A stretch of DNA of 64,000 nt from an uncultured Dehalococcoidales bacterium. GTDB taxonomy: Bacteria > Chloroflexota > Dehalococcoidia > E44-bin15. Where the stretch lies: assembly GCA_964428725.1 (NCBI GenBank), contig CAYRYW010000011.1, positions 144 to 64,143 of the forward strand, in the 5' to 3' direction. The notes below the pieces were generated by a model that had not been told where the DNA came from, made no database searches, and saw only the letters and a program-made list of their open reading frames with translations. Both the position numbers and the translations under genes were made by a program. Each line of letters opens with the position of its first letter. The first letter of the stretch is position 1. Positions 1 to 64,000 of the stretch are shown piece after piece.

Positions 1-1
1 C

Positions 2-841
2 CCCGTCACGTTATCCGGGACGGCCGATCAAGATATTGCGATGAATAGCTGGGTCGCCGAGCCCACGTTTGACATCAACAAATCGGCCGGGGTCGTCACG
101 CTTTCGGAAGGCACGATGACTTTGGGTGCCAACTCCGATCACGCGGGATTAGTTATCGACGGTGCGTCGTCAACACTTGACTGCGATACGTACAATCTGG
201 CCGGTGCCGATGGAGCGGATATTATCGGCGCGAATTCAGGCAATATTGACTTCGGAAGTGGGCTTCTGACTCTCAATAACGGTGATCTTGACATAGCGTC
301 TGCGACAGTTACACGCGGGACGGCATCGTTTCTTGCGACTGGCGACGGCGACCACGCATTCGACACGGCCAATACTGCGTTGGGCGATCTTACGATTAAC
401 AAATCGGCAGGCACATTGACATTTGCCACCGCATTTACGTTTGATTCATTCCTGCGAACCGCTGGGGCGGTGAATTTCGGTGGTGGGTTAACACACACGA
501 CTATTGGCGATTTCACGATCTCCAGTACGGATGCCATCGATTCCACGGGGCTCGACACGAACACATTCACCGTGGGCGGTAATGCCCTGATTCGTGGGGT
601 GTCCGACTCGCAGAAATTGGCATTTGAGGCGGATACCCTAGTAACAATAGACGCGACGGGTACGTGCACTGCCAGGTACGTGGAGCTAAAGAACTGCACT
701 GCTGGAGTTACTGAGGGCATCGCGCACGACAGCATTGACAACACGGGAAATATCAATTGGTCCTTCGTCTTCACGCCTGTTGCTGGCATGGGACTAGGGC
801 TAGATTTAACGAGAGCATTTGATGGGTTCTCGGGGAGATAA
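2..841 (+). CDS. Fibre/adhesin-like beta-strand repeat protein, probably truncated at the window edge
   Basis: Frame is open from base 2 (first ATG at 41). Degenerate Gly/Thr/Asp/Ala-rich repeats (TINKSAGTLTF, GLLTLNNGDL) resemble beta-helical adhesin repeats. Lies in a fibre/tailspike block. Confidence 0.45.
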   Translation, partial: PVTLSGTADQDIAMNSWVAEPTFDINKSAGVVTLSEGTMTLGANSDHAGLVIDGASSTLDCDTYNLAGADGADIIGANSGNIDFGSGLLTLNNGDLDIASATVTRGTASFLATGDGDHAFDTANTALGDLTINKSAGTLTFATAFTFDSFLRTAGAVNFGGGLTHTTIGDFTISSTDAIDSTGLDTNTFTVGGNALIRGVSDSQKLAFEADTLVTIDATGTCTARYVELKNCTAGVTEGIAHDSIDNTGNINWSFVFTPVAGMGLGLDLTRAFDGFSGR

Positions 842-843
842 GC

Positions 844-1176
844 ATGGCAGATCAAGCTTTACACCAGCATGAAAGCAGATTGTGGACGAGCCACGAACCG
901 GCTGCTAACACGGCGGCAGTGGTAACAATTGCCGCTGCGACGAACAAATATCATCACATTTCCCAGGTGGTCTACAGTTACGACGCCGATCCTACCGGAG
1001 GCAGCCTAACTATCACGGATGGAACGTACACGGTGGTTGTCGACATCACGACAACAGGGCCTGGCTCTCTGTATTTCCCAAGGGAATTCGCCAGCTCCCT
1101 GGGTAGTGCGATTACGGTAACGCTTGCGGCTGGCGGTGCGGGCGTAACTGGCAAGCTGAATGTGCAGAGCGACTGA
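844..1176 (+). CDS. Hypothetical virion-associated protein
   Basis: 110-aa ORF starting 3 nt after the upstream stop, in the same operon as the fibre genes. Confidence 0.45.
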   Translation: MADQALHQHESRLWTSHEPAANTAAVVTIAAATNKYHHISQVVYSYDADPTGGSLTITDGTYTVVVDITTTGPGSLYFPREFASSLGSAITVTLAAGGAGVTGKLNVQSD

Positions 1177-1193
1177 TTAGTAGGTAGATTATC

Positions 1194-3578
1194 ATGCCTT
1201 CAGGGATTCCTATTCCAGAGCGAATGGACGTAGTCAACGTCAAGACCTACGGCGCCGTAGGGGATGGCGTGACGGACGATACCAGTGCATTCCAAGCGGC
1301 GCTGGATATCCTGAACGACTATTCGGACTTCACTGGGGTGTATACAACCTCCGGCGGAACGCTCTATATTCCTGCTGGCAAATATCTAATTACGTCCACC
1401 CTGGAAATCTTGGGCAACAACATCCAGATCAAGGGCGATTCTGGCCCTGACAACCTTGGACGGAACACATGGCTATATTACACGGGGTCTGGACACCTGT
1501 TTGAATTTCCGTCCTGCCAACAAGCACAGACAGCGGCCGGATTTTCGGCGTCGGGATTTGTTATTGTTGGTGGCGGACCTAATGCAGGCGGAACGGCGTT
1601 TTACATAAACACAGGGGTACTTGGGAATACTACTTTTCGCAGGGACCTGCATTTCTACAATCTTGGCGTTTTCGAGTTCGCGAAGGTTATAGATGTTGTC
1701 CAGGGTGCTGGCGACCATTATCAGATTGGCAAATTGACAATCGATACATGTTCCTTGAAGTGGAACAATCAGGTTGTCGATTTCAGCGGGCAGACATCGT
1801 GTAATCGCCTGCTAATAACTAATAACGATGCCACCAAGAATCACGAGGGTACAGACGACAATGGGCCGGTATTTCGGCTATGTGCGTTCAGCGCCACGAT
1901 CACGGACAACATCCTTGAGGGACAAGACGATACGCTCTACATCGCGCCGACATCACGCGATGTAACCATCCGGGATAATTTCTTCGAGGCCAACACTGGA
2001 TACGCCATACGTGCGTATACGATGACTAGACTGTGGCTCGGAATGAATTATTACTACGAGAGTAACCCCGGGGTGTCCGGTGAATCGGACAACATGTATG
2101 AAATCCAGGCATGTGATGATGTCTACATCCAAGAGCCGGAAAGCAGAATCGAGGACCTGGGCGGAAATACCAATGTACATTGGTTGGCCAATGCCCTGGA
2201 GAACATTGTCGAGGATACGACGCCGCAGCTTGGGGGCGACCTGGACCTCAACAGCAATTCGATTGTTACTACGTCGAACGGTAATATACCGCTACTGCCT
2301 GACGGGTCTGGCAAGGTTGGTGTGAATACCGCTAGTCCGCAATCCATACTGGATGTGCAGGGAGATGCTAGTTCGGCAGGAATCCTTACGCTGGCAACGC
2401 AGAAGACAGAGATTGTCGATGGGGATGAATTAGGGCGAATCAATTTCAACGCACCTTTGGAATCCTCTGGAAGCGATGCCATCCTTCCCGGAGCGTCGAT
2501 TTGGGCAGAAGCAAACGCAAGCTTTTTGTCGACCACGAACACTACGGATATCGTGTTCGGGACGAACAACACAGGGGCGGCAATAGAGAGAATGCGGCTG
2601 GATTCTCTCGGCAGATTGGCATTGGGAGACAGCAATCCACTGGTGCCGGTGCACCGGGCACACATTGTTGATGCGGACGTCTCTGACACGACGCTGAAAA
2701 TACAGAACACTGCAGGCCGCGATGTCCAGATCATCATGGGCACTAGCTCTACGCCTTCCGTCGACAATGTTGGTGTAACCATTGTGGCGGACAGGACCAA
2801 TGCGGATATCGCTGGAGATACCGACCTATTATTTAAGACCAGTTCTGGGACTACGATGGACACGCGCATGGTCGTCATGCACGATGGCCTGGTTGGGATC
2901 GGCGTTACTGATCCAGATGCGACACTGGAAGTATTTGACGCAACGACCCAGCTAAAATTGTCATACGACGCGGATACGGCAGCAACCGCCACGGTAGATT
3001 CTGGTGGTGACATTACTCTTGGGTGCGAAACTGACAAAACGCTAGTATTAGGTGAGCCGGTCTACAGAGACATCAACTTGGCCGGGTCTATTTTGAGTCT
3101 GCCGACATCAAGCCTCCCTGACGTTGATGAACTGAAAGACAGCACTGGCACAGACACTGGCATTTCTACATATGCATTCGCACCAGGCGAAGGGGTCAGC
3201 GGTGTATTCGAGCTTCAGCATGATTACAAAGAGGGGACGGACCTGTCCTTCCATATACACTGGCAAGGTATTGCGGCACCGACCGGCACGGACAAGGTGA
3301 AATGGCAGCTAATCTACACTGTTGCAAGGGCCAATGAAGTACTAGGCGCCGCAACGACCATAACGGTGGAAACAGACTTTGATACGCAATACGAAAGCAC
3401 GATAAGCGTGTTTGAGGCAATTACAGGAACCACGTTTAAGATTGGTGACCAATTCGCGTTTGACATAAGCCGTGTGTCAGCAACAGCCGACGAGTACGGA
3501 GGGGACGCATTGACACATACCCTGGGAATTCACTATCAGGTGGACACACTTGGCAGCAGGCAAATAGGCACGAAATAG
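1194..3578 (+). CDS. Tailspike/depolymerase with N-terminal pectate-lyase-type right-handed beta-helix
   Basis: N-terminus 'VNVKTYGAVGDGVTDDTSAFQAALD...GGTLYIPAGKYLITSTL' is the hallmark of the pectate_lyase_3/tailspike family. 794 aa. AGGTAG-type RBS upstream. Confidence 0.75.
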   Translation: MPSGIPIPERMDVVNVKTYGAVGDGVTDDTSAFQAALDILNDYSDFTGVYTTSGGTLYIPAGKYLITSTLEILGNNIQIKGDSGPDNLGRNTWLYYTGSGHLFEFPSCQQAQTAAGFSASGFVIVGGGPNAGGTAFYINTGVLGNTTFRRDLHFYNLGVFEFAKVIDVVQGAGDHYQIGKLTIDTCSLKWNNQVVDFSGQTSCNRLLITNNDATKNHEGTDDNGPVFRLCAFSATITDNILEGQDDTLYIAPTSRDVTIRDNFFEANTGYAIRAYTMTRLWLGMNYYYESNPGVSGESDNMYEIQACDDVYIQEPESRIEDLGGNTNVHWLANALENIVEDTTPQLGGDLDLNSNSIVTTSNGNIPLLPDGSGKVGVNTASPQSILDVQGDASSAGILTLATQKTEIVDGDELGRINFNAPLESSGSDAILPGASIWAEANASFLSTTNTTDIVFGTNNTGAAIERMRLDSLGRLALGDSNPLVPVHRAHIVDADVSDTTLKIQNTAGRDVQIIMGTSSTPSVDNVGVTIVADRTNADIAGDTDLLFKTSSGTTMDTRMVVMHDGLVGIGVTDPDATLEVFDATTQLKLSYDADTAATATVDSGGDITLGCETDKTLVLGEPVYRDINLAGSILSLPTSSLPDVDELKDSTGTDTGISTYAFAPGEGVSGVFELQHDYKEGTDLSFHIHWQGIAAPTGTDKVKWQLIYTVARANEVLGAATTITVETDFDTQYESTISVFEAITGTTFKIGDQFAFDISRVSATADEYGGDALTHTLGIHYQVDTLGSRQIGTK

Positions 3579-3595
3579 AACACTGAGGCATTGGC

Positions 3596-5491
3596 ATGTC
3601 CGGGGAACTGAATATCCATCTGGCAACAGGGCTGACTATCAAGGCGATAGTGTGGGGCGAGGACCGCACGACGCGATGGAATGGTTCGGCCATGGTTGCC
3701 GCCTCAGCTATTAGTGATGCTAATTGGGCCACTGGTATGATTACCTGCACGGAACAGCAAACATCCGACGCGAGCGGTACGGGTACATACGTTGGGGATT
3801 TCCCGGCAGGGATTACGACCGCTGGAGAGTATGCTATCGAGTATTACACCGGTGCCTCGCCGACACCAGGCCAAAACACGATGGGCGTCCAAACGGTCCA
3901 TTGGTCTGGCGCAGCAGTCGTCAATACAGACATCGACGCCAAAGCTGTGTGGGATCGTGTAATTACTAAGGCGAATCACAATATCGCTAATTCGGCTGGT
4001 AAGAAAGTAAGGGAGACAGCGGACTCCATTGTTATCTATGCCGGAGATGTAGTCTCGTCCACTGCGAATACAATTGTCCTTGATTCTGGCGCGAGCAGTC
4101 TTGACGGTGCCTATGATCCAGCCGCAATAGTGATTGTGTCAGGACTTGGAAGCGGGCAAGTGCGACACAGTCTTGAGTATTTCGGCAGTTCGCGCACGGC
4201 AATTGTAGATCGCGACTGGAAGGTGCAGCCAGATGCTACAAGCGAATTCGTGTTGCAGGCGGTGAACGGCGCGGCGACTACCAACGAAGGCCGGCTGCGA
4301 GCAGCAACAGGGACAACGGCGCAACTGAATGCGCTCGCAAGCACGGTAGACGACATATACAACGGGGAAACATTGCAGCTGGTAAGCGGTACGGGGCAGG
4401 ATCAATCGCGATCTATATTGGACTACGATGGCGCCACCCAAACGGTTACCGTGGATGCGTTCACTGTCACGCCGGATGCAACGACCGGTTACAAAATGCT
4501 CCCGATCATTACGGACAAATCCACTCTAGCGACTGAAGCGAAACAAGACACACTCCTTGCCAGAATCGGCGCATTCACGGGCACAGGTGTAAATACCGTC
4601 CTTGGATTCCTAAAAGCTATGGCGAGTAAGGCGGCTACGCTGCCTAGCGACATTGGTGGAACGTATGACGTGACGACAGACAGTCTTGAGGCACTTCGTG
4701 AATCACAAGACACACTGAGCACTGACATTGGTGATGTGCAGACAGATCAGACAACGCTGCTTAATAGAGTTGGAGCATTCACTGGAACTGGCGTCAATAC
4801 AATCCTCGGCTTCCTGAAGGCGATGACTAGCAAGGTTGCAACGCTACCCAGCGACATTGGCGGGACCTATGATGTGGCGGCAGATAGCCTGGAAGCCATT
4901 CGAGACAGGGGAGATGCCGCTTGGACATCGTCGGATACTGGTAGTGGAGCGTGGACCGTAACGATAACCGTCAACGATGGTACCGACCCGCTCGAAAATG
5001 CAACAGTTCGCATGACCAATGGAGGCGAGAGCTACACCGCGACAACGAACGTTAGCGGGCAATGCTCATTCTCGTTGGATTCCGCTACATGGAATGTCGC
5101 AATCACCAAGGCGACGTATTCCTTCACCCCAACTACACTTGCCGTATCGGCAGACACAAGCCAAACGTATTCGATGACAGCAGTGAGCATTCCAGCAAGT
5201 AATCCGGGCTTTGTTACGGGGTATTTCTACTGTTACGATGAGGATGGAATAGTTGAAGAAGGCGCATCGGTCTCCGTGAAAATACACGACTTGCCGGGCA
5301 CGGGGATTAGTGCGGATACCAAGGTGCGCACGGAAACGAGCGATGCAACCGGATTGGTATCATTTACCAACATGTTCATCGGAGCCCAATACAAGATACG
5401 ACGAGGCGACGAGCGACCGTGGAAGACGGTGGAGATTCCAGCGAGTGCAACCGATCCTTACGCGATTCCGAACGTGTTGGGGCTCGAATAA
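3596..5491 (+). CDS. Tail fibre protein with internally duplicated module and C-terminal Ig/carboxypeptidase-regulatory-like domains
   Basis: 631-aa ORF with a duplicated ~65-aa block (GAFTGTGVNT(V/I)LGFLKAM.SK.ATLPSDIGGTYDV). The C-terminal 'TVTITVNDGTDPLENATVRMTNGGESYTATTNVSGQCSF' is typical of a CarboxypepD_reg-like beta-sandwich. Confidence 0.6.
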   Translation: MSGELNIHLATGLTIKAIVWGEDRTTRWNGSAMVAASAISDANWATGMITCTEQQTSDASGTGTYVGDFPAGITTAGEYAIEYYTGASPTPGQNTMGVQTVHWSGAAVVNTDIDAKAVWDRVITKANHNIANSAGKKVRETADSIVIYAGDVVSSTANTIVLDSGASSLDGAYDPAAIVIVSGLGSGQVRHSLEYFGSSRTAIVDRDWKVQPDATSEFVLQAVNGAATTNEGRLRAATGTTAQLNALASTVDDIYNGETLQLVSGTGQDQSRSILDYDGATQTVTVDAFTVTPDATTGYKMLPIITDKSTLATEAKQDTLLARIGAFTGTGVNTVLGFLKAMASKAATLPSDIGGTYDVTTDSLEALRESQDTLSTDIGDVQTDQTTLLNRVGAFTGTGVNTILGFLKAMTSKVATLPSDIGGTYDVAADSLEAIRDRGDAAWTSSDTGSGAWTVTITVNDGTDPLENATVRMTNGGESYTATTNVSGQCSFSLDSATWNVAITKATYSFTPTTLAVSADTSQTYSMTAVSIPASNPGFVTGYFYCYDEDGIVEEGASVSVKIHDLPGTGISADTKVRTETSDATGLVSFTNMFIGAQYKIRRGDERPWKTVEIPASATDPYAIPNVLGLE

Positions 5492-5847
5492 TGGCCGAAA
5501 TACAGAATCTGCGAGCATTGGAGGACAAGCTGCGGAAGTTGTCCAGAGCCTATGGTAATAGCCCCAAGGAAGCCGTCAGGGTCGGCTACACGGCGAATTA
5601 CGCGGTGTATGTCCATGAGAATATGGAGGCTCGGCACACGGTAGGGCAGGCAAAGTATTTGGAAAAGCCAGCCAGGGAAATGAAGCCAGAATTCCGCAGG
5701 ATAATCGAGGATAGCATGCGAAAGGGCGCAACCTTACTGAAGGCTCTGCTTCTCACGGGACTTCGGTTACAGCGAGAGAGCCAGGATTTGGTGCCAATCG
5801 ACACGGGAAACCTTCGGGCTAGTGCATTCACGGAAGAGGATAGATGA
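5491..5847 (+). CDS. HK97 gp10-like tail/head-tail joining protein
   Basis: ATG overlaps the upstream TAA (TAATG). C-terminal 'LVPIDTGNLRASAF' matches the gp10-family motif (vP.dTG.Lr.S). Confidence 0.55.
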   Translation: MAEIQNLRALEDKLRKLSRAYGNSPKEAVRVGYTANYAVYVHENMEARHTVGQAKYLEKPAREMKPEFRRIIEDSMRKGATLLKALLLTGLRLQRESQDLVPIDTGNLRASAFTEEDR

Positions 5848-6293
5848 GCGGTTCCCTCAATCACTCGCCGGCAGATATCATGCGCCATACTCTGGTGGAG
5901 TTGGGTTTGGGGACATTGCCTACGTCGCGAGAAGACTGGCCGATAAGCTATTCGCAAGAGCCGGACAGCCCGGACGATGCAATTACGCTGTACGATACGA
6001 CCAGCAGGATTGATGGACGGTCACATTTGAGCGGAGAAACGTGGCTGCATTATGGAATCCAGGTCAGGATTCGTAGTTACGCAGTCAGCCCTGGAAGGAC
6101 CAAGGCGAACGCGATAACCGAGGCATTGGATAAGGACATTCAATATCGCCCAATAACGATTGCTGGCACAACGTACATCGTATACACCGTGACGCGCACT
6201 ACTGATATTGTGTCTCTCGGGAAAGAAGTGAGGGACACGAAGCGGAATCTATTCACCATCAACGCTGTTGTAGCATTGAGACAAACGTCTTGA
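5844..6293 (+). CDS. Tail completion/terminator-like protein
   Basis: 149-aa ORF with ATGA start-stop overlap, positioned between the gp10-like and tail tube genes. Confidence 0.45.
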   Translation: MSGSLNHSPADIMRHTLVELGLGTLPTSREDWPISYSQEPDSPDDAITLYDTTSRIDGRSHLSGETWLHYGIQVRIRSYAVSPGRTKANAITEALDKDIQYRPITIAGTTYIVYTVTRTTDIVSLGKEVRDTKRNLFTINAVVALRQTS

Positions 6294-6311
6294 CAATATT
6301 AGGAGATAACC

Positions 6312-6809
6312 ATGGCTGCTCCAACTGCAACCACTAGACTCGACCCTTCTGATGCGCCGACTAATGGCATCAAATTGGAAGACGGGCACCCAACAAAAGT
6401 TACAATTGGTAGCCGTCCGTCGCTGCTGATTTGGGAGAAGACTGCCTCGCCACCGCCAGTGGAAGGCGGGGATGCAATCGACACGACCACGTTTTTCAAC
6501 ACCACGTGGAGAACGTCTGCGCCAAGGGCACTGAAGACCCTAGATGAATTCACCTACACTGGTGCATATGAACCAGGTATCTATGGCACTGATGAGATCA
6601 TGGCGGCCGTTAACCGGCGCGACACGATCACGGTGGAATTCCCGGACGGGTCGACGTTGGCATTCTATGGCTATTTGCGACGGTTCGAGCCGGGGGAACA
6701 CGTCGAGGGCGAGATGCCTATGGCGACGATCACTATTGTGCCGACGAATTGGGACCCGACGAACAGAACCGAAGAGGCGCCTGTATTGACAAATGTGGCA
6801 GGCACATGA
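6312..6809 (+). CDS. Major tail (tube) protein candidate
   Basis: 165 aa with a strong RBS (TAGGAGATAACC ATG), immediately upstream of the chaperone/tape-measure genes. Confidence 0.5.
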   Translation: MAAPTATTRLDPSDAPTNGIKLEDGHPTKVTIGSRPSLLIWEKTASPPPVEGGDAIDTTTFFNTTWRTSAPRALKTLDEFTYTGAYEPGIYGTDEIMAAVNRRDTITVEFPDGSTLAFYGYLRRFEPGEHVEGEMPMATITIVPTNWDPTNRTEEAPVLTNVAGT

Positions 6810-6893
6810 TAATTGCGCAAACGTCCCCGGGGAGTGATTGGCAGTGCTCCCCGGGGACTTGGGAAGGCCTGCCAGTTTAGGAGCGAAATAGAC

Positions 6894-7253
6894 ATGACTA
6901 GGGAAATCACCAATCTTGGTACCACGACGCTTGATTGTGCGGACTTCGAGATCGACGGGAATCGATACACACTGTACGAGCCGACCGGAGAGGTAGTGAG
7001 GCAGTACCGCAATTCCGTCCTGAATGGCGCGACCATCGGCCCTGACGGCAAACCGCAAAAGCTTGAAGGCGCGGCCGATGCCGATTCGTTGCTCGTTGCG
7101 TTGTGCTTGCGCGACAGCGACGGGAAAAACGTATCGCTGGCAACCGTTCGTGGGTGGCCCAATCGGATTCAGACGCCTCTTGCGGACAAGGCACGCGAAC
7201 TCGGTGGCTTGGACCTAACCGAGGATGAGGTAACCGAGACGGCAAAAAACTAG
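6894..7253 (+). CDS. Tail assembly chaperone candidate
   Basis: Start chosen at the ATG after an AGGAG RBS. Acidic C-terminus. Canonical position upstream of the tape measure. Confidence 0.45.
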   Translation: MTREITNLGTTTLDCADFEIDGNRYTLYEPTGEVVRQYRNSVLNGATIGPDGKPQKLEGAADADSLLVALCLRDSDGKNVSLATVRGWPNRIQTPLADKARELGGLDLTEDEVTETAKN

Positions 7254-7273
7254 CCAAGGAGTACCAATCGTGG

Positions 7274-7615
7274 ATGTATTTGGCACTCCGCCTGAAAATG
7301 ACGCTTGCCGAATGCCTAGCGAAAGTATCATATAACGAGTACCTAGCATGGCAAGCGTATTTTCAGCTTGAGATGGACGAGCCGAGCAGGACCGATTGGT
7401 ACCTGATGAGAGTTGCCCAAGAGGTGCGAAGCCAGACACATGCGTTATGTAATTCCAATGCGGCTGTTCCTGGCATTGAATCATTCAAGGTGCCCTTCGA
7501 GGTGAAACGACCACGCAAGGCTCCGGCGGCTCAGACCAAAAAGCAGGTGTCAGATATACTGAAAAAGCGGTGGATGGCTATTGTTGGAGGGGTAAAGCAT
7601 GGCAAGCGAAGTTGA
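7274..7615 (+). CDS. Second tail assembly chaperone-like protein
   Basis: 113-aa ORF directly preceding and overlapping the tape measure start. Confidence 0.4.
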   Translation: MYLALRLKMTLAECLAKVSYNEYLAWQAYFQLEMDEPSRTDWYLMRVAQEVRSQTHALCNSNAAVPGIESFKVPFEVKRPRKAPAAQTKKQVSDILKKRWMAIVGGVKHGKRS

Positions 7616-9749
7616 GCTAGAACGGCTTGTAGTCCGACTTCTCGGGGACCAAAAGTCCTATCAGGCCATGCTGAAGACTGCGCAAAGCAGCACTCGCTCG
7701 GCGACACGATCGATTGTATCGACATTAAATACGGTCGAGAGAAAAGCAGTGGAAACCGGCAAGGTGCTTACTGCTGCCATAACGCTACCACTGGTTGGCC
7801 TCGGCACCGCTGCTACGAAGATGTCTACCGATCTGAATGCCGCCATGGCGAACGTTGGGGCTCTCGGACTAGCGCCGGAACGAGTGCGCGAGCTGAAAAC
7901 GGGAGTCCAAGCTCTTGGCGTGGAAGTCGGCAAAACAACAGGCGATATTGCTGGTGGTTTGTTCCAGGTGGTCTCTGCATTTGGCGATACGGCAGATACC
8001 ATGGAGGTATTGCGGATCAACGCAAAAGCTGCCACTGCCGGGCTGGCGACTACGACAGATGCTATCAATCTCACTAGCGCAGTCACGAAGGGCTACGGCG
8101 ACACGTCAGCGAAAGCTGTCCAGAAAGTGGCCGACCTGGCGTTTGTCACGAACAAATTGGGCCAAACGACATTCCCGGAGTTGGCCTCAAGTATTGGCAG
8201 GGTCATCCCGCTAGCTGCGGAATTACAGGTTACGCAGGAAGAAGTCTTTGCGGTCATGGCTACGGGGACAGGCGTTACGGGGAATGCGGCAGAAGTGACT
8301 ACGCAATTACGCGGAGCCCTTCAGGCGTTGTCGTCTCCTTCGGCGGACATGATAAAGCTGCTGAAAAAGACTGGCTTCGAGAGCGGAAAGGCAGTTATTG
8401 AGCAGAAGGGCCTGCAGGGTGCTATAGAATTTGTCACCAGAGAGGCGACGAAGAGCAAACTGCCACTCCAGCGATACATCGGCAGCATTGAGGGGCAAAC
8501 ACTTGCACTTGCACTCACTGGCAGCCAAACAGATGTCTACAAGGAGAAACTGAAGGCGATGCAAGACGCTAGTGGTGCAGCGGAAGGGGCATTTGCAACC
8601 CAAACGGACACCATAAACAAGCTAGGTTTTGCTTACAAGAAAATGGTGGTAAGAGTTCAAGTTCTTGCGCAAAACATTGGAGACGTTCTAACACCTGCCG
8701 TGTTAGAATTGACAAAGCTTGTAGATCCTTTACTCACTTCTGTAGAAAAGTTGTCTCTAAGGTTCTCTCGTCTTGATCCAAAAATCCAAGCAACTACGCT
8801 TGCTGTCATTGCCTTAGTTAGTGCTGTTGGTCCGGCATTGTTCATATCTGCAAAACTTCTAGGTGTCCTTATAGCTACAGTAAAGGTATTGGCAGCAATC
8901 GTAGGGCTCATGAATCCTTGGGTAGTTGGGCTAGTTGCTGTAGGTGCTGCGATAGCCGGAATAGTGTTGTGGTTAGAAGGTTCGGACGGGTTGATTGCCG
9001 CTTGGAACAACGCAAAACAAGCAGTCATGAGCTTTGTAGATCGGTCGATAGGGTTTTTCCAGAACTTCCAGGAAAATATGGCAATAATCAACAAGTGGCT
9101 GAGAAACAATTGGAAGGTATTGCTATCAGACCTTGGAAAAAACTTCATGAATCTGATTCAAGCAATGGTCAACAACGCAAGTACTGGCGTTGGTCTTCTG
9201 GCGCGCCTGTTTGCATTGGGGGCAGGGTTCATTGCTAATAAACTTCGCGAGGTGTTCACTGTTCGGTTTATTCGTTCAGTTATGCAGGGCTTAAATACTG
9301 CACTTAAGCTTGTTATAGGTTTTGCCAAAGCTGCTGGAACAGCCATTGCCAAAGGTCTTTTGGGAGAAGAAGTTCTTTTCGCTCCTCCCCCAGAATTTGA
9401 AAGAGCCCTCATTCAAGGCTTTAAGGCAGACACCTTAGAAGAATTCAGCGAAGAGGTAGGAAACATTGTTAAAGGTGCTGTTCAGAATCTACAACTACCT
9501 AAAGTAGAGTTTACAGCATTGCCCGAAGTAAACCTGAAACGGACTGGTCCATTGCTTCCAGCGTTTCCTGATGTGCCGAGTTTATTGCAGGCATCGCCAG
9601 TGCAAAAAGAGACACAATCCGCACTGATAAACAGACTCGGACAAGATACGAGTATCACAAGGCTGCTGGAAGAGCAATTGCTAGAGCAGCAAGAGCTGAG
9701 AGGCGCAATCGAGACGTTGCCTGTCATCGAAACAGCGGAAATACCATAA
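7599..9749 (+). CDS. Tail tape measure protein
   Basis: 716 aa, Ala/Leu/Gly-rich and helical. TP901-type core ('TTDAINLTSAVTKGYGD', 'FVTNKLGQTTFPELASSIG') plus hydrophobic glycine-zipper segments. Confidence 0.85.
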   Translation: MASEVELERLVVRLLGDQKSYQAMLKTAQSSTRSATRSIVSTLNTVERKAVETGKVLTAAITLPLVGLGTAATKMSTDLNAAMANVGALGLAPERVRELKTGVQALGVEVGKTTGDIAGGLFQVVSAFGDTADTMEVLRINAKAATAGLATTTDAINLTSAVTKGYGDTSAKAVQKVADLAFVTNKLGQTTFPELASSIGRVIPLAAELQVTQEEVFAVMATGTGVTGNAAEVTTQLRGALQALSSPSADMIKLLKKTGFESGKAVIEQKGLQGAIEFVTREATKSKLPLQRYIGSIEGQTLALALTGSQTDVYKEKLKAMQDASGAAEGAFATQTDTINKLGFAYKKMVVRVQVLAQNIGDVLTPAVLELTKLVDPLLTSVEKLSLRFSRLDPKIQATTLAVIALVSAVGPALFISAKLLGVLIATVKVLAAIVGLMNPWVVGLVAVGAAIAGIVLWLEGSDGLIAAWNNAKQAVMSFVDRSIGFFQNFQENMAIINKWLRNNWKVLLSDLGKNFMNLIQAMVNNASTGVGLLARLFALGAGFIANKLREVFTVRFIRSVMQGLNTALKLVIGFAKAAGTAIAKGLLGEEVLFAPPPEFERALIQGFKADTLEEFSEEVGNIVKGAVQNLQLPKVEFTALPEVNLKRTGPLLPAFPDVPSLLQASPVQKETQSALINRLGQDTSITRLLEEQLLEQQELRGAIETLPVIETAEIP

Positions 9750-9762
9750 CGGAGCAAACACA

Positions 9763-10677
9763 GTGTCAGCCATTTACGTAGACCTGCTCGACTGGAGCCT
9801 TGACCGTGACGGTGAGGGGCACAGAACCTACACCTCGCTGCATAAGGTCGAGACGACGGATTATGGCGACGGGCCAGGAACCGTGATGGAAACCGCCGGG
9901 CTACCCGCGATAGGCTCGTTTTGGAATTTCGGCAACGAGGTGGATTTTTGGGCGATTTGTCGCCCCAATATGCGCGTGCGCAGGTACAAGGCACGCAAGG
10001 GCGAGAATCACGTACACTGGTCCGTGGAGCTTACGCACAGCACGATTCCTTGGGAACGGTGCCAAGACACCACAGTAGAAGACCCGCTATTAGAGCCACA
10101 GAGAGTAAGCGGGAGCTACGTGCGAGAGAAAACCGTTGCTGAAGTCGACAGAAACGGCGACCGGATCGAGGCGAGTAGCTTTGATCTGTATCCAGAGAAC
10201 CAGAGGCAGAAAGATGAAGTGCGGCCTGTAGTGCGGATTCAACAGAACGTGGCCGACTTGCAATTGGACCTATTTTCCGAGCAAGTCAACACAGTCAATG
10301 ACGATGTATTGTGGGGCATGCCAGCACGCACCATCAAGCTCTCGGAATTGTCATGGGAACGCAGGGTATTAGGTGTTTGCACCTACTACTATACGCGGAC
10401 GTTTGACTTTGAAATCAACTCGAATACGTTTGATTTGCATTTGCGGGACGAGGGATTCCGTGAAGTCAACGCTCTGAAGGTTGGTGCGAACCCTAACAAT
10501 GTCAAGGATTTCATAAACATCCTAGACAACGTAGACAACATGCCGACGTCGCCGGTACCGTTCCCTCTCGATGGCAATGGTATCTTCTTAAATCCAGGGC
10601 TGCCTGAGGTATTCAACGATTTCGAGCATTACGACGAATCGGACTTCACGTTGCTCGGGATTCCAACGACACTGTGA
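9763..10677 (+). CDS. Distal tail/baseplate protein candidate
   Basis: 304-aa ORF (GTG start) immediately after the tape measure. Confidence 0.45.
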   Translation: MSAIYVDLLDWSLDRDGEGHRTYTSLHKVETTDYGDGPGTVMETAGLPAIGSFWNFGNEVDFWAICRPNMRVRRYKARKGENHVHWSVELTHSTIPWERCQDTTVEDPLLEPQRVSGSYVREKTVAEVDRNGDRIEASSFDLYPENQRQKDEVRPVVRIQQNVADLQLDLFSEQVNTVNDDVLWGMPARTIKLSELSWERRVLGVCTYYYTRTFDFEINSNTFDLHLRDEGFREVNALKVGANPNNVKDFINILDNVDNMPTSPVPFPLDGNGIFLNPGLPEVFNDFEHYDESDFTLLGIPTTL

Positions 10678-10698
10678 CGACAAGGCAAGGCGAACGCC

Positions 10699-11106
10699 AT
10701 GGCGAATGAAATCAAAGTTACGACAAGCCTCAATATCAATAACGGCAATCAACAGTTTCGCAATACGCCGACGTCCTTTTCTGCGGATATGACCGGCACC
10801 AAGGGACCGTCACCAGGCGCGGTGGAGGTGTCTACTAGCGGCACCGATATTGACCTGTCAGAGATAGATACATTGGGGTTCTGCCAACTCCAGAACCTTG
10901 ACGCAACGAACTACGTCACCTATGGTATCTACAGTCCGGACAGCTTGGATTTTTATCCGTTAGGGGAATTGCTGGCTGGAGAGGTTGCTGTATTTAGGCT
11001 GTCGAGAATTCTCGATGATCCGCCTGGAACATCCGGGGCACGGTCATTGCGATTCGTTGCGGATACCGCTGCATGTGACGTAATCGTTAATGCGTTTGAA
11101 AGATGA
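10699..11106 (+). CDS. Hypothetical tail-tip protein
   Basis: 135-aa ORF in the tail operon. Confidence 0.45.
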   Translation: MANEIKVTTSLNINNGNQQFRNTPTSFSADMTGTKGPSPGAVEVSTSGTDIDLSEIDTLGFCQLQNLDATNYVTYGIYSPDSLDFYPLGELLAGEVAVFRLSRILDDPPGTSGARSLRFVADTAACDVIVNAFER

Positions 11107-11130
11107 AGTCTAACCAATTGAGGAGCGACA

Positions 11131-11616
11131 ATGGGTGAAGACGTAACAACGTCCGAAGAGGCGGAAGTGGTGTACGATGGAATACCGCCTGCGGCGTGCC
11201 AAGACGCAGACACACTAGGCCGTGTGACCGTCGTGGAATCGGTCTACTACCGGGAGCCCGGGGAAACACCACTTCAGTACGATTCACGCTATAGCGTGCC
11301 CGTAAATACAGAAGAATCGTGCTATGAGCGGCGATTGAAAGTGTCGGAATCGCCACAACGCCTAGGTCTTGGCGACTTGACCTCTATCTCGCAAATTTTG
11401 ATACGTAGTATCATTCCTCGTGCGCAACGGAACCTCTCTGAAGAAGAGAAAGAGGAGCAGGCGGCGAGTGTCCTTGAGCTTAGCTGCGAGAGTATTCCGC
11501 TGATGGAAATCCACCCGGGCGAATCCGTGAGGTTCACGCCAGTGGAAGATGCGGAATATTGGATTCGGTGTCGGAGTGGGTCAACGCGATTTCACCTGGT
11601 AGTGTTGCCGAGGTGA
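11131..11616 (+). CDS. Hypothetical tail-tip protein
   Basis: 161-aa ORF in the tail operon with a GAGGAG RBS. Confidence 0.45.
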   Translation: MGEDVTTSEEAEVVYDGIPPAACQDADTLGRVTVVESVYYREPGETPLQYDSRYSVPVNTEESCYERRLKVSESPQRLGLGDLTSISQILIRSIIPRAQRNLSEEEKEEQAASVLELSCESIPLMEIHPGESVRFTPVEDAEYWIRCRSGSTRFHLVVLPR

Positions 11617-11620
11617 CGCG

Positions 11621-12991
11621 ATGGGGAAAATCCCGGTCCTAAGCGCAAACGACATAAAACGCCTGCAGCAAGTGTTGCGAGAGCAGAAGGACAAGGCGAG
11701 GACGCCATTCCCCGTCAATACCATCAATCCGCCTGCTTCGGTCGGCACGTATATCGGGTGGCCAACGTCATCGGCGGGCATTCCAGCGTTGACCTCGCAT
11801 GGAGCTGGGCCGGACGACGATGAACCTGGCTCAGGCGATTGCGACATCTACCGGGTCTACAAAGACCTGACGGGCACTGCCGTTGTTGAGGCAATCGACA
11901 TCGAAGACAAGGAGGTCTTCAATTTCTCGACCAGTGTGATTCCGCAAGAGTGGATTATCATTTTCAAGCAGCCCAATGGACGATGGGTTGTGCCTCCTCC
12001 ATCAACGAACACAAATACCGATCTGATTTGGTGCGTGGCTACCGCTGATTGGCAAGAGGGAACCGGCACGACGTGCGACGATCCCTACGTGATGGTGCGG
12101 CATGCGTCCAGGTGTGGCGTTGTCGAAGACCCTGGAGAAACACCATTTGCGGTCTATCTGCCAAGGAAGCGGGCCGAAGGAATCGGACTGGACCCATCGG
12201 TATACGAAGATGATATCATTTCGTACAAGGTGGATGCCGAGGGGAACAAGATATGCCAGACTCCATATCTATGGTCATTCATAGGCCAGATTATGGAATA
12301 TGGGTCTGTAAGTTACCCAGGGAAAATCCCCACTGGATGGGAAGTATATTCGGCCGGTACTGGCAGGACAACGATACAGCTTGATGCAGCAGGAGAAACC
12401 AACGAGCAGACGGTTGGGAATATTGATGGGTTTACCTGGCATGGCGCAAGCGAAAATGGACACCCAGCACACACGGCGCAACCAGCCCACACGGTAACTG
12501 CTCATGGCACACACACGCTAGATACGCACGACGCACACACTATAGCAGATCATGATGACCATCCAGACCACGACCATCATCCACTTAGCGTGGAATCGGC
12601 AATCGATGCCGTTGGAGGGGCGTCTGGTGTTGCTGGTGATACTACTGGATACACATCCTACGAGGACCCGGACAATCATAGGCACAGCATACAGCTAGGG
12701 GCAAGCGAGGTTTGGCCGGCGCCCGATGAATCGAGCGGCGCAACAGCTATTGGCGCAGGTACAAGCGATGCCGGGTTGTTTTCGCATTCCACGCACGTAG
12801 ACGGGCCTGGCACAGGCGTTGGGCTCGGGCATGCTGCGCACGCAGGGACCGCATTGACAGACACATTTGAGCACACTGGAAGCTTGGGCCACGGAGAAAG
12901 CAGTCCACACTTGGGGCTGTACAATGGTGGCTTTGATTCCGACAATCGCCAGAAATTCATTGTTGTGAACAGAATCATCCGAATCAAATAG
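11621..12991 (+). CDS. Tail fibre/baseplate protein with His-rich segment
   Basis: 456-aa ORF containing 'HGASENGHPAHTAQPAHTVTAHGTHTLDTHDAHTIADHDDHPDHDHHP'. Last large gene of the tail module. Confidence 0.45.
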   Translation: MGKIPVLSANDIKRLQQVLREQKDKARTPFPVNTINPPASVGTYIGWPTSSAGIPALTSHGAGPDDDEPGSGDCDIYRVYKDLTGTAVVEAIDIEDKEVFNFSTSVIPQEWIIIFKQPNGRWVVPPPSTNTNTDLIWCVATADWQEGTGTTCDDPYVMVRHASRCGVVEDPGETPFAVYLPRKRAEGIGLDPSVYEDDIISYKVDAEGNKICQTPYLWSFIGQIMEYGSVSYPGKIPTGWEVYSAGTGRTTIQLDAAGETNEQTVGNIDGFTWHGASENGHPAHTAQPAHTVTAHGTHTLDTHDAHTIADHDDHPDHDHHPLSVESAIDAVGGASGVAGDTTGYTSYEDPDNHRHSIQLGASEVWPAPDESSGATAIGAGTSDAGLFSHSTHVDGPGTGVGLGHAAHAGTALTDTFEHTGSLGHGESSPHLGLYNGGFDSDNRQKFIVVNRIIRIK

Positions 12992-12992
12992 C

Positions 12993-13268
12993 ATGGCTGG
13001 CACGGGGACAGAACTGAAAACCCTATTGCGTCGGTTTGGTATTCGTGCAACGGGTAGCTGTCAGTGCGAGAAATACGCCAAGCTAATGGACCAGCGAGGC
13101 CCGGAGTGGTGTAGCAAGAACATCGAATTCCTTATTGATGTACTGGAAGAATCAGCGGAGCAACGAGGATTGCCGTTTGCCAGGTTTGTGGGCAAAAAGC
13201 TGATACAAATAGCAATTATCAAGGCGCGTAAGAGGAGCGACACCTTATGCGATGGAGCTACGGAATAG
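12993..13268 (+). CDS. Hypothetical protein
   Basis: 91-aa ORF; its ATG overlaps the upstream stop. Confidence 0.4.
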   Translation: MAGTGTELKTLLRRFGIRATGSCQCEKYAKLMDQRGPEWCSKNIEFLIDVLEESAEQRGLPFARFVGKKLIQIAIIKARKRSDTLCDGATE

Positions 13269-13948
13269 CTACGGTGGATGAGCGGCTAGAGACTCTATTA
13301 CCTCCGACAATTGCATCATTAGCCAGGGCGGGATTCCATAAGCCTACGCTATTTGTCGATGGCTGCGAGGACCCAAGCAAGTACGATCATTTTCAGCTGC
13401 CGGTTGCCGCAAGGCGATATAAGGTGAAAACGAATGGACACTGGATGCTGTCCATCCAGGAATTGTACTATCGTAACCCGTGGTGTGATCGGTATGCGAT
13501 GTTCCAGGATGACATTCTCTGTTGCCAGAATCTTCGGGAATATCTGGAGCAATGGTATCCAGACAAGGGCTATTTGAATCTCTGCACGTATCCGGAGAAC
13601 GCCGACCGGATAGATGGCGGCAGTGGCTGGCATCCAGCGCCTAGAAATGGCAAAGGTGCGCAAGCCCTGGTGTTCGATCAACATTCACTTAAGGCGTTAA
13701 TGTCGGCGACCTATTTCTTTGATTGGGCCAAAAACAGGCGTACTGGTTTCAAAAACAATGATGGGGCTGTGTATTGCTCCCTCAAGCCTCAGGGCTACAT
13801 AGAGCATGTTCACATGCCGAGCCTAGTCGATCATACTGGCGCCGAAGGCAAGGGCGTCATGGGAACGCGCCACCAACCGGTCATCACGGCGTTTCCTGGA
13901 GAAGAGTACGACCCACTCAACAAGGACCAAGAAGGAGAGCACGTGTGA
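13247..13948 (+). CDS. Putative glycosyltransferase (GT-A-like)
   Basis: 233 aa with a 'MFQDDILC' DxD-like motif. First gene of a translationally coupled sugar-modification operon. Confidence 0.45.
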   Translation: MRWSYGIATVDERLETLLPPTIASLARAGFHKPTLFVDGCEDPSKYDHFQLPVAARRYKVKTNGHWMLSIQELYYRNPWCDRYAMFQDDILCCQNLREYLEQWYPDKGYLNLCTYPENADRIDGGSGWHPAPRNGKGAQALVFDQHSLKALMSATYFFDWAKNRRTGFKNNDGAVYCSLKPQGYIEHVHMPSLVDHTGAEGKGVMGTRHQPVITAFPGEEYDPLNKDQEGEHV

Positions 13949-14604
13949 AACGCTACAACCACGAACTGTCAGCGATAGACATCTTGGACTTGGTAGGTGA
14001 AGCACCTATCATGCTTGAGATAGGGTGTCACGAAGGCGCCGACACCATTCGGTTCTTGGAATACATGCCAGGAATACGGCTGTTCTGTTTTGATCCAGAA
14101 CAACGAGCAACCAAGCGATTCAAGCAAGCGGTGCTACCCGATGAGCGAGTAACTCTCTACGAGGAAGCGGTGGCGGACGTCGACGGCCCAAGAGACTTCC
14201 ATGCGTCGACGGGAAAGGCGGGTCGGCGGGATGATTGGGATTTCTCTGGCAGTCTGCGCGAACCAACAGGGCACCTTGCGAGATCGCCAGAAATAACATT
14301 CAAAGAGCCAGTGTCTGTGCCATGTATGCGGCTCGACACATGGTTTGCGGACCATCCGGAAATCGATAACATTGATTTCATTTGGGCGGATATCCAAGGT
14401 TCACAGCGGCTATTTATTGCTGGTGCGCAACACATCCTCAGTAAGACACGTTATCTGTACATTGAATCGCATGACCCGCCTCTTTATGCTGGTGAACCTA
14501 CCCAAGACGAACTGATTGATGAGTTGTATAGCATGTTTAGTCCTGTCGCCATATACAGGGAAAACATTTTGTTTGAGTCAATGACGGCGGCAAGTGTATG
14601 TTAA
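13945..14604 (+). CDS. FkbM-family SAM-dependent methyltransferase
   Basis: GTG start overlapping the upstream stop (GTGTGA). 'MLEIGCHEGADT' (motif I) and 'IDFIWADIQGSQRLFIAGA...YLYIE' are typical of the FkbM family. Confidence 0.6.
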   Translation: MKRYNHELSAIDILDLVGEAPIMLEIGCHEGADTIRFLEYMPGIRLFCFDPEQRATKRFKQAVLPDERVTLYEEAVADVDGPRDFHASTGKAGRRDDWDFSGSLREPTGHLARSPEITFKEPVSVPCMRLDTWFADHPEIDNIDFIWADIQGSQRLFIAGAQHILSKTRYLYIESHDPPLYAGEPTQDELIDELYSMFSPVAIYRENILFESMTAASVC

Positions 14605-14647
14605 GCGACCATTGTATTTGCGGAGTGGAAGAAGTAGGAGATATACT

Positions 14648-15391
14648 ATGCGTCTTGCCAAAGAGCTAATCGATTGGTATTACATCAATCTATCGCACAG
14701 AACGGACAGGCTTACGCATATCCGTGGGGAACTGGACAAGGCGGGGATTGCTGCGACACGTTTCGAGGCGTACAGGAAAGAGGACTACACGGGCAGCATG
14801 GATAATGTCAAAGCCATGCAGCATACTCCGGATACTATAGGTAATTGGCTGTCCCATACTGCGGTAATAGGGAAGGCGAGAGAGGGTCGAATTGTCGGGG
14901 TGTTGGAAGATGACGCGCTGATCTGTAGCGACTTTCAGGCACGGCTAGATTATATATGCAACGTCTTTAATAAGCCGTGGGACATATTTTTTCTTGGGGC
15001 AACGTTTCACGACGATCGTGGACAGTGGCATCCAGAACTAGGCTTTGACCATGAGTTGACAGATGTGCGTCACATAATCCGACTCTATGGGGCGTTTTCA
15101 AACCAAGGATATCTTGTTAATGGATACAGTGCCAACACAATCCTGGAAATGATGAACGACGTGATGCCGCATTCTACGGGGAGCGATCACGCGCTAATAC
15201 AGATACAGCCAAGGCTCAGGTGTTATGGCTTTGTGCCAGGGATGGTCTTTCAAATTGATAACCAATCAGATATCAGTAAAGGGATCACTCGTTTTTCTGC
15301 TTTCCTCAGGGGCCTTGGTCCGTATGCATGGACTGATACTCTAGGAGAATTTGATTATGAGTCCTGGGAGCGTGAACAATGCAAATCTTAG
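14648..15391 (+). CDS. Glycosyltransferase family 25-like (LPS/LOS-type)
   Basis: 'YYINLSHRTDRLTHIRGELDKAGI...FEA' is the N-terminal GT25 signature, with 'LEDDA' as the DxD-type motif. AGGAG RBS. Confidence 0.65.
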   Translation: MRLAKELIDWYYINLSHRTDRLTHIRGELDKAGIAATRFEAYRKEDYTGSMDNVKAMQHTPDTIGNWLSHTAVIGKAREGRIVGVLEDDALICSDFQARLDYICNVFNKPWDIFFLGATFHDDRGQWHPELGFDHELTDVRHIIRLYGAFSNQGYLVNGYSANTILEMMNDVMPHSTGSDHALIQIQPRLRCYGFVPGMVFQIDNQSDISKGITRFSAFLRGLGPYAWTDTLGEFDYESWEREQCKS

Positions 15392-16284
15392 TAACCGGTG
15401 TATCTGGTTTTATTGCGAGGGCGATTGCAGATGCACTGTCGGACGAGCATGAGGTATTCGGGCTCGCCCGTCGTGAGGTGTCGCCAGCAGGCTGGACATT
15501 CGTGCGAGGAGACGTGACGGAATATGGTAGAGTGCTCGAAGTGTTAGCGGATTATGAGATCGAGCAAATATACCATTGTGCCGCGAAATCGATAGTCAGA
15601 AACTGCATGAGAGACCCTATCGGATGTTTTCGCACTAATGCCATTGGCACATTGAATATCCTTGAAGCAGCGAGGCAGATAGGGCGAATAAAGGGTGTAT
15701 TATGCATTGAGAGCGACAAGGCCTATGGAGCCGGCGCGACACCATACACGGAAACGCAGCCACTCATGCCTACCAGCATTTACGAAGCGTCAAAGGCATG
15801 CGCCAGTCACTTAGTCCAGACATATCACAAAAGTTATGTAGTGCCAGCATTTAGTGTGCGGCCAGTGAATGTGTATGGGCCAGGCGACAGGAACAGCAGT
15901 AGAATCGTCCCGCGAACTATAAACAAACTAGCTAGTGGATTGCAACCAACTATCACCGATGGCGCGGCGCATTTCGTCCGGGAATTTATCTACATTGACG
16001 ATCTAGTGGAAACGTTGGTGGCATTGATGGGCAGAAGCCCATGGGGTGAAGTGTTCAATGTAGGAACTGGGCAGGTGTTATCGGTGCAGGACATGATATG
16101 GACGATCTGTAAACTAATGGGAAAGTCGGCAGAAGTAGAAGTGCAGAAGAAGCCACGTCTTCTGCGCGAAATTCCGAGACAGTCTCTATGTATAGACAAA
16201 CTAACACAATGGCTGCCACATCGACAACAGCCAGTGGCGCTGGAAGACGGCCTGAATAAAACGATTGAATGGTGGGCGCCATGA
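15379..16284 (+). CDS. NAD-dependent sugar epimerase/dehydratase (SDR family)
   Basis: 'ILVTGVSGFIARAI' Rossmann motif and 'YEASK' catalytic YxxxK; 301 aa. Confidence 0.85.
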   Translation: MQILVTGVSGFIARAIADALSDEHEVFGLARREVSPAGWTFVRGDVTEYGRVLEVLADYEIEQIYHCAAKSIVRNCMRDPIGCFRTNAIGTLNILEAARQIGRIKGVLCIESDKAYGAGATPYTETQPLMPTSIYEASKACASHLVQTYHKSYVVPAFSVRPVNVYGPGDRNSSRIVPRTINKLASGLQPTITDGAAHFVREFIYIDDLVETLVALMGRSPWGEVFNVGTGQVLSVQDMIWTICKLMGKSAEVEVQKKPRLLREIPRQSLCIDKLTQWLPHRQQPVALEDGLNKTIEWWAP

Positions 16285-17390
16285 ATGTTCTGTTAATGCA
16301 GCCATACTTCCAGAATGAGCCGAGGTCGCCGATAGCCATTTTGGATCTCGCTGCCTATGGGCGACAATTCGGCCATGTGGTGGAAGTGGAGTATCTGTCG
16401 GCGCATGCTAACTACGATGGTTTCGACGTTGTGGGAATCTCGGCTATTGCATTCAACAATGAGGTGCGTGAACAGTTGCGGCATATCAGGGAACACTATA
16501 AAGGCCGGATAGTCTTAGGGGGAAAATGTTGCGACACACTAGCGACAGAAGAGATAGTTCAACTACAGGCGATTGGGATAGAAGTGTTTACTTCACCAGG
16601 GGAATATTTATTTGCGAGAGAAGAGATAGATTATCAACACTATCCAGCGTGGAACGCATCGGACTTTGCTAGGCTTGATCCCAATAATTCGCACAATGAA
16701 GTAATGACAACCAGGGGATGTCCATATCGATGTAATTTCTGTCATAACACAGAACCGCGAATCAGGCATTTTGCACCAAGTAGGACTGTAGATATTTGCG
16801 AAATGTTGCTTAGCAAGTATCGTAAGCAATCGCTATTTTTCGTAGATGACGTGTTTGCGTTGGATGTGTCGCATATGGCGGCTATTCTAGATGAGGCTGA
16901 TCGCAGGGGGGTTGTGCTATCAGGGAAAACGACGTTTTTCTCGCACATCAGCCAGCTCGATGAAGAGCGGATAGAGGCTATTTCACGATACGATCCAATG
17001 CATGTGCAACTTGGCATTGAGAGTGGAAATGCGGACATGCTCCGTGCCATGGGGAAGACATTTTCGCCAGAGGAGGCAAGTAGGAAGCTCAGGATGCTAT
17101 GGGAACGGGGGATTCCTGTTGTCTGTTTGTTCTTGCTGGGCTTCCCAGGTGAAACCAAAGAGAGCTTGAATGATACAGTGGACTTTATCAGGCAACATGT
17201 ACAATATACGCTAGCATGTTGCGCGGGGTATTATCAGCCAGTGCGTGGCACGGTCGGATGGGGCTTGGCGGAGGCGAGAGTAGGTGAGATAGAGCCTAAA
17301 GGCTGGAACCGGGAGATATCGTATGTGGACCCAAACATTACTGGCGACGACCTAGAGGCGGCGCATAAAGCAATAGAGGAGTTGAATTGA
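16281..17390 (+). CDS. B12-binding-domain radical SAM enzyme
   Basis: 'TTRGCPYRCNFCHN' CxxxCxxC cluster after an N-terminal Rossmann-like (B12-binding) region. ATGA overlap with the upstream gene. Confidence 0.8.
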   Translation: MNVLLMQPYFQNEPRSPIAILDLAAYGRQFGHVVEVEYLSAHANYDGFDVVGISAIAFNNEVREQLRHIREHYKGRIVLGGKCCDTLATEEIVQLQAIGIEVFTSPGEYLFAREEIDYQHYPAWNASDFARLDPNNSHNEVMTTRGCPYRCNFCHNTEPRIRHFAPSRTVDICEMLLSKYRKQSLFFVDDVFALDVSHMAAILDEADRRGVVLSGKTTFFSHISQLDEERIEAISRYDPMHVQLGIESGNADMLRAMGKTFSPEEASRKLRMLWERGIPVVCLFLLGFPGETKESLNDTVDFIRQHVQYTLACCAGYYQPVRGTVGWGLAEARVGEIEPKGWNREISYVDPNITGDDLEAAHKAIEELN

Positions 17391-18253
17391 GAATGCAACG
17401 AACATCAGATAATGTGGTTATATTCGCGGCATCGCCAAGCTATTTCGATCACGCAAAAGCCGCAATGGTCAATTGTCGAATCGAGGGTGAATGGTGCGGA
17501 GATATCGCGTTAATAGTTCCGCAAGGAACAGATACTACCGAGTTTAGTGGTCGGCAGATACACATACTGGAAGGAACATCAGCAGACGGCTATTACCAGA
17601 AGTTCGATGTATTCTCGCAGTTCTTCAGGCAATGGGATAAGGCATTATATCTTGATTGTGATATTCTTATCCAGGGAAATATTGCATCAGTATTTGACAC
17701 ATTGCACAAGCGACGACAGCCAACCATCATTGCTGATCGCGAAGAAAATACTCTAGAGCATTGCTTCACCTTTTGGATCGACGAATGTAACAGAACACTC
17801 AAAGAGGAGGGTAAACCATTCAGGTCATCAAATACACAGTTGCATGAGTGGGTGTGGCGCACGCATGGACAACAGTGGCGGCAATACAATACGGCCATGT
17901 TGTTGTTTAGGCCTGATGACATCCCGTCGGACGCGATAGATCAACTGCATGAAATGTGTACCCGCATTCAGCCAATCAATACGCATTGCGTCCGTGGTAC
18001 TGACCAGCCTGTTATAAATCTTGTTTTTTACAACATGCTGTCCGATGTGATCAACAAGGAGGTATCGTGTTGGAGTTGCCCGAATGACAACACGAAAATC
18101 ATACACTATTGTTCCGGGTATGCACCATGGATAGATAAGCCAGACGCTGGGATGGATGCTTACGCTAACCCACAATTGGGTGAATCATGCCACGCAGTGT
18201 ATACTCGCAATCTTCAGCAATTTGATTCCATATTGCCAAAGGAGGACTTGTAA
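17387..18253 (+). CDS. Nucleotide-diphospho-sugar transferase (GT8-like)
   Basis: 'ALYLDCDILIQGN' DxD motif; 288 aa; start-stop overlap. Confidence 0.5.
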   Translation: MRMQRTSDNVVIFAASPSYFDHAKAAMVNCRIEGEWCGDIALIVPQGTDTTEFSGRQIHILEGTSADGYYQKFDVFSQFFRQWDKALYLDCDILIQGNIASVFDTLHKRRQPTIIADREENTLEHCFTFWIDECNRTLKEEGKPFRSSNTQLHEWVWRTHGQQWRQYNTAMLLFRPDDIPSDAIDQLHEMCTRIQPINTHCVRGTDQPVINLVFYNMLSDVINKEVSCWSCPNDNTKIIHYCSGYAPWIDKPDAGMDAYANPQLGESCHAVYTRNLQQFDSILPKEDL

Positions 18254-18802
18254 ATGCTGGACATGACGGACAGAGGCACAATGGCGGCCACTCTTCCTAA
18301 TGGCGGCGTGGTGGCGGAAGTTGGCGTGCAGCATGGCGATTTCGCCGACATGATCGTGCGATTTAACAAGCCACGAAAACTCTATCTGATCGATTGTTGG
18401 GAAACGCAATCCGTGGCGGATTATGGACATGATCCAGCAAACGTCGCACAAACACAGCAGGACGAAAACGAAAGAACGACTAGGGAACGGTTCAAAGACC
18501 ATGCGAATGTGGAAATAATCAAGGGGTACTCCGTTGAAGTAGCCGAGACATTCCAGGACGAAAGCTTAGACTGGGTCTATCTAGATGCCAATCATTTGCG
18601 GATTCGTTCTGACTTAGAGGCATGGATTCCTAAAGTGAAACCTGGCGGTTGGGTCACTGGCCATGATTATTGCATCTTTGATGATTTTATTATGGTGCAG
18701 CCTGTATTGGATAGGTTCGTTGAGGAATACGGCGCACAATTGCACGTTGTGACGAATGAAGACTTCCCTAGCTGGGCATTCAGGAAGCATGGACACAAAT
18801 GA
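18254..18802 (+). CDS. Class I SAM-dependent methyltransferase (TylF/Methyltransf_24-like)
   Basis: 'VAEVGVQHGDFA' motif I-like and 'WVYLDANH' motif. Confidence 0.65.
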   Translation: MLDMTDRGTMAATLPNGGVVAEVGVQHGDFADMIVRFNKPRKLYLIDCWETQSVADYGHDPANVAQTQQDENERTTRERFKDHANVEIIKGYSVEVAETFQDESLDWVYLDANHLRIRSDLEAWIPKVKPGGWVTGHDYCIFDDFIMVQPVLDRFVEEYGAQLHVVTNEDFPSWAFRKHGHK

Positions 18803-19608
18803 GTACGAGTTTTGCGATTACTGCATACAATGAAATGTCGCCACAGCGCGGCTCTGGCGCGAAAATACTTAGATGCCTGAAAGCAGCGCAAAATCATCCT
18901 GGTATTGATGAGATTGTGGTTGTGGATGACTGCTCAGAGGATTGTGATGGGTTGGAACACTTACTGCGAGGACAGGCAAAAGTATCTCTTTTCCGAAATC
19001 CGCACAATTACGGAGTCTTCGGGAATAAACTGGAAGCCATCGCCAGGGCAACTGGCGATTGGGTAATTACGTGCGACTCAGACAACAGCATGGATAGTAC
19101 CTTTATCGACAAGGTGCTATCATTAGCCACCGATCAATCTGTATGGTTATGTGCCAGTTTTGCGAGGCCGCGATTCAATTATCGGCCACTTGCGTCAGAT
19201 ACTCCGTATACATTGACTAGTATATCACAAATCGTGCCACACCCGATTTTCTGTTGCTTCTTCAACACTGGAAATCAGACAGTAGCTAGACGATCATTCC
19301 TGAATGTCTTTGGGCAATATCGTGGCATCAGGGCAGATAGGCAACTGCCGAATTGGCTGGAGTTGTCAGAACAGGACTTGCAATCAACATACTATGAGCA
19401 AGTCTTCGATGCTAATGATTCGTTTGTCTACAACTTGCTCTGGTTGCTTGCTGGAAATAAGTTGCGCATAGTGCCTGGCCTGGAATACGATCATTATTAT
19501 GCAGCTGGCGAAGAGGGCAACTATTTGCGGTCGCCACCTGAAAAGGTGGCACTTGGGCAGCGACTCTTGCAGGCACTGAAAACAGAAATAAAGAAACAGC
19601 ATGTATAA
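18799..19608 (+). CDS. Glycosyltransferase family 2
   Basis: 'FAITAYNE...', 'IVVVDDCSED' and 'ITCDSDN' are classic GT2 motifs. Confidence 0.75.
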   Translation: MSTSFAITAYNEMSPQRGSGAKILRCLKAAQNHPGIDEIVVVDDCSEDCDGLEHLLRGQAKVSLFRNPHNYGVFGNKLEAIARATGDWVITCDSDNSMDSTFIDKVLSLATDQSVWLCASFARPRFNYRPLASDTPYTLTSISQIVPHPIFCCFFNTGNQTVARRSFLNVFGQYRGIRADRQLPNWLELSEQDLQSTYYEQVFDANDSFVYNLLWLLAGNKLRIVPGLEYDHYYAAGEEGNYLRSPPEKVALGQRLLQALKTEIKKQHV

Positions 19609-20422
19609 TTCAGACTGGCTTATTGGCGAACATACCTATCGGCAATTTATTGAGGATTGTAGGCTTGCAGTGTCCGATCCTGTGTATTTCCCGGTCTTTC
19701 GCCAAATGCCAGGGATCGCCTGTGTCACAGAAAACAAGGACGTTGAGCACAAGGTATTGAAGCCGATCTTATCTGAACTGTGGAGGCATTCCCACACGAC
19801 ACTTGAGGATGCGGCATTCTTGCATGCATTAGACGATGTCGGAACACCAAGACGGCATCACATAACGCGCACGCTGCACGTATCACATACTCTCATACAC
19901 ACACTCGAAGACGTATGTGTCATTCGCGAATTTATGGGTGGCACTCTACACGGGAAGCACGTAGTGGAAATAGGAGGTGGATATGGGCTACTTGCTGCCA
20001 TGGTAGTGCATTTTCTTGAGCCAGCTAGCTACACTATCTACGACCTGCCGGAAGTGTGCGATCTTCAGAAGAAATATCTGCATCATGTAGGAATAGATTC
20101 AGTCAAGTTGTGTACGGATGCAACTATCTCTAATGTGTCTGATCTCGCAATAAGCCTTGATTCTATTTCGGAGTTGCCACTGGTACTACGCCAGACGTAC
20201 GTTGATTCTGTGCTCGACAATGCAGAAAGAGGATTTATCAGGTGGAATTGCACTAGAGCGGCAACTACCAATGTCCTTGCCGCTATGTATTGGCTGAGAA
20301 ATGCGTCATGCATTAAAGAGATCGGGCTCGACTTTTCCACAGAACAGGCCGCAGCGAAGTTTCACCATTCCAGGCGCACGAGTCATATATTTTGGGGCGG
20401 GAATACAACATGTCACGAATAA
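19601..20422 (+). CDS. Putative sugar O-methyltransferase
   Basis: 'VVEIGGGYGLLA' SAM-binding glycine motif; operon context. Confidence 0.5.
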   Translation: MYNSDWLIGEHTYRQFIEDCRLAVSDPVYFPVFRQMPGIACVTENKDVEHKVLKPILSELWRHSHTTLEDAAFLHALDDVGTPRRHHITRTLHVSHTLIHTLEDVCVIREFMGGTLHGKHVVEIGGGYGLLAAMVVHFLEPASYTIYDLPEVCDLQKKYLHHVGIDSVKLCTDATISNVSDLAISLDSISELPLVLRQTYVDSVLDNAERGFIRWNCTRAATTNVLAAMYWLRNASCIKEIGLDFSTEQAAAKFHHSRRTSHIFWGGNTTCHE

Positions 20423-21321
20423 TAACCATGTCGCAATTTGGCACCATGGGTAGAGCAGCAAATCAGTTTTTGCAATACGCATTTCTGAAGACATGGGCTG
20501 CCAAATATTCCATGGACTTGGAAATCCCGCCGTGGATAGGGAATACATTATTCGGCACTGTCGACACGCCTATAGGACGAACGCTTCCGCCATACCACGA
20601 GACTCCGGGTAACAGCCTGCTGCAGCCAACCTTGCCTAACGAGAATGATATCGACAATCGCGATTATCGCGGGTATGGACAATATCACACAAGTTTTTAC
20701 GGCGGTTATGAACTCTATCTGTCCGGTTTGTTCAGGCCGACATTGGATACAGAAAGTCGCCTGGTTGATGCACGCAAGCGATTGTTGCATGATTGTGACA
20801 TTACCATAGGCTTGCATGTCCGTCGAGGAGATTATGGCAGGCGTATCTTTCCACTAACGCCGATCAGTTGGTACGTCAACTGGCTGGAAACACATCTGCC
20901 ACGATTGACGGGATACAAGCTATTTGTAGCCAGTGAAGATCCAACCGTTGCGTCAGAACTGACAGGATACCACGTAGAGACAGCAGAATCATTGGGTGTG
21001 CAATACACATCGGAGCAATATGCACACTACAACTATCTTCGAGAGGACCTCAAGAGCGGAAATCCTGGAGATATAGATTGGTATCCGGATTTCTACTTGC
21101 TGTCGCAATGCGACATTATCGTAGGTGGAGCATCCACATTTTCGTTTGTTGCCGCAATGCTCAATCCGTTTTTGCAAGAGTACTGGCGCGCCACGCTTGC
21201 GGATAGGCAATTCGTACTGACCGACCCGTGGGACGCCTATCCATTTATCCGAGAGCATGTGAGAGATTACTCCCACATTCCTGGCATCACTGCTTCACCA
21301 GACAACCCGTACTGGAAATAG
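20410..21321 (+). CDS. GT11-like (alpha-1,2-fucosyltransferase-type) glycosyltransferase
   Basis: The 'GLHVRRGDY' motif is characteristic of GT11 fucosyltransferases. The N-terminal 'GRAANQFLQYAFLK' fits (GN.mFqya). Start chosen at ATG 20410. Confidence 0.55.
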   Translation: MSRIITMSQFGTMGRAANQFLQYAFLKTWAAKYSMDLEIPPWIGNTLFGTVDTPIGRTLPPYHETPGNSLLQPTLPNENDIDNRDYRGYGQYHTSFYGGYELYLSGLFRPTLDTESRLVDARKRLLHDCDITIGLHVRRGDYGRRIFPLTPISWYVNWLETHLPRLTGYKLFVASEDPTVASELTGYHVETAESLGVQYTSEQYAHYNYLREDLKSGNPGDIDWYPDFYLLSQCDIIVGGASTFSFVAAMLNPFLQEYWRATLADRQFVLTDPWDAYPFIREHVRDYSHIPGITASPDNPYWK

Positions 21322-21381
21322 CCCTAGCCCACTCGTCGCATGGTGCATTCGCTCCCGCCATGCTGTAGAGTTGGGCTAGGG
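21322..21381. terminator. Nested-hairpin bidirectional terminator between convergent genes
   Basis: CCCTAGCCCA (21322-21331) pairs with TGGGCTAGGG (21372-21381). An inner GCATGG/CCATGC stem sits at 21338-21343/21358-21363. Confidence 0.4.
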
Positions 21382-21394
21382 CAGTGATTCGGCG

Positions 21395-21955
21395 TTAGAT
21401 CAATAGTCGCCGTCGTGTGAAGAACACAAGCCCAGCAATCCCCGCTAGGCCAGCAAGAAACGTGCTCGGCTCCGGTGCAGACACAGCCTCTCTGACAAGC
21501 GCATGCCCGCCAAAGCGATCGCCTTGCACCCAATCGGAATGTACGGAAGTGACGCTCCAGCCCGTATGAGCGTGGCCAAGTAATGGGTCTATCTGGCCTA
21601 GTGAGAACATCTGAATGTGTGCCCTAGGCCCATCGATAATCAGGACCACGGCTTCCTCTTCGGGTGTTCCCATCAGGTCAAACACAGTCGCCGCAAGAGC
21701 ACGATCTTCCTCATTGACGAGTCCTCCGATTCGCTCGAAATGGAACTTCTCCAGGAATTCCTGGAATTCCGATACCGTGGCATATCTCCATTCCGACAAC
21801 TCCACTTCGGGAGGTGTCAACCCTGCTGTCTCGCTCCAGTCGAGCCAATCAAGTCCCGCGTCCGTGTCTGTAGTGTATGTGCCATGGTCGATCATTTCAG
21901 CGGACGCATGGCTAACCGATAGCAGTAGTCCGACGAACACAAGTAGGCGTGTCAT
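21395..21955 (-). CDS. Secreted PEP-CTERM (exosortase-sorted) protein
   Basis: Signal peptide 'MTRLLVFVGLLLSVSHASA'. C-terminal 'PEPSTFLAGLAGIAGLVFFTRRRL' is a PEP motif plus TM helix plus basic tail. Start set at the ATG ending at 21955. Confidence 0.8.
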   Translation of the reverse strand: MTRLLVFVGLLLSVSHASAEMIDHGTYTTDTDAGLDWLDWSETAGLTPPEVELSEWRYATVSEFQEFLEKFHFERIGGLVNEEDRALAATVFDLMGTPEEEAVVLIIDGPRAHIQMFSLGQIDPLLGHAHTGWSVTSVHSDWVQGDRFGGHALVREAVSAPEPSTFLAGLAGIAGLVFFTRRRLLI

Positions 21956-22045
21956 GGTAACCTCCTTAGGGTGTCTGCTTACCACACCAGGCATGCAAAA
22001 AGTGTGCAGGCGACAACAGCCAACGCCAAACACAACACAACAAGA

Positions 22046-22312
22046 TCAAGTAGACATCTCATTGTCAGGCTCCTTTCTTGGTTGGCCACGAGGCCAGCCG
22101 CCACGTTGCGGCGTGGCAGCATACCTCGTGACATCGGATTGCAGGATCTGGTAGTGCCAGATTCCCAAATATTTTTTCCGTCGTGCCCGCAGCTTGCGCG
22201 ATCGTATCAGTGATCGCACGTGGCTTGGGCTGCAACCGATCTGTTCGGCTGCCTCTACTGGCGTGCAATATCTATTCAATTGGTTCCTCCTCTGCGGCGT
22301 AAATGTAGACAA
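22046..22312 (-). CDS. Excisionase/MerR-type helix-turn-helix DNA-binding protein
   Basis: 'YCTPVEAAEQIGCSPSHVRSLIRSRKL' matches the HTH_17 excisionase-family pattern. Confidence 0.6.
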   Translation of the reverse strand: MSTFTPQRRNQLNRYCTPVEAAEQIGCSPSHVRSLIRSRKLRARRKKYLGIWHYQILQSDVTRYAATPQRGGWPRGQPRKEPDNEMST

Positions 22313-22466
22313 AATAGTCTACAGTCTGTCCGACGGCTAGAGCCTGCTGGATGATTTTGCGTCGCGCCTGGTGCTCCGTGTCCGCAGTAACATTGCATCG
22401 CTCTCGGCGGTAATCATCTACAGAGTCGCGAGAGCGAGTGACGATCGTGGATCGATATCTAGGCAT
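22272..22466 (-). CDS. Hypothetical protein
   Basis: 64-aa ORF coupled with its neighbours on the minus strand. Confidence 0.35.
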   Translation of the reverse strand: MPRYRSTIVTRSRDSVDDYRRERCNVTADTEHQARRKIIQQALAVGQTVDYFVYIYAAEEEPIE

Positions 22467-22830
22467 GGCGTGTTTCCTCGTTCATGGTGAAAAAATTATA
22501 AGCAAATGCGTCCTCGTCGCTCGAATCCAGGCCAATGAGGAGCGGCTCGCCATCGCAGGCACAGAGCCACAGGTCGAGGCCGAATTCGCGATCAAGGCCA
22601 TGCGTATCAACCGACGCATTATAGGCGCCAGTGTATACACATGAGTCACGATTCCATCGGTAGATTGTGCCGCATTTGCGGCACCGTACCTGGTCGATTT
22701 CTGGCAATAATCCCATGTCAATCCTCTGTAATTCCCGTACTGTCATGATGGCCTCCATGGTGGCTAGGAGTGTACTGTACAATCTGACTCTAGCAGGATC
22801 ATCGGCAGAATGCAATAGCCATCCACGCAT
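22459..22830 (-). CDS. Hypothetical protein (possible Zn-ribbon)
   Basis: 123-aa ORF containing 'CRKCGTIY'. First gene of the leftward operon from the divergent control region. Confidence 0.45.
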   Translation of the reverse strand: MRGWLLHSADDPARVRLYSTLLATMEAIMTVRELQRIDMGLLPEIDQVRCRKCGTIYRWNRDSCVYTGAYNASVDTHGLDREFGLDLWLCACDGEPLLIGLDSSDEDAFAYNFFTMNEETRHA

Positions 22831-23034
22831 ATTCCGGAATATACCATGGCGAGTATTAGGAATCGCCGAATTCCTCAGGATTCGCGGTGATGTGGTACGG
22901 CAGAGTGCCTATTTCTGTCGATTTTCACCGATTCTGGAAAATAATTGCCGTCCAATTTGTGCCGTACGTATAGGCGTTTTTTGCTTGTTTGCTCGCCATC
23001 TGGAAAAAATATCGGGAAATGGCGTTATTCGCCG

Positions 23035-23062
23035 TTGACAAAGAGCGGGATATCCCGATAAT
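23035..23062 (+). promoter_or_regulatory. Sigma70-like rightward promoter with embedded 12-bp palindrome
   Basis: TTGACA (23035-23040), 16-nt spacer, GATAAT (23057-23062). The perfect palindrome CGGGATATCCCG (23046-23057) lies in the spacer. Confidence 0.45.
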
Positions 23063-23108
23063 GGTAATTAGCGATTGGGAGTTGACCGCGAAACAAGGAG
23101 ACGAAACG

Positions 23109-23654
23109 ATGAACGCCGACATCACAAAGCTGGCTGACGAGGTGTCACGGGGCAAGCGGAGTCGCGTGTCGATTCGGCGCGAGCACGGCGACGACGTATA
23201 TCGTGCGGTGCAGGCCGAATTACGACAGCGCGACGAAGCATCTCGAAGGCTCGCCATGGCGGAGCCTCGCGAGGAAGAGGAGCCAGCGCCGTCGGTGGAG
23301 TGGTGCGTTGACTGCGAGACGGAACTTGACACGGAATACGATGCCGATCGAGAGCGGTGCGACGAGTGCCAGGCCAAGCATGATGCGTTCGCGTGGATCG
23401 AAAACACCGAGGCCCACGCGAAGGCGCTCGCGGAGCAGCACGGCTGGCACTTCGGCGATGCGGGCGGAGGATTCAACACGCGCAGCCGGTATTATGAGGT
23501 ATGGCGCGAAGTGGGCGACGATACCGAATCGTTCAAGCTGCGGATCAGCGACCACGGGTCCGCACATTGCACCGAGGACATCTCGCTCGCCATGCAACCC
23601 AGCGGCGATGACCACACTATGGAGACATTGGCGGCGCGACTGGCTGGCAAATAA
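23109..23654 (+). CDS. Hypothetical early protein with CxxC...CxxC zinc ribbon
   Basis: Start follows the AAGGAGAC leader; contains 'CVDCE...CDEC'. Confidence 0.5.
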   Translation: MNADITKLADEVSRGKRSRVSIRREHGDDVYRAVQAELRQRDEASRRLAMAEPREEEEPAPSVEWCVDCETELDTEYDADRERCDECQAKHDAFAWIENTEAHAKALAEQHGWHFGDAGGGFNTRSRYYEVWREVGDDTESFKLRISDHGSAHCTEDISLAMQPSGDDHTMETLAARLAGK

Positions 23655-23694
23655 GCGCCACGAAAAGGAAACCGCGAAACAAGGAGACGAAACG

Positions 23695-23868
23695 ATGAAT
23701 GCCACTATCGTAATCGATCACGACGACATTGCCTCTGCAGTCCCCCGCCGCGCCCACTGGCAAATGGCCCCCGTGCCGCCAGTGGGCCGGGCGGGTCGAC
23801 GTCCTGCCGCCGATGATAATCTCGACGCGGCCCGCGAACTTTGTGGCGAAAAGGAGCCCAGCGCATGA
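23695..23868 (+). CDS. Hypothetical small protein
   Basis: Preceded by an identical 29-nt copy of the leader/RBS of the upstream gene. ATGA overlap with the XRE gene. Confidence 0.4.
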   Translation: MNATIVIDHDDIASAVPRRAHWQMAPVPPVGRAGRRPAADDNLDAARELCGEKEPSA

Positions 23869-24086
23869 CACAAAAGCAAAAACCCCAAACGCCGGGCGGC
23901 CGAATCAGGGCAGCTCGGCTGCGCGCCAAAATGACCCAGCAGCAATTGGCCGATGCGATGGGCTGCGGCCAATCGCGGATTGCCGATTGGGAAAATGATC
24001 GGTACATGGAGCCGATCATGGCGAGTCTGCGGAAATTGGCCAAGGCGCTCGGTTGTAGCGTGAGCGAATTGGCCAATCTGGACTAA
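23865..24086 (+). CDS. XRE-family helix-turn-helix transcriptional regulator
   Basis: 'IRAARLRAKMTQQQLADAMGCGQSRIADWENDR...LRKLAKALGCSVSEL' is a canonical HTH_3 domain. Confidence 0.8.
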   Translation: MTQKQKPQTPGGRIRAARLRAKMTQQQLADAMGCGQSRIADWENDRYMEPIMASLRKLAKALGCSVSELANLD

Positions 24087-24120
24087 GATGGATTATTTTC
24101 GGAAAATCCATGGATCACTA

Positions 24121-24148
24121 TTGACAAATGCTTTCCGTCTGGTAGATT
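24121..24148 (+). promoter_or_regulatory. Sigma70-like promoter
   Basis: TTGACA (24121-24126), 16-nt spacer, TAGATT (24143-24148). Preceded by the hairpin ATGGATTATTTTCGGAAAATCCAT just after the XRE stop. Confidence 0.4.
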
Positions 24149-24368
24149 TGCTCGCACTGTGAAACCCGCGTGTGCCGTAGCGAATCGGCACGCAAAACAG
24201 AACCGCAAACGCAGGAAGGGCCGCCATGCTCTGCCACACGACATGCGCACAACTAGGAACGCGCAACGTCTACGCTATTATGCACCTCATGGTGGCCGGC
24301 CGTCGAGGGAGTGCGGGCTCCCTCGGCGGCCATCTTCATGCGATTGTACTCTAACGGAGCCTAGAGGC

Positions 24369-24515
24369 ATGAATTCCTACTGGCAGCTCATTGAATCAAA
24401 TCCTATATGGTATGCCGCGTTGGTCGGCGCACTGATCTATTGTTGTGCCGAATTACGCGATCGCCGCAAGTCGAATCGCGCTCACGAAAAACACAAGGTG
24501 AAACATGATGTATAG
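24369..24515 (+). CDS. Small membrane protein candidate
   Basis: 48 aa with the hydrophobic helix 'IWYAALVGALIYCCA'. The longer upstream extension is Arg-rich and unconvincing. Confidence 0.3.
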   Translation: MNSYWQLIESNPIWYAALVGALIYCCAELRDRRKSNRAHEKHKVKHDV

Positions 24516-24804
24516 CAAGGAATCGATGCATGGCATGTCTTGCGACATGTCAGCACTGGATAGGCTGCTTCGCGACGCATTCTGGTTATTGTTTGCGCCG
24601 GCAGAGGAGAAGCCAACAGAAACAACAGCGTCGGTTATCATGCGAATCGAGGGCGTTGTCGGTGCAGCGTGGCTGCTCCATGGTCTCGCCGATCGGGTCG
24701 GGCAGTCGCAACTGCGCGACATGGCGGAAGCGATTGCGGACGATCTAAATGCGATCATTTGCGACATGGAGCACGCCGAGGGCCAGAAAGGTGAGAAGAA
24801 ATGA
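24505..24804 (+). CDS. Hypothetical protein
   Basis: 99-aa ORF coupled to the downstream annealase gene. Confidence 0.45.
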   Translation: MMYSKESMHGMSCDMSALDRLLRDAFWLLFAPAEEKPTETTASVIMRIEGVVGAAWLLHGLADRVGQSQLRDMAEAIADDLNAIICDMEHAEGQKGEKK

Positions 24805-25586
24805 CTAATAGTAGCATCGCCCTAGACAGGCTGGCGGAGCCGTTCGCACCAGAAGACATTGAGTGGCGAATCTCGCGGAGTGGAAGGAATACAAATGGTG
24901 TATTCGCCTTAGTCCTGGCTTACATTACAGCCAGGGCGATACAGAAGCGGCTGGATGATGTGTGCGGCCCAGCGAATTGGCGCAACGAGGAGCCGATAAC
25001 CATTGATATACATGGCAAGACAGCCATGGTAGGTGGTATTTCCATCAGGATCAATGGCGAGTGGATTACAAAATGGGACGTGGCGGAGCCAACAAACATC
25101 GAGCCAGCAAAGGGTGGATTCAGCGGCGCGATGAAACGAGCAGGCGCACAATGGGGGATCGGCCGATATCTCTATTACCTCGATGAAACATTTGCGGAGG
25201 TATCGGACGCACGGCCAGCAGGATCGAGACAGTGGCAGTACGGCAAGCTGCCACAGAAGCAGGGAGGTGGTGGATTCTACTGGAAATCGCCTGGGTTGCC
25301 AGCATGGGCCATGCCGAAAGAGCCGGAGCACGAAGTCAGTGTAGCAGAACTGAATAACCTGAAACTTGCGTGGCAAAGTAAATTTGCGGCGGGATGCAAA
25401 GACCCAAAGGAATTGCGCGAAGGATTTTCTAGGTTCGTGGTGGCGGTCGTTGGCCATTTCCCGGTGAGCGATCACACATGCTGGACCGTGGCCGCGTTGG
25501 AGGAGTGTGTCGCCCGTATTGCAGCCACTGAAGATCCGCACGGCGTATCAAGCGACGTGCCATTCGATGTAGAGGAAACGTCATGA
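24801..25586 (+). CDS. Rad52/Sak-family single-strand annealing protein
   Basis: 'PFAPEDIEWRISR...AYITARAIQKRLDDVCGP.NW' and 'GGFSGAMKRAGAQWGIGRYLY' match the phage Rad52-like pattern. Confidence 0.7.
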   Translation: MTNSSIALDRLAEPFAPEDIEWRISRSGRNTNGVFALVLAYITARAIQKRLDDVCGPANWRNEEPITIDIHGKTAMVGGISIRINGEWITKWDVAEPTNIEPAKGGFSGAMKRAGAQWGIGRYLYYLDETFAEVSDARPAGSRQWQYGKLPQKQGGGGFYWKSPGLPAWAMPKEPEHEVSVAELNNLKLAWQSKFAAGCKDPKELREGFSRFVVAVVGHFPVSDHTCWTVAALEECVARIAATEDPHGVSSDVPFDVEETS

Positions 25587-26764
25587 CATCGCGCCTGCGT
25601 CCACAATTCCTTGACTGCTCCGGCATGACGCTCGAAGAAGCGGAGTCATTCGGGCATGGGCTGGCAGAACAGCAGCGGGATTGCCTCTGGCAGATTGGCG
25701 ACCTAGTGCGGCATTTCGAGGCGACAAATCCGGATGTATTCCATCAGATATTTCCCGAGTGGACCAGCCCGGACCTGATATCGCGATGCAAGGCAGTAGC
25801 GCAAGCGTACCCAACGGAGGACGATCGCAACACGCTAGCAACCTGGACAACACACATGCGACACGCTAATCGGCCTGATCGGGTTAAGCTGGTGCAGGCT
25901 CATGTCGACGCGGGCCACACGTCAGACGAGGCCAGAAAAGCAGACGCTAGCGAACGCCAGGAGAAGGAGCGAACGCGATGGTTGCTGGCAGTGGACGCGA
26001 ACTATTATCTCCATAAAAACTGGTTTTCCGGGGCCGGGGTGGAGGCAGCGTCCCGGGTGGCAGCATGGGTGGAACGCACTACTGCGAGACTGAAGGACAA
26101 GGGATTGACGGATGTGCTGTGTTGTTTCGATTCCAAGAATAATTTCCGGAAGGAGTTAACCGAGGAATGGGAAGACAAGTACAAGCCACGGCCACCAAAA
26201 GAGCCGGAACTGATCCAGCAGTTAGTATTGGTGCGAGAGCTACTTGACAGGCAAGGGTGTGCGTGTGTATCCGTGGATGGATTTGAGGCCGATGACGTCA
26301 TGGCGAGTGCGGCTGCAAAATTCCCGGGACGTGTCACGCTCCTCACGCAAGACAAGGACTTGCGCCAGTGTTTGACGGAGACATGTAATATGTTGCTTGG
26401 CGTCGAATGGTCGGAAGACGAAACGACCGGCGAACTCACGCCAGAATACGAGTGGGTCAGTGCGAAGACACACATGGACGACACAGGCATTCGCCCCAGT
26501 GAGTGGGCGGAATACCAGGCAATCTGCGGAGATAACGTAGACGGAATCAAGGGCGTGTGCGGCATCGGCGTCAAGGGGGCAAAGGACCTGATTAGTGAGT
26601 TCGGCACGGTCGGCGCAACCATTCAAGCGGCGAAGGATGAGGACGAACGCATAAAGCCCAAGCAACGTGAAGCACTTATTGCGTTCGAGCCGAAAGCAGA
26701 CATTACGCTGCAGTTGGTGACACTGCGGACGGATTTGCCGGTGCGGGTGCACACGAGACTATAA
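25583..26764 (+). CDS. 5'-3' exonuclease / flap endonuclease (PIN-like plus H3TH) with N-terminal extension
   Basis: 'VLCCFDSKNNFRKEL', 'VDGFEADDVMAS' and the H3TH motif 'GDNVDGIKGVCGIGVKGAKDLISEFG'. Confidence 0.8.
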   Translation: MTSRLRPQFLDCSGMTLEEAESFGHGLAEQQRDCLWQIGDLVRHFEATNPDVFHQIFPEWTSPDLISRCKAVAQAYPTEDDRNTLATWTTHMRHANRPDRVKLVQAHVDAGHTSDEARKADASERQEKERTRWLLAVDANYYLHKNWFSGAGVEAASRVAAWVERTTARLKDKGLTDVLCCFDSKNNFRKELTEEWEDKYKPRPPKEPELIQQLVLVRELLDRQGCACVSVDGFEADDVMASAAAKFPGRVTLLTQDKDLRQCLTETCNMLLGVEWSEDETTGELTPEYEWVSAKTHMDDTGIRPSEWAEYQAICGDNVDGIKGVCGIGVKGAKDLISEFGTVGATIQAAKDEDERIKPKQREALIAFEPKADITLQLVTLRTDLPVRVHTRL

Positions 26765-26865
26765 GGGTAGTAACGCGGATTGTGTACATCGAGCCGGAAG
26801 ACAATGGCGTTGTCGCATATTGCGCGTTATTGAGGCTGTGCGATAATGCACAAGCAGGAGTACAT

Positions 26866-27060
26866 ATGATAGTATCAAAACCTCGACTGGCGGTAGTCAA
26901 GCAAACTCGCACGGTCACAGAGATCGCGCTAGTCCTCCTGGATCGAGATGGTGATGTTGAGGCAGTGAAGGAAATCCGCGAGGAGCTATCGCTTGACGAC
27001 GATATTCAGGTGCATGCTGTGATAGAGGTCTTGTCAGTGCAGCGCGTTCGTGACGCCTGA
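26866..27060 (+). CDS. Hypothetical small protein
   Basis: Start chosen at the ATG after an AGGAG RBS; 64 aa. Confidence 0.35.
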   Translation: MIVSKPRLAVVKQTRTVTEIALVLLDRDGDVEAVKEIREELSLDDDIQVHAVIEVLSVQRVRDA

Positions 27061-27093
27061 ATGCAACCACACAGGAAGGTGGTGTGAATACTG

Positions 27094-27636
27094 ATGGCAC
27101 AGACACTAACCGAAGAAGAAAAGGCCGAGCGAGCACGGCAACGGATGCTAGCGAAGGCGGCGGAATACCAATTATCAACCTATGCAAATAGGTTTGTGGC
27201 ACAGGTATTTCAGAGGATGATTCGGGCGGAGGCAGCCGCAAAGCCAGCTGGGACAGTAACTGCAGTCGTCAAGGGAGAGTTGGCGCAAGTGCCGCGCAGG
27301 GTAGGGGAATGTGTATGTGTGACATGTGGCAAGGTCAGGCAGTGGAGAGACAGCCGAGGAAGCATGCAGACTGGGCACTTTTTGGCATCGCGATGTTTCT
27401 CGATACTGTTTAATGAAGAGAATGTCGCACCGCAATGCGTAAGGTGCAATAACTACAGGAGCGGCGCAGTGGAGGATTACCATATCTGGATGGTGGCCGA
27501 GCGTGGCAGGTCGGCGATGGAGAGACTGAAACGATTGAAAGCGACCACGCGACATTTTACGCGGGAAGAACTAGTTGATATGCGGATCGGATTTGACGCG
27601 CGATTGAGCGAGGCTATCACCAGGATGACGCGGTAA
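27094..27636 (+). CDS. ninG: NinG/Rap-like recombination endonuclease
   Basis: 'CVTCGKV...QTGHFLASR...NVAPQCVRCN' matches the lambda NinG family Cys/His pattern. Confidence 0.65.
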   Translation: MAQTLTEEEKAERARQRMLAKAAEYQLSTYANRFVAQVFQRMIRAEAAAKPAGTVTAVVKGELAQVPRRVGECVCVTCGKVRQWRDSRGSMQTGHFLASRCFSILFNEENVAPQCVRCNNYRSGAVEDYHIWMVAERGRSAMERLKRLKATTRHFTREELVDMRIGFDARLSEAITRMTR

Positions 27637-27681
27637 CATGAAGCGTAAGCTGGCTGTGGCTGACAGGCGAGAGGATGAGGA

Positions 27682-28080
27682 ATGAAAAAGGGAATCTGCA
27701 AGCATTTTCGTGGCACGATCAACAAACGTTGCGGCCGTGGCGTTGTCATTCGCGAATTGGTTGGCGGGCCCGACCGTGGATGGGTCACGCGGCTACCCTG
27801 TCACCAAGCGAACACGACGGCCATCGGCTGCGAGCAGTACGCGGAGCCGACCGACGACGAGGTAGCCGAGTACGACGCCGAGGTAGCAAAGGACGCCGCG
27901 CGCATGAAGGTACTCGCGCCGGCAATATCGCGCATCAAGGAAGAGAACCAAGGCAAGAACACCAAGGGGACCATGGAATGCCCGATCTGCGGCGGTGATC
28001 TGCATTGGACGCATGCCGCGTACAACGGCCACGTCTGGGGGCGCTGCGAAACGAAAGATTGCGTGTCGTGGATGGAGTGA
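27682..28080 (+). CDS. Cys-rich zinc-finger protein
   Basis: 132 aa containing 'CPICGGDLHW...GRCETKDC'. GAGGATGAGG RBS region. Confidence 0.5.
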   Translation: MKKGICKHFRGTINKRCGRGVVIRELVGGPDRGWVTRLPCHQANTTAIGCEQYAEPTDDEVAEYDAEVAKDAARMKVLAPAISRIKEENQGKNTKGTMECPICGGDLHWTHAAYNGHVWGRCETKDCVSWME

Positions 28081-28104
28081 TGGGATAACCACGGAGACAC
28101 GAAT

Positions 28105-28345
28105 AGCGAGCAGGAAATAACCCGCTGCATGGTGCATGCCTTAGGGATGGATTACCCGGGCAAGCCGGTTCGAGTCCGGCGGCGGGGCTTACAGGGAGAC
28201 ATGCCAGTAGGGCATGGGAGGCGTCCTGCACGCCTCATGGCGAGAATAGCTACGGACGCAACGAGCCGTGTAGCACTCGCCAGAGTTACTCTCCGCCGGT
28301 CGGGTCGTTCACAAGGCGGCCCGGCCGGCATCCCCTTCAGTAACG
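28105..28345 (+). ncRNA. Highly structured non-coding leader upstream of the Cas12-like gene (tracrRNA-like or attP/tRNA-3'-fragment candidate)
   Basis: About 270 nt with no convincing ORF. It carries at least 6 consecutive stem-loops: GCATG-GTG-CATGC, GCCGG-TTCGAGT-CCGGC (tRNA T-arm-like), CATGCC-AGTAG-GGCATG, AGGCGT-CCTGC-ACGCCT, a long GGCGAG...CTCGCC stem and CCGCC...GGCGG. Strand is assumed. Confidence 0.3.
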
Positions 28346-28352
28346 AAAGATA

Positions 28353-29945
28353 ATGATGGCCAAGAAGAAACCGAAGCACGAAGAGAAAGAGTATGTCGGC
28401 GCGATCCGCGTGCAACCGGTCGGCATCCAGGCGGTAGATGGTGAAAGCCCGAAGGCGTTTCGCGAGGCGATGGAACCGATTGCCGTGGCCGTGCAGCAGC
28501 TTAAGAACGTGGCCATGTTCGCCTGGTATAGCTGGCACCGCAAAGTGGGCAACGTGCAGTTGGTGATGGACTGGGTCGACGAGATACTGGCGTGGGATCG
28601 CGAGGTTAAGCCGGTCGCGCAGAAGTTCGTGGCCGACACGCGGCAATACGAAAAAGACGCTGCGGCCTGGAAGAAATCGCCCAAGGGAACCCGTGGCAAG
28701 CGACCAACGAAACCGAAAAAACTCCATGCCGACCGGCCAAAGTGCCCGGTCCTTCCGTACCCGAAAGCATGTAGCAACGCGATCTATCACGAGGTCAGTG
28801 GGGCAATACCGCTACTCAACAAACGAGTGGTGGTGTTGGCGCTGAATCGGATGTTCAGCAACCTGAAAACACATCAAGTCGCCTTCCGGCCTGGGCAATG
28901 GAACCAGTGGACTGGATTCAGGGAATGGCACGTGATGCTGGCGGGGTATGGGCTATTCTCTCAATGCCACAAGCCGCAACCGATCCCGATCGATCGCGAT
29001 AATTGCACGCTGATCCCACCGGACGCGGAAGAATCACGTTGGCGGGCCTTGATTCGTGTCGATCGCGTACCGACGACGACCAAGGCAGGCAAGGAGGTAT
29101 TTCGTTCCACGCCATGGGTAGTGACGCTCAAGACTGGCGGACGGCATGACGCGAAGATTCGCAACATGCTCGAAAAATGCCACTCGGGCGAGTGGAAATT
29201 CTGCGGGTCGAATCTCGTCTGGCGCAACGGCATGTTCGACGTGGAGGTATCCTACAAGCAAGAGAAACTCGAACCGATCAAGGCCGACCCGAACAAGGTG
29301 GCCGTCTTGGTACCAGGGCGGAAACGGGGGTGGCGATTGCGGATCAACGGCCGGTCCTGGTGGCTGGGCGGCAAGGGTAGCGACCGGCTGGTGGGTGTCT
29401 TTCGTCGGCAGACGGCCGAGCGGAAGGCAACCTTCCACGCCTCGTACCGGCACGGGGGCACGGCCCGGCAAGGGCACGGGCGTCAGACGGCAATGAGGGG
29501 TTTTTACAGCAAGAAAAACATTCTGGCTAGGTACCAGCAGCAATACAACGGTCGGATTGTTCGCGAGGTAATTCAGCAGATGGAGCGGCACGGCGTGGGG
29601 ACACTCGTCTTTCGTTCGCCGTCGGGAAGCGTGGAGAAGACACGGTTGCTCTGTACGGCGGGGGCTGGTCGCAAGGGCGGATCGTGGCCGTGGCACCAGG
29701 TGGACACGCGATTGAAGGCGGTCTGTCATCGGCACGAATTAGTGTACGAATCGCCGCGTCGGAAGCGGCGCAAACGCGAGGGGTCCGGTGGCGCGAAAAA
29801 CCCCGGGACCGCTCGCAAAGTCGCAACGGCTGACGGCAACAAGGATTGGGGCGATCGGAGCAAAGCGAATGGGCGAAAGAAACGCGCAAACGGGGCGGCT
29901 CGACGCGACCTCTCGAAAACGGCCACGCAAAAGGCCGTGGGGTAA
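28353..29945 (+). CDS. Compact Cas12/TnpB-like CRISPR-associated protein, apparently RuvC-inactive and C-terminally truncated
   Basis: 530-aa ORF ending 18 nt before the first CRISPR repeat. WED-like and RuvC-like sequence patterns are present (KVAVLVPGRKRGW; GVGTLVFRSPSG; SWPWHQVDTRLKAVCHRHELVYESP), but the expected catalytic Asp and Glu are absent and there is no Zn-finger or RuvC-III. Lys/Arg-rich tail. The ORF itself is near certain; the family assignment is by eye. Confidence 0.5.
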   Translation: MMAKKKPKHEEKEYVGAIRVQPVGIQAVDGESPKAFREAMEPIAVAVQQLKNVAMFAWYSWHRKVGNVQLVMDWVDEILAWDREVKPVAQKFVADTRQYEKDAAAWKKSPKGTRGKRPTKPKKLHADRPKCPVLPYPKACSNAIYHEVSGAIPLLNKRVVVLALNRMFSNLKTHQVAFRPGQWNQWTGFREWHVMLAGYGLFSQCHKPQPIPIDRDNCTLIPPDAEESRWRALIRVDRVPTTTKAGKEVFRSTPWVVTLKTGGRHDAKIRNMLEKCHSGEWKFCGSNLVWRNGMFDVEVSYKQEKLEPIKADPNKVAVLVPGRKRGWRLRINGRSWWLGGKGSDRLVGVFRRQTAERKATFHASYRHGGTARQGHGRQTAMRGFYSKKNILARYQQQYNGRIVREVIQQMERHGVGTLVFRSPSGSVEKTRLLCTAGAGRKGGSWPWHQVDTRLKAVCHRHELVYESPRRKRRKREGSGGAKNPGTARKVATADGNKDWGDRSKANGRKKRANGAARRDLSKTATQKAVG

Positions 29946-29963
29946 GGGGTTGCGAGGGCTGCT

Positions 29964-31014
29964 GTGAAAACGTGTGGGGAGAGGGAGAGGGATTGCAGGC
30001 TGGAAAGAATCCTGCCTTCGAGTAAAGGATGCGATGTGTGAAAACGTGTGGGGAGAGGGAGAGGGATTGCAGGGTGAGTACGATCGTCCGGAAGACGGCA
30101 CACAAGGACGTGAAAACGCGTGGGGAGAGGGAGAGGGATTGCAGGCCCGGAAAAACTCCACTGGGGAGAACACGCTTTCGGGTGAAAACGTGTTGTGAGA
30201 GGGAGAGTGATTGCAGGCAAAGTGGTCGAACATCGGACAGACCTACTAATGGCAAGTGAAAACGTCTGGGGAGACGGAGAGAAATTGCAGGAGTCCTTTC
30301 CGAAAAACGTGGAAACGTCTGGGGAGACGGAGAGGGATTGCAGGGGCAGTCGTCTTGACTCGCTGCTCATTGCAGCTTCGGTGAAAAAACGTCTGGGGAG
30401 ACGGAGAGGAATTGCAGGTCGGCTTGCTTGCGATCGTTGGCGCTTCGTCGCACTTGTGAAAACGTCTGGGGAGACGGAGAGGAATTGCAGGTCCTGCTGG
30501 TCGCACCTACACACGAGAAAGCGTGCGTGAAAACGTCTGGGGAGACGGAGAGTGATTGCAGGGGGGGCTGCTGATGCCGTGTCGGTGGCGTGAAACCTTT
30601 GGGTAAAGTGAGAGGAATTGCAGGACCGAGTTAGGCGACGTGAAAACGTCTGGGGAGACGGAGAGTGATTGCAGGCCAGAGGCGGTTGTGTACAAGGCGG
30701 ATTCTGCCGGAGTGAAAACGTGTTGGGAGAGGGAGAGTGATTGCAGGCAGGAATGCGTCCGTCAATGGCTGCTGGTGGGCCGGAGAGTGAAAACGTGTGG
30801 GGAGACGGAGAGGAATTGCAGGGGGGGCTGCTGATGCCGTGTCGGTGGCGTGAAACCTTTGGGTAAGGTGAGAGTGATTGCAGGAAAAGCTACGTGTACT
30901 TGGCGAGTGTTGCGCTAGAAAGTGAAAACGTGTGGGGAGAGGGAGAGGGATTGCAGGGTTGTGTTGGTCGTGCGGCAAGTGGAAACGTCTGGGGAGACGG
31001 AGAGGAATTGCAGG
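29964..31014 (+). CRISPR. CRISPR array, 16 repeats (35-38 nt) and 15 spacers (15-39 nt)
   Basis: Repeat consensus is GTGAAAACGT(C/G)TGGGGAGA(C/G)GGAGAG(G/T)(A/G)ATTGCAGG. Repeat starts: 29964, 30038, 30110, 30182, 30256, 30309, 30381, 30456, 30527, 30590, 30640, 30712, 30787, 30850, 30922, 30979. All spacers are unique except S9, which equals S13. Confidence 0.85.
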
Positions 31015-31060
31015 GCATCAAATCCGCGTAGATCAGTTGCGGCCCCGGGAGCCGCGCAAC

Positions 31061-31294
31061 ATGAAAAGAGCTAGAAAACAAATCAACCGCCGTTGTCCGT
31101 GTGGGAATCGTGTCCCACGCCCGACGGCAACATACTGTTGTGCCGCGTGTTCTCGCGCGGCGGATATTTTTGAATCGCTCAACGAAACAAAGGAGCCAAG
31201 TCATGGCAAAGAAGACAAGCAAACAGAAGCCCTACGCGAGACAATGGCAACGATTACAAGACCTCAAGCAACAAGCGGGCGCGAGCCGGTTTGA
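31061..31294 (+). CDS. Small zinc-ribbon protein candidate
   Basis: ATG 47 nt after the last repeat. 'RCPCGNRVPRPTATYCCAACSRA' follows the CxCG...YC..C ribbon pattern. Its 3' part overlaps the next gene out of frame, so the extent is uncertain. Confidence 0.3.
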   Translation: MKRARKQINRRCPCGNRVPRPTATYCCAACSRAADIFESLNETKEPSHGKEDKQTEALRETMATITRPQATSGREPV

Positions 31295-31784
31295 GCGGGC
31301 TACGCTCGCCGTAGGTCTATTCGATGATGTCGAGTGGCGTGAACACATGGGCCTGGCTGACGATCATCAGGCGGCGGACATATTGACCAAGGCGTTGGAT
31401 GATCTGGGGATTCCGTTCTTCGACCTCCGACAAATGCTTGAGGCGTTTCCGGCGGAACAAGACTGGCTAGAGATGACGCCCTTCGACATGCTCGTGGCGG
31501 CACAAGCACAAGAGGCCAAGCCCGAGCAAAACGCACCACCGAAGCCACCTACCGTTGTTGGGATCACCAAATATGAGGAAGTGTGCAATGAGCGAGACAG
31601 GCTGCAACGACGTGTAGAGCAGCTAGAATCGCATGACACACCTGCCTGTGTCGGGCCGTGTGACGTGTTGGATGCATTCATGCGCATAGCTGACGCGAAC
31701 CGGGACAGAGGCAACGATCCGCTGTTGCGCCCAATCTACGCGATCATCGATAGCGTGGCAGAGACGGCAAACACACCGGTATAA
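31203..31784 (+). CDS. Hypothetical protein
   Basis: Start after an AAAGGAG RBS; 193 aa. Confidence 0.55.
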   Translation: MAKKTSKQKPYARQWQRLQDLKQQAGASRFERATLAVGLFDDVEWREHMGLADDHQAADILTKALDDLGIPFFDLRQMLEAFPAEQDWLEMTPFDMLVAAQAQEAKPEQNAPPKPPTVVGITKYEEVCNERDRLQRRVEQLESHDTPACVGPCDVLDAFMRIADANRDRGNDPLLRPIYAIIDSVAETANTPV

Positions 31785-31814
31785 TATCTAACAGAATGCC
31801 AAGGAGCGATAGAC

Positions 31815-33296
31815 ATGACAAGTATTGATATTACCAACCCCGGGCCCATCGAGGGCGTGTTTTCAGTGGACCTATCCAAGGGGCCGGGAGCGTATGAGTT
31901 TCGCGGCGCTCGCGGCACTGGCAAGACCACCTGTATTTCCTCTATCGATTGGCTGGCGGGCCACAAGGTCGACGTGACCTTGCACGACGGGGCGGCCAGC
32001 GGAAAGGTCGAGGGGTTCGGCGTCGTGGCACCGATCGGGAGCCGGAAGCGGCGCAAGGGGGAATTCGAGATCGACACGATCGACGCGGAGAAATTCAGCC
32101 TGACCGACCTGATCGACCCGCCGGGCAAGACGGCGGAAGTTCGGGACGCGCATGCGATCAAGGCGCTGGCGGTATTGTCGGAGGCGAAGGCGGACGCGGC
32201 GGTCTATTACGATCTGGCCGGTGGCCAAGCGGCCTTCGACGCGCTGGGCATACAGGAAACGAGCGACCCGGTTCTTCTTGCCACGCGGGTCAAGCGGGCC
32301 TATGACAAGCTCGCGGGTGAGCGAGAGAACACGGCGAAATCGGAGGCGGCCCACGCGGCACCGCTGGAACACATCCCCGACGGCCTGGATATGACCCAGT
32401 CGGCCGACCTTGCCGAACTGGGAAGCGTCCGCGACGAAGCACGCGACACGTTGCAGCGGCTGACGACCGAGCGGGAAAACGGCATCGCCAAGGAGGCGGA
32501 AGCGGGCGAAGCCATGGAACGGCTGGAGACGTTACGCACCGAATACAGCGGGCCGACCGTCGAGGACGCCGACGCGGCAAGGCAAAAGGCGGCCGACGCG
32601 TGCACGGCCGCAAGGGAACTGGTGGACGCACTCCAAAAAGAATTGGACAAGGCCATGGCGGCCGTCGAGGCGTGCAGGACCGAATACCGGGCAGCCGCAT
32701 CCACCTACGACGCCGCGAAGTCGCACCGGGCGGCCCTGGTCGAGGTGACCGCCATTGCCAACCAGACGGTTGCCTACCCCGAAGAATCCGCCATCGAGCG
32801 AGCCGGGGCGGACGTCGAGGAAGCAACGGAAGCCTACAACCGGGGCGTGCAACTGCGCGACGTACACCACAACCAGGCGAAAGCGAAGGCCCATCGCGAG
32901 GCCGAAGACAACGCGGCGAAGGAAGCGGCCATCGCCCGCAAGAAAGCGGGGCAGGTCTTCGACATCCTCGCGCAGTCGCTGCACACAAAGCACCTGAAAA
33001 TTCAGAGCGTCGACGACAATCCTCGCTTGTTCGTCGAGCACCCGAGACGCGGCAAGACGCTATTCGATCGGGTCAATGGGCTCAGTGACGGCGAGCGGGT
33101 CGACTTCACGCTTCGCGAATTGTTGCCGCACATCAAGTCACCGGGACTGCTGCCGATTCCCCAACGAGTCTGGCAAGACCTCCAGCCGACCGACCGGAAG
33201 GACCTGCACGCACTGGCCGTCGACAAGGGGCTTTACCTATTCGGCGCGCAAGTGGACGACGGCGAGTTGCGGGTGAGTTTTCTTGGGGACAAATAA
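31815..33296 (+). CDS. P-loop ATPase with long coiled-coil (SMC/RecN/SbcC-like)
   Basis: Walker A 'GARGTGKT' near the N-terminus, a long Ala/Glu/Arg-rich helical middle, and 'LSDGERV' (signature/Walker B-like) near the C-terminus. Confidence 0.6.
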   Translation: MTSIDITNPGPIEGVFSVDLSKGPGAYEFRGARGTGKTTCISSIDWLAGHKVDVTLHDGAASGKVEGFGVVAPIGSRKRRKGEFEIDTIDAEKFSLTDLIDPPGKTAEVRDAHAIKALAVLSEAKADAAVYYDLAGGQAAFDALGIQETSDPVLLATRVKRAYDKLAGERENTAKSEAAHAAPLEHIPDGLDMTQSADLAELGSVRDEARDTLQRLTTERENGIAKEAEAGEAMERLETLRTEYSGPTVEDADAARQKAADACTAARELVDALQKELDKAMAAVEACRTEYRAAASTYDAAKSHRAALVEVTAIANQTVAYPEESAIERAGADVEEATEAYNRGVQLRDVHHNQAKAKAHREAEDNAAKEAAIARKKAGQVFDILAQSLHTKHLKIQSVDDNPRLFVEHPRRGKTLFDRVNGLSDGERVDFTLRELLPHIKSPGLLPIPQRVWQDLQPTDRKDLHALAVDKGLYLFGAQVDDGELRVSFLGDK

Positions 33297-33332
33297 CGGG
33301 CACTTACTGAAACTAGCAAAGGATTGGAAACC

Positions 33333-33533
33333 ATGATCCTCAAATGCGAATGCGTCAATTCGTCGGCCGACATGCTCTACGGCAAGGGCTACCGGCCGCA
33401 CTCGGCACTCATGACGTTTCGTGACCGGCCGGGGCGGCAAGTCGCCACGCCACAACAAGAGGAATACTGCTGCGACTATTGCAGCTATGTGCGAACCAAG
33501 GCAAGAGGCCTAAGAACTGGTGAGAAAGAATGA
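33333..33533 (+). CDS. Small Cys-rich protein
   Basis: Contains 'CEC...CCDYC'. ATG start preferred over the upstream TTG. Confidence 0.35.
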   Translation: MILKCECVNSSADMLYGKGYRPHSALMTFRDRPGRQVATPQQEEYCCDYCSYVRTKARGLRTGEKE

Positions 33534-33745
33534 GTAAACATCAAGCGTGCAGCGAGTGCGGCATGGACTTTGTCGGGCCAGACAGCAACATCGGCGACAA
33601 TCGGTGTGATGACTGCGAGCCTACCTGTGAGGATTGGGCCTGCGCATGGGACAACCTGCGGAGAAACATCCAGGCGGAACGCGGCCTTACGCCGGGTAAT
33701 ATTCATTTGGTATTGGAGTGGCTGGACGCATTTGACCCACGATAA
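33530..33745 (+). CDS. Small Cys-rich protein
   Basis: 71 aa containing 'CSECG...CDDCEPTCEDWAC'; ATGA overlap. Confidence 0.4.
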   Translation: MSKHQACSECGMDFVGPDSNIGDNRCDDCEPTCEDWACAWDNLRRNIQAERGLTPGNIHLVLEWLDAFDPR

Positions 33746-33765
33746 CATGAACGGAATCACCACTA

Positions 33766-34554
33766 ATGGCAAAGAGCACGAAAACGAAACAGCTATCCGT
33801 CGACCTGCCAAGGATCGACGGAAACACCCAAAGCCGACTGGCAGTCAACGACGACGTGGTCGACGAATACGCCGACATCATCAAGGCGGCTGGGACCGAA
33901 TGGCCGTTTCCCCCAATCGATGTATTCCATGACGGGACCGATTACTACGTCGCCGATGGATTCCATCGATTCCTCGCGGCCCAACGATCGAAACGGGGGT
34001 CAATTCCCTGTCGCATCCACCAGGGTACGGCGAAGGACGCGCGGATATTCGGCATGACGGCGAACGACCGGCACGGATTGCGAATGTCCCGAGCGGACAA
34101 GCGGGCGTGTGTCGAGTGGCTGCTAGATAATGGCGGCAAGATGACGCAGCAGGCCATTGCCGAGGCGGCCGGGGTGAGCAAGCGGCTAGTGCAAGCCGTG
34201 GTTGCGGATCGAAAGCAGGATTCACTCGCGGGAAAGGCTACACCCCCCAAACGGGATGGTAAGGCGCAATTTGCGCCTCCCACCCCAAGTCGAGGGGGTT
34301 CCGCGACGGTCGACGAGCCCGACGAAGAAATTCCGTTTGACGCACCCGAGCCACGGAAACGGAAGGGGCAACCGACGAAGCGATTTGACGGCTCCTATTG
34401 GTTCAGGCAATGGGAGCGGGCAATTGCCCCGGTGGTCCGGCTCGTCGATAAGATCGCGCATGACGTGGGCGAATCGGGCTGTGAGTCGCAGAAGCTCGTC
34501 CAGGACCATTTGGAGGTCGCGACCGAGGAAATGCATGAATGGATGGGGCAATGA
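33766..34554 (+). CDS. ParB-like nuclease domain protein
   Basis: 'IDVFHDGTDYYVADGFHRFLAA' is the ParB/Srx N-terminal domain motif. An HTH-like 'MTQQAIAEAAGVSKRLV' follows. Confidence 0.75.
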   Translation: MAKSTKTKQLSVDLPRIDGNTQSRLAVNDDVVDEYADIIKAAGTEWPFPPIDVFHDGTDYYVADGFHRFLAAQRSKRGSIPCRIHQGTAKDARIFGMTANDRHGLRMSRADKRACVEWLLDNGGKMTQQAIAEAAGVSKRLVQAVVADRKQDSLAGKATPPKRDGKAQFAPPTPSRGGSATVDEPDEEIPFDAPEPRKRKGQPTKRFDGSYWFRQWERAIAPVVRLVDKIAHDVGESGCESQKLVQDHLEVATEEMHEWMGQ

Positions 34555-36194
34555 TCGATCACCTGTTTCCCCGATCGCCCTGGCCGCACCAACGTGATGG
34601 CGTGGCGAAGACGATTGCCGCATTGGATGGCGGGGCTAAATCGGTATGCCTGACATCTCCGACTGGTAGCGGCAAGACGAATATGCAAATCGCATTGGCG
34701 AATTGGGGCATCGAAAAAGGTTGGCGCGTGCTCTGCCTGACAAATCGGATTCTATTGACGGAACAGACGCGGAGCGTATTCCAGAGGGCGGATATGCAGG
34801 TTGGGGTAATTTCCTCAAGCATGAAACAGCTGGAATACGAAGATGCACAGGTGCAAATCGCGACCATCCAGACCATTCTATCACGTAGACGGACGCAACA
34901 CGGCTATTGGGTTGATGCAGACCTAGTGCTAGCTGATGAGGTGCATCAAATAGCGACCGGGGAATCGGCCGAATTACTCAATGATTACAAGGATCGCGGC
35001 GCTAAAGTCGTCGGTGTAACGGCAACGCCATTAGGTGTGTGTGGTGTGTGTGATGAATTGATTGTGTCCGCGAGAACTCGGGACTTGCAAGAGCAAGGGG
35101 TCCTCTGTGTCGCTTCGTGGTTCGCTCCAAGCGAGCTAGATACGCGCAAATTGGTCAAGGGAAAGGTTGACTTATCGCTATCGGAAAAGGACGCACGACG
35201 CACATGGGGACCACTGAGAGGTGACGATCAGGTGCGGACTCGGATAGTTGGCAACATCATCGACCACTATCAACGATTGCATCCAGAGCAAATCCATACG
35301 CTCGCGTTTGCGCCGGGTGTCAAGGAATCGATATGGGCTGCAAGATTCTGCAAGTCAAGAGGTATTCGTTCGCTACACGTTGACGGACAGGACTTCTGGG
35401 TAGACGGCGAAACGCTCGACAGAAAACAGGACGAGCAACGATTCCAGGCGGCCATGCAGGAATGGCGGGATGGCGCGATACCGATTCTGTGGAATCGATT
35501 TGTGCTGCGAGAAGGCATAGATGAGCCGCAAGTCCGGTGTGTCATGCTGGCCACGCCGATCGGTTCCTACCGGGCGTTTTTGCAAATGGTTGGGCGTGGA
35601 TTGCGGACCCATGAAGCAAAGGATCGGTGCCTAGTAATCGATTATGGCGGCGCATGGTGGCGGCATGGATCGGTTAACATTAACGTCGATTGGGAATCGG
35701 TGTTTGAGTGTTCCGACCCCGACGTAATCAGTAAAAACCGCATAGCAGAGACACGGGAAACAGGCGAATCGCTAGGGCGTGTCTGCCCTAAATGCGGGAT
35801 GGTACACAAGAAGGTAGGTCGCATGGTGGTCTGCCAGTATTGTGGACACAAATTGACGCTCGGCAAGGCGTCAAGGCCAATTGTGCAGGCTGACGGGACA
35901 CTGACGCAAGTAACGGGCGAGCCAGTAAAACAATGGAAGATCAAGGACACACCAGAAGCGGAGCGGCTCTGGGCAGGTGTCTATTGGAACGCCATGAAGA
36001 AACACAATGGAGAAGTGAAATTTAATGAATTGTACCAGCGGTTCTATTATAAGACAGCGGTAATGGCAGGGTCGGCACGTCGGCCTGCATTTTGGAAAGC
36101 GTATTATCCGCCTAGGGATATTCCGCTATGCCCGAAGCGACGAAACGACTGGCACAGGGATATCAAGGACATTGATCGGGAGCAATTACACTAA
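34539..36194 (+). CDS. SF2 DEAD/DEAH-box helicase (ResIII-type)
   Basis: 'LTSPTGSGKT' (motif I), 'LVLADEVH' (motif II), 'GVTATP' (motif III), 'QMVGRGLR' (motif VI), and a C-terminal CxxC...CxxC. Confidence 0.8.
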   Translation: MDGAMIDHLFPRSPWPHQRDGVAKTIAALDGGAKSVCLTSPTGSGKTNMQIALANWGIEKGWRVLCLTNRILLTEQTRSVFQRADMQVGVISSSMKQLEYEDAQVQIATIQTILSRRRTQHGYWVDADLVLADEVHQIATGESAELLNDYKDRGAKVVGVTATPLGVCGVCDELIVSARTRDLQEQGVLCVASWFAPSELDTRKLVKGKVDLSLSEKDARRTWGPLRGDDQVRTRIVGNIIDHYQRLHPEQIHTLAFAPGVKESIWAARFCKSRGIRSLHVDGQDFWVDGETLDRKQDEQRFQAAMQEWRDGAIPILWNRFVLREGIDEPQVRCVMLATPIGSYRAFLQMVGRGLRTHEAKDRCLVIDYGGAWWRHGSVNINVDWESVFECSDPDVISKNRIAETRETGESLGRVCPKCGMVHKKVGRMVVCQYCGHKLTLGKASRPIVQADGTLTQVTGEPVKQWKIKDTPEAERLWAGVYWNAMKKHNGEVKFNELYQRFYYKTAVMAGSARRPAFWKAYYPPRDIPLCPKRRNDWHRDIKDIDREQLH

Positions 36195-36229
36195 TCGGCA
36201 GCAGGGCGGCGACTACGGAGGCAAGGCAG

Positions 36230-36460
36230 ATGACGGAATATGGCATATTGCATGGCTGCGGCCATGGCCATGGCGAGTGCGATGGGGTGGGCATTGGCGA
36301 TGGTTACGGCGAGGGCCTTGGCTCTGGCGAGGGCTGGGGCTGTGGATGGGATTATTTCCATTGCGGTGGCAATGGCGTTGGTGATGGCGAACAGTGTGGT
36401 ACGGTCGATGGTGGTGGCTACGGCTGTGGCCGGGGATATGGCCGGGATAACGGTGCCTAG
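36230..36460 (+). CDS. Gly/Asp/Tyr/Cys-rich low-complexity peptide (paralogue 1)
   Basis: 76 aa ending GYGRDNGA; G-x-G periodicity. All six frames are open here, so the frame choice rests on conserved termini and the RBS. Confidence 0.4.
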   Translation: MTEYGILHGCGHGHGECDGVGIGDGYGEGLGSGEGWGCGWDYFHCGGNGVGDGEQCGTVDGGGYGCGRGYGRDNGA

Positions 36461-36474
36461 GAGCAATACACGTC

Positions 36475-36717
36475 ATGCACGATACACGGATAACTGAGTT
36501 TCTAAAGGGAGGCTATGGGGACTGCTATGGCAATGTCAGAGGCTGTGGCTATGGCTTGGGAAATGGCTTGTGCTATGGCGATGGCTATGGCAAGGGCAGG
36601 GGCTATGGCAGTGGCAATGGCGATGGCTATGGCGATGGCGATGGCAATGGCGATGGCTACGGAAGTGGCCATGGCGATGGCAGGTGCTGGGGCTATGGCC
36701 GTGATAACGGTGCGTAG
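36475..36717 (+). CDS. Gly/Asp/Tyr-rich low-complexity peptide (paralogue 2)
   Basis: N-terminus MHDTRITEFLKGGYG after an AGGAG RBS; ends GYGRDNGA. Confidence 0.45.
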   Translation: MHDTRITEFLKGGYGDCYGNVRGCGYGLGNGLCYGDGYGKGRGYGSGNGDGYGDGDGNGDGYGSGHGDGRCWGYGRDNGA

Positions 36718-36731
36718 GAGCAATACATGTC

Positions 36732-37049
36732 ATGCACGATACACGGATAACTGAGTTTCTAAAGGGAGGCTATGGAAATGGCTATGGCAATGGCTGGGGC
36801 TGTGGCTATGGCTTGGGAAATGGCTTGTGCTATGGCGATGGCTATGGCAAGGGCAGGGGCTACGGCATTGGCAATGGCGATGGCTATGGCCATGGAGATG
36901 GCGATGGCTGGGGCGACAGCTATGGCAGTGGCGACGGCTGGGGCTATGGCGATGGCGATGGCCATGGCGATGGCGATGGCATGGGCTGTGGCGATGGCTG
37001 GGGCGACGGCGGAGGTAGTGGCCATGGCGATTGCTTGGTCCATTGCTGA
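36732..37049 (+). CDS. Gly/Asp/Tyr-rich low-complexity peptide (paralogue 3)
   Basis: Same N-terminus (MHDTRITEFLKGGYG) and the same 73-nt upstream junction as paralogue 2. Confidence 0.45.
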   Translation: MHDTRITEFLKGGYGNGYGNGWGCGYGLGNGLCYGDGYGKGRGYGIGNGDGYGHGDGDGWGDSYGSGDGWGYGDGDGHGDGDGMGCGDGWGDGGGSGHGDCLVHC

Positions 37050-37110
37050 GGCAATGGCGTTGATCGCGATAACGTGACATTAGACGTAACATGTAACAAG
37101 GAGAAAAGCT

Positions 37111-37383
37111 ATGGAAACCAAACAGGTACTTAGTGGATTTGCAGTGGTCGTTCTGGACCGGGGATTTGTGTACGTTGGAAACGCCACATGCGATGATGAT
37201 TGGTGTGTCATTTCCGACGCACGAAACATTCGCGTGTGGGGGACCACGGCGGGGCTTGGTGAATTGGTGCAGAACGGGCCAACGCCCAAGACGGAGCTCG
37301 ACGTGGTCGGAACCGTGCGTGCCCCGATGCGAGCGGTTATTTCTGTGATCGACACGGAGCGGGGCAAATGGCCAATAAGCTGA
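37111..37383 (+). CDS. Hypothetical protein
   Basis: 90-aa ORF with an AAGGAGAAAAGCT ATG RBS. Confidence 0.55.
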   Translation: METKQVLSGFAVVVLDRGFVYVGNATCDDDWCVISDARNIRVWGTTAGLGELVQNGPTPKTELDVVGTVRAPMRAVISVIDTERGKWPIS

Positions 37384-37486
37384 TACTAGAAATGGCGAAC
37401 ACCGGAAGCGGCGACGGCTATGGGTGGGGAAGTGTGGCTATGGCGTCGTGAATCCAGTAATTCTAACAATGGGAAGGGATGGATGA

Positions 37487-37834
37487 ATGGGTCTTGACAT
37501 TACCCTATTAGCCGAAGTCGACACTGGCGGGGAAAAGCCCCACGTGGTGAAATTATTCGATGCCTACGTCACACACAACCTCACCGCCATGGCCGCAGAG
37601 GCGGGAATCTATGAACACATCTGGCAACCGTATGAAGTGGGCATCAAGACGGCCGGCGAGTTGATCGAGCCGCTGACCAAGGGCCTGCAAGCTATGCGAG
37701 ACGATCCGGTCCGGTTCGAGAAGCATAACCCACCGAATGGGTTCGGCAGTTACGAAAGATTCGTGCCGTGGCTCGAAAAATACATTGACGCCTGCAAGGA
37801 GCATCCAAAGGCACAAATCGATGCGTGTCGATAG
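37487..37834 (+). CDS. Hypothetical protein
   Basis: 115-aa ORF with globular-looking composition. Confidence 0.55.
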   Translation: MGLDITLLAEVDTGGEKPHVVKLFDAYVTHNLTAMAAEAGIYEHIWQPYEVGIKTAGELIEPLTKGLQAMRDDPVRFEKHNPPNGFGSYERFVPWLEKYIDACKEHPKAQIDACR

Positions 37835-37871
37835 TGATCGTAGAAATCTTGACGGAATATCTGTATTGGTA

Positions 37872-37900
37872 TTGACATTGATTCGTGATGGGAGTAGATT
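37872..37900 (+). promoter_or_regulatory. Sigma70-like promoter
   Basis: TTGACA (37872-37877), 17-nt spacer, TAGATT (37895-37900). Same -10 hexamer as the promoter at 24121. Confidence 0.4.
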
Positions 37901-37906
37901 TCTGAA

Positions 37907-37993
37907 ATGAGATTCGCCTATCAAAGCAACTTCAGCCCCCAACACCGCGCCTCTGGCTTTGGCGAGTCTCTCATCGCGGTCGCGGGGGTTTTT
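37907..37993 (+). ncRNA. Short promoter-to-terminator transcript (sRNA or attenuator leader) candidate
   Basis: The predicted TSS lies about 7 nt after the -10. A GC-rich interrupted stem (37936-37949 with 37975-37988) is followed by TTTTT (37989-37993). Confidence 0.3.
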
Positions 37994-38236
37994 CTTATGC
38001 TTAGCCACAGTTTCCTTGGGAAAATATGGGAACCATGAACTACCACTATTTCGCCGACCCGTGCGAGTTAATCGAACGCCGTGGACAACGGCCGACAATG
38101 TGTTATGTTGCGATGACAACTTCGGCGACGACGCGAGATCCCTATTCATTCGTCGTGTCATAGACCGATTGCAAGACCACTTGGACGCATAGCAGGCCAG
38201 TAGGTACTCACTGACAAAGACCTAAATGGAGCATGA

Positions 38237-38572
38237 GTGATGATACGCGACGATGTAGTAGACGTGATTGCGGAAGACGCGGCTCGCAACTGCGACATTG
38301 CCATGATTACTCTGTGCCGGAGCTATCGCCAGCTGCGGAATATCGTCGACAAGTTACCGGAGACAGCCGACGGGGTGCCGATTGTGCCGGGGATGCGAGT
38401 GTTTTATTGCGGGCAGTGCGGCATAACCGACACATGTGCGGTGGCAGTCGAAGAAACTCGGATTCGTGGAACAGGCTACGGGGAGCGGTACCTAGGCCAC
38501 ATCATATCGGCGGATCAGTGCTATTCGACGCGCGAAGCCGAGTCACGTGGGCGAAGTGCGAAGACGAACTAA
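38237..38572 (+). CDS. Hypothetical protein (paralogue of 48786..49139)
   Basis: Shares 'IVDKLP(E/K)TADGVPI(V/T)PGM' and a C-terminal 'QCY.T.EA' with the other copy. Confidence 0.55.
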   Translation: MMIRDDVVDVIAEDAARNCDIAMITLCRSYRQLRNIVDKLPETADGVPIVPGMRVFYCGQCGITDTCAVAVEETRIRGTGYGERYLGHIISADQCYSTREAESRGRSAKTN

Positions 38573-38581
38573 AGGAGAGCC

Positions 38582-38929
38582 ATGGAACCGGACAATGAGA
38601 CCCATTTGAAGTTACAAATCAACAACTTCCTCTGGATGTACGCGCCAGGGCATGTGTGCCTGAGGCATGCGGAGACATTGGCATGTAGCATCCTGATGCT
38701 ACTGCAGGATGTGGCCGGCCGACATTCCCAAGAGGAGTGGGAGCCGCTCGACAACCCGCCGCATACGAGATTCCAAGTGCGGAACGCGAGAACTGCCGAC
38801 ATGGCCACGAAGCGGGGGATTTGCTATGCATTCCGGACACACTTTGACATCCACTGGGACGACGGCACGCATGCATTGGATGTGAATGAGTTGAGCGAGC
38901 GAGGTGTGCATAAGGACGATTCCGAATAG
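38582..38929 (+). CDS. Hypothetical protein
   Basis: 115-aa ORF with an AAGGAG RBS. Confidence 0.5.
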   Translation: MEPDNETHLKLQINNFLWMYAPGHVCLRHAETLACSILMLLQDVAGRHSQEEWEPLDNPPHTRFQVRNARTADMATKRGICYAFRTHFDIHWDDGTHALDVNELSERGVHKDDSE

Positions 38930-38953
38930 CGGCAAGACAAAAGGACTCATGCA

Positions 38954-39226
38954 ATGAGCAGAGGTGAAAAAGGGCCATATTGCTACTGCTATGATTGCCT
39001 GCGCAAAGTCCACCGGCGGGAAAACCTGTCAGAAGAGGACGACTGCCCTGTATGCGGCGGGGATGTTCACAAGGACAAGCATCCCGGCAAGCCGAGAAAA
39101 CGCCGACGTGCGCGGAAGGCGACGAAAGAGCAGCAGGAGAATCGCAAAGCGCGGACACAACCAGAGAAGACCATTGCAGACATGAAGAGGGACCGCCAGT
39201 ATCACGCACGGATGTGCGGTGGATAG
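38954..39226 (+). CDS. Zinc-ribbon protein with basic tail
   Basis: 'CYCYDCLRKV...CPVCGG' followed by a Lys/Arg-rich C-terminus. Confidence 0.5.
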   Translation: MSRGEKGPYCYCYDCLRKVHRRENLSEEDDCPVCGGDVHKDKHPGKPRKRRRARKATKEQQENRKARTQPEKTIADMKRDRQYHARMCGG

Positions 39227-39468
39227 GTGCGTCCGGGTGTCCCCCGTCGAGACGCCTTACAGCCCCTGATGGCGAATAATTCGACGGTGCAACAGCAAGC
39301 CGGATGTACGCGTTGAGTTGCCTGGCACTCGTTATAGTGCTGGCTCGATTCCGGCGCCTTGTTAGGCGGAAATGGCTACCCCAAAGAGCATGCCGCTTGC
39401 TGCCAAGACAGTATCTCTAGGGGGTTGTTGCGCGCGGAAGGATACTAGGCGACGGTGGGCTAACACGG

Positions 39469-39939
39469 ATGGACTATTTACCACGGACACAGGCAGCGGT
39501 TCGGGCCTGGTTGAATGGCTCGACTGAAGGGCGCTCCTTACTGGCTGCGTTGACGCGGGAAGCCCTGGAAGACGTGATGCTGGCGAAGTGCGAAGCGTGT
39601 CAGGCGATGTGGCCTCATCCGAAGACCCTGCTGAAACGTGGACAGTTTTCCAAAGTCCTGGTCGTCTTGCGGCGGTTGGGGCGTTTCCCTGGTGCCGAGG
39701 TTTACAGTGAAGATGGCGTTGTGGTCCGGATGCTCGAACTTCCTGAGATGTCGGCTTGTGTGGAGGCGAGAGCGGAGGAATTGATTGCGATTCGGCTGCC
39801 GAGGACGTGGCGGCACATGTTAGCACTGCCAGCTAAGCGAATAACCTGCGATGTATTTCGTGGCATATCGTTAACGGAAACGTTGCGGTATCTGGAAGAG
39901 CAAAACGCACTACGGGACCTACAAGGGAAAAGCAAATGA
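39469..39939 (+). CDS. Hypothetical protein
   Basis: 156-aa ORF coupled to the downstream HTH gene. Confidence 0.5.
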   Translation: MDYLPRTQAAVRAWLNGSTEGRSLLAALTREALEDVMLAKCEACQAMWPHPKTLLKRGQFSKVLVVLRRLGRFPGAEVYSEDGVVVRMLELPEMSACVEARAEELIAIRLPRTWRHMLALPAKRITCDVFRGISLTETLRYLEEQNALRDLQGKSK

Positions 39940-40358
39940 TAGGGAAAACACTACGGAGATTCCTGTCGAAGGCGGCAAATGCGGACACCAGGTCAACGTG
40001 CCAGTTGGCACGAGATGCTGGCGTATCGCGTGATGTGGTTAGGAATGCGAGGGAAGGCAATCGCGACATGCTGTTGAAGACAGCCCAGCGGTTAGCGAAT
40101 GCAGTTGGGGTCCGCCTGCATGGCGAGCTAGGTGCTGGCGAGCTGCCGGATCGATTGGCACAAGAGCTGCTGTGCGATATGCGCAGCCTGCCAGCGATAG
40201 CGAGGGATGGTGGTGTTGACGTGCATGCACTGTATGCCCTTGTCAATGGCGGGCCTCTACCGATGCTGAGTACAGCGGAGCGGCTCATGGTCGAATTGAA
40301 GATTGCGATGCCCAAAGTTAACGGACAGCCGCTTGGAAATGGATGGCTTGAGCAATGA
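39936..40358 (+). CDS. HTH DNA-binding protein
   Basis: 'STCQLARDAGVSRDVVRNAREGN...LKTAQRLANAVGV' is HTH-like. First in a coupled helicase-methylase operon. Confidence 0.5.
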   Translation: MIGKTLRRFLSKAANADTRSTCQLARDAGVSRDVVRNAREGNRDMLLKTAQRLANAVGVRLHGELGAGELPDRLAQELLCDMRSLPAIARDGGVDVHALYALVNGGPLPMLSTAERLMVELKIAMPKVNGQPLGNGWLEQ

Positions 40359-41833
40359 AGATATACCTCGACGCACGTGATATCGAGTCCTATCGACAAT
40401 TCCTGGCGGTGAAGGAATTACCCTCGTATGCAATCAATGGGCGTATTGCGAGCTTTCCGGACGAATACGCATCACGGGTTGGGATGTCATGTGCGGACGA
40501 CACGGATCATGAATGGCGGACGCATCCCGATGCGTTTGATTATCAAGACGGGATTGTCCGGATGGCACTTAATAAGCGGAAGTTCTGCATCTTTGCCGAT
40601 TGTGGGCTTGGCAAGACGCTCATGTTTCTTGACTACGCGAGGAACGTCCTGGATGTGATGGACGCGAAGAAAAAGGCCCTGATTATTTCTCCCCTCATGG
40701 TGGTTGACCAAACTGCGGCCGAGTGCGAGCGATTCTTTGGTGAGGAATTGCCATTGGACAAGATAGCATCACGCGACCTTTCAGAATGGTTGACTAGCGG
40801 AGATGGCAGGTTTGGAATAACAAACTACGAGGCATTGAAAACAGACGTTCCCCAAGGCAAGCTTGGGTGCTTGATCTTGGATGAATCATCCCTGCTGAAA
40901 TCCCACTACGGTAAATTCGGCACGGAGTGCATACGATTAGGACGAGGGCTTGACTGGAAACTGGCGTGTACTGGCACGCCGGCACCGAACGACCGAATCG
41001 AGTACGGCAACCATGCGGTGTTCATGGACGCTTACCCAACAGTTAATAGTTTCCTTGCCCGATTCTTTGTGAATCGCGGGCAGACGCAAGAGCGGTGGGT
41101 GTTGAAACAGCATTCTCTTGGAGCCTTCTATCGTGCGTTGTCACATTGGTCAATCTTTCTCAATAATCCAGCCACTTATGGATGGACGGACAATACGGAG
41201 GAGTTGCCACCGATAAACGTCCATGTCCATGATGTTGAGATGACGCCGGAACAAATCGAGTTAACGCACAGGAAGAATGGCGAGTTATTCGCACATCGAC
41301 CTGGCGGGATTACCAACCGAGCCGCGATGAGTTCGATAGGAAAAGGCTGCTACAAAGGGAAGCGAATTCCGACGAACAAGACAGCGTATATCAGGGGATT
41401 AGTTGAACAATGGCCTGATGAATCGACCATAATATGGTGCCTGTACAACGCGGAACAGGACATCGTGTCAGAGGCCATACCGGAAGCGGTGAGCATGTAC
41501 GGGAGCACGCCGCACGCGGATAGGGTTCGGATGATCGACGACTTCAAGGCTGGCAGGGTGAAGACATTGATAAGCAAGCCGAAGATTCTCGGTTTCGGGT
41601 TGAATCTACAAATAGCAACCCGCCAGATATTCAGCGGGCTGGTGGATAGTTACGAGAGCTATTATCAAGCTGTGAAACGGTCGAATCGATTCGGGTCACG
41701 GTATCCATTGAACGTCCATATTCCTGTGACCGATATTGAGATGCCCATGGTGGAAACGGTTATCCAAAAGGCGGGCCGTGTCCAGCTGGACACAGAAGAA
41801 CAGGAACGAGTATTCCGAAAGGCTATGCAATGA
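40355..41833 (+). CDS. SNF2/DEAD-like SF2 helicase
   Basis: 'DCGLGKTLMFL' (motif I), 'LILDESSLLK' (motif II), 'ACTGTPAPN' (motif III), and a C-terminal helicase lobe ('LISKPKILGFGLNLQ'). Confidence 0.75.
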   Translation: MKIYLDARDIESYRQFLAVKELPSYAINGRIASFPDEYASRVGMSCADDTDHEWRTHPDAFDYQDGIVRMALNKRKFCIFADCGLGKTLMFLDYARNVLDVMDAKKKALIISPLMVVDQTAAECERFFGEELPLDKIASRDLSEWLTSGDGRFGITNYEALKTDVPQGKLGCLILDESSLLKSHYGKFGTECIRLGRGLDWKLACTGTPAPNDRIEYGNHAVFMDAYPTVNSFLARFFVNRGQTQERWVLKQHSLGAFYRALSHWSIFLNNPATYGWTDNTEELPPINVHVHDVEMTPEQIELTHRKNGELFAHRPGGITNRAAMSSIGKGCYKGKRIPTNKTAYIRGLVEQWPDESTIIWCLYNAEQDIVSEAIPEAVSMYGSTPHADRVRMIDDFKAGRVKTLISKPKILGFGLNLQIATRQIFSGLVDSYESYYQAVKRSNRFGSRYPLNVHIPVTDIEMPMVETVIQKAGRVQLDTEEQERVFRKAMQ

Positions 41834-42699
41834 GCGATATACTAGACGGCAAGCGATGGGATATCCATCATGGCGATTGCGTGGAACACATGGCCACCAT
41901 GCCGGACCGATCAATTGATTTTTCGGTATTTTCGCCCCCCTTCCCGAGCTTGTATGCCTATACGTCATTCGCCGAGGACATCGGTAACAGTGAGGATTTG
42001 AGGGGTGAGGCCAAAATACATTTGTCGTTCTTTTATCATCAATTTGCACGAGTGCTAAAGCCTGGCCGTGTGGTGATGGTGCATGTCGCCCAGATACCAA
42101 GGATGAAACGCAGCGGAGGAGTCGGGCTGTTTGACTTCCGTGGGTTGAACATCCGATTGGGTGAACGTGCGGGGCTGGTATTCGAGTACGATTGGATGGT
42201 CAGGAAGGGGCCGCAAGCTCAGGCTATTAGGACACGCAGTACTGAATTACAGTTCCAGGGGCTTGAGCGTGATCGCGCGAAGTGCCGAGGCGCGTTGCCG
42301 GATTACTTGCTGAAATTCCGGGCAGCAGGTGATAATGCAACGCCGGTAGTCTCCAAGGGTGACGTGTCGCGCAATGACTGGATTCAATGGGCGGAGGCAT
42401 GCTGGGACGACATCCGAGAAACGGACACGCTTAATGTGAAGGAGGGTCGTGGCGACGATGATACGAAGCACATTTGCCCATTGCAACTTGGTGTTATCAG
42501 GCGTTTAATCAAGCTATACACTAATCCTGAGGAGATTGTGTTTTCTCCGTTTGCTGGAATCGGAAGTGAAGGATACGAGGCTATTCGTCTTGGGCGTCGA
42601 TTCTTCGGTTGCGAGATCAAGGACGAATACATCGCGGCGGCTAGAAGGAATTTGGAATCAGCGGTCAGGAGCCAAGACACAGAGAGGATGTTATTTTAA
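41830..42699 (+). CDS. DNA methyltransferase (beta-class N6-adenine/N4-cytosine)
   Basis: 'SIDFSVFSPPFPSLYAY' ((S/D)PP(F/Y) motif IV) and C-terminal 'FSPFAGIGSEGYEA' (FxGxG motif I). Confidence 0.85.
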   Translation: MSDILDGKRWDIHHGDCVEHMATMPDRSIDFSVFSPPFPSLYAYTSFAEDIGNSEDLRGEAKIHLSFFYHQFARVLKPGRVVMVHVAQIPRMKRSGGVGLFDFRGLNIRLGERAGLVFEYDWMVRKGPQAQAIRTRSTELQFQGLERDRAKCRGALPDYLLKFRAAGDNATPVVSKGDVSRNDWIQWAEACWDDIRETDTLNVKEGRGDDDTKHICPLQLGVIRRLIKLYTNPEEIVFSPFAGIGSEGYEAIRLGRRFFGCEIKDEYIAAARRNLESAVRSQDTERMLF

Positions 42700-42789
42700 G
42701 GTCACTGCTGGAACGCTGGGGTGCGTCAGCGCATAAACGCACCTGGTCGTTAACGGTAAAAAGGCAAAAACACGACAAGGAAACAAACC

Positions 42790-43584
42790 ATGGAAAGGCT
42801 GAAGGAACTACACGAGTTATGGAAAAGGCTGGATAAGAAACGGGATCTCCAGAGCGCCGAAGCATTAGTCGCCGTGCGGAAACATGGCTACGCGCTGCGG
42901 TTCGTTGATTCGTCGCGACGGACGCCTGAGGTTATCTTAGCCGCCGTGCAGCAAGATGGAGAGGCGCTGCAGTTCGTTGATTCGTCGCAACAGACGCCTG
43001 AGGTTATCTTAGCCGCCGTGCAGCAAACTGGCGAGGCGCTGCAATACGTTGATTCGTCGCGACGGACGCCTGAGGTTATCCTAGCCGCCGTGCAGCAAAC
43101 TGGCCACGCGCTGCAATACGTCGATTCGTCGCGACGGACGCCTGAGGTTATTCTAGCCGCCGTGCAGCGAAATGGCTCCGCGCTGCGACACGTCGATTCG
43201 TCGCGACGGACGCCTGAGGTTATCCTAGCCGCCGTGCGGCAAAACGGCTACGCGTTGCAATTCGTTGATTCGTCGCGACGGACGCCTGAGGTTATTCTAG
43301 CCGCCGTGCAGCAATATGGCGAGGCGCTGCAATTCGTTGATTCGTCGCGACAGACGCCGGAGGTTATCCTAGCCGCCCAGTGGCAAAGTGGCGAGGCGTT
43401 GCAATACGTCGATGCCGAGGCGTGGAGACGGATACTGTCCGAGGAGGAGGCGGTCATCGAAATCACGGCACCCAAGTGGGCGGACATCGACTCTATCAAG
43501 GAGGCAGATGGCGGGTGTTGTGAGATCCGGCTTCGGCTAGGGCGTTGCTCCTCTATGAGGCAATTCACGCGACCCAAACAATGA
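42790..43584 (+). CDS. DUF4116-type tandem-repeat protein
   Basis: Eight 23-aa repeats with consensus 'TPEVILAAVQQ.G.ALQ(F/Y)VDSSRR', the pattern of DUF4116 repeats. Confidence 0.7.
   Translation: MERLKELHELWKRLDKKRDLQSAEALVAVRKHGYALRFVDSSRRTPEVILAAVQQDGEALQFVDSSQQTPEVILAAVQQTGEALQYVDSSRRTPEVILAAVQQTGHALQYVDSSRRTPEVILAAVQRNGSALRHVDSSRRTPEVILAAVRQNGYALQFVDSSRRTPEVILAAVQQYGEALQFVDSSRQTPEVILAAQWQSGEALQYVDAEAWRRILSEEEAVIEITAPKWADIDSIKEADGGCCEIRLRLGRCSSMRQFTRPKQ
42856..43413 (+). repeat. 69-bp tandem repeat, about 8 copies (coding)
   Basis: Near-identical units ...GATTCGTCGCGACGGACGCCTGAGGTTATC(C/T)TAGCCGCCGTGCAGCAA... Confidence 0.9.
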
Positions 43585-43611
43585 TTCTAGAACCACGAAG
43601 GACACGAAGCT

Positions 43612-43941
43612 ATGAGTGAGGAAAAAAACAAGCCGGACAACCGGCAGCATGATTTCGGGTGGGCCACGGAGAAGATGCAAGAAGGGTTGTGCGTGGAACG
43701 CGAGGTCTGGTGTGGTCGGAAGATCGTATTCCTTCGCGAAGGGCGGACCATCGACCACGTGGACGGTCCCTTACGCAATCTCGGCGTCACCACGCTCACA
43801 AGCATGGATCATTTCTGCATGTTAGTGCCAGACGAGCCGTCGTTGACCGGCAACACGATGGTCGTCGGCTGGCAACCACTGCCGTGGGATGTACTCGGCA
43901 TTGATTGGCGGGTGTCCAATGCAGTGGGGCGTAAACAGTAA
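43612..43941 (+). CDS. DUF2829 / Tad2-like protein
   Basis: '[19 protein letters not shown]' (fg.A...l..G..v.R..W) and the C-terminal '[16 protein letters not shown]' (W....DlLa.DW) resemble the DUF2829 family, which includes Thoeris anti-defence Tad2. Confidence 0.5.
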
Positions 43942-43949
43942 GGAAACAA

Positions 43950-44393
43950 ATGGCAGGTTACAACGCGGTAATCCTGGTCGGCAATCTCACGCGGGACCCG
44001 GAACTGAAGTACATCCCGTCGGGGACGGCGGTGTGCGACCTGGGGCTGGCGATCAACGACAAGCGGAAGAACGCCAAGGGCGAATACGTCGAAGAGACCG
44101 TCTTCGTCGACGTGACTGTCTGGGCCCGCACGGCAGAGGTGGCGTGTGAATACCTCAAGAAGGGCTCGCAGGTCCTGATCGAGGGGCGGCTGAAGCTCGA
44201 CACCTGGGAGAAGGACGGCCAGAAGCGGTCGAAACTGAAGGTGATCGGCGAACGGATGCAGATGCTCGGCAGCAAGGGGGGCGGCCATGCGGGACCGCAG
44301 CAGCGACCGGCCGCCTCGCCGGGGACCGACCCGGACGGGTTCGGGCCGCAACCGCAACGGGCAGGCGAGGGAGGAGAGGATATTCCGTTTTGA
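43950..44393 (+). CDS. ssb: Single-stranded DNA-binding protein
   Basis: '[32 protein letters not shown]' OB-fold, a Gly/Pro-rich linker and an acidic tip '...EDIPF'. Confidence 0.9.
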
Positions 44394-44456
44394 AAGATGG
44401 CGAGGGACGAGGAGTTCTGCTTTCTGAATCGCAATGCGAAAACGAAAGGAGAGATC

Positions 44457-44741
44457 ATGCCGCTTGTAGGGTTACCTGTGCGGGGATGTTGCATCCTAGC
44501 CGTGCAGCCCGGCTCGACTCCGGGAAGCGGCTTTTTTGGAGGTGCTTACGCACTATGGCAAGAGGAAGAGAGGTCGCCCGCCGCGTGCGGGCGTGGATTG
44601 AAACGCGCGTTGGACGAAACCGGACACGGATTGCCGGATCGCATACGGCAGGCGTTCTTGGTTGGCGCGACGTTACGCACCGGGGAGATTCTGCTGCCGG
44701 AGGCGGAACTGTGCGAATGGAATTTTGCCGATGAGGCGTGA
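44457..44741 (+). CDS. Hypothetical protein
   Basis: ATG after an AAAGGAGAG RBS. A competing overlapping frame exists. Confidence 0.3.
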   Translation: MPLVGLPVRGCCILAVQPGSTPGSGFFGGAYALWQEEERSPAACGRGLKRALDETGHGLPDRIRQAFLVGATLRTGEILLPEAELCEWNFADEA

Positions 44742-44758
44742 ACCCCAAGGAGAAGACC

Positions 44759-45502
44759 ATGTGTTATTTCAAATCTGCGGTGTGTGCCTACAACAGCACG
44801 ACCCGGGACGTCGCGGTGTACCTGTCGAACGAGACCGATTCGCACCACGCGATCCGGGAGGAGTATGGCTTGCAAACCCGGGATACCGACGGAATGGGGC
44901 GGTATCAGACGCCGGTGGAGTACAAGCCGGTGAGGAGCCTGATGGACGAAGCGGGCTGGGAGTTCCAGTTCGACGCGGGACGGCCGAACTGGTGGGAGGA
45001 CTGGATGACGCCGCGCGTGAAGAACCAGATGTTCCGCGCCGCGATGCGGCACTTCGACGGCAATACGCTCGAAGTCGATGGCGACCTGAACCTCGGATCG
45101 TTGACTACTTTACCGGAGGGTGTAACGCTCAATGCTGATGGCTACCTGGACCTCAGATCGTTGACGACGATCCCCGAGGGTGTAACGCTCAAGACCGATA
45201 GCTACCTGAACCTCGGATCGTTGACGACGATCTCCGGGGGTGTAACGCTCACGGCCGATAGCTACCTGGACCTCGGATCGTTGACGACGATCCCCGGGGG
45301 TGTAACGCTCAAGACCGATAGCTACCTGGACCTCAGATCGTTGACGACGATCTCCGAGGGTGTAACGCTCACGGCCGATAGCTACCTGGACCTCAGATCG
45401 TTGACGACGATCCCCGAGGGTGTAACGCTCAAGGCCCGTTCCATACGGAATGGCCGACGGTGGCTGTCGACTGCCGAGTACTTGGCAAGTATGAAGGATT
45501 GA
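44759..45502 (+). CDS. Protein with six ~20-aa LRR-like tandem repeats
   Basis: AAGGAGAAG RBS. Repeats have the consensus 'L(R/G)SLTTIPEGVTL(K/T).DSYLD'. Confidence 0.55.
   Translation: MCYFKSAVCAYNSTTRDVAVYLSNETDSHHAIREEYGLQTRDTDGMGRYQTPVEYKPVRSLMDEAGWEFQFDAGRPNWWEDWMTPRVKNQMFRAAMRHFDGNTLEVDGDLNLGSLTTLPEGVTLNADGYLDLRSLTTIPEGVTLKTDSYLNLGSLTTISGGVTLTADSYLDLGSLTTIPGGVTLKTDSYLDLRSLTTISEGVTLTADSYLDLRSLTTIPEGVTLKARSIRNGRRWLSTAEYLASMKD
45083..45433 (+). repeat. 60-bp tandem repeat, about 6 copies (coding)
   Basis: Units GACCT(C/G)(A/G)GATCGTTGACGACGATC(C/T)CCG(A/G)GGGTGTAACGCTCA... Confidence 0.9.
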
Positions 45503-45529
45503 CCTAGTACTGGGTTCAGGAGATTTGAA

Positions 45530-46651
45530 ATGCCATCACGAATCGATAGATTGACCGACGCGCAGTTGGACCGGATACCAGAGTGGGTCGCCAAGTGGAC
45601 CGCAATCGGTCTGTCGACGGAGCCCGCCGATTTCGACGCGGCGGCAGTAGGCGTGCGGAGATGCTATCGCGCGGCCGAACTACCCGAGCCCGGAATTGTC
45701 TTGCGGCTCGGTTCGCCACTTGGCGCGGCGATTGCCTGGATCATGCTGGCTACTCGCGATTCGCAAGTCGCGTCGCAAGTCGGGACGCAAGTCGGGTCGC
45801 AAGTCGATTCGCAAGTCGGGTCGCAAGTCCGGAAGCAAGTCTATTCGCAAGTCGGGTCGCAAGTCGAGTCGCAAGTCGAGTCGCAAGTCGGGTCGCAAGT
45901 CGAGTCGCAAGTCGAGTCGCAAGTCGGGGGTCAAGTCTATTCGCAAGTCCGGAAGCAAGTCCATTCGCAAGTCGGGGGTCAAGTCTATTCGCAAGTCCGG
46001 AAGCAAGTCCATTCGCAAGTCGGGGGTCAAGTCCTACGTTCCTATCGTGGCGGCAACCTATGGGCATCTTGGTATGCATACGTCTCGTTTTTCCGCGATG
46101 TGTGCCACTGGGATGACCGATTGCTGGAAGCATTCGCCGCCGACGAGCAGCACGCGCTCAATGCGTCCTGGTGCATCTACGGAGACCGATTCGCCGCGCT
46201 GGCCGATCGCCCGGCGGAGCTGCACCTGCAAGAGGGCCGGTTGCACAACGAAGCCGGGCCGTCGATCACTTGGCGCGATGGATGGCAGTTGTGGCACATC
46301 GACGGCGTCGCGGTCGACGAGCAAATCGTCATACGGCCCGAGACACAGACCCTCGATCAGATACACGGCGAGGAGAATGCGGAGGTGCAACGCCTTCGGA
46401 TCGACCGCTACGGCTGGCCGCGCTACCTGGCCGAGACGGGAGCTACGGTCGTCGATAAGCAACGCAACGATGTCGACGGTACGCGCGAGGCCCTGATGGA
46501 GGCACGCGACGGGCAACGGAGACTCGTCTGCTCGTGTCCGTCGACCGCCAAAGTCTTCGCCATGCACGTACCACGCGAAATCACTAGTTGTGAACAGGCC
46601 CAACAGTGGCTGGGTGGAAACCGAAACGTCAGCATTATAGGAGCTTCGTAA
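45530..46651 (+). CDS. Protein with (S-Q-V-x)n microrepeat tract and conserved C-terminal domain
   Basis: 373 aa. About 90 aa of '[12 protein letters not shown]...' followed by a globular C-terminus ('[14 protein letters not shown]', '[17 protein letters not shown]'). Confidence 0.55.
45761..46033 (+). repeat. 12-nt microsatellite-like tandem repeat (TCGCAAGTCGRG)n, about 22 units
   Basis: Direct reading; higher-order 24/48-nt units are visible. Confidence 0.9.
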
Positions 46652-47070
46652 TGAGCGCGACCGCACAAGAACTTCAAATGATTCAGGAAACGGCCGAGGC
46701 AATCCGTAACGACCAACCGCAGCGGTTCCCCGAGGCGGCGACGCCGGGCGACTGCTGGAGACAGGGCGACGTCTACATCACCCTGCTGGGCGACGTGCCG
46801 ACCGGCGCGACGGCCGAGGACACGCCGTCGCTGCAACTCGTCCCCGGCAGTACGCAGGGCAGTCGGCATTGCCTCGACGCCCTAGATGGCGTGCTCGTGT
46901 ACCGTGTCGCCGACGCGGGGCCGCTCGATGGTCCGGTGCTGCACTGCACGCAAGAGCGCACGATCACCCACCCGGAGCACGGCAACGTCGTTTTGCCGCC
47001 GGGCGTCTACCGCATCCACTATCAACGCGACCTCGACGCGGAAGAACGGGAGCGGCGCGTGTTGGATTGA
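46651..47070 (+). CDS. Hypothetical protein
   Basis: The ATG overlaps the upstream TAA (TAATG); 139 aa. Confidence 0.5.
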   Translation: MSATAQELQMIQETAEAIRNDQPQRFPEAATPGDCWRQGDVYITLLGDVPTGATAEDTPSLQLVPGSTQGSRHCLDALDGVLVYRVADAGPLDGPVLHCTQERTITHPEHGNVVLPPGVYRIHYQRDLDAEERERRVLD

Positions 47071-47106
47071 GGTAAGTAACCACGGAGACACGGAGGAGAC
47101 GGAGTG

Positions 47107-47322
47107 ATGTTGTCGCTAGCCCACGGGCACAAATGCCAGACACGGAAAGTCGCCGAGCTACAGAAGGCCATCGATGGCAAGATGTGTCGGGTTGGCGGGG
47201 ACGTACATCTACCACGTCGGCCCGGAATGGATCAGGACGGGCGGCGGGCTCGCCTTCACGCTGCGGATGGTGTTATGCATGCTGGTTGCCGGAGCGGTGA
47301 CTTGCTTTGTCTGCGTGGCTAA
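47107..47322 (+). CDS. Hypothetical small protein (frame uncertain)
   Basis: The ATG is placed exactly as in the other genes that follow the conserved GGAGACACGGAGGAGA leader. The Arg-rich product is unconvincing, and an alternative 54-aa TM ORF lies at 47174-47338. Confidence 0.3.
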   Translation: MLSLAHGHKCQTRKVAELQKAIDGKMCRVGGDVHLPRRPGMDQDGRRARLHAADGVMHAGCRSGDLLCLRG

Positions 47323-47375
47323 CCACCGGGACGAGTAAGGAATCCAGCAAACCGAAATCAGGAAGCCGGAGGATA

Positions 47376-47660
47376 ATGACTGTGAAGCCACTGTGGAACA
47401 GCGATGTCAGGAGTCGCGAATCGCGACTCGCGGGGCGGTGTGCGTATCATAACGGCGATGGGCCCGAGTGTCCGTACCCTAGGCACGGAAGCATGGATAC
47501 ATTGCGAGTAGCTTGGTGCATCGGCTATCACGAGGCGCGGCTGGCGGATCGACTACCAAAACACTTCAGCTTGCCGTCGCTGGGTGATGCCGGGGAAGAC
47601 TGCCACGGAGACACGGAGGAAGATAATAATGGGCGAGAAGACGACAATCGCATGGTGTGA
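47376..47660 (+). CDS. Hypothetical protein
   Basis: ATG after a GGAGG RBS; 94 aa. Its 3' end carries the leader motif of the next gene. Confidence 0.4.
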   Translation: MTVKPLWNSDVRSRESRLAGRCAYHNGDGPECPYPRHGSMDTLRVAWCIGYHEARLADRLPKHFSLPSLGDAGEDCHGDTEEDNNGREDDNRMV

Positions 47661-48483
47661 CCACACGTTTAATCCGTGGAGAGGATGCGCGAAGGTCTCG
47701 ACTGGGTGCGAGCACTGTTATGCGGAGCTGCAAGCGAGGCGGAATCCGGCCGTATTTGGGACGTGGGGGCCAGACGGCGTTCGCGTGCCCGCAAGCGAGA
47801 GAGCGTGGAAACAACTCGAATCGTGGGACCGCAGGGCGGCGATCAACGACGACACCGAGTCGGTCTTCGTCGGGTCGATGTGCGATGTCTTCGAGGAGCG
47901 GGATGACCTCGATCCGCTGCGGGTGCGGCTGTGCGATACGATCGCCCGGACCGACGCCCTGCAATACTTGCTGCTGACGAAGCGACCGGAACATGTTACG
48001 CCGACAGTGCGGCGAGCCTGTGACACGCTGTGCAAGCTATTCTTCGAGGACCCAGAACACTGGGCCGATCCGCTCAAGTTGCCGAATGTCTGGATCGGAA
48101 CGTCGGTCGAGGACCAGCGGTCGGCCGACTCGCGTGGCCCGGACAGCTATCACCTCGGAGACATGGGGATGAAAACCTTCCTGTCCGTCGAGCCGCTCGT
48201 CGGCCGGATATCGTTAAGCATGCCACCCGTCGCTTGTGCCGGTGCGCGGTGCGTCATCATCGGCGGCGAGTCTGGGCCTAGGGCGAGGCCGTGCCATGTC
48301 GAATGGATCGAACGGATCGTCCAGCAATGCGACGCGGCCGACGCGGACGTCTTCGTCAAGCAGTTCGGGCGACGGCCATTATGGAACGGCAAGCCACTGA
48401 GACTCAAGGACAAAAAGGGAGGCGATTGGGACGAGTGGCCCGACGAACTGGAACATCTGCGGCGGCGGGAATTGCCGTGGTAG
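47629..48483 (+). CDS. Phage Gp37/Gp68 family protein (DUF5131)
   Basis: 'TTIAWCDHTFNPWRGCAKVSTGCEHCYAE' is the diagnostic N-terminus of the family; a later 'VIIGGESG' also fits. Confidence 0.8.
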   Translation: MGEKTTIAWCDHTFNPWRGCAKVSTGCEHCYAELQARRNPAVFGTWGPDGVRVPASERAWKQLESWDRRAAINDDTESVFVGSMCDVFEERDDLDPLRVRLCDTIARTDALQYLLLTKRPEHVTPTVRRACDTLCKLFFEDPEHWADPLKLPNVWIGTSVEDQRSADSRGPDSYHLGDMGMKTFLSVEPLVGRISLSMPPVACAGARCVIIGGESGPRARPCHVEWIERIVQQCDAADADVFVKQFGRRPLWNGKPLRLKDKKGGDWDEWPDELEHLRRRELPW

Positions 48484-48525
48484 ATGAACGGAAAGCCAAC
48501 CAAGGAGACACGAGGATACGAAGTG

Positions 48526-48789
48526 ATGAGTGAAAACCAAACGAGCGACCTACCTCCGACCTGCCAGGAGATTCTGGAGTCGTACCTGCGAGAGAATGGA
48601 TACGACGGACTCTATCGCACCGACGCCTATGGCGATCCAGATTGTGGGTGCCGGATAGAGAGACTGTGGCTGTGTTACGGAGATCCGTGCGAGTGCCGGC
48701 CAGGCTATGAATGGCGGGACGAGGACGGCGGATGGGGAATTGGGCGGGTTAAAACAACCAACCAAGACACGGAGGAGACGGAGGGATGA
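48526..48789 (+). CDS. Hypothetical Cys-rich protein
   Basis: The ATG follows the conserved leader motif; 87 aa. Confidence 0.45.
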   Translation: MSENQTSDLPPTCQEILESYLRENGYDGLYRTDAYGDPDCGCRIERLWLCYGDPCECRPGYEWRDEDGGWGIGRVKTTNQDTEETEG

Positions 48790-49139
48790 CACTGACGCAA
48801 CGGATAGCCGACGCCGTCGAGGTGCTGGACCATCTCACGGACAGCGAGCCGCTGACCAATTCGGAGGCGGACGATATAACCAGCGTACTCGACAAGGCGG
48901 CCAAGGAAATCAAGCGGCTGCAAGCCATCGTCGACAAGCTACCGAAGACGGCCGATGGAGTACCGATTACGCCAGGGATGAATCTATACACCACAGAGGC
49001 TGGTCGTGGATTCGTGTGCTGTGCCATTGATGACAACGACGAAGGTACGGTACGATGTCGCGATGTGAGAGGTTTTGAGTTCGACCTGCTGGCTGAGCAA
49101 TGCTACGCAACGCCAGAGGCTGCGATGAAGCGAAAATAA
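48786..49139 (+). CDS. Hypothetical protein (paralogue of 38237..38572)
   Basis: Follows the leader motif and shares 'IVDKLPKTADGVPITPGM' with the other copy. Confidence 0.55.
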   Translation: MTLTQRIADAVEVLDHLTDSEPLTNSEADDITSVLDKAAKEIKRLQAIVDKLPKTADGVPITPGMNLYTTEAGRGFVCCAIDDNDEGTVRCRDVRGFEFDLLAEQCYATPEAAMKRK

Positions 49140-49222
49140 TAAGCAGCACGGATAAAGCCGTATTAGGAGACAATTCTGTCCACCTATTTGTCCCCCGGTG
49201 TCTCATAAGGACAGGAAATGCA

Positions 49223-49450
49223 ATGAGCAAGCCACGACGGGCCGTAGTGTGGTCGCCTTGCAACGGCCACGTCTTTTGTGTTAATTTGAACACGCGAAGC
49301 ATGGAGGAATTCTATCCCATGATCCAGATTCTGGAGCAATGGGCCAGTAATCCGGATACGGATTGCTCCCATGACATGGTGACGGAATTATGCCGAGAAG
49401 TAATAAAGGTACAGACACTACAAAGGCAATGTAGTACAGATATTCCATGA
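49223..49450 (+). CDS. Hypothetical small protein
   Basis: ATG after an AAGGACAGGAAA region; 75 aa. Confidence 0.4.
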   Translation: MSKPRRAVVWSPCNGHVFCVNLNTRSMEEFYPMIQILEQWASNPDTDCSHDMVTELCREVIKVQTLQRQCSTDIP

Positions 49451-49495
49451 TATAAGGCACAATACGGTTAATGGAGGGCATGGGGGTAATAGGCA

Positions 49496-50080
49496 ATGGC
49501 TAGTACTGAATTATTAGACAGGGGTACTGACCTGAAGAAGCTTACTGATAGGCAACGGCGATTTGTGCAGGAATATTTGATCTGCATGGACGGGGCTAAA
49601 GCTGCTATTGCTGCTGGGTATTCGCCGAAATGTGCTGCTGCGCAGGCAGGTAAGCTGATGCGGAAGCGGAGCATCAAGCGGGCCCTTGGCAAGGCTCTGA
49701 AGGAAATTGACTTCGGCAAGCAGCTTACCGTGGAAAACGTCTTGCAGGAATTGGCCTATTGCGTATTCCGCGACCCGGTCGATTTCTGTGACGAGAATGG
49801 CAGGATCAGCATTGACGACTTGCGCAAGTTGCCTCCGCAGGTTAGGCGGTGTATTGATGGGATCAAGTGCCGGAACACGCTGGACGATGAGGGGAAGGTG
49901 GTTGGCCAGGAAGTTGAGTTGAAATTTGTGCAGAAGGGTGCGATGATCCGGTTGGCGATGGACTACTTCAATCTGCTGCAACCCACGATTAACACGCAGG
50001 TATTCATCGATTGGGACAAGCGATTAGCGGAGACTATGCCTCAGGGGCAGGGTAGAGACGATGTATCTGGCAGCCGGTGA
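49496..50080 (+). CDS. terS: Terminase small subunit
   Basis: 'LTDRQRRFVQEYLICMDGAKAAIAAGYSPKCAAAQAGKLM' is the Terminase_2 N-terminal HTH signature. Confidence 0.8.
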   Translation: MASTELLDRGTDLKKLTDRQRRFVQEYLICMDGAKAAIAAGYSPKCAAAQAGKLMRKRSIKRALGKALKEIDFGKQLTVENVLQELAYCVFRDPVDFCDENGRISIDDLRKLPPQVRRCIDGIKCRNTLDDEGKVVGQEVELKFVQKGAMIRLAMDYFNLLQPTINTQVFIDWDKRLAETMPQGQGRDDVSGSR

Positions 50081-50166
50081 GATGGCGGATTGCACTTGAC
50101 AGCGGTGTCTGTGGACTGGTAGAGATAGTAATAGATACTGTGTCTCAGTCTCATCGTGGATAGCGT

Positions 50167-51783
50167 ATGTCGTTCATTGATCCGTATGATTTCCAACGTA
50201 TGTGTTGGCCTGATATGGTGTTGGCCAGCTACCAGCGGGAAATCATAGACAGCGTTGTGGCCAACTATGAGACAGTTGTCCCGGCTGGCAACGCTTTGGG
50301 TAAGGATTACATTGCCGCATTCATTGCGTTGTGGTGGCAATGCTCTCGGAGGCCTGCCCGCACGGTTACCACTAGTGCGAGTGGCAATCAGCTTAATGAT
50401 GTGCTATGGGGGGAAATTCGGCAGCTGATAAACACCAGTCGGCATCCGCTCCCCCTGCAATACAACCACATGCACATTCGCCAGGTCGACAATCAAGGGG
50501 AATTTGTCGACAAATCCGAGCTTATCGGCCAGACGGTCACCAAGGGTGAAGCCCTCCTAGGTAGGCACCTGCCACAATTCCTGAATATACCACGCACGCT
50601 CGTGGTATTAGATGAGTCGTCTGGCATCAAAAACACGGTCTACGAGTCGTGCAAGACGTGGGCTCACTGTATTCTCATCATCGGCAATCCGTTTCCATGC
50701 GCCAATTTCTTCCAGGAGAAGGCAGAGGCAGGAAACGTCAAGTCCATTACTGGTGATGGATTACGGACGAATGTCATCCACGTCCGCGCTGAAGACAGCC
50801 CGAACGTCAAGGCCGGACTCCAGGAGATAAGGGAAGGCAAGCGTAAGCCGGAGCCCTGCCTGGTCAAGAGTGACAAATACCCCAGGGGCGTATTGTCGGG
50901 CAAGGAATACAAGCGGTTGGCTCTATCGTGGAAGCTGAAGAACAAGCAGAATCCCCCAGAGCCGATGGTGGTACCTGGGCTAATCGGCATCAATGAGTAC
51001 ATCGAGCGTCGGACCAATTGGGACCCGATGATGCAGTCGATTAGCCTTGATGGCGAATTCTATCGTGGCAAGGAGGTCTTGCTGTATCCTCCGGAATGGC
51101 TCGCCATGTCTGCTGAATTTGCTCGCACGGCATACAACAAGGTTGGATGGACCATGGGTGTTGACCCTGCCGAGGGAGGCGACAGTACGGCGTATTGCAT
51201 ATGCTCCCGGGAAGGTATTGTTGAGTTGGTATCAGTGAAGACCCCTGACACTTCAGACATTCCCAAGCATACAATGGCGTATATGGCGAAGCACAAGCTA
51301 TCTGCCAAGGATGTGTATTTTGATGCTGGTGGCGGCGGGAAGCAGCACGTGGATTTATTGCGGGACCAATACGGGCATCACGTAAACGCTATACGGTTCG
51401 GTGCGGCCGCGACCGCCAAGCGTACTCGTGCGAGGAAGACGCTTAAGCAGCGAGAGGGCGAAGACGAGACAAAATACGCATTCAAGAACAAGCGATGCGA
51501 GATGTACTGGGCTATTCGCGAGCGATTGGACCCGGCGATGAACAAGCCATTCGCTATTCCAGTGACTGAAACGGAGTTACGTAGGCAGTTGGCGCCATTG
51601 CCATTACAATACGACGAGTCTGGCAGGATGTGGTTACCGCCTAAGCGTGCGAAGAATCCGGACAGTGCGGAGATCACCCTAGAGAAGATGTTGGGCTGCA
51701 GTCCCGACGAATCAGACGCATTTGCGTTGGCCATGTACGGGCAGGTTGCCAAGACGCTCCGTGGCCGTGTGGGCGCGTTTTGA
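50167..51783 (+). CDS. terL: Terminase large subunit
   Basis: 538 aa directly after terS. 'VVPAGNALGKD' is Walker A-like and 'LVVLDESSGI' Walker B-like, with a C-terminal nuclease-like half. Confidence 0.75.
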   Translation: MSFIDPYDFQRMCWPDMVLASYQREIIDSVVANYETVVPAGNALGKDYIAAFIALWWQCSRRPARTVTTSASGNQLNDVLWGEIRQLINTSRHPLPLQYNHMHIRQVDNQGEFVDKSELIGQTVTKGEALLGRHLPQFLNIPRTLVVLDESSGIKNTVYESCKTWAHCILIIGNPFPCANFFQEKAEAGNVKSITGDGLRTNVIHVRAEDSPNVKAGLQEIREGKRKPEPCLVKSDKYPRGVLSGKEYKRLALSWKLKNKQNPPEPMVVPGLIGINEYIERRTNWDPMMQSISLDGEFYRGKEVLLYPPEWLAMSAEFARTAYNKVGWTMGVDPAEGGDSTAYCICSREGIVELVSVKTPDTSDIPKHTMAYMAKHKLSAKDVYFDAGGGGKQHVDLLRDQYGHHVNAIRFGAAATAKRTRARKTLKQREGEDETKYAFKNKRCEMYWAIRERLDPAMNKPFAIPVTETELRRQLAPLPLQYDESGRMWLPPKRAKNPDSAEITLEKMLGCSPDESDAFALAMYGQVAKTLRGRVGAF

Positions 51784-51806
51784 AAACCATTTACGAGGGC
51801 AGAAGG

Positions 51807-53315
51807 ATGGCAAAGAAGTCAGCGAAGAAGAAGGCTGTGCGGCGCACGAAGAAGGCTGAACCGCAGCCAACGGAGAATACTGGTAGGCGAAGAATGCTGG
51901 CCAATGCAGTACGCTCGATTAGTCGCTATTACAACGATAGCGACGACATCGACCCTCGCCGCAGCATCAATGATGAGTGTGGCTACCCTGCGACTGACTC
52001 AATCACGTTGCAGAATTACCGGGACATGTATTTGCGCGAGGGTGTGGCTTCGCGTGTCGTGGAGATATTCCCTTCGGAATCATGGCTATTGACGCCGACG
52101 GTTACCGAGGACGCGAACCCGCAAACCAGCACGGAATTCGAGCGTGATTGGGAGGGGCTCAATCGGGAGATCGCTGGATCAAGCTGGTACCAGGGTGAAA
52201 CCGGCGGGATAGTGTGGGATTACCTTCAGCGTGTTGATGTATTGAGCGGCATCGGGTCGTATGGCGTCATTTTGATCGGGATTGATGATGGATTGCCATT
52301 GCATGAGCCCGTGAAGGGATTCGAGCGTGACATGCCGACGTCGCCGGTGGGCGAGTACAATGTCCTGTTCTTCCGGGCGTTTTCTGAGGACTTGGCCCAG
52401 ATTACTGCGTATGAAACCGACCCATCAAATTCCAGGTATGGGCAGCCCACGCAATATGCTCTTACCGTAGGGACTGGTGACGGCACGCTGGATTCTTCTG
52501 GCGGTTCTGCGTCACCTACGCAATCTACAGTCAATGTGCATTGGTCGCGCATCATCCACATTGCGGACAATCTGCGTAGCAGTGAGCTATTTGGGCTACC
52601 GAGGCAATTGCAGGTATTCAATTACCTGTTGAATATCCGGAAGCTGTTGGGTGCTTCGCCTGAGATGTATTACAAGGGGGCATTTCCTGGAATCAGCTTT
52701 GAAACGCATCCGGAGCTCGGCGGCGATGTGGATATCGACAACGACGACATGCGCACGATGATCGAGAACTACGCAAACGGTCTTCAGCGATACATCATGC
52801 TTTTGGGGATGTCGGCGAACAGCTTACGTACACAGGTGGAGGACCCGTCGGACCACTTGCAGGTGCAGATAGATGCGATCTGTATTCGATTGGGTGTTCC
52901 GAAGCGGATATTCATGGGCTCGGAGCGTGGGGAATTGGCTTCCGGCCAGGATGAGCGGGCATGGAATCGACGATTATCGAAGCGACAGAACGATTACCTG
53001 AGTCCTCGGGTGATTTCACCAACGATAGACAGGCTGATATTGTTTGGTGTATTATCGGAGCCGGGTGACGGCTACACGATTCTGTGGCCGAGCATGGATA
53101 ATCTGACTGACGAGCAACGGGCGGTCATAGCGGCGAAGCGCACGGAATCGATGGTGAAATATCTGCAGGGCGGTGGCGAGAATTTGCTCCATCCGAAGGA
53201 TTTCCTCACTGGCGTGCTTGAGATAGAGGACGATGTCGCGGAGGGCTACTTGGAGAACGTCATGCCGGCCGAAGACGAGGGCGAGTTTGATGTTGATACC
53301 GAAGGCGATACGTGA
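51807..53315 (+). CDS. Portal protein
   Basis: About 500 aa immediately after terL, with a basic N-terminus and acidic C-terminus. Followed by the MuF-like gene. Confidence 0.75.
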   Translation: MAKKSAKKKAVRRTKKAEPQPTENTGRRRMLANAVRSISRYYNDSDDIDPRRSINDECGYPATDSITLQNYRDMYLREGVASRVVEIFPSESWLLTPTVTEDANPQTSTEFERDWEGLNREIAGSSWYQGETGGIVWDYLQRVDVLSGIGSYGVILIGIDDGLPLHEPVKGFERDMPTSPVGEYNVLFFRAFSEDLAQITAYETDPSNSRYGQPTQYALTVGTGDGTLDSSGGSASPTQSTVNVHWSRIIHIADNLRSSELFGLPRQLQVFNYLLNIRKLLGASPEMYYKGAFPGISFETHPELGGDVDIDNDDMRTMIENYANGLQRYIMLLGMSANSLRTQVEDPSDHLQVQIDAICIRLGVPKRIFMGSERGELASGQDERAWNRRLSKRQNDYLSPRVISPTIDRLILFGVLSEPGDGYTILWPSMDNLTDEQRAVIAAKRTESMVKYLQGGGENLLHPKDFLTGVLEIEDDVAEGYLENVMPAEDEGEFDVDTEGDT

Positions 53316-53634
53316 TCGAAGAGAGGAATTCTGCGAGCTATACAGGCAGGGTAGCACGTTGAAGGAGATATCGCGACTAATGCGTTGCGGTACGTCCCGT
53401 GCGAGAGAGAGGCTAGTGTTCTGGGGTGTGGTGATTCGTTCCAATCAAGAAATTGGGGACGCTAGGGCGTACATGCCTACGCCTGAGGAAATACGTCAGA
53501 AGACGGCAGAAATCCAGGCCCGGTGGACCGAGAAGGATCGCGAGGAGCGAGGCGAAGTGCATGAGGAGTTGCATTTACCTATGGCAATTCCATCAAGGGG
53601 CAGGCACAACGGCGATCCGATATATCCCGAGTGA
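53290..53634 (+). CDS. Small HTH protein
   Basis: 'FCELYRQGSTLKEISRLMRCGTSRARERL' resembles a sigma-70 region 4/LuxR-type HTH. Confidence 0.4.
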   Translation: MLIPKAIRDRREEFCELYRQGSTLKEISRLMRCGTSRARERLVFWGVVIRSNQEIGDARAYMPTPEEIRQKTAEIQARWTEKDREERGEVHEELHLPMAIPSRGRHNGDPIYPE

Positions 53635-53646
53635 AGGCAGCGTGTC

Positions 53647-55914
53647 ATGGCAGCTAGAAATCCAGTGAAGATGGACCCAACACGTTCGCAGACATTGCGT
53701 CGGGTTGCGCAGGCGGATATTCGTAGGCGATACCGGAAGGTGAAGGCGGCTCTATTTGACTTGGTCGTCAGGGAGGATGCGTTTGGTCTGGCAGGTCCGA
53801 AATCTATATTGCTGGCAGGAAACCAGCGGTTCCGATTCCAGTCGACCCCGGAGCAATTGGCGGGATTCCGCCAGTGGCTGGAGGACCAACTCAACACGCA
53901 GATGCGTGGGATCAAGATCGAGGATTTAGACGAAGCATTCCTCGAAAAGTACATTGAGGAAGGCTATAGGAAGGGGGCTGGTCGTGCATTTGATGATACA
54001 CGCAAGGCGGCTTTACAAACGGGCGAAGACGTATCTGGCTTCTATCAGGGTACCCGGGAGGAATTCCTTCGTTCTAGCTTTGCTCAGCCTGTGCAACAGG
54101 AGAAGGTGAAGACCCTGGCCGCCAGGACGATGACGGACCTGAAGGGTGCTACGAGTGATTTGGCGACCAAATTAAGCAGAGCATTGACTGACGGATTAGT
54201 GCAAGGTGACAACCCACGCAAGATCGCGAGGGACATGGCAGCGATTGTGAACGGGAATAGGCGGCGAGCTGAACTGATTGCCAGGACCGAGATTATTCGG
54301 GCGCACGCGGAAGGCCAGCTAGACGCCATGGAGAGGCTAGGCGTCGAAGAGGTGGGCGTGCAGGTTGAGTGGAGTACTGCTGGAGACGATAGGGTATGTT
54401 TCCCGGCGTTTACGATGGTGACGACGCTGGACGGCGACATTCCCATTCAGGCTGTCCGTCCTGGAATGATGGTACTAACGCGCAAAGGATACAAGAGGGT
54501 CACTGCAGCTACGAAGAGAGACTATAGCGGAAAGATGGTTAGCATTGCGGCCGGGAAGCATCACGTAACGGCGACGTCAGATCATCCATTCTGGGATCGC
54601 GTGAAACAGGGCTGGATTCCGGCCGATGCACTATCCGTGGGCGACACGTTGGAGTCGTTCAAAGACGAGGGCGTCAAGATCGACAGCGTTTTTGATTTCA
54701 GACTCTCTTATTCGCACAACAGTCCACCCATTGCTGGTGAGGTAGGCATCTTTTCTTGCGTCTTTGGATGGGTCCCTGTGCCAGTAGTCACCGTCGACTT
54801 CGAGGGCTATCCTTGGGGACTCCAAGAGAAAGTCAATCGCGTATCTACCAAGGGCAGCTTCCTTGATATATTCAATGCCGAGGTTATCAAGAGAAAGTCG
54901 CACATCACGCTCTATCGTTGTTTCCGAAGTGGAACGTCTATAGCACGCCAGGCTGCAAAACCGCTTGTCTGTCTGGGAAGGGCATCTGCGAAAGCGTTTC
55001 CCACAAGTGTCGCACTTAATGTAGTCAGGAGGTCTTCTGCATTCCTCGGAGCAATGCTTCCTGTCAAGTCCACGCGCAATGTCGGAGCCTTTGTGCCAAA
55101 AGCGAGTGCCGCATGTTTGGCACGCGCGCCATTCGCCGGCCATATGCTCCCTCTTGCACGCGATAGAGCAGTAGTTGTATCTGTGTTGAACACTCTTGTT
55201 GATGGTGAAGTTGGAGCCACAGCCGACACAAGTCTTGGTGACGACGACCTTTTGCCTGCTGGCGTCGTAGCATTCCCTGCAGCAGAATTGGCGAGTGTTT
55301 CGTTTACTCCTGTGGACAAGCTTTCCGCATGTTGGGCAAGCACGGTCTCCGCCATTTTTTCGGCTCTCAAAGTAGCACGCTCTAGAGCAAAATACATTTG
55401 TGCAGCCGTCTTTGAGCGACTGCGTGTGTCTGGCGAACGATTGGTTGCATATGCTGCAAGCAAACTGAAATGGCATGGGCGACCGCTCCTGAGTGATATA
55501 ACCGTACTATATCATCGGCTGGCCAGAAAGGCAATAGCGGTGTATGACATACAGGTTGAGGACGAGCCGGAATTCTTCGCGAATGGCCTATTGGTGCATA
55601 ACTGCACTCTATGCAAACCTCTTGATGGAATAGTGGTCACACTGAAGGAAGCGAGGGGCAAGATACCGCGCCACCCAAACTGTCGGTGTGCGTGGACCCC
55701 AGCCAACGTGGGTGAAAACCAGTCTGGCCAGAAACGCAGTAAGTCCTCGATAGCCAAGTCTATTAGTGCCTCCTTGGCGGCAGAAATACCGCAACGCAGC
55801 AAGCGAACGATTGCCCAGCAGAAACGCCGGACGAGTTGGGCTGGTGTTGATACGCCAATAGCGGCGAAGCGGCCCAGGAAATTTGTCTCTCCGGCACGGG
55901 GGCGGAAGAAATGA
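53647..55914 (+). CDS. Head morphogenesis protein (Mu F / SPP1 gp7 family) interrupted by an intein
   Basis: 'ARTEIIRAHAEGQLDAM...VEWSTAGDDRV|C' continues after 402 aa with 'CTLCKPLDGIVV...IPRHPNCRCAWTP', restoring the family motif D.RVC..C..LDG...HPNCRC. Confidence 0.85.
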   Translation: MAARNPVKMDPTRSQTLRRVAQADIRRRYRKVKAALFDLVVREDAFGLAGPKSILLAGNQRFRFQSTPEQLAGFRQWLEDQLNTQMRGIKIEDLDEAFLEKYIEEGYRKGAGRAFDDTRKAALQTGEDVSGFYQGTREEFLRSSFAQPVQQEKVKTLAARTMTDLKGATSDLATKLSRALTDGLVQGDNPRKIARDMAAIVNGNRRRAELIARTEIIRAHAEGQLDAMERLGVEEVGVQVEWSTAGDDRVCFPAFTMVTTLDGDIPIQAVRPGMMVLTRKGYKRVTAATKRDYSGKMVSIAAGKHHVTATSDHPFWDRVKQGWIPADALSVGDTLESFKDEGVKIDSVFDFRLSYSHNSPPIAGEVGIFSCVFGWVPVPVVTVDFEGYPWGLQEKVNRVSTKGSFLDIFNAEVIKRKSHITLYRCFRSGTSIARQAAKPLVCLGRASAKAFPTSVALNVVRRSSAFLGAMLPVKSTRNVGAFVPKASAACLARAPFAGHMLPLARDRAVVVSVLNTLVDGEVGATADTSLGDDDLLPAGVVAFPAAELASVSFTPVDKLSACWASTVSAIFSALKVARSRAKYICAAVFERLRVSGERLVAYAASKLKWHGRPLLSDITVLYHRLARKAIAVYDIQVEDEPEFFANGLLVHNCTLCKPLDGIVVTLKEARGKIPRHPNCRCAWTPANVGENQSGQKRSKSSIAKSISASLAAEIPQRSKRTIAQQKRRTSWAGVDTPIAAKRPRKFVSPARGRKK
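54397..55602 (+). mobile_element. Intein (Hint domain), 402 aa
   Basis: Block A 'CFPAFTMVTTLDGDIPIQAVRPGMMV', block B 'VTATSDHPF' (TxxH) and blocks F/G 'VYDIQVEDEPEFFANGLLVHN' followed by the +1 Cys. Confidence 0.75.
54631..55476 (-). CDS. Five-fold zinc-ribbon plus DUF559/Vsr-like (PD-(D/E)xK) endonuclease, nested antisense inside the intein
   Basis: Five 'CxxCG...(F/Y/H)C(S/C)xxC' modules, then 'GRYAIDFLLESPRIALEVDGDYWHRD...LTSNGWTVVRI'. It has its own AGGAG RBS 9 nt upstream of the ATG on the minus strand. Confidence 0.75.
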   Translation of the reverse strand: MPFQFACSICNQSFARHTQSLKDGCTNVFCSRACYFESRKNGGDRACPTCGKLVHRSKRNTRQFCCRECYDASRQKVVVTKTCVGCGSNFTINKSVQHRYNYCSIACKREHMAGEWRACQTCGTRFWHKGSDIARGLDRKHCSEECRRPPDYIKCDTCGKRFRRCPSQTDKRFCSLACYRRSTSETTIERDVRLSLDNLGIEYIKEAALGRYAIDFLLESPRIALEVDGDYWHRDPSKDARKDAYLTSNGWTVVRIRESEIKNAVDLDALVFERLQRVAHG

Positions 55915-56150
55915 CCAATCTATCAGTACCTCAACAAATAGTCCTAGAGCTATTATCGGATGGGCTGCCTCACACGAAGGACGAAATTCGCGAGGCCCTC
56001 GAAAAGCCGGACATGTCAAACGTCACGTTACGTAGCGTGATCTACAGGGCGAGGCGTAATCTTGCTGGGACCGGACAGACGATTGTCTGTGAGTATTTCC
56101 ATCGGAAAACGCACTACCGATGGGTCCGGTTGCTATCTAGTGGGGAGTAG
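55911..56150 (+). CDS. Small winged-helix-like DNA-binding protein
   Basis: 'QQIVLELLSDGLPHTKDEIREAL' is wHTH-like; ATGA overlap. Confidence 0.4.
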   Translation: MTNLSVPQQIVLELLSDGLPHTKDEIREALEKPDMSNVTLRSVIYRARRNLAGTGQTIVCEYFHRKTHYRWVRLLSSGE

Positions 56151-56218
56151 CCACCCCAGGGGTGAGAAACCATGCACTCTGCTTGCCTGAAGATAACTGA
56201 CACGTTTATCTTCGGCGC

Positions 56219-57733
56219 ATGGAAAACCTCACACTCAACTTTGTGGGCAAGGCCGAATTCCGCAGTGACAACGGCACGGAATATCTAGTTGCCCCTCTAA
56301 CGCTGATTGTACCGGGCGTGCTCAATGGTAGTGCTGGTCCGCTGTATTACCCGGCGGACGAAATAGCCAAGAGCCGCGAATCGTGGAACGGCGTGCCTCT
56401 CGTCGTCAATCATCCGACTGTTAACGGTGAGTCGGTCTCTGTTAAGACGGATGGCGTCCTGGATGAATTCGGGATAGGTCACATTCGCAACGCCTCGATC
56501 GATGGTCGCGGTCACCTCAAGGCTGAAGGGTGGTTTGCGGTCGACCAGACTTCCAAAGTCGACAAGCGAATTCTTACATCGCTTCAAGACCGCCGTCCAA
56601 TCGAATTATCTACTGGGCTCATGACCGAGAATGAGCACGCTCCAGGCGCGACACCAACAGGGGATGTCTACACGTACATAGCGCGGAATTACGAGCCGGA
56701 TCACCTGGCGATTCTGCCGGACCAAGTAGGAGCATGTTCCATTAAGGACGGATGCGGGGTACTGATGAATGAACAAGCGGAGGATGGCAGTGGTGCAAGT
56801 GCGGGGCCCACGAAAACCACAGTAGGGAACGAGTTATCGATAGACACGATCAAGGATGTGCTGAGGCAGCAGCTTCGGGATCGGTTTAGTACTGGCGCCG
56901 GATTGGACACGGTGTACCTGGAGGACTTATTCCAGAACCGCGTGGTCTTCCTTCGCAAGGAGCGATACTTCTCTTTGCCCTACACGCGAACTCGCGAAAA
57001 GGTCGTGCTGTCTGGCGATTTGCCAACGGAAGTAATCAAGGTAGTCAGGTGGAAGCCTGTAAACGGAAAAATGCTGAATTCGGAGGGTGACACTATGTCC
57101 CTGAGTGATGAGAAACGTCTTGAGATGGTCGACAGCTTGATTGAAAACTCTTGCTGCTACGACGAGACGAATCGTTCTGATCTGATGGATTTGAATGATG
57201 CGATGCTTACCAACGCTGTCAAGGCAGTCGAGAAAGTCGCGGAAGAGTCCTTGGTTGCGAACGCCGCAAAGGAAGGATTCGAGGACGCGGATGGAAATCG
57301 GCACACGTATGACGCCGACAAGAAAACATGGGCTACCGTGCCGAAGGAGCCGGTGGAGAACGCGACAAACACAGAGGAAGAGATGGACGAGAAGAAAGCA
57401 AGCAAGCCAATGACCGAAAACGAATGGCTTGAATCGGCTCCGGAAAGCGTGCAGAACACATTCCGCCATGCTCAGGTTCTTGAGCAGCGAGAGAAAGATG
57501 CCATTGTCGAGAAGCTGATTGGAAACGTCGGCGACGACAAGAAAGAATCGGTGGCGAAGGTGCTCAATTCCAAGAGCCTCGACGAATTGACTGTATTGGC
57601 ATCGCTTGCGCCGAAGGAAGAACCGCCGCAACAGCACTTTATTGGGGCGTCAGCAGTGGACAACATGGGCCGACCTGGCATGGATCAGGCGTCGGAGGAC
57701 CACTTGCTGTTGCCTGGTGAAGCAGGCGAGTAG
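56219..57733 (+). CDS. Scaffolding / prohead maturation protein candidate (DUF2213-like N-terminus)
   Basis: 504 aa between the MuF-like and capsid genes. N-terminal 'YLVAPLTLIVPGVLNGSAGPLYYPADEI...WNGVPLVVNHP' and an acidic, helical C-terminal half. Confidence 0.5.
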   Translation: MENLTLNFVGKAEFRSDNGTEYLVAPLTLIVPGVLNGSAGPLYYPADEIAKSRESWNGVPLVVNHPTVNGESVSVKTDGVLDEFGIGHIRNASIDGRGHLKAEGWFAVDQTSKVDKRILTSLQDRRPIELSTGLMTENEHAPGATPTGDVYTYIARNYEPDHLAILPDQVGACSIKDGCGVLMNEQAEDGSGASAGPTKTTVGNELSIDTIKDVLRQQLRDRFSTGAGLDTVYLEDLFQNRVVFLRKERYFSLPYTRTREKVVLSGDLPTEVIKVVRWKPVNGKMLNSEGDTMSLSDEKRLEMVDSLIENSCCYDETNRSDLMDLNDAMLTNAVKAVEKVAEESLVANAAKEGFEDADGNRHTYDADKKTWATVPKEPVENATNTEEEMDEKKASKPMTENEWLESAPESVQNTFRHAQVLEQREKDAIVEKLIGNVGDDKKESVAKVLNSKSLDELTVLASLAPKEEPPQQHFIGASAVDNMGRPGMDQASEDHLLLPGEAGE

Positions 57734-57789
57734 TCAACACACGCAAGCAAGCCAGTGCGTATAAGGCATTGGAATAAGGAGAACACACT

Positions 57790-58269
57790 ATGACAGGCAC
57801 GAAGATCATTGCTTCGGCAGAGCCCAAGGGGGTATTTAAGGAAGGCTTTCTGGCTTCCGGGCAGACCCCGAAGCCGGGTGTCGTGATGATGAAGTCCGCT
57901 GCCACGGAGCCGGTGAACGGACGGTACGAGTGGACTGTTTACGCACCGGGCACTGACGGGAACCGTCGGCTTGTTGCGGTGCTACTCGAAGACGAATTGC
58001 AAGGCAGGACTTATGACGACGCCTACGAGGCTGGGTCTACGTGCTACCTTTATGTTCCCGTCATGGGCGAGAAACTGAACATGCGATATCAGGACGTTGC
58101 AGGTACCGGCGACAGCAAGGCGATCGGTGATATGCAGATTGTCGACTCGGGGACTGGCAAGTTGATTGCTACGACTGGAACGCCGGAATCCGAGCCGTTC
58201 GAGTGCATCGAAACATCAACCAATCCAGTAGCGGACACGCTGCTACTGTCGGAATACACTGGATACTAA
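57790..58269 (+). CDS. Head decoration-like protein (paralogue A)
   Basis: 159 aa, immediately upstream of the capsid gene. Strongly similar to the next ORF. Confidence 0.45.
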   Translation: MTGTKIIASAEPKGVFKEGFLASGQTPKPGVVMMKSAATEPVNGRYEWTVYAPGTDGNRRLVAVLLEDELQGRTYDDAYEAGSTCYLYVPVMGEKLNMRYQDVAGTGDSKAIGDMQIVDSGTGKLIATTGTPESEPFECIETSTNPVADTLLLSEYTGY

Positions 58270-58287
58270 TCCGGAAGGGATTGAGAT

Positions 58288-58779
58288 ATGACTGGCGACA
58301 AAATCATTGCCACGGCTTACCCCAAGGGGGTGTTCATTGAGGGGATTGTGGATTCCTCGATCACGCCGAAGCCTGGCACCCTAATGGTGCGAAAAGGCAG
58401 CACGGAAATGGTGAATGGCAAATTCACTTACACCGACGTATTGGATCGCCTGAACGAGGGCGATGACGGAATCCGGGTTACTATTGCCATTCTGATCGAA
58501 GACGAATTGCAAGGGAAGAACTACGACGATGCCTATTCTGGAGGCGAGACGTGCTTCCTGTATTGCCCGGCACCAGGCGAGCAATTCAACATGCGGGTGG
58601 CCGATGTGTCCGGTACTGGTGACGATCACGCAATCGGCGATTTGTTCATAGCGCAAACGACCACGGGCAAGTTGATTGCTACGACGGGCTCACCTGAGGC
58701 CGAGCCGTTCGAGTGCCTGGAGACATCAACCAATCCGACGTCGGAGCAGCTGCTGCTCTGTGAATACACGGGATACTAA
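58288..58779 (+). CDS. Head decoration-like protein (paralogue B)
   Basis: 163 aa sharing 'KGVF.EG...TPKPG', 'LLEDELQG..YDDAY', 'GKLIATTG.PE.EPFEC.ETSTNP' and 'EYTGY' with paralogue A. Confidence 0.45.
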   Translation: MTGDKIIATAYPKGVFIEGIVDSSITPKPGTLMVRKGSTEMVNGKFTYTDVLDRLNEGDDGIRVTIAILIEDELQGKNYDDAYSGGETCFLYCPAPGEQFNMRVADVSGTGDDHAIGDLFIAQTTTGKLIATTGSPEAEPFECLETSTNPTSEQLLLCEYTGY

Positions 58780-58823
58780 TGTCTTGCCAAGTGTGCAAGT
58801 AACTGACATACGAGGAGAAACAC

Positions 58824-59987
58824 ATGTTTACATCTGATTTCATCATCAACGGCCAGGGAGTTGGCGACGTTGGCGAGCGGTTCCATAACCAATATCGGTT
58901 CGAGCCGCGATTGCTGCGTCCATTTGTTGGTCGTGATGGAAAAGCGTACGTGACGGTAAAGACGGGCCGGCAGCTTGTCGACAACAAAACTGGCAAGAGC
59001 AAGCCGGAATACCGCACGGTAACGGTGAACGATGCACGGCATCATGGATTTGACATTCCCATGGACGTGACGAATGCAACGTCCTTGCGTAAGGATGAGT
59101 GGATCAAATTCGATGAAGCGGTTGTCATGGCTACCCGTCAGCGATTGCGAGCGTGGACGGATTTGGCCAGTGCAAATTCCTATGGCGGATTCGATGGCAT
59201 GTCCAAGACGATCCTGGAACACGAAACGCAAAGTGATCCGGGTGAGGCGATGGTCGACATGCACGGCACGACCGAGGGTCGCAACGATGCACCGTTGTAC
59301 AAGCTGGAGGGAATGCCGCTGCCGATTACGCATGCGGATTTCTTCATCAAGCATCGTACCTTGATGCAGTCGAGAAACATGGGCTCGCCATTGGACACAA
59401 CCACGGCCGAGGCCGCTGGGCGGCGTGTGGCTGAGCAGATCGAAAAGTCGGTCATTGGCACGGTGACGCCGTATGCGTATGGCGTGAGCACTGCGTACAG
59501 CCAAACGTCGAAGGTCTATGGGTACACGACCCATCCGGCGCGTAACACGAAGACTGACGTAACGACACCTACGGGAGTCAGCACGAACGCCACGACCGTG
59601 TCCGAAGTCTTGGGCATGATTAAGACGCTGAACGACGACGGATTCTATGGTCCGTTCATGATGTACCATTCGACGGATTGGGCTCCATTCATGGACGCCG
59701 ATTATTCGGCGAACAAGGGCGACAATACGCTTCGGGACCGGCTGAAGAAGATCGACTCTATCAGCGACGTGCGACAACTGGATTTCCTGACTAGTACGTT
59801 TACCCTGATTCTCGTCCAGATGACGGCCGACGTGGCACGAGCCATCAATGGCATGGACATAACCACGTTGCGTTGGGAGACTCGCGGCGGAATGCAGATC
59901 AACTATAAGGTCATGGCAATCCAAGTGCCGCAAATTCGCGACGACTACAACAACAACTGCGGCATCATGCACGCGACTACTGCGTAG
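58824..59987 (+). CDS. Major capsid protein (HK97-fold, encapsulin-like family)
   Basis: 387 aa with a GAGGAGAAACAC RBS. 'PLPITHADFFIKHRTL...GSPLDTTTAEAAGRRVAEQIEKSVIG' resembles the encapsulin/linocin-like MCP pattern. A terminator hairpin follows. Confidence 0.75.
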   Translation: MFTSDFIINGQGVGDVGERFHNQYRFEPRLLRPFVGRDGKAYVTVKTGRQLVDNKTGKSKPEYRTVTVNDARHHGFDIPMDVTNATSLRKDEWIKFDEAVVMATRQRLRAWTDLASANSYGGFDGMSKTILEHETQSDPGEAMVDMHGTTEGRNDAPLYKLEGMPLPITHADFFIKHRTLMQSRNMGSPLDTTTAEAAGRRVAEQIEKSVIGTVTPYAYGVSTAYSQTSKVYGYTTHPARNTKTDVTTPTGVSTNATTVSEVLGMIKTLNDDGFYGPFMMYHSTDWAPFMDADYSANKGDNTLRDRLKKIDSISDVRQLDFLTSTFTLILVQMTADVARAINGMDITTLRWETRGGMQINYKVMAIQVPQIRDDYNNNCGIMHATTA

Positions 59988-59998
59988 TCTTCTTGGGC

Positions 59999-60046
59999 TC
60001 CTCCCGGCGGTGTGTGCCCCTGTTGCGCATCGCCGGGGGGCTTATT
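59999..60046 (+). terminator. Intrinsic-terminator-like hairpin after the capsid gene
   Basis: CCTCCCGGCG (59999-60008) pairs with CGCCGGGGGG (60030-60039), followed by CTTATTT. Confidence 0.4.
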
Positions 60047-60077
60047 TCGTGTGACAACAGGGCCCAAGGAGTAAGCA

Positions 60078-60443
60078 ATGGCTAAGTTGCGACAGTACCG
60101 CATTCTGAGCGGCAAGTACGAAGAGGGCGATGGCGAAAACAAGACCGTCTACGGCGCGAGAGATGGACATGGAAAGCTGCGTCCTGGGCTGAAAGATATC
60201 ATTGTCACCGAGAAGCCGCTTGACCGGTTATTCGGGAGTGACAAATTCCGGCTGATTAGCAGCGAAGAGGCTGAGCTGGGCGAAGCAACCAATTCCTTTT
60301 CGGATGAATTCCTGGCAGAGTTTGGGGAATTCACCGTAGCTGAATTAAAGACATTTGCCGCTGACGAAGGCATTCTCATTGATGGATGCACTCGGAAGCC
60401 AGAGATTCTTCAGGCCATCCAGGAAGCCCTAGCGGAGGCATGA
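60078..60443 (+). CDS. Hypothetical protein with Rho_N/SAP-like HeH motif
   Basis: The C-terminal 'FTVAELKTFAADEGILIDGCTRKPEILQAIQEAL' is HeH-like. Confidence 0.45.
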   Translation: MAKLRQYRILSGKYEEGDGENKTVYGARDGHGKLRPGLKDIIVTEKPLDRLFGSDKFRLISSEEAELGEATNSFSDEFLAEFGEFTVAELKTFAADEGILIDGCTRKPEILQAIQEALAEA

Positions 60444-60447
60444 TGCG

Positions 60448-60861
60448 ATGGCGTGGAGAACTTCACAATCTGAAGTCAGAGCGATTATCAGTACCGATCC
60501 GGATTTGAGCGTGGACCCGTTTATTGACACGGCGAACGCCCTGACGGACTATGTGGTATCGCAAGATTCCGGGAGTGTATTAACGGACGCTCTGACAAAG
60601 AAGATTGAGGAGAATCTCGCGGCGCATTTCTACGCCCATCGCGACTTGCAATACCACTCCAAGAGAACGGACGGGGCAAGCGCGGTATTCCAGGGCAAGA
60701 CGGACATGGGCCTTGATTCGACTCTGTGGGGACAGACCGCAAAACGACTAGACGTTACAGGCACGCTGACCCAACTCGATTCGACTCCAAGGCCCAAAGC
60801 TAGTGGGGTGTGGCTCGGACGGCCTCCCAGTGAGCAAACTGACTACAAGGACAGAGACTGA
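60448..60861 (+). CDS. Head-tail connector/adaptor candidate
   Basis: 137 aa at the usual position after the capsid gene. Confidence 0.45.
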   Translation: MAWRTSQSEVRAIISTDPDLSVDPFIDTANALTDYVVSQDSGSVLTDALTKKIEENLAAHFYAHRDLQYHSKRTDGASAVFQGKTDMGLDSTLWGQTAKRLDVTGTLTQLDSTPRPKASGVWLGRPPSEQTDYKDRD

Positions 60862-61232
60862 TGCCGGCAGTAGAGACTGATTGTTTGCACCAGAAGGCTG
60901 TTCTCTGGGAGGCTACGGGCTATTACGACAATGAGGGCGTTGCCACTGTTTCTGGAACGCCCGTGGAAATAAGCGTCCGCCACATCAACACCAGGGACGA
61001 GACGGTGAATAACCGGGGCGTTACGGTCGCGATTGATACGACGCTCATCGTAGACAGGGACATAACCGACGGAAGCATTCTCTGGCTTGGAAAAATGATA
61101 GATTTGCCTAGCCCATTGTCCAACCTGAAGCAGGTGGTTACGGTGCGGACTACTCCGGACATCAAGGGCAGAGAGATGCGTCGCGTGGTCCAAACGATTC
61201 GGGCAAGTGACACATTGCCGACTACGGAATAG
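60861..61232 (+). CDS. Head closure/adaptor candidate
   Basis: 123 aa; the ATG overlaps the upstream TGA. Confidence 0.4.
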   Translation: MPAVETDCLHQKAVLWEATGYYDNEGVATVSGTPVEISVRHINTRDETVNNRGVTVAIDTTLIVDRDITDGSILWLGKMIDLPSPLSNLKQVVTVRTTPDIKGREMRRVVQTIRASDTLPTTE

Positions 61233-61237
61233 CAGCA

Positions 61238-61444
61238 GTGGACAAGACAGAGTTTATCGACAAGGCTAGCGAGCAGTACGATGCGAGAGTCGCATTGGAA
61301 AACGCGGTGGTCGCAATGCGTGAGGCGTTGTCTATTGCTGAAAATGCCGAGCTGCGCGTATTTGTGAGAATCGGCATTAGTGAAATTAGGCTACCACCAG
61401 CGTTGCCGATAAGAATAGAAGACGGGCAAAAGGTGACATTATGA
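61238..61444 (+). CDS. Hypothetical small protein
   Basis: 68 aa with a GTG start; overlaps the next gene's start. Confidence 0.3.
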   Translation: MDKTEFIDKASEQYDARVALENAVVAMREALSIAENAELRVFVRIGISEIRLPPALPIRIEDGQKVTL

Positions 61445-62871
61445 GATTGACACGCAAGCATATCGTCACGACGCTATTGACAATTGGCATTGTGGTAACG
61501 GTCATGTTCGTGAGTGCTGCAATAGCCAGGGCGGCATTGCCGGAAGTGCTGAGACATCAGCAGCCAAATATATGCAGGGTGGAAGCATCGGACGGAAGCA
61601 GGGGTTCAGGGTGCTATCTCGGTGGCTGCCTGATTCTGACGGCGGACCATGTTACAAATGATTCACAGACTGGCACGGTCGATTTCTTCGGCGGTGGTGA
61701 GTACAAATATCGAGTTGTTGGCAGATCGAAGGAGTTTGATGCGTCCTATCTGCGGATCGAGCGGCCTGTTGAGGCGAGTATTCGCGGTGTGCGAATTGGC
61801 GTCACGCCGAAAAAGGGCGAGTATGTTTGGAAGGCTGGATACGGCAAATCCCCAGCGAAGCTGTATTGGCACCGTGGGAAAGTAGTCAGCGTGACGACGA
61901 ACGGGCGAATAGGGGTAACCCCATATTCTATCAGTGGTGATTCCGGTGGGCCTGTGTTTACGCTTGACGGAAGACTGATAGGGTGTTTGCAAACGACCAA
62001 CATCGGCAGCAATCGCACCTATGCGAACACGGTAGAGACAACTGTGAGGAGTCTCGGGGCATTCACGAAGGACCTGATTGATGTCGAGTTATCCCTAGTT
62101 GCTGATGCGTGTCCAGGTAATGGCCAGCTTGGTGGAGGGTTACTTGGAGGTCGATTCGGCTTGCTGGGCGGAAGCGAGAATGACCCGAATGCAGCACCCA
62201 GGGCACCAGGTGGTGTACCGGCAGAAACAACCCCGAATGCTGACAGTACGCTTGTTTCGACGCAGTTTGCGATTTTGCAGGAGGAGGCAGCCAAAGCAGT
62301 GCAGGCCGCGCAAGAGGAGGCAGCTAAGGCAAGGGAAGCGGCGGAAGGTGCTGCGGCCAAGCTGGACGAACAGAGGAAGCAAGCGGAGGAAGAGGCATCA
62401 GAGAGGGAGAAACAGGCCATCGAGGAGAAACTTGTTTCAATCGAGCAGAACGCAATAACCAACGAGGCGAACACGGCGACTCATTGGACGACAGCCCTGG
62501 AGCGGTGGCTGCCATGGATCATTCTGCTGATAATCGTTATTTATCTATTGTGGAAAAACTACCAGCAGACCGGGGCAGTTACCGCAGAGGACGTTGAGAA
62601 GGCTGTCGAGAAAGCCAGGCCGATTGCCGAGCCGCTTGCACAGGACATCATGGCAGCAATCAAGCCACCGCCAATGCCTGCTGTGGCAGACCCAAAGCCG
62701 CCCATGCCGCATAGCGTGGCGGCTCGTGCGGCGGCATCGAAAGTGCGGGAAGCAAAGGCTGTGGCCGCCGAAGAGGAAGCGAGGGCGAAGACAGAGATAG
62801 CAAGAGCCAGCGAAGACGCACAGCGAGACGTAGACGCCATTGCAGAGGCAGCGAAGGAACTGGACGACTAG
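61441..62871 (+). CDS. Membrane-anchored trypsin-like (S1) serine protease with coiled-coil and second TM segment
   Basis: N-terminal TM 'IVTTLLTIGIVVTVMFVSAAIA'. Catalytic motifs 'LTADHV' (His), 'FDASYL' (Asp) and 'GDSGGPVF' (Ser). An Ala/Glu/Lys coiled-coil, then TM 'WLPWIILLIIVIYLLW'. Confidence 0.8.
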   Translation: MRLTRKHIVTTLLTIGIVVTVMFVSAAIARAALPEVLRHQQPNICRVEASDGSRGSGCYLGGCLILTADHVTNDSQTGTVDFFGGGEYKYRVVGRSKEFDASYLRIERPVEASIRGVRIGVTPKKGEYVWKAGYGKSPAKLYWHRGKVVSVTTNGRIGVTPYSISGDSGGPVFTLDGRLIGCLQTTNIGSNRTYANTVETTVRSLGAFTKDLIDVELSLVADACPGNGQLGGGLLGGRFGLLGGSENDPNAAPRAPGGVPAETTPNADSTLVSTQFAILQEEAAKAVQAAQEEAAKAREAAEGAAAKLDEQRKQAEEEASEREKQAIEEKLVSIEQNAITNEANTATHWTTALERWLPWIILLIIVIYLLWKNYQQTGAVTAEDVEKAVEKARPIAEPLAQDIMAAIKPPPMPAVADPKPPMPHSVAARAAASKVREAKAVAAEEEARAKTEIARASEDAQRDVDAIAEAAKELDD

Positions 62872-62911
62872 GCGTGATTGGTTAGACTCAGCAGCTATCG
62901 AGGAAATTGGC

Positions 62912-63232
62912 ATGGGTGATGTCACTAGGGGCGATTTTGATGTTTTGCACGCACGAATTACGGAGCAGGTGGAGAAGACTGCCACACTGACTGCAGCAAC
63001 AAACACGAACAACAAGCGACTTGACGAGGTGATTGTGTTGTTGCGAGGAAACGGCCAGCCTGGGCTAATCAAGACAGTGGCCGTGCATGATACGAAGATT
63101 GACAACGTGGAAACGGATTTGAAAAAGCGAACTAATTCAACATGGCAGCTGATCGGAGTCCTGATTGCGTCGGCTGCTTGTGTAGCAACGACAGTGGCTG
63201 CTATCGCGACAGTCGTTGCGATATCTAACTAG
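62912..63232 (+). CDS. C-terminally membrane-anchored coiled-coil protein
   Basis: 106 aa ending in the TM helix 'WQLIGVLIASAACVATTVAAIATVVAI'. Confidence 0.4.
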   Translation: MGDVTRGDFDVLHARITEQVEKTATLTAATNTNNKRLDEVIVLLRGNGQPGLIKTVAVHDTKIDNVETDLKKRTNSTWQLIGVLIASAACVATTVAAIATVVAISN

Positions 63233-63240
63233 GAGATGCG

Positions 63241-63552
63241 ATGAAAACCATCACGATTCCGACCGCCGACGAGCAACTATTCCAGGCGATCAACAAGGGG
63301 GCGAGGAAGACCTCGCAAATTGACGTGGTCGCCGATCAGAAGTTGGCTTGTGTCCTGCTGACACTTGCCCCGGCGGTGACGCGAGGCGATTACCAGACGC
63401 TCAAGGCAAATATCGAGGCGATCGCCGGCATTCAGGCGGCGGAGTTGGCCGTCGATGGGCAGGTGCCGTCCGTCTTGCCGGCCGATTGCACGACTAAAGT
63501 GCTCGTCTCGGCCGATTTGCGGTGTTACAGCAACCCAGCCACGCCGACATAA
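63241..63552 (+). CDS. Hypothetical protein
   Basis: 103-aa ORF with a TAGGAGATGCG ATG RBS. Confidence 0.45.
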   Translation: MKTITIPTADEQLFQAINKGARKTSQIDVVADQKLACVLLTLAPAVTRGDYQTLKANIEAIAGIQAAELAVDGQVPSVLPADCTTKVLVSADLRCYSNPATPT

Positions 63553-63561
63553 GGTGAGTCC

Positions 63562-63957
63562 ATGAAACGACGATCTTTTCTGGCTGGCATCGCGGCGGTG
63601 GTGTTAACGCCCGTCTCCGCGATCAAAGCAGCGATAACGCCGAAGCCGTACACGCACCGGTGGATTGGTCCGTCGGTGCCGTATCCGCACCCAAATAAGA
63701 GTATGTGGGACGTTCCGTTGCCCGGAAACGAGTGGGACGACCCGACGAATTGGGACTGTGGGACTGTGCCAACAGACGGCGCGGACGTGCTGATATCGCC
63801 GGGCAAAGACCGGTATACCAGGCTCTGCCTTCCGTCGGAAGGTACCGCCTACTTGAAAAGCGTTACGATAGTTACAGGTTGTATAGCGTTTAGGTCCGGG
63901 CCGTTACGGATGCTGAATTTCACCACCACGGACGATGACGGTTTGTTTAAGTCGTGA
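63562..63957 (+). CDS. Secreted protein with twin-arginine (Tat) signal
   Basis: 'MKRRSFLAGIAAVVLTPVSA' carries an RRxFL Tat motif, a hydrophobic core and an A-x-A-like site. Confidence 0.5.
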   Translation: MKRRSFLAGIAAVVLTPVSAIKAAITPKPYTHRWIGPSVPYPHPNKSMWDVPLPGNEWDDPTNWDCGTVPTDGADVLISPGKDRYTRLCLPSEGTAYLKSVTIVTGCIAFRSGPLRMLNFTTTDDDGLFKS

Positions 63958-64000
63958 GGAGTCTACACGCCAGCTAGGCTTAGCGGCCGAAGGGCAACTG

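Follow-up and report, generated by a model that had tools for sequence, protein, structure and literature searches.

A Vsr-like nuclease gene nested antisense within a predicted intein of a phage MuF-like gene

Introduction

Within the 64,000-nucleotide stretch of DNA analysed here (the window), a MuF-like head-morphogenesis gene is interrupted by a putative intein, and the strand opposite the middle of this intein carries a second open reading frame (ORF) of 281 codons. The locus raises the question of which of the two frames is selected as protein, how both remain open, and whether the opposite-strand product might act as the homing endonuclease of the intein. Profile, structure and comparative analyses lead us to a reading that we consider probable, namely a mobile intein whose homing endonuclease would be the product of its own, antisense gene.

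Results

The MuF-like gene and its intein

The interrupted gene directly follows a portal gene (51780-53315). Its product matches the Pfam family Phage_Mu_F at residues 175-251 (E=8.2e-11), a match that is broken off by the intein near position 78 of the 112 profile positions, and residues 250-652 match Hint and Intein_splicing profiles (Table 1). With the junctions DDRV/CFPAFT on the N side and LLVHN/CTLC on the C side, and with Cys1, the TxxH motif, a terminal His-Asn and Cys+1 of the C-extein (55603-55605), the interrupting element is classified as a class-1-type intein for which splicing is predicted. Its N-terminal Hint half reads CFPAFT...TSDHPFW...GWIPADALSVGDTL...VFDFRL, and the final ~30 codons of this half (from 54631 on) overlap the 3' end of the opposite-strand gene. 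The scores for Intein_splicing (E=8.1e-7; 29.4 bits, cut-off 35.8) and Hint_2 (24.2 bits against 28.4) lie below the curated cut-offs, as is expected where an insert of 280 codons splits the profile. Some related inteins exceed the cut-offs of the Hint and intein profiles (for example L048 with 55.8 bits and L061 with 45.2 bits). An AF2 model of the 402-aa intein from its single sequence was uninformative (pLDDT 32). Across related inteins, the splicing residues are conserved almost without exception (Cys1 in 68/68, TxxH in 68/69, HN in 69/69 and Cys+1 in 68/69), and the junction D[DE]R[VT]/C is common to 64-68 of 68-69 sequences. When 10 kb of the window were compared with cultured phages by megablast, 0 matches were returned, which indicates a source phage without a close cultured relative.

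Table 1. Coordinates of the features of the intein-interrupted locus, numbered from the first letter of the window.
Feature	Position	Strand	Remarks and basis
MuF-like head-morphogenesis (minor capsid) precursor gene, intein-interrupted	53647..55914	+	755 aa; ORF and Pfam
N-extein	53647..54396	+	C-terminal end ...EWSTAGDDRV; set by junction
Predicted intein, 402 aa, host residues 251-652	54397..55602	+	Splicing motifs and junctions
Intein landmarks	Cys1 54397-54399; block B TSDH 54574-54585; terminal His-Asn 55597-55602	+	
N-terminal Hint half	54397..54720 (3' boundary approximate)	+	Hint_2 / PT-HINT at residues 250-337 (Pfam)
Sense-frame read-through linker, ~251 aa	54721..55473	+	Antisense shadow of nuclease gene
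C-terminal Hint half (...LLSDITVLYHRLARKAIAVYDIQVEDEPEFFANGLLVHN)	55477..55602	+	Opposite strand: predicted nuclease promoter and 5' leader
C-extein	55603..55914	+	Starts at Cys+1, CTLCKPLDG...
Homing-endonuclease-type gene, 281 aa, ATG start	54631..55476	-	ORF; homologues; selection; AF2
Five tandem zinc-ribbon modules, nuclease residues 7-178	54943..55458	-	Regex; invariant Cys columns; AF2
Vsr-like / EDxHD (I-Bth0305I-type, DUF559) catalytic domain, nuclease residues ~180-266	54679..54939	-	Pfam, PDB, Foldseek
Shine-Dalgarno AGGAG	55486..55490	-	9 nt upstream of nuclease ATG
Sigma-70-type predicted promoter, TTGCCT-17-nt-TG-n-TATAGT	55506..55534	-	Conserved in related loci

The antisense nuclease gene

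From the letters alone, an earlier note on this DNA had read into the minus strand five cysteine-rich zinc-ribbon modules, a DUF559/Vsr-like domain and a dedicated Shine-Dalgarno sequence, and it had proposed profile searches of the encoded protein; all three elements are found at the coordinates given. A search for C..C(8-25)C[SC]..C locates the five modules at residues 7-34, 47-69, 83-107, 119-146 and 155-178, and the AF2 model of the nuclease (pLDDT 90.1) resolves them with high pLDDT as a repeat of hairpin-helix units. This array is presumed to be the DNA-binding region. Against Pfam, the protein matches DUF559 (E=6.4e-12; 45.8 bits with a cut-off of 20.6) and MTES_1575 (8.6e-10), with a weak match to Vsr. 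A profile search of PDB identified 3R3P, the homing endonuclease I-Bth0305I (E=2.7e-15), which was also retrieved by Foldseek with the AF2 model (E=3.6e-6, TM 0.74), together with Vsr (1CW0, E=6.6e-4). At least 30 full-length homologues share 37-59% identity with the protein, and in 24 sequences there is no variation in the cysteine columns or in E189, E206, D215, E226, D228 and H233. On these grounds, the antisense gene is taken to encode a zinc-ribbon and DUF559 (Vsr-like, EDxHD-type) nuclease of the free-standing type that is under selection.

Register and stop-codon avoidance

The nuclease ORF lies entirely within the plus-strand ORF, and codon position 1 falls at 55474 in the plus frame and at 55476 in the minus frame. 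This places both in exact antisense register, codon for codon, as had been claimed. In this register stop codons can arise only opposite TTA, CTA and TCA, all of which have synonyms, so that both frames can be kept open at no amino-acid cost. The host frame accordingly remains open through the avoidance of these three codons by the nuclease gene, which contains 0 where the codon usage of the window predicts 5.7 (P(none)=0.002); the host ORF contains 13, necessarily all outside the nuclease overlap.

At a single locus this statistic is weak, as the capsid gene of the same window (58824-59987) likewise has 0 TTA, CTA or TCA in 387 codons and is faced, in the same register, by an antisense ORF of 398 aa (58776-59972) without family match or homologues. 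This example lends some credit to the view that the minus-strand ORF of the intein is itself a non-coding shadow ORF, kept open by codon bias against TTA, CTA and TCA. We regard that view as having next to no chance of being correct, given the full-length homologues, many of them free-standing, the agreement of the Pfam, PDB and fold matches, the invariant cysteines and putative catalytic residues, the predicted promoter and Shine-Dalgarno of its own, and a synonymous pattern that favours the nuclease frame; homology and substitution data refute it. Openness by itself is weak evidence of dual coding, for which the comparison of related loci is decisive.

Selection in related loci

The comparison set comprised 160 related loci, 129 of which carry the nuclease embedded, always in the same exact antisense register (~94 distinct sequences, GC 29-68%). 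Searching IMG/VR with the nuclease required an alignment-based scan, and a single-protein scan with the nuclease alone found no match there. In the embedded loci, canonical intein blocks lie on both sides of the nuclease, and the MuF site is the same throughout. The antisense frame, which the earlier note had expected to be open in related inteins too, is kept open in all 129. In 95 distinct embedded genes, with 23,984 codons in total, TTA, CTA and TCA are absent, which extends to the family the claim that the host frame depends on their avoidance; extein codon usage predicts 3.7 of them per embedded gene, and free-standing relatives of the nuclease contain 183 in 6,144 codons, or ~8 per gene.

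Substitutions per site at nuclease codon positions 1, 2 and 3 amount to 0.074, 0.039 and 0.179, respectively. The comparison of synonymous sites on both strands across homologues, which had been proposed alongside the original observation, yielded 218 synonymous and 78 non-synonymous changes in the nuclease frame for single-base codon changes between close pairs, whereas the same changes in the host frame count as 72 synonymous and 224 non-synonymous. This pattern indicates that in the overlap purifying selection acts on the nuclease frame alone and not on the sense frame. Taken together, the comparisons confirm at the sequence level that the nested antisense arrangement is real and widespread.

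The sense-frame linker had been described as featureless, and its 251 aa indeed match no Pfam family or fold (best E=0.059). Its host-frame identity equals that of the virtual antisense frame of free-standing nuclease genes, which points to selection of the linker for the absence of stop codons, without selection as protein. A functional linker domain was rejected, as there is neither a Pfam family nor additional host-frame constraint. In the overlap of the nuclease C-terminus with the tail of the N-terminal Hint half, host-frame identity is 0.226 in embedded and 0.165 in free-standing genes, a small and alignment-sensitive difference on which no claim of double constraint is based.

The continuous selection against stops also bears on whether the host frame is productively translated at all. 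The locus could instead encode a split intein that splices in trans, or a non-functional allele complemented elsewhere, and the family does contain split or 'fractured' relatives: in L167 the gene is split and the N-intein is fused to the nuclease, and in L125 the host frame is full of stops. Moreover, split inteins with a Vsr-like nuclease gene between their halves are known (Dassa 2009, PMC2677866). However, ~280 host-frame codons have been kept stop-free in ~94 distinct sequences across the whole GC range, which would be pointless without read-through by ribosomes, and the splicing residues are fully conserved; we therefore hold the absence of read-through to be very improbable. No internal start or Shine-Dalgarno for a C-intein fragment was found in the window, and no second MuF gene was noticed among its long ORFs, part of which were scanned against Pfam. 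Split-intein or fractured-gene status of the locus itself was rejected, as a single unbroken 755-aa ORF covers both intein halves.

Predicted expression signals of the nuclease

The C-terminal Hint half would also have to accommodate the expression signals of the nuclease. In the closest subgroup of related loci, TCAGGAG-like sequences occupy the place of the Shine-Dalgarno. The predicted promoter, with 29 nt between its -10 hexamer and the ATG, is the only promoter-like match in 54300-56000, where 0.9 are expected in shuffled sequence. In related loci, TTGACt-17-TGnTATAAT with the same 29-nt spacing occurs 19 times, with the TG present in 17/19, and a second, leaderless-type subgroup has TGnTATAAT ~6 nt (range 4-9) upstream of the ATG. 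Overall, a -10-like box is found in 56/85 nuclease upstream regions, compared with 13.7% of control windows. Codon choice in the host frame is skewed at this box relative to exteins: in 19/24 loci the Leu codon is TTA or CTA (exteins 13.7%), in 22/24 the codon before it ends in A (exteins 14.7%), and in 22/24 the Tyr codon is TAT (exteins 39%). This synonymous choice supports the -10 box as a predicted promoter element. Protein constraint on the C-intein strands (GK... and ...LYH) could be a partial source of the -35/-10 conservation.

Insertion site, free-standing relatives and proposed homing

Of the 80 nearest MuF relatives, at least 66 are intein-less, with D[DE]RVCxxC uninterrupted. Splicing of the precursor would join DDRV to CTLCKPLDG and thereby restore the MuF motif DDRVCxxCxxxDG. 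Near this one target site the nuclease family occurs in several states, namely free-standing and convergent, antisense-nested, nested on the same strand in the +1 frame, and fused or split. The free-standing relatives at this site are convergent to intein-less MuF genes, at 100-290 nt from the DDRVCxxC motif, and the family is also found free-standing in many phages.

We propose that the plus strand would be translated into the 755-aa MuF-like precursor, from which the intein would excise itself, as suggested by its conserved splicing residues. The ~250 residues in its middle would constitute an unselected read-through peptide at the usual endonuclease insertion point, which lies between Hint blocks B and F. 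The minus strand would yield the 281-aa nuclease, with five DNA-binding zinc ribbons and an I-Bth0305I/Vsr-like catalytic domain, and the conserved signals in the C-intein DNA suggest its expression from its own sigma-70-type promoter and Shine-Dalgarno. The most likely role of the nuclease is cleavage of intein-less MuF alleles in co-infecting phages near the DDRVC/CxxC-coding site, and recombinational repair would then copy intein and nuclease gene jointly. The antisense orientation was probably inherited from free-standing relatives that face the 3' end of intein-less MuF genes in convergent orientation.

The nuclease could also be real and expressed without being the homing enzyme of this intein, whether it has lost that role or never had it. 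It would then act independently as a selfish or competitive enzyme that might, for instance, cut the genomes of rival phages or mark the boundaries of recombination, and the intein would offer it a safe harbour where an antisense gene leaves an essential gene intact. Such independence is compatible with the free-standing occurrence of the family in many phages and with the apparently vertical inheritance of some antisense VSR-like inteins, as noted in a preprint (bioRxiv 10.1101/2025.01.02.630785). It fits poorly with the tight tie to a single MuF site, seen both in the embedded loci and in the free-standing relatives beside the same site, and with the sporadic distribution of the intein among MuF relatives. 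As both of these features are predicted by homing, we judge an independent role unlikely, though less so than the absence of host-frame read-through, and retain the homing reading.

Discussion

Relation to known systems

The earlier note had not seen such a nesting described, a claim that fails: antisense VSR-like or LAGLIDADG nucleases within full inteins are covered by Gosselin, Arsenault & Gogarten 2025 (bioRxiv 10.1101/2025.01.02.630785). This preprint presents actinobacteriophage full inteins with an antisense VSR-like endonuclease, calls the architecture rare and proposes that a free-standing nuclease gene gave rise to it by invasion; antisense LAGLIDADG inteins are attributed there to Gorbalenya (1998) and Gogarten (2002). 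Its inteins resemble that of the window in being contiguous, in residing in a phage minor-capsid-type gene, in the opposite-strand Vsr-like ORF between the splicing blocks and in a middle part without recognisable structure. Register, avoidance of TTA/CTA/TCA and the word 'promoter' are absent from its searched text. Whereas the architecture is termed rare there, antisense nesting is the majority state in the large, metagenomic nuclease family of the window.

Gordonia phage Malisha gp5, which we checked, is a cultured example of an antisense nuclease within an intein and shares the exact antisense register. Its nuclease has HTH modules at the N-terminus instead of zinc ribbons, and its host is a VG15-family protein with a different intein site (HDN/C...VHN/CKC) rather than a MuF-like protein. 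The annotation of Malisha lists the host gene gp5 only and leaves out the 316-aa antisense nuclease ORF.

Inteins whose LAGLIDADG endonuclease is antisense or out of frame include, according to citations in the same preprint, those of Synechocystis DnaX and a Chloroflexus SpoVR-like protein (Gorbalenya 1998, Gogarten 2002), and a cyanobacterial dnaX intein of this type is also reported (bioRxiv 10.64898/2026.09.14.751524). They share with the window an endonuclease in a frame other than that of the intein, purifying selection and a sporadic intein, but they involve LAGLIDADG enzymes and cellular genes instead of a PD-(D/E)xK / Vsr-like nuclease and a phage structural gene. Such out-of-frame inteins have been interpreted as secondary invasion of a mini-intein (bioRxiv 10.1101/2025.01.02.630785; 10.64898/2026.09.14.751524).

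Fractured genes, in which a free-standing Vsr-like or GIY-YIG nuclease gene lies between the halves of a split intein (Dassa et al. 2009, PMC2677866), likewise place a Vsr-like nuclease gene, with its own expression signals and related to I-Bth0305I, at one locus with a phage gene and an intein; there, however, nuclease and host gene share a strand and the host is divided into two ORFs, whereas here the nuclease is antisense and the intein contiguous. I-Bth0305I itself (Taylor et al. 2011, PMC3239194; PDB 3R3P), a homing endonuclease of the EDxHD family, has the same modular layout, with DNA binding in its N-terminal part and a Vsr-like nuclease as its C-terminal part. It differs in being encoded by a recA group I intron on the sense strand, in targeting recA and in lacking a zinc-ribbon array. 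Free-standing endonucleases of the T4 seg/mob type adjoin their target gene (PMC2988022), as the free-standing members of the present family adjoin intein-less MuF genes; those are intergenic, whereas the copy in the window is nested within an intein with its coding sequence wholly overlapped. New relative to this prior art are the abundance of the arrangement, the fixed register, the internal promoter as predicted here, and the zinc-ribbon module.

Implications

Because gene callers usually report only one of two overlapping genes, inteins with an antisense nuclease are systematically under-annotated. Zinc-ribbon and Vsr-like nucleases, and inteins that tolerate large inserts, may be of use in protein engineering and genome editing.

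We put forward tentatively, as a possibility that we hold to be the less probable one, that the antisense arrangement is a selected expression strategy and the preferred state of this element family rather than a rare accident. If so, a promoter read by the host sigma-70 in the C-intein DNA would uncouple the endonuclease from the late structural operon, and the endonuclease could be made early, while co-infecting genomes are still cuttable and repairable; convergent transcription or antisense RNA might in addition modulate MuF expression. The family would then represent a natural series of the capture of free-standing endonucleases by mini-inteins. At this locus ~280 codons would be read on both strands, with one frame under purifying selection and the other selected only against stops. 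For the origin of bifunctional inteins, the findings support the view of 'splicing first, endonuclease captured later', and they show that environmental phages commonly carry an architecture that had been called rare in cultured actinophages.

Nested genes at the intein locus

The MuF-like head-morphogenesis gene is interrupted by an intein, inside which a Zn-ribbon/DUF559 (Vsr-like) nuclease gene runs antisense, and every element of the locus described in the earlier note was confirmed. The intein is borne out by its junctions; Hint and Intein_splicing profiles (Pfam) are scattered across host residues 250-652, and the supposedly featureless sense-frame linker (251 aa) gave no family match in Pfam. 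The 281-aa minus-strand protein matches DUF559 (E=6.4e-12) together with MTES_1575 and, weakly, Vsr (Pfam), and a motif scan recovered the five proposed tandem zinc-ribbon modules (C..C...C[SC]..C); the gene also has the Shine-Dalgarno sequence ascribed to it. Positions 55474 (plus frame) and 55476 (minus frame) are both codon position 1, so the two frames lie in the exact antisense register claimed. The structural interpretation, a nuclease gene antisense inside an intein, is supported.

In the AF2 model of the nuclease (pLDDT 90.1), the N-terminal 180 residues form repeated hairpin-helix zinc ribbons. The C-terminal domain corresponds to the catalytic part of the homing endonuclease I-Bth0305I (3R3P; characterised by Taylor et al., 2011, PMC3239194) in sequence (E=2.7e-15) and fold (E=3.6e-6, TM 0.74), with Vsr the next fold match. 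Nearly all long ORFs of the window (1-64000) are on the plus strand, and the nuclease is its sole minus-strand ORF with homologues; the other long minus-strand ORFs, at 2123-3037 and 29726-30514, overlie plus-strand genes and have no matches. No tRNA genes were found in the window, and a megablast search with positions 50000-60000 found no close cultured phage.

Features of the window locus and of loci holding relatives of its nuclease (L-numbers; coordinates local to each locus)
Feature	Position	Strand	Detail
Host ORF, 755 aa	53647-55914	+	Phage_Mu_F (Pfam), residues 175-251
Intein, Cys251 to Asn652	54397-55602	+	junctions DDRV/CFPAFT and LLVHN/CTLC; block B TSDH
Nuclease ORF, 281 aa	54631-55476	-	nested within the 755-aa host ORF
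Shine-Dalgarno AGGAG	9 nt upstream of nuclease ATG	-	window sequence
Promoter-like site: TTGCCT, 17-nt spacer, TG-n-TATAGT	ends 29 nt before nuclease ATG	-	window scan
Host-frame K(W/R)H			antisense image of the MPF start of the nuclease
Host-frame LL			antisense image of the Shine-Dalgarno sequence
Host-frame LYH			antisense image of the TGATATAAT -10 box
Host-frame (G/A)KS			antisense image of the TTGACT -35 box
Antisense ORF, 398 aa	58776-59972	-	spans entire capsid gene, same exact register
Host ORFs with apparent second intein, all on the minus strand	L135: 1723-4734; L136: 1807-4773; L160: 1813-4812		site HP(N/L)C/...(S/H)N/CRC
Free-standing nuclease	L004-L006: 4001-4916		convergent to intein-less MuF
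Same-strand nuclease, +1 frame, in contiguous intein	L081: 3001-3690; L082: 1505-2383; L164: 3001-3834		

Chance openness and related loci

The window's own codon usage predicts 5.7 TTA, CTA or TCA codons for the nuclease gene (P(none) = 0.002). We give this little weight, because the HK97-like capsid gene of the same window (58824-59987, plus strand; DUF6260/Linocin_M18) also contains none in 387 codons and is overlain by an antisense ORF without a Pfam match, so that a shadow ORF, too, can be long in this register. The capsid-gene ORF is probably such a codon-bias shadow and serves as an internal negative control for antisense openness.

We regard the comparison of related loci as decisive. 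Thirty full-length homologues were found for the nuclease (37-59% identity); cysteines and acidic/His residues are invariant. Scanning JGI metagenomes and IMG/VR by alignment yielded 160 loci, in 129 of which (~94 distinct) the nuclease lies fully within a long opposite-strand ORF, usually of 650-1750 aa and always in the identical register. The closest relative (59% identity), on an AT-rich contig, has the same intein blocks and an antisense frame open throughout. Related inteins are 329-445 aa long, with the N-junction D[DE]R[VT]/CFPA(G/W)T, T..H ~59-60 residues in and the C-junction (F/Y)(Y/F)ANG(I/V)LVHN/C..C...G; the flanks of embedded nucleases thus read as canonical intein sequences. 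Their hosts are MuF-domain proteins, some standing alone and some joined to portal or other domains, and every one is broken at the same point of the MuF Pfam profile.

The embedded arrangement also occurs in the cultured genomes of Streptomyces alboflavus NRRL B-2373 (NZ_JNXT01000054.1; L176, 3001-3759), with a host-frame ORF of 1708 aa ending FWAEGVLVHN/CTPCADIDG, and Gordoniibacillus kamchatkensis (L180). Both presumably reside in prophages, and the strains are possible experimental systems. In three MuF-like hosts (L135, L136 and L160) a second intein appears farther downstream, at a site resembling that of Gordonia phage Malisha gp5; these would be MuF genes with two inteins, only the first carrying an antisense nuclease.

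Selection on the two frames

In exact antisense register, a stop codon on one strand can lie opposite no codon but TTA or CTA (Leu) or TCA (Ser), as follows from the genetic code. All three have synonymous codons, which plausibly explains why no other register is seen. The proposal that the host frame stays open through avoidance of these codons held among embedded genes: 95 distinct embedded nuclease genes (GC 29-68%) contain none in 23,984 codons, where 3.7 per gene would be expected from extein codon usage, and 25 distinct free-standing relatives (outside any intein) contain 183 in 6,144 codons, with at least one in every gene.

When embedded genes sharing 85-95% protein identity are compared in pairs, nuclease codon positions 1/2/3 show 0.074/0.039/0.179 differences per site, and single-base codon changes are synonymous:non-synonymous 218:78 in the nuclease frame and 72:224 in the host frame. 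Linker identity in the host frame (0.235-0.259) is the same as free-standing genes show in their virtual antisense frame (0.245-0.266). Together, these patterns show ordinary purifying selection on the nuclease frame, and the linker is selected solely to stay stop-free.

Expression signals

The sole promoter-like site within 54300-56000 is that on the minus strand upstream of the nuclease. In 19 related loci, TTGACt-17-TGnTATAAT (TG in 17/19) occurs at the same 29-nt spacing, followed by TCAGGAG. In a second subgroup (13 loci) the arrangement is of leaderless type, with a -10-like TGnTATAAT box 4-9 nt (mode 6) upstream of the ATG. Overall, 56 of 85 upstream regions contain a -10-like box, versus 13.7% of control windows.

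Since the promoter DNA also encodes C-intein strands, host-frame synonymous sites were tested against extein codon frequencies in 24 loci with host-frame LY(H/Q). Leu is encoded by TTA/CTA in 19/24 (exteins, 13.7%), A is the last base of the codon before it in 22/24 (exteins, 14.7%) and Tyr is TAT in 22/24 (exteins, 39%). These are exactly the choices that build TATAAT on the opposite strand, and transcription of the nuclease independently of the host gene is thus well supported at the sequence level. Several conserved C-intein motifs at 55477-55540 (plus frame) and in the matching part of related loci are antisense images of these signals, and intein motifs defined from alignments of this family would carry contamination from DNA-level constraints.

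Proposed homing and family configurations

Of the 80 nearest MuF relatives (IMG/VR), at least 66 have an uninterrupted D[DE]RVCxxC, so the intein is sporadic. In L004-L006, L043, L068, L165 and L032/L033/L035, a free-standing nuclease relative directly follows an intein-less MuF or portal-MuF gene in convergent orientation, and no more than 100-290 nt separate its 3' end from the D[DE]R[VL]CxxC motif; the two genes share ~25 nt in L004. Free-standing homing endonucleases classically sit by their target in this way, and the placement offers a possible origin of the antisense orientation. Comparison of the loci argues strongly for a mechanism in which the intein would splice and the nuclease, expressed independently from the antisense strand, would drive homing into intein-less MuF alleles.

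Other configurations include same-strand nucleases, where the intein frame is open all through the overlap (L081, L082 and L164). In the AT-rich L167 (~2300-4100), an N-intein is fused in frame to the nuclease and, after a stop, a separate C-intein ORF starts MKDIDLNRW, the split or 'fractured' type. In L125 (~2600-4400) the nuclease is antisense and the host frame has many stops, so this intein is split or dead. Mycobacterium phage KilKor (NC_053209.1; L228, 2001-2681) carries an unannotated antisense relative (31% identity), flanked according to its annotations by a DNA methyltransferase (gp53) and methyltransferase fragments (gp55, gp56), and may represent a methylase disrupted by an endonuclease; annotations of sister phages call the ORF a hypothetical protein or an endonuclease.

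Relation to known systems

Dassa et al. (2009, PMC2677866) described Vsr-like free-standing endonuclease genes that separate the halves of split inteins and share their strand, and a 2026 preprint reports an out-of-frame endonuclease of a cyanobacterial dnaX intein (bioRxiv 10.64898/2026.09.14.751524). The earlier note had not seen the antisense arrangement described; it does have precedents. In actinobacteriophages, Gosselin, Arsenault and Gogarten (bioRxiv 10.1101/2025.01.02.630785) describe full inteins with an antisense LAGLIDADG or VSR-like endonuclease, in hosts including minor capsid proteins, and name Gorbalenya 1998 and Gogarten 2002 as the source for the antisense LAGLIDADG type. The same-strand out-of-frame type is limited in that work to an enzyme resembling endonuclease VII, whereas it occurs here in the Zn-ribbon/Vsr-like family. 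In the cultured case checked here, Malisha gp5, the intein holds a 316-aa ORF on its antisense strand whose register matches that of the window locus; however, this ORF encodes HTH modules with the Vsr-like domain instead of zinc ribbons, and its host is a VG15-family protein with another insertion site.

The kind is therefore already known, and the window element adds a new lineage to it, distinguished by its zinc-ribbon DNA-binding module, insertion in MuF just before CxxC and conserved internal promoter. The abundance of this lineage contradicts the label 'rare' for antisense-endonuclease inteins. Instructive as it is, the case builds on a recent finding and does not found a new category.
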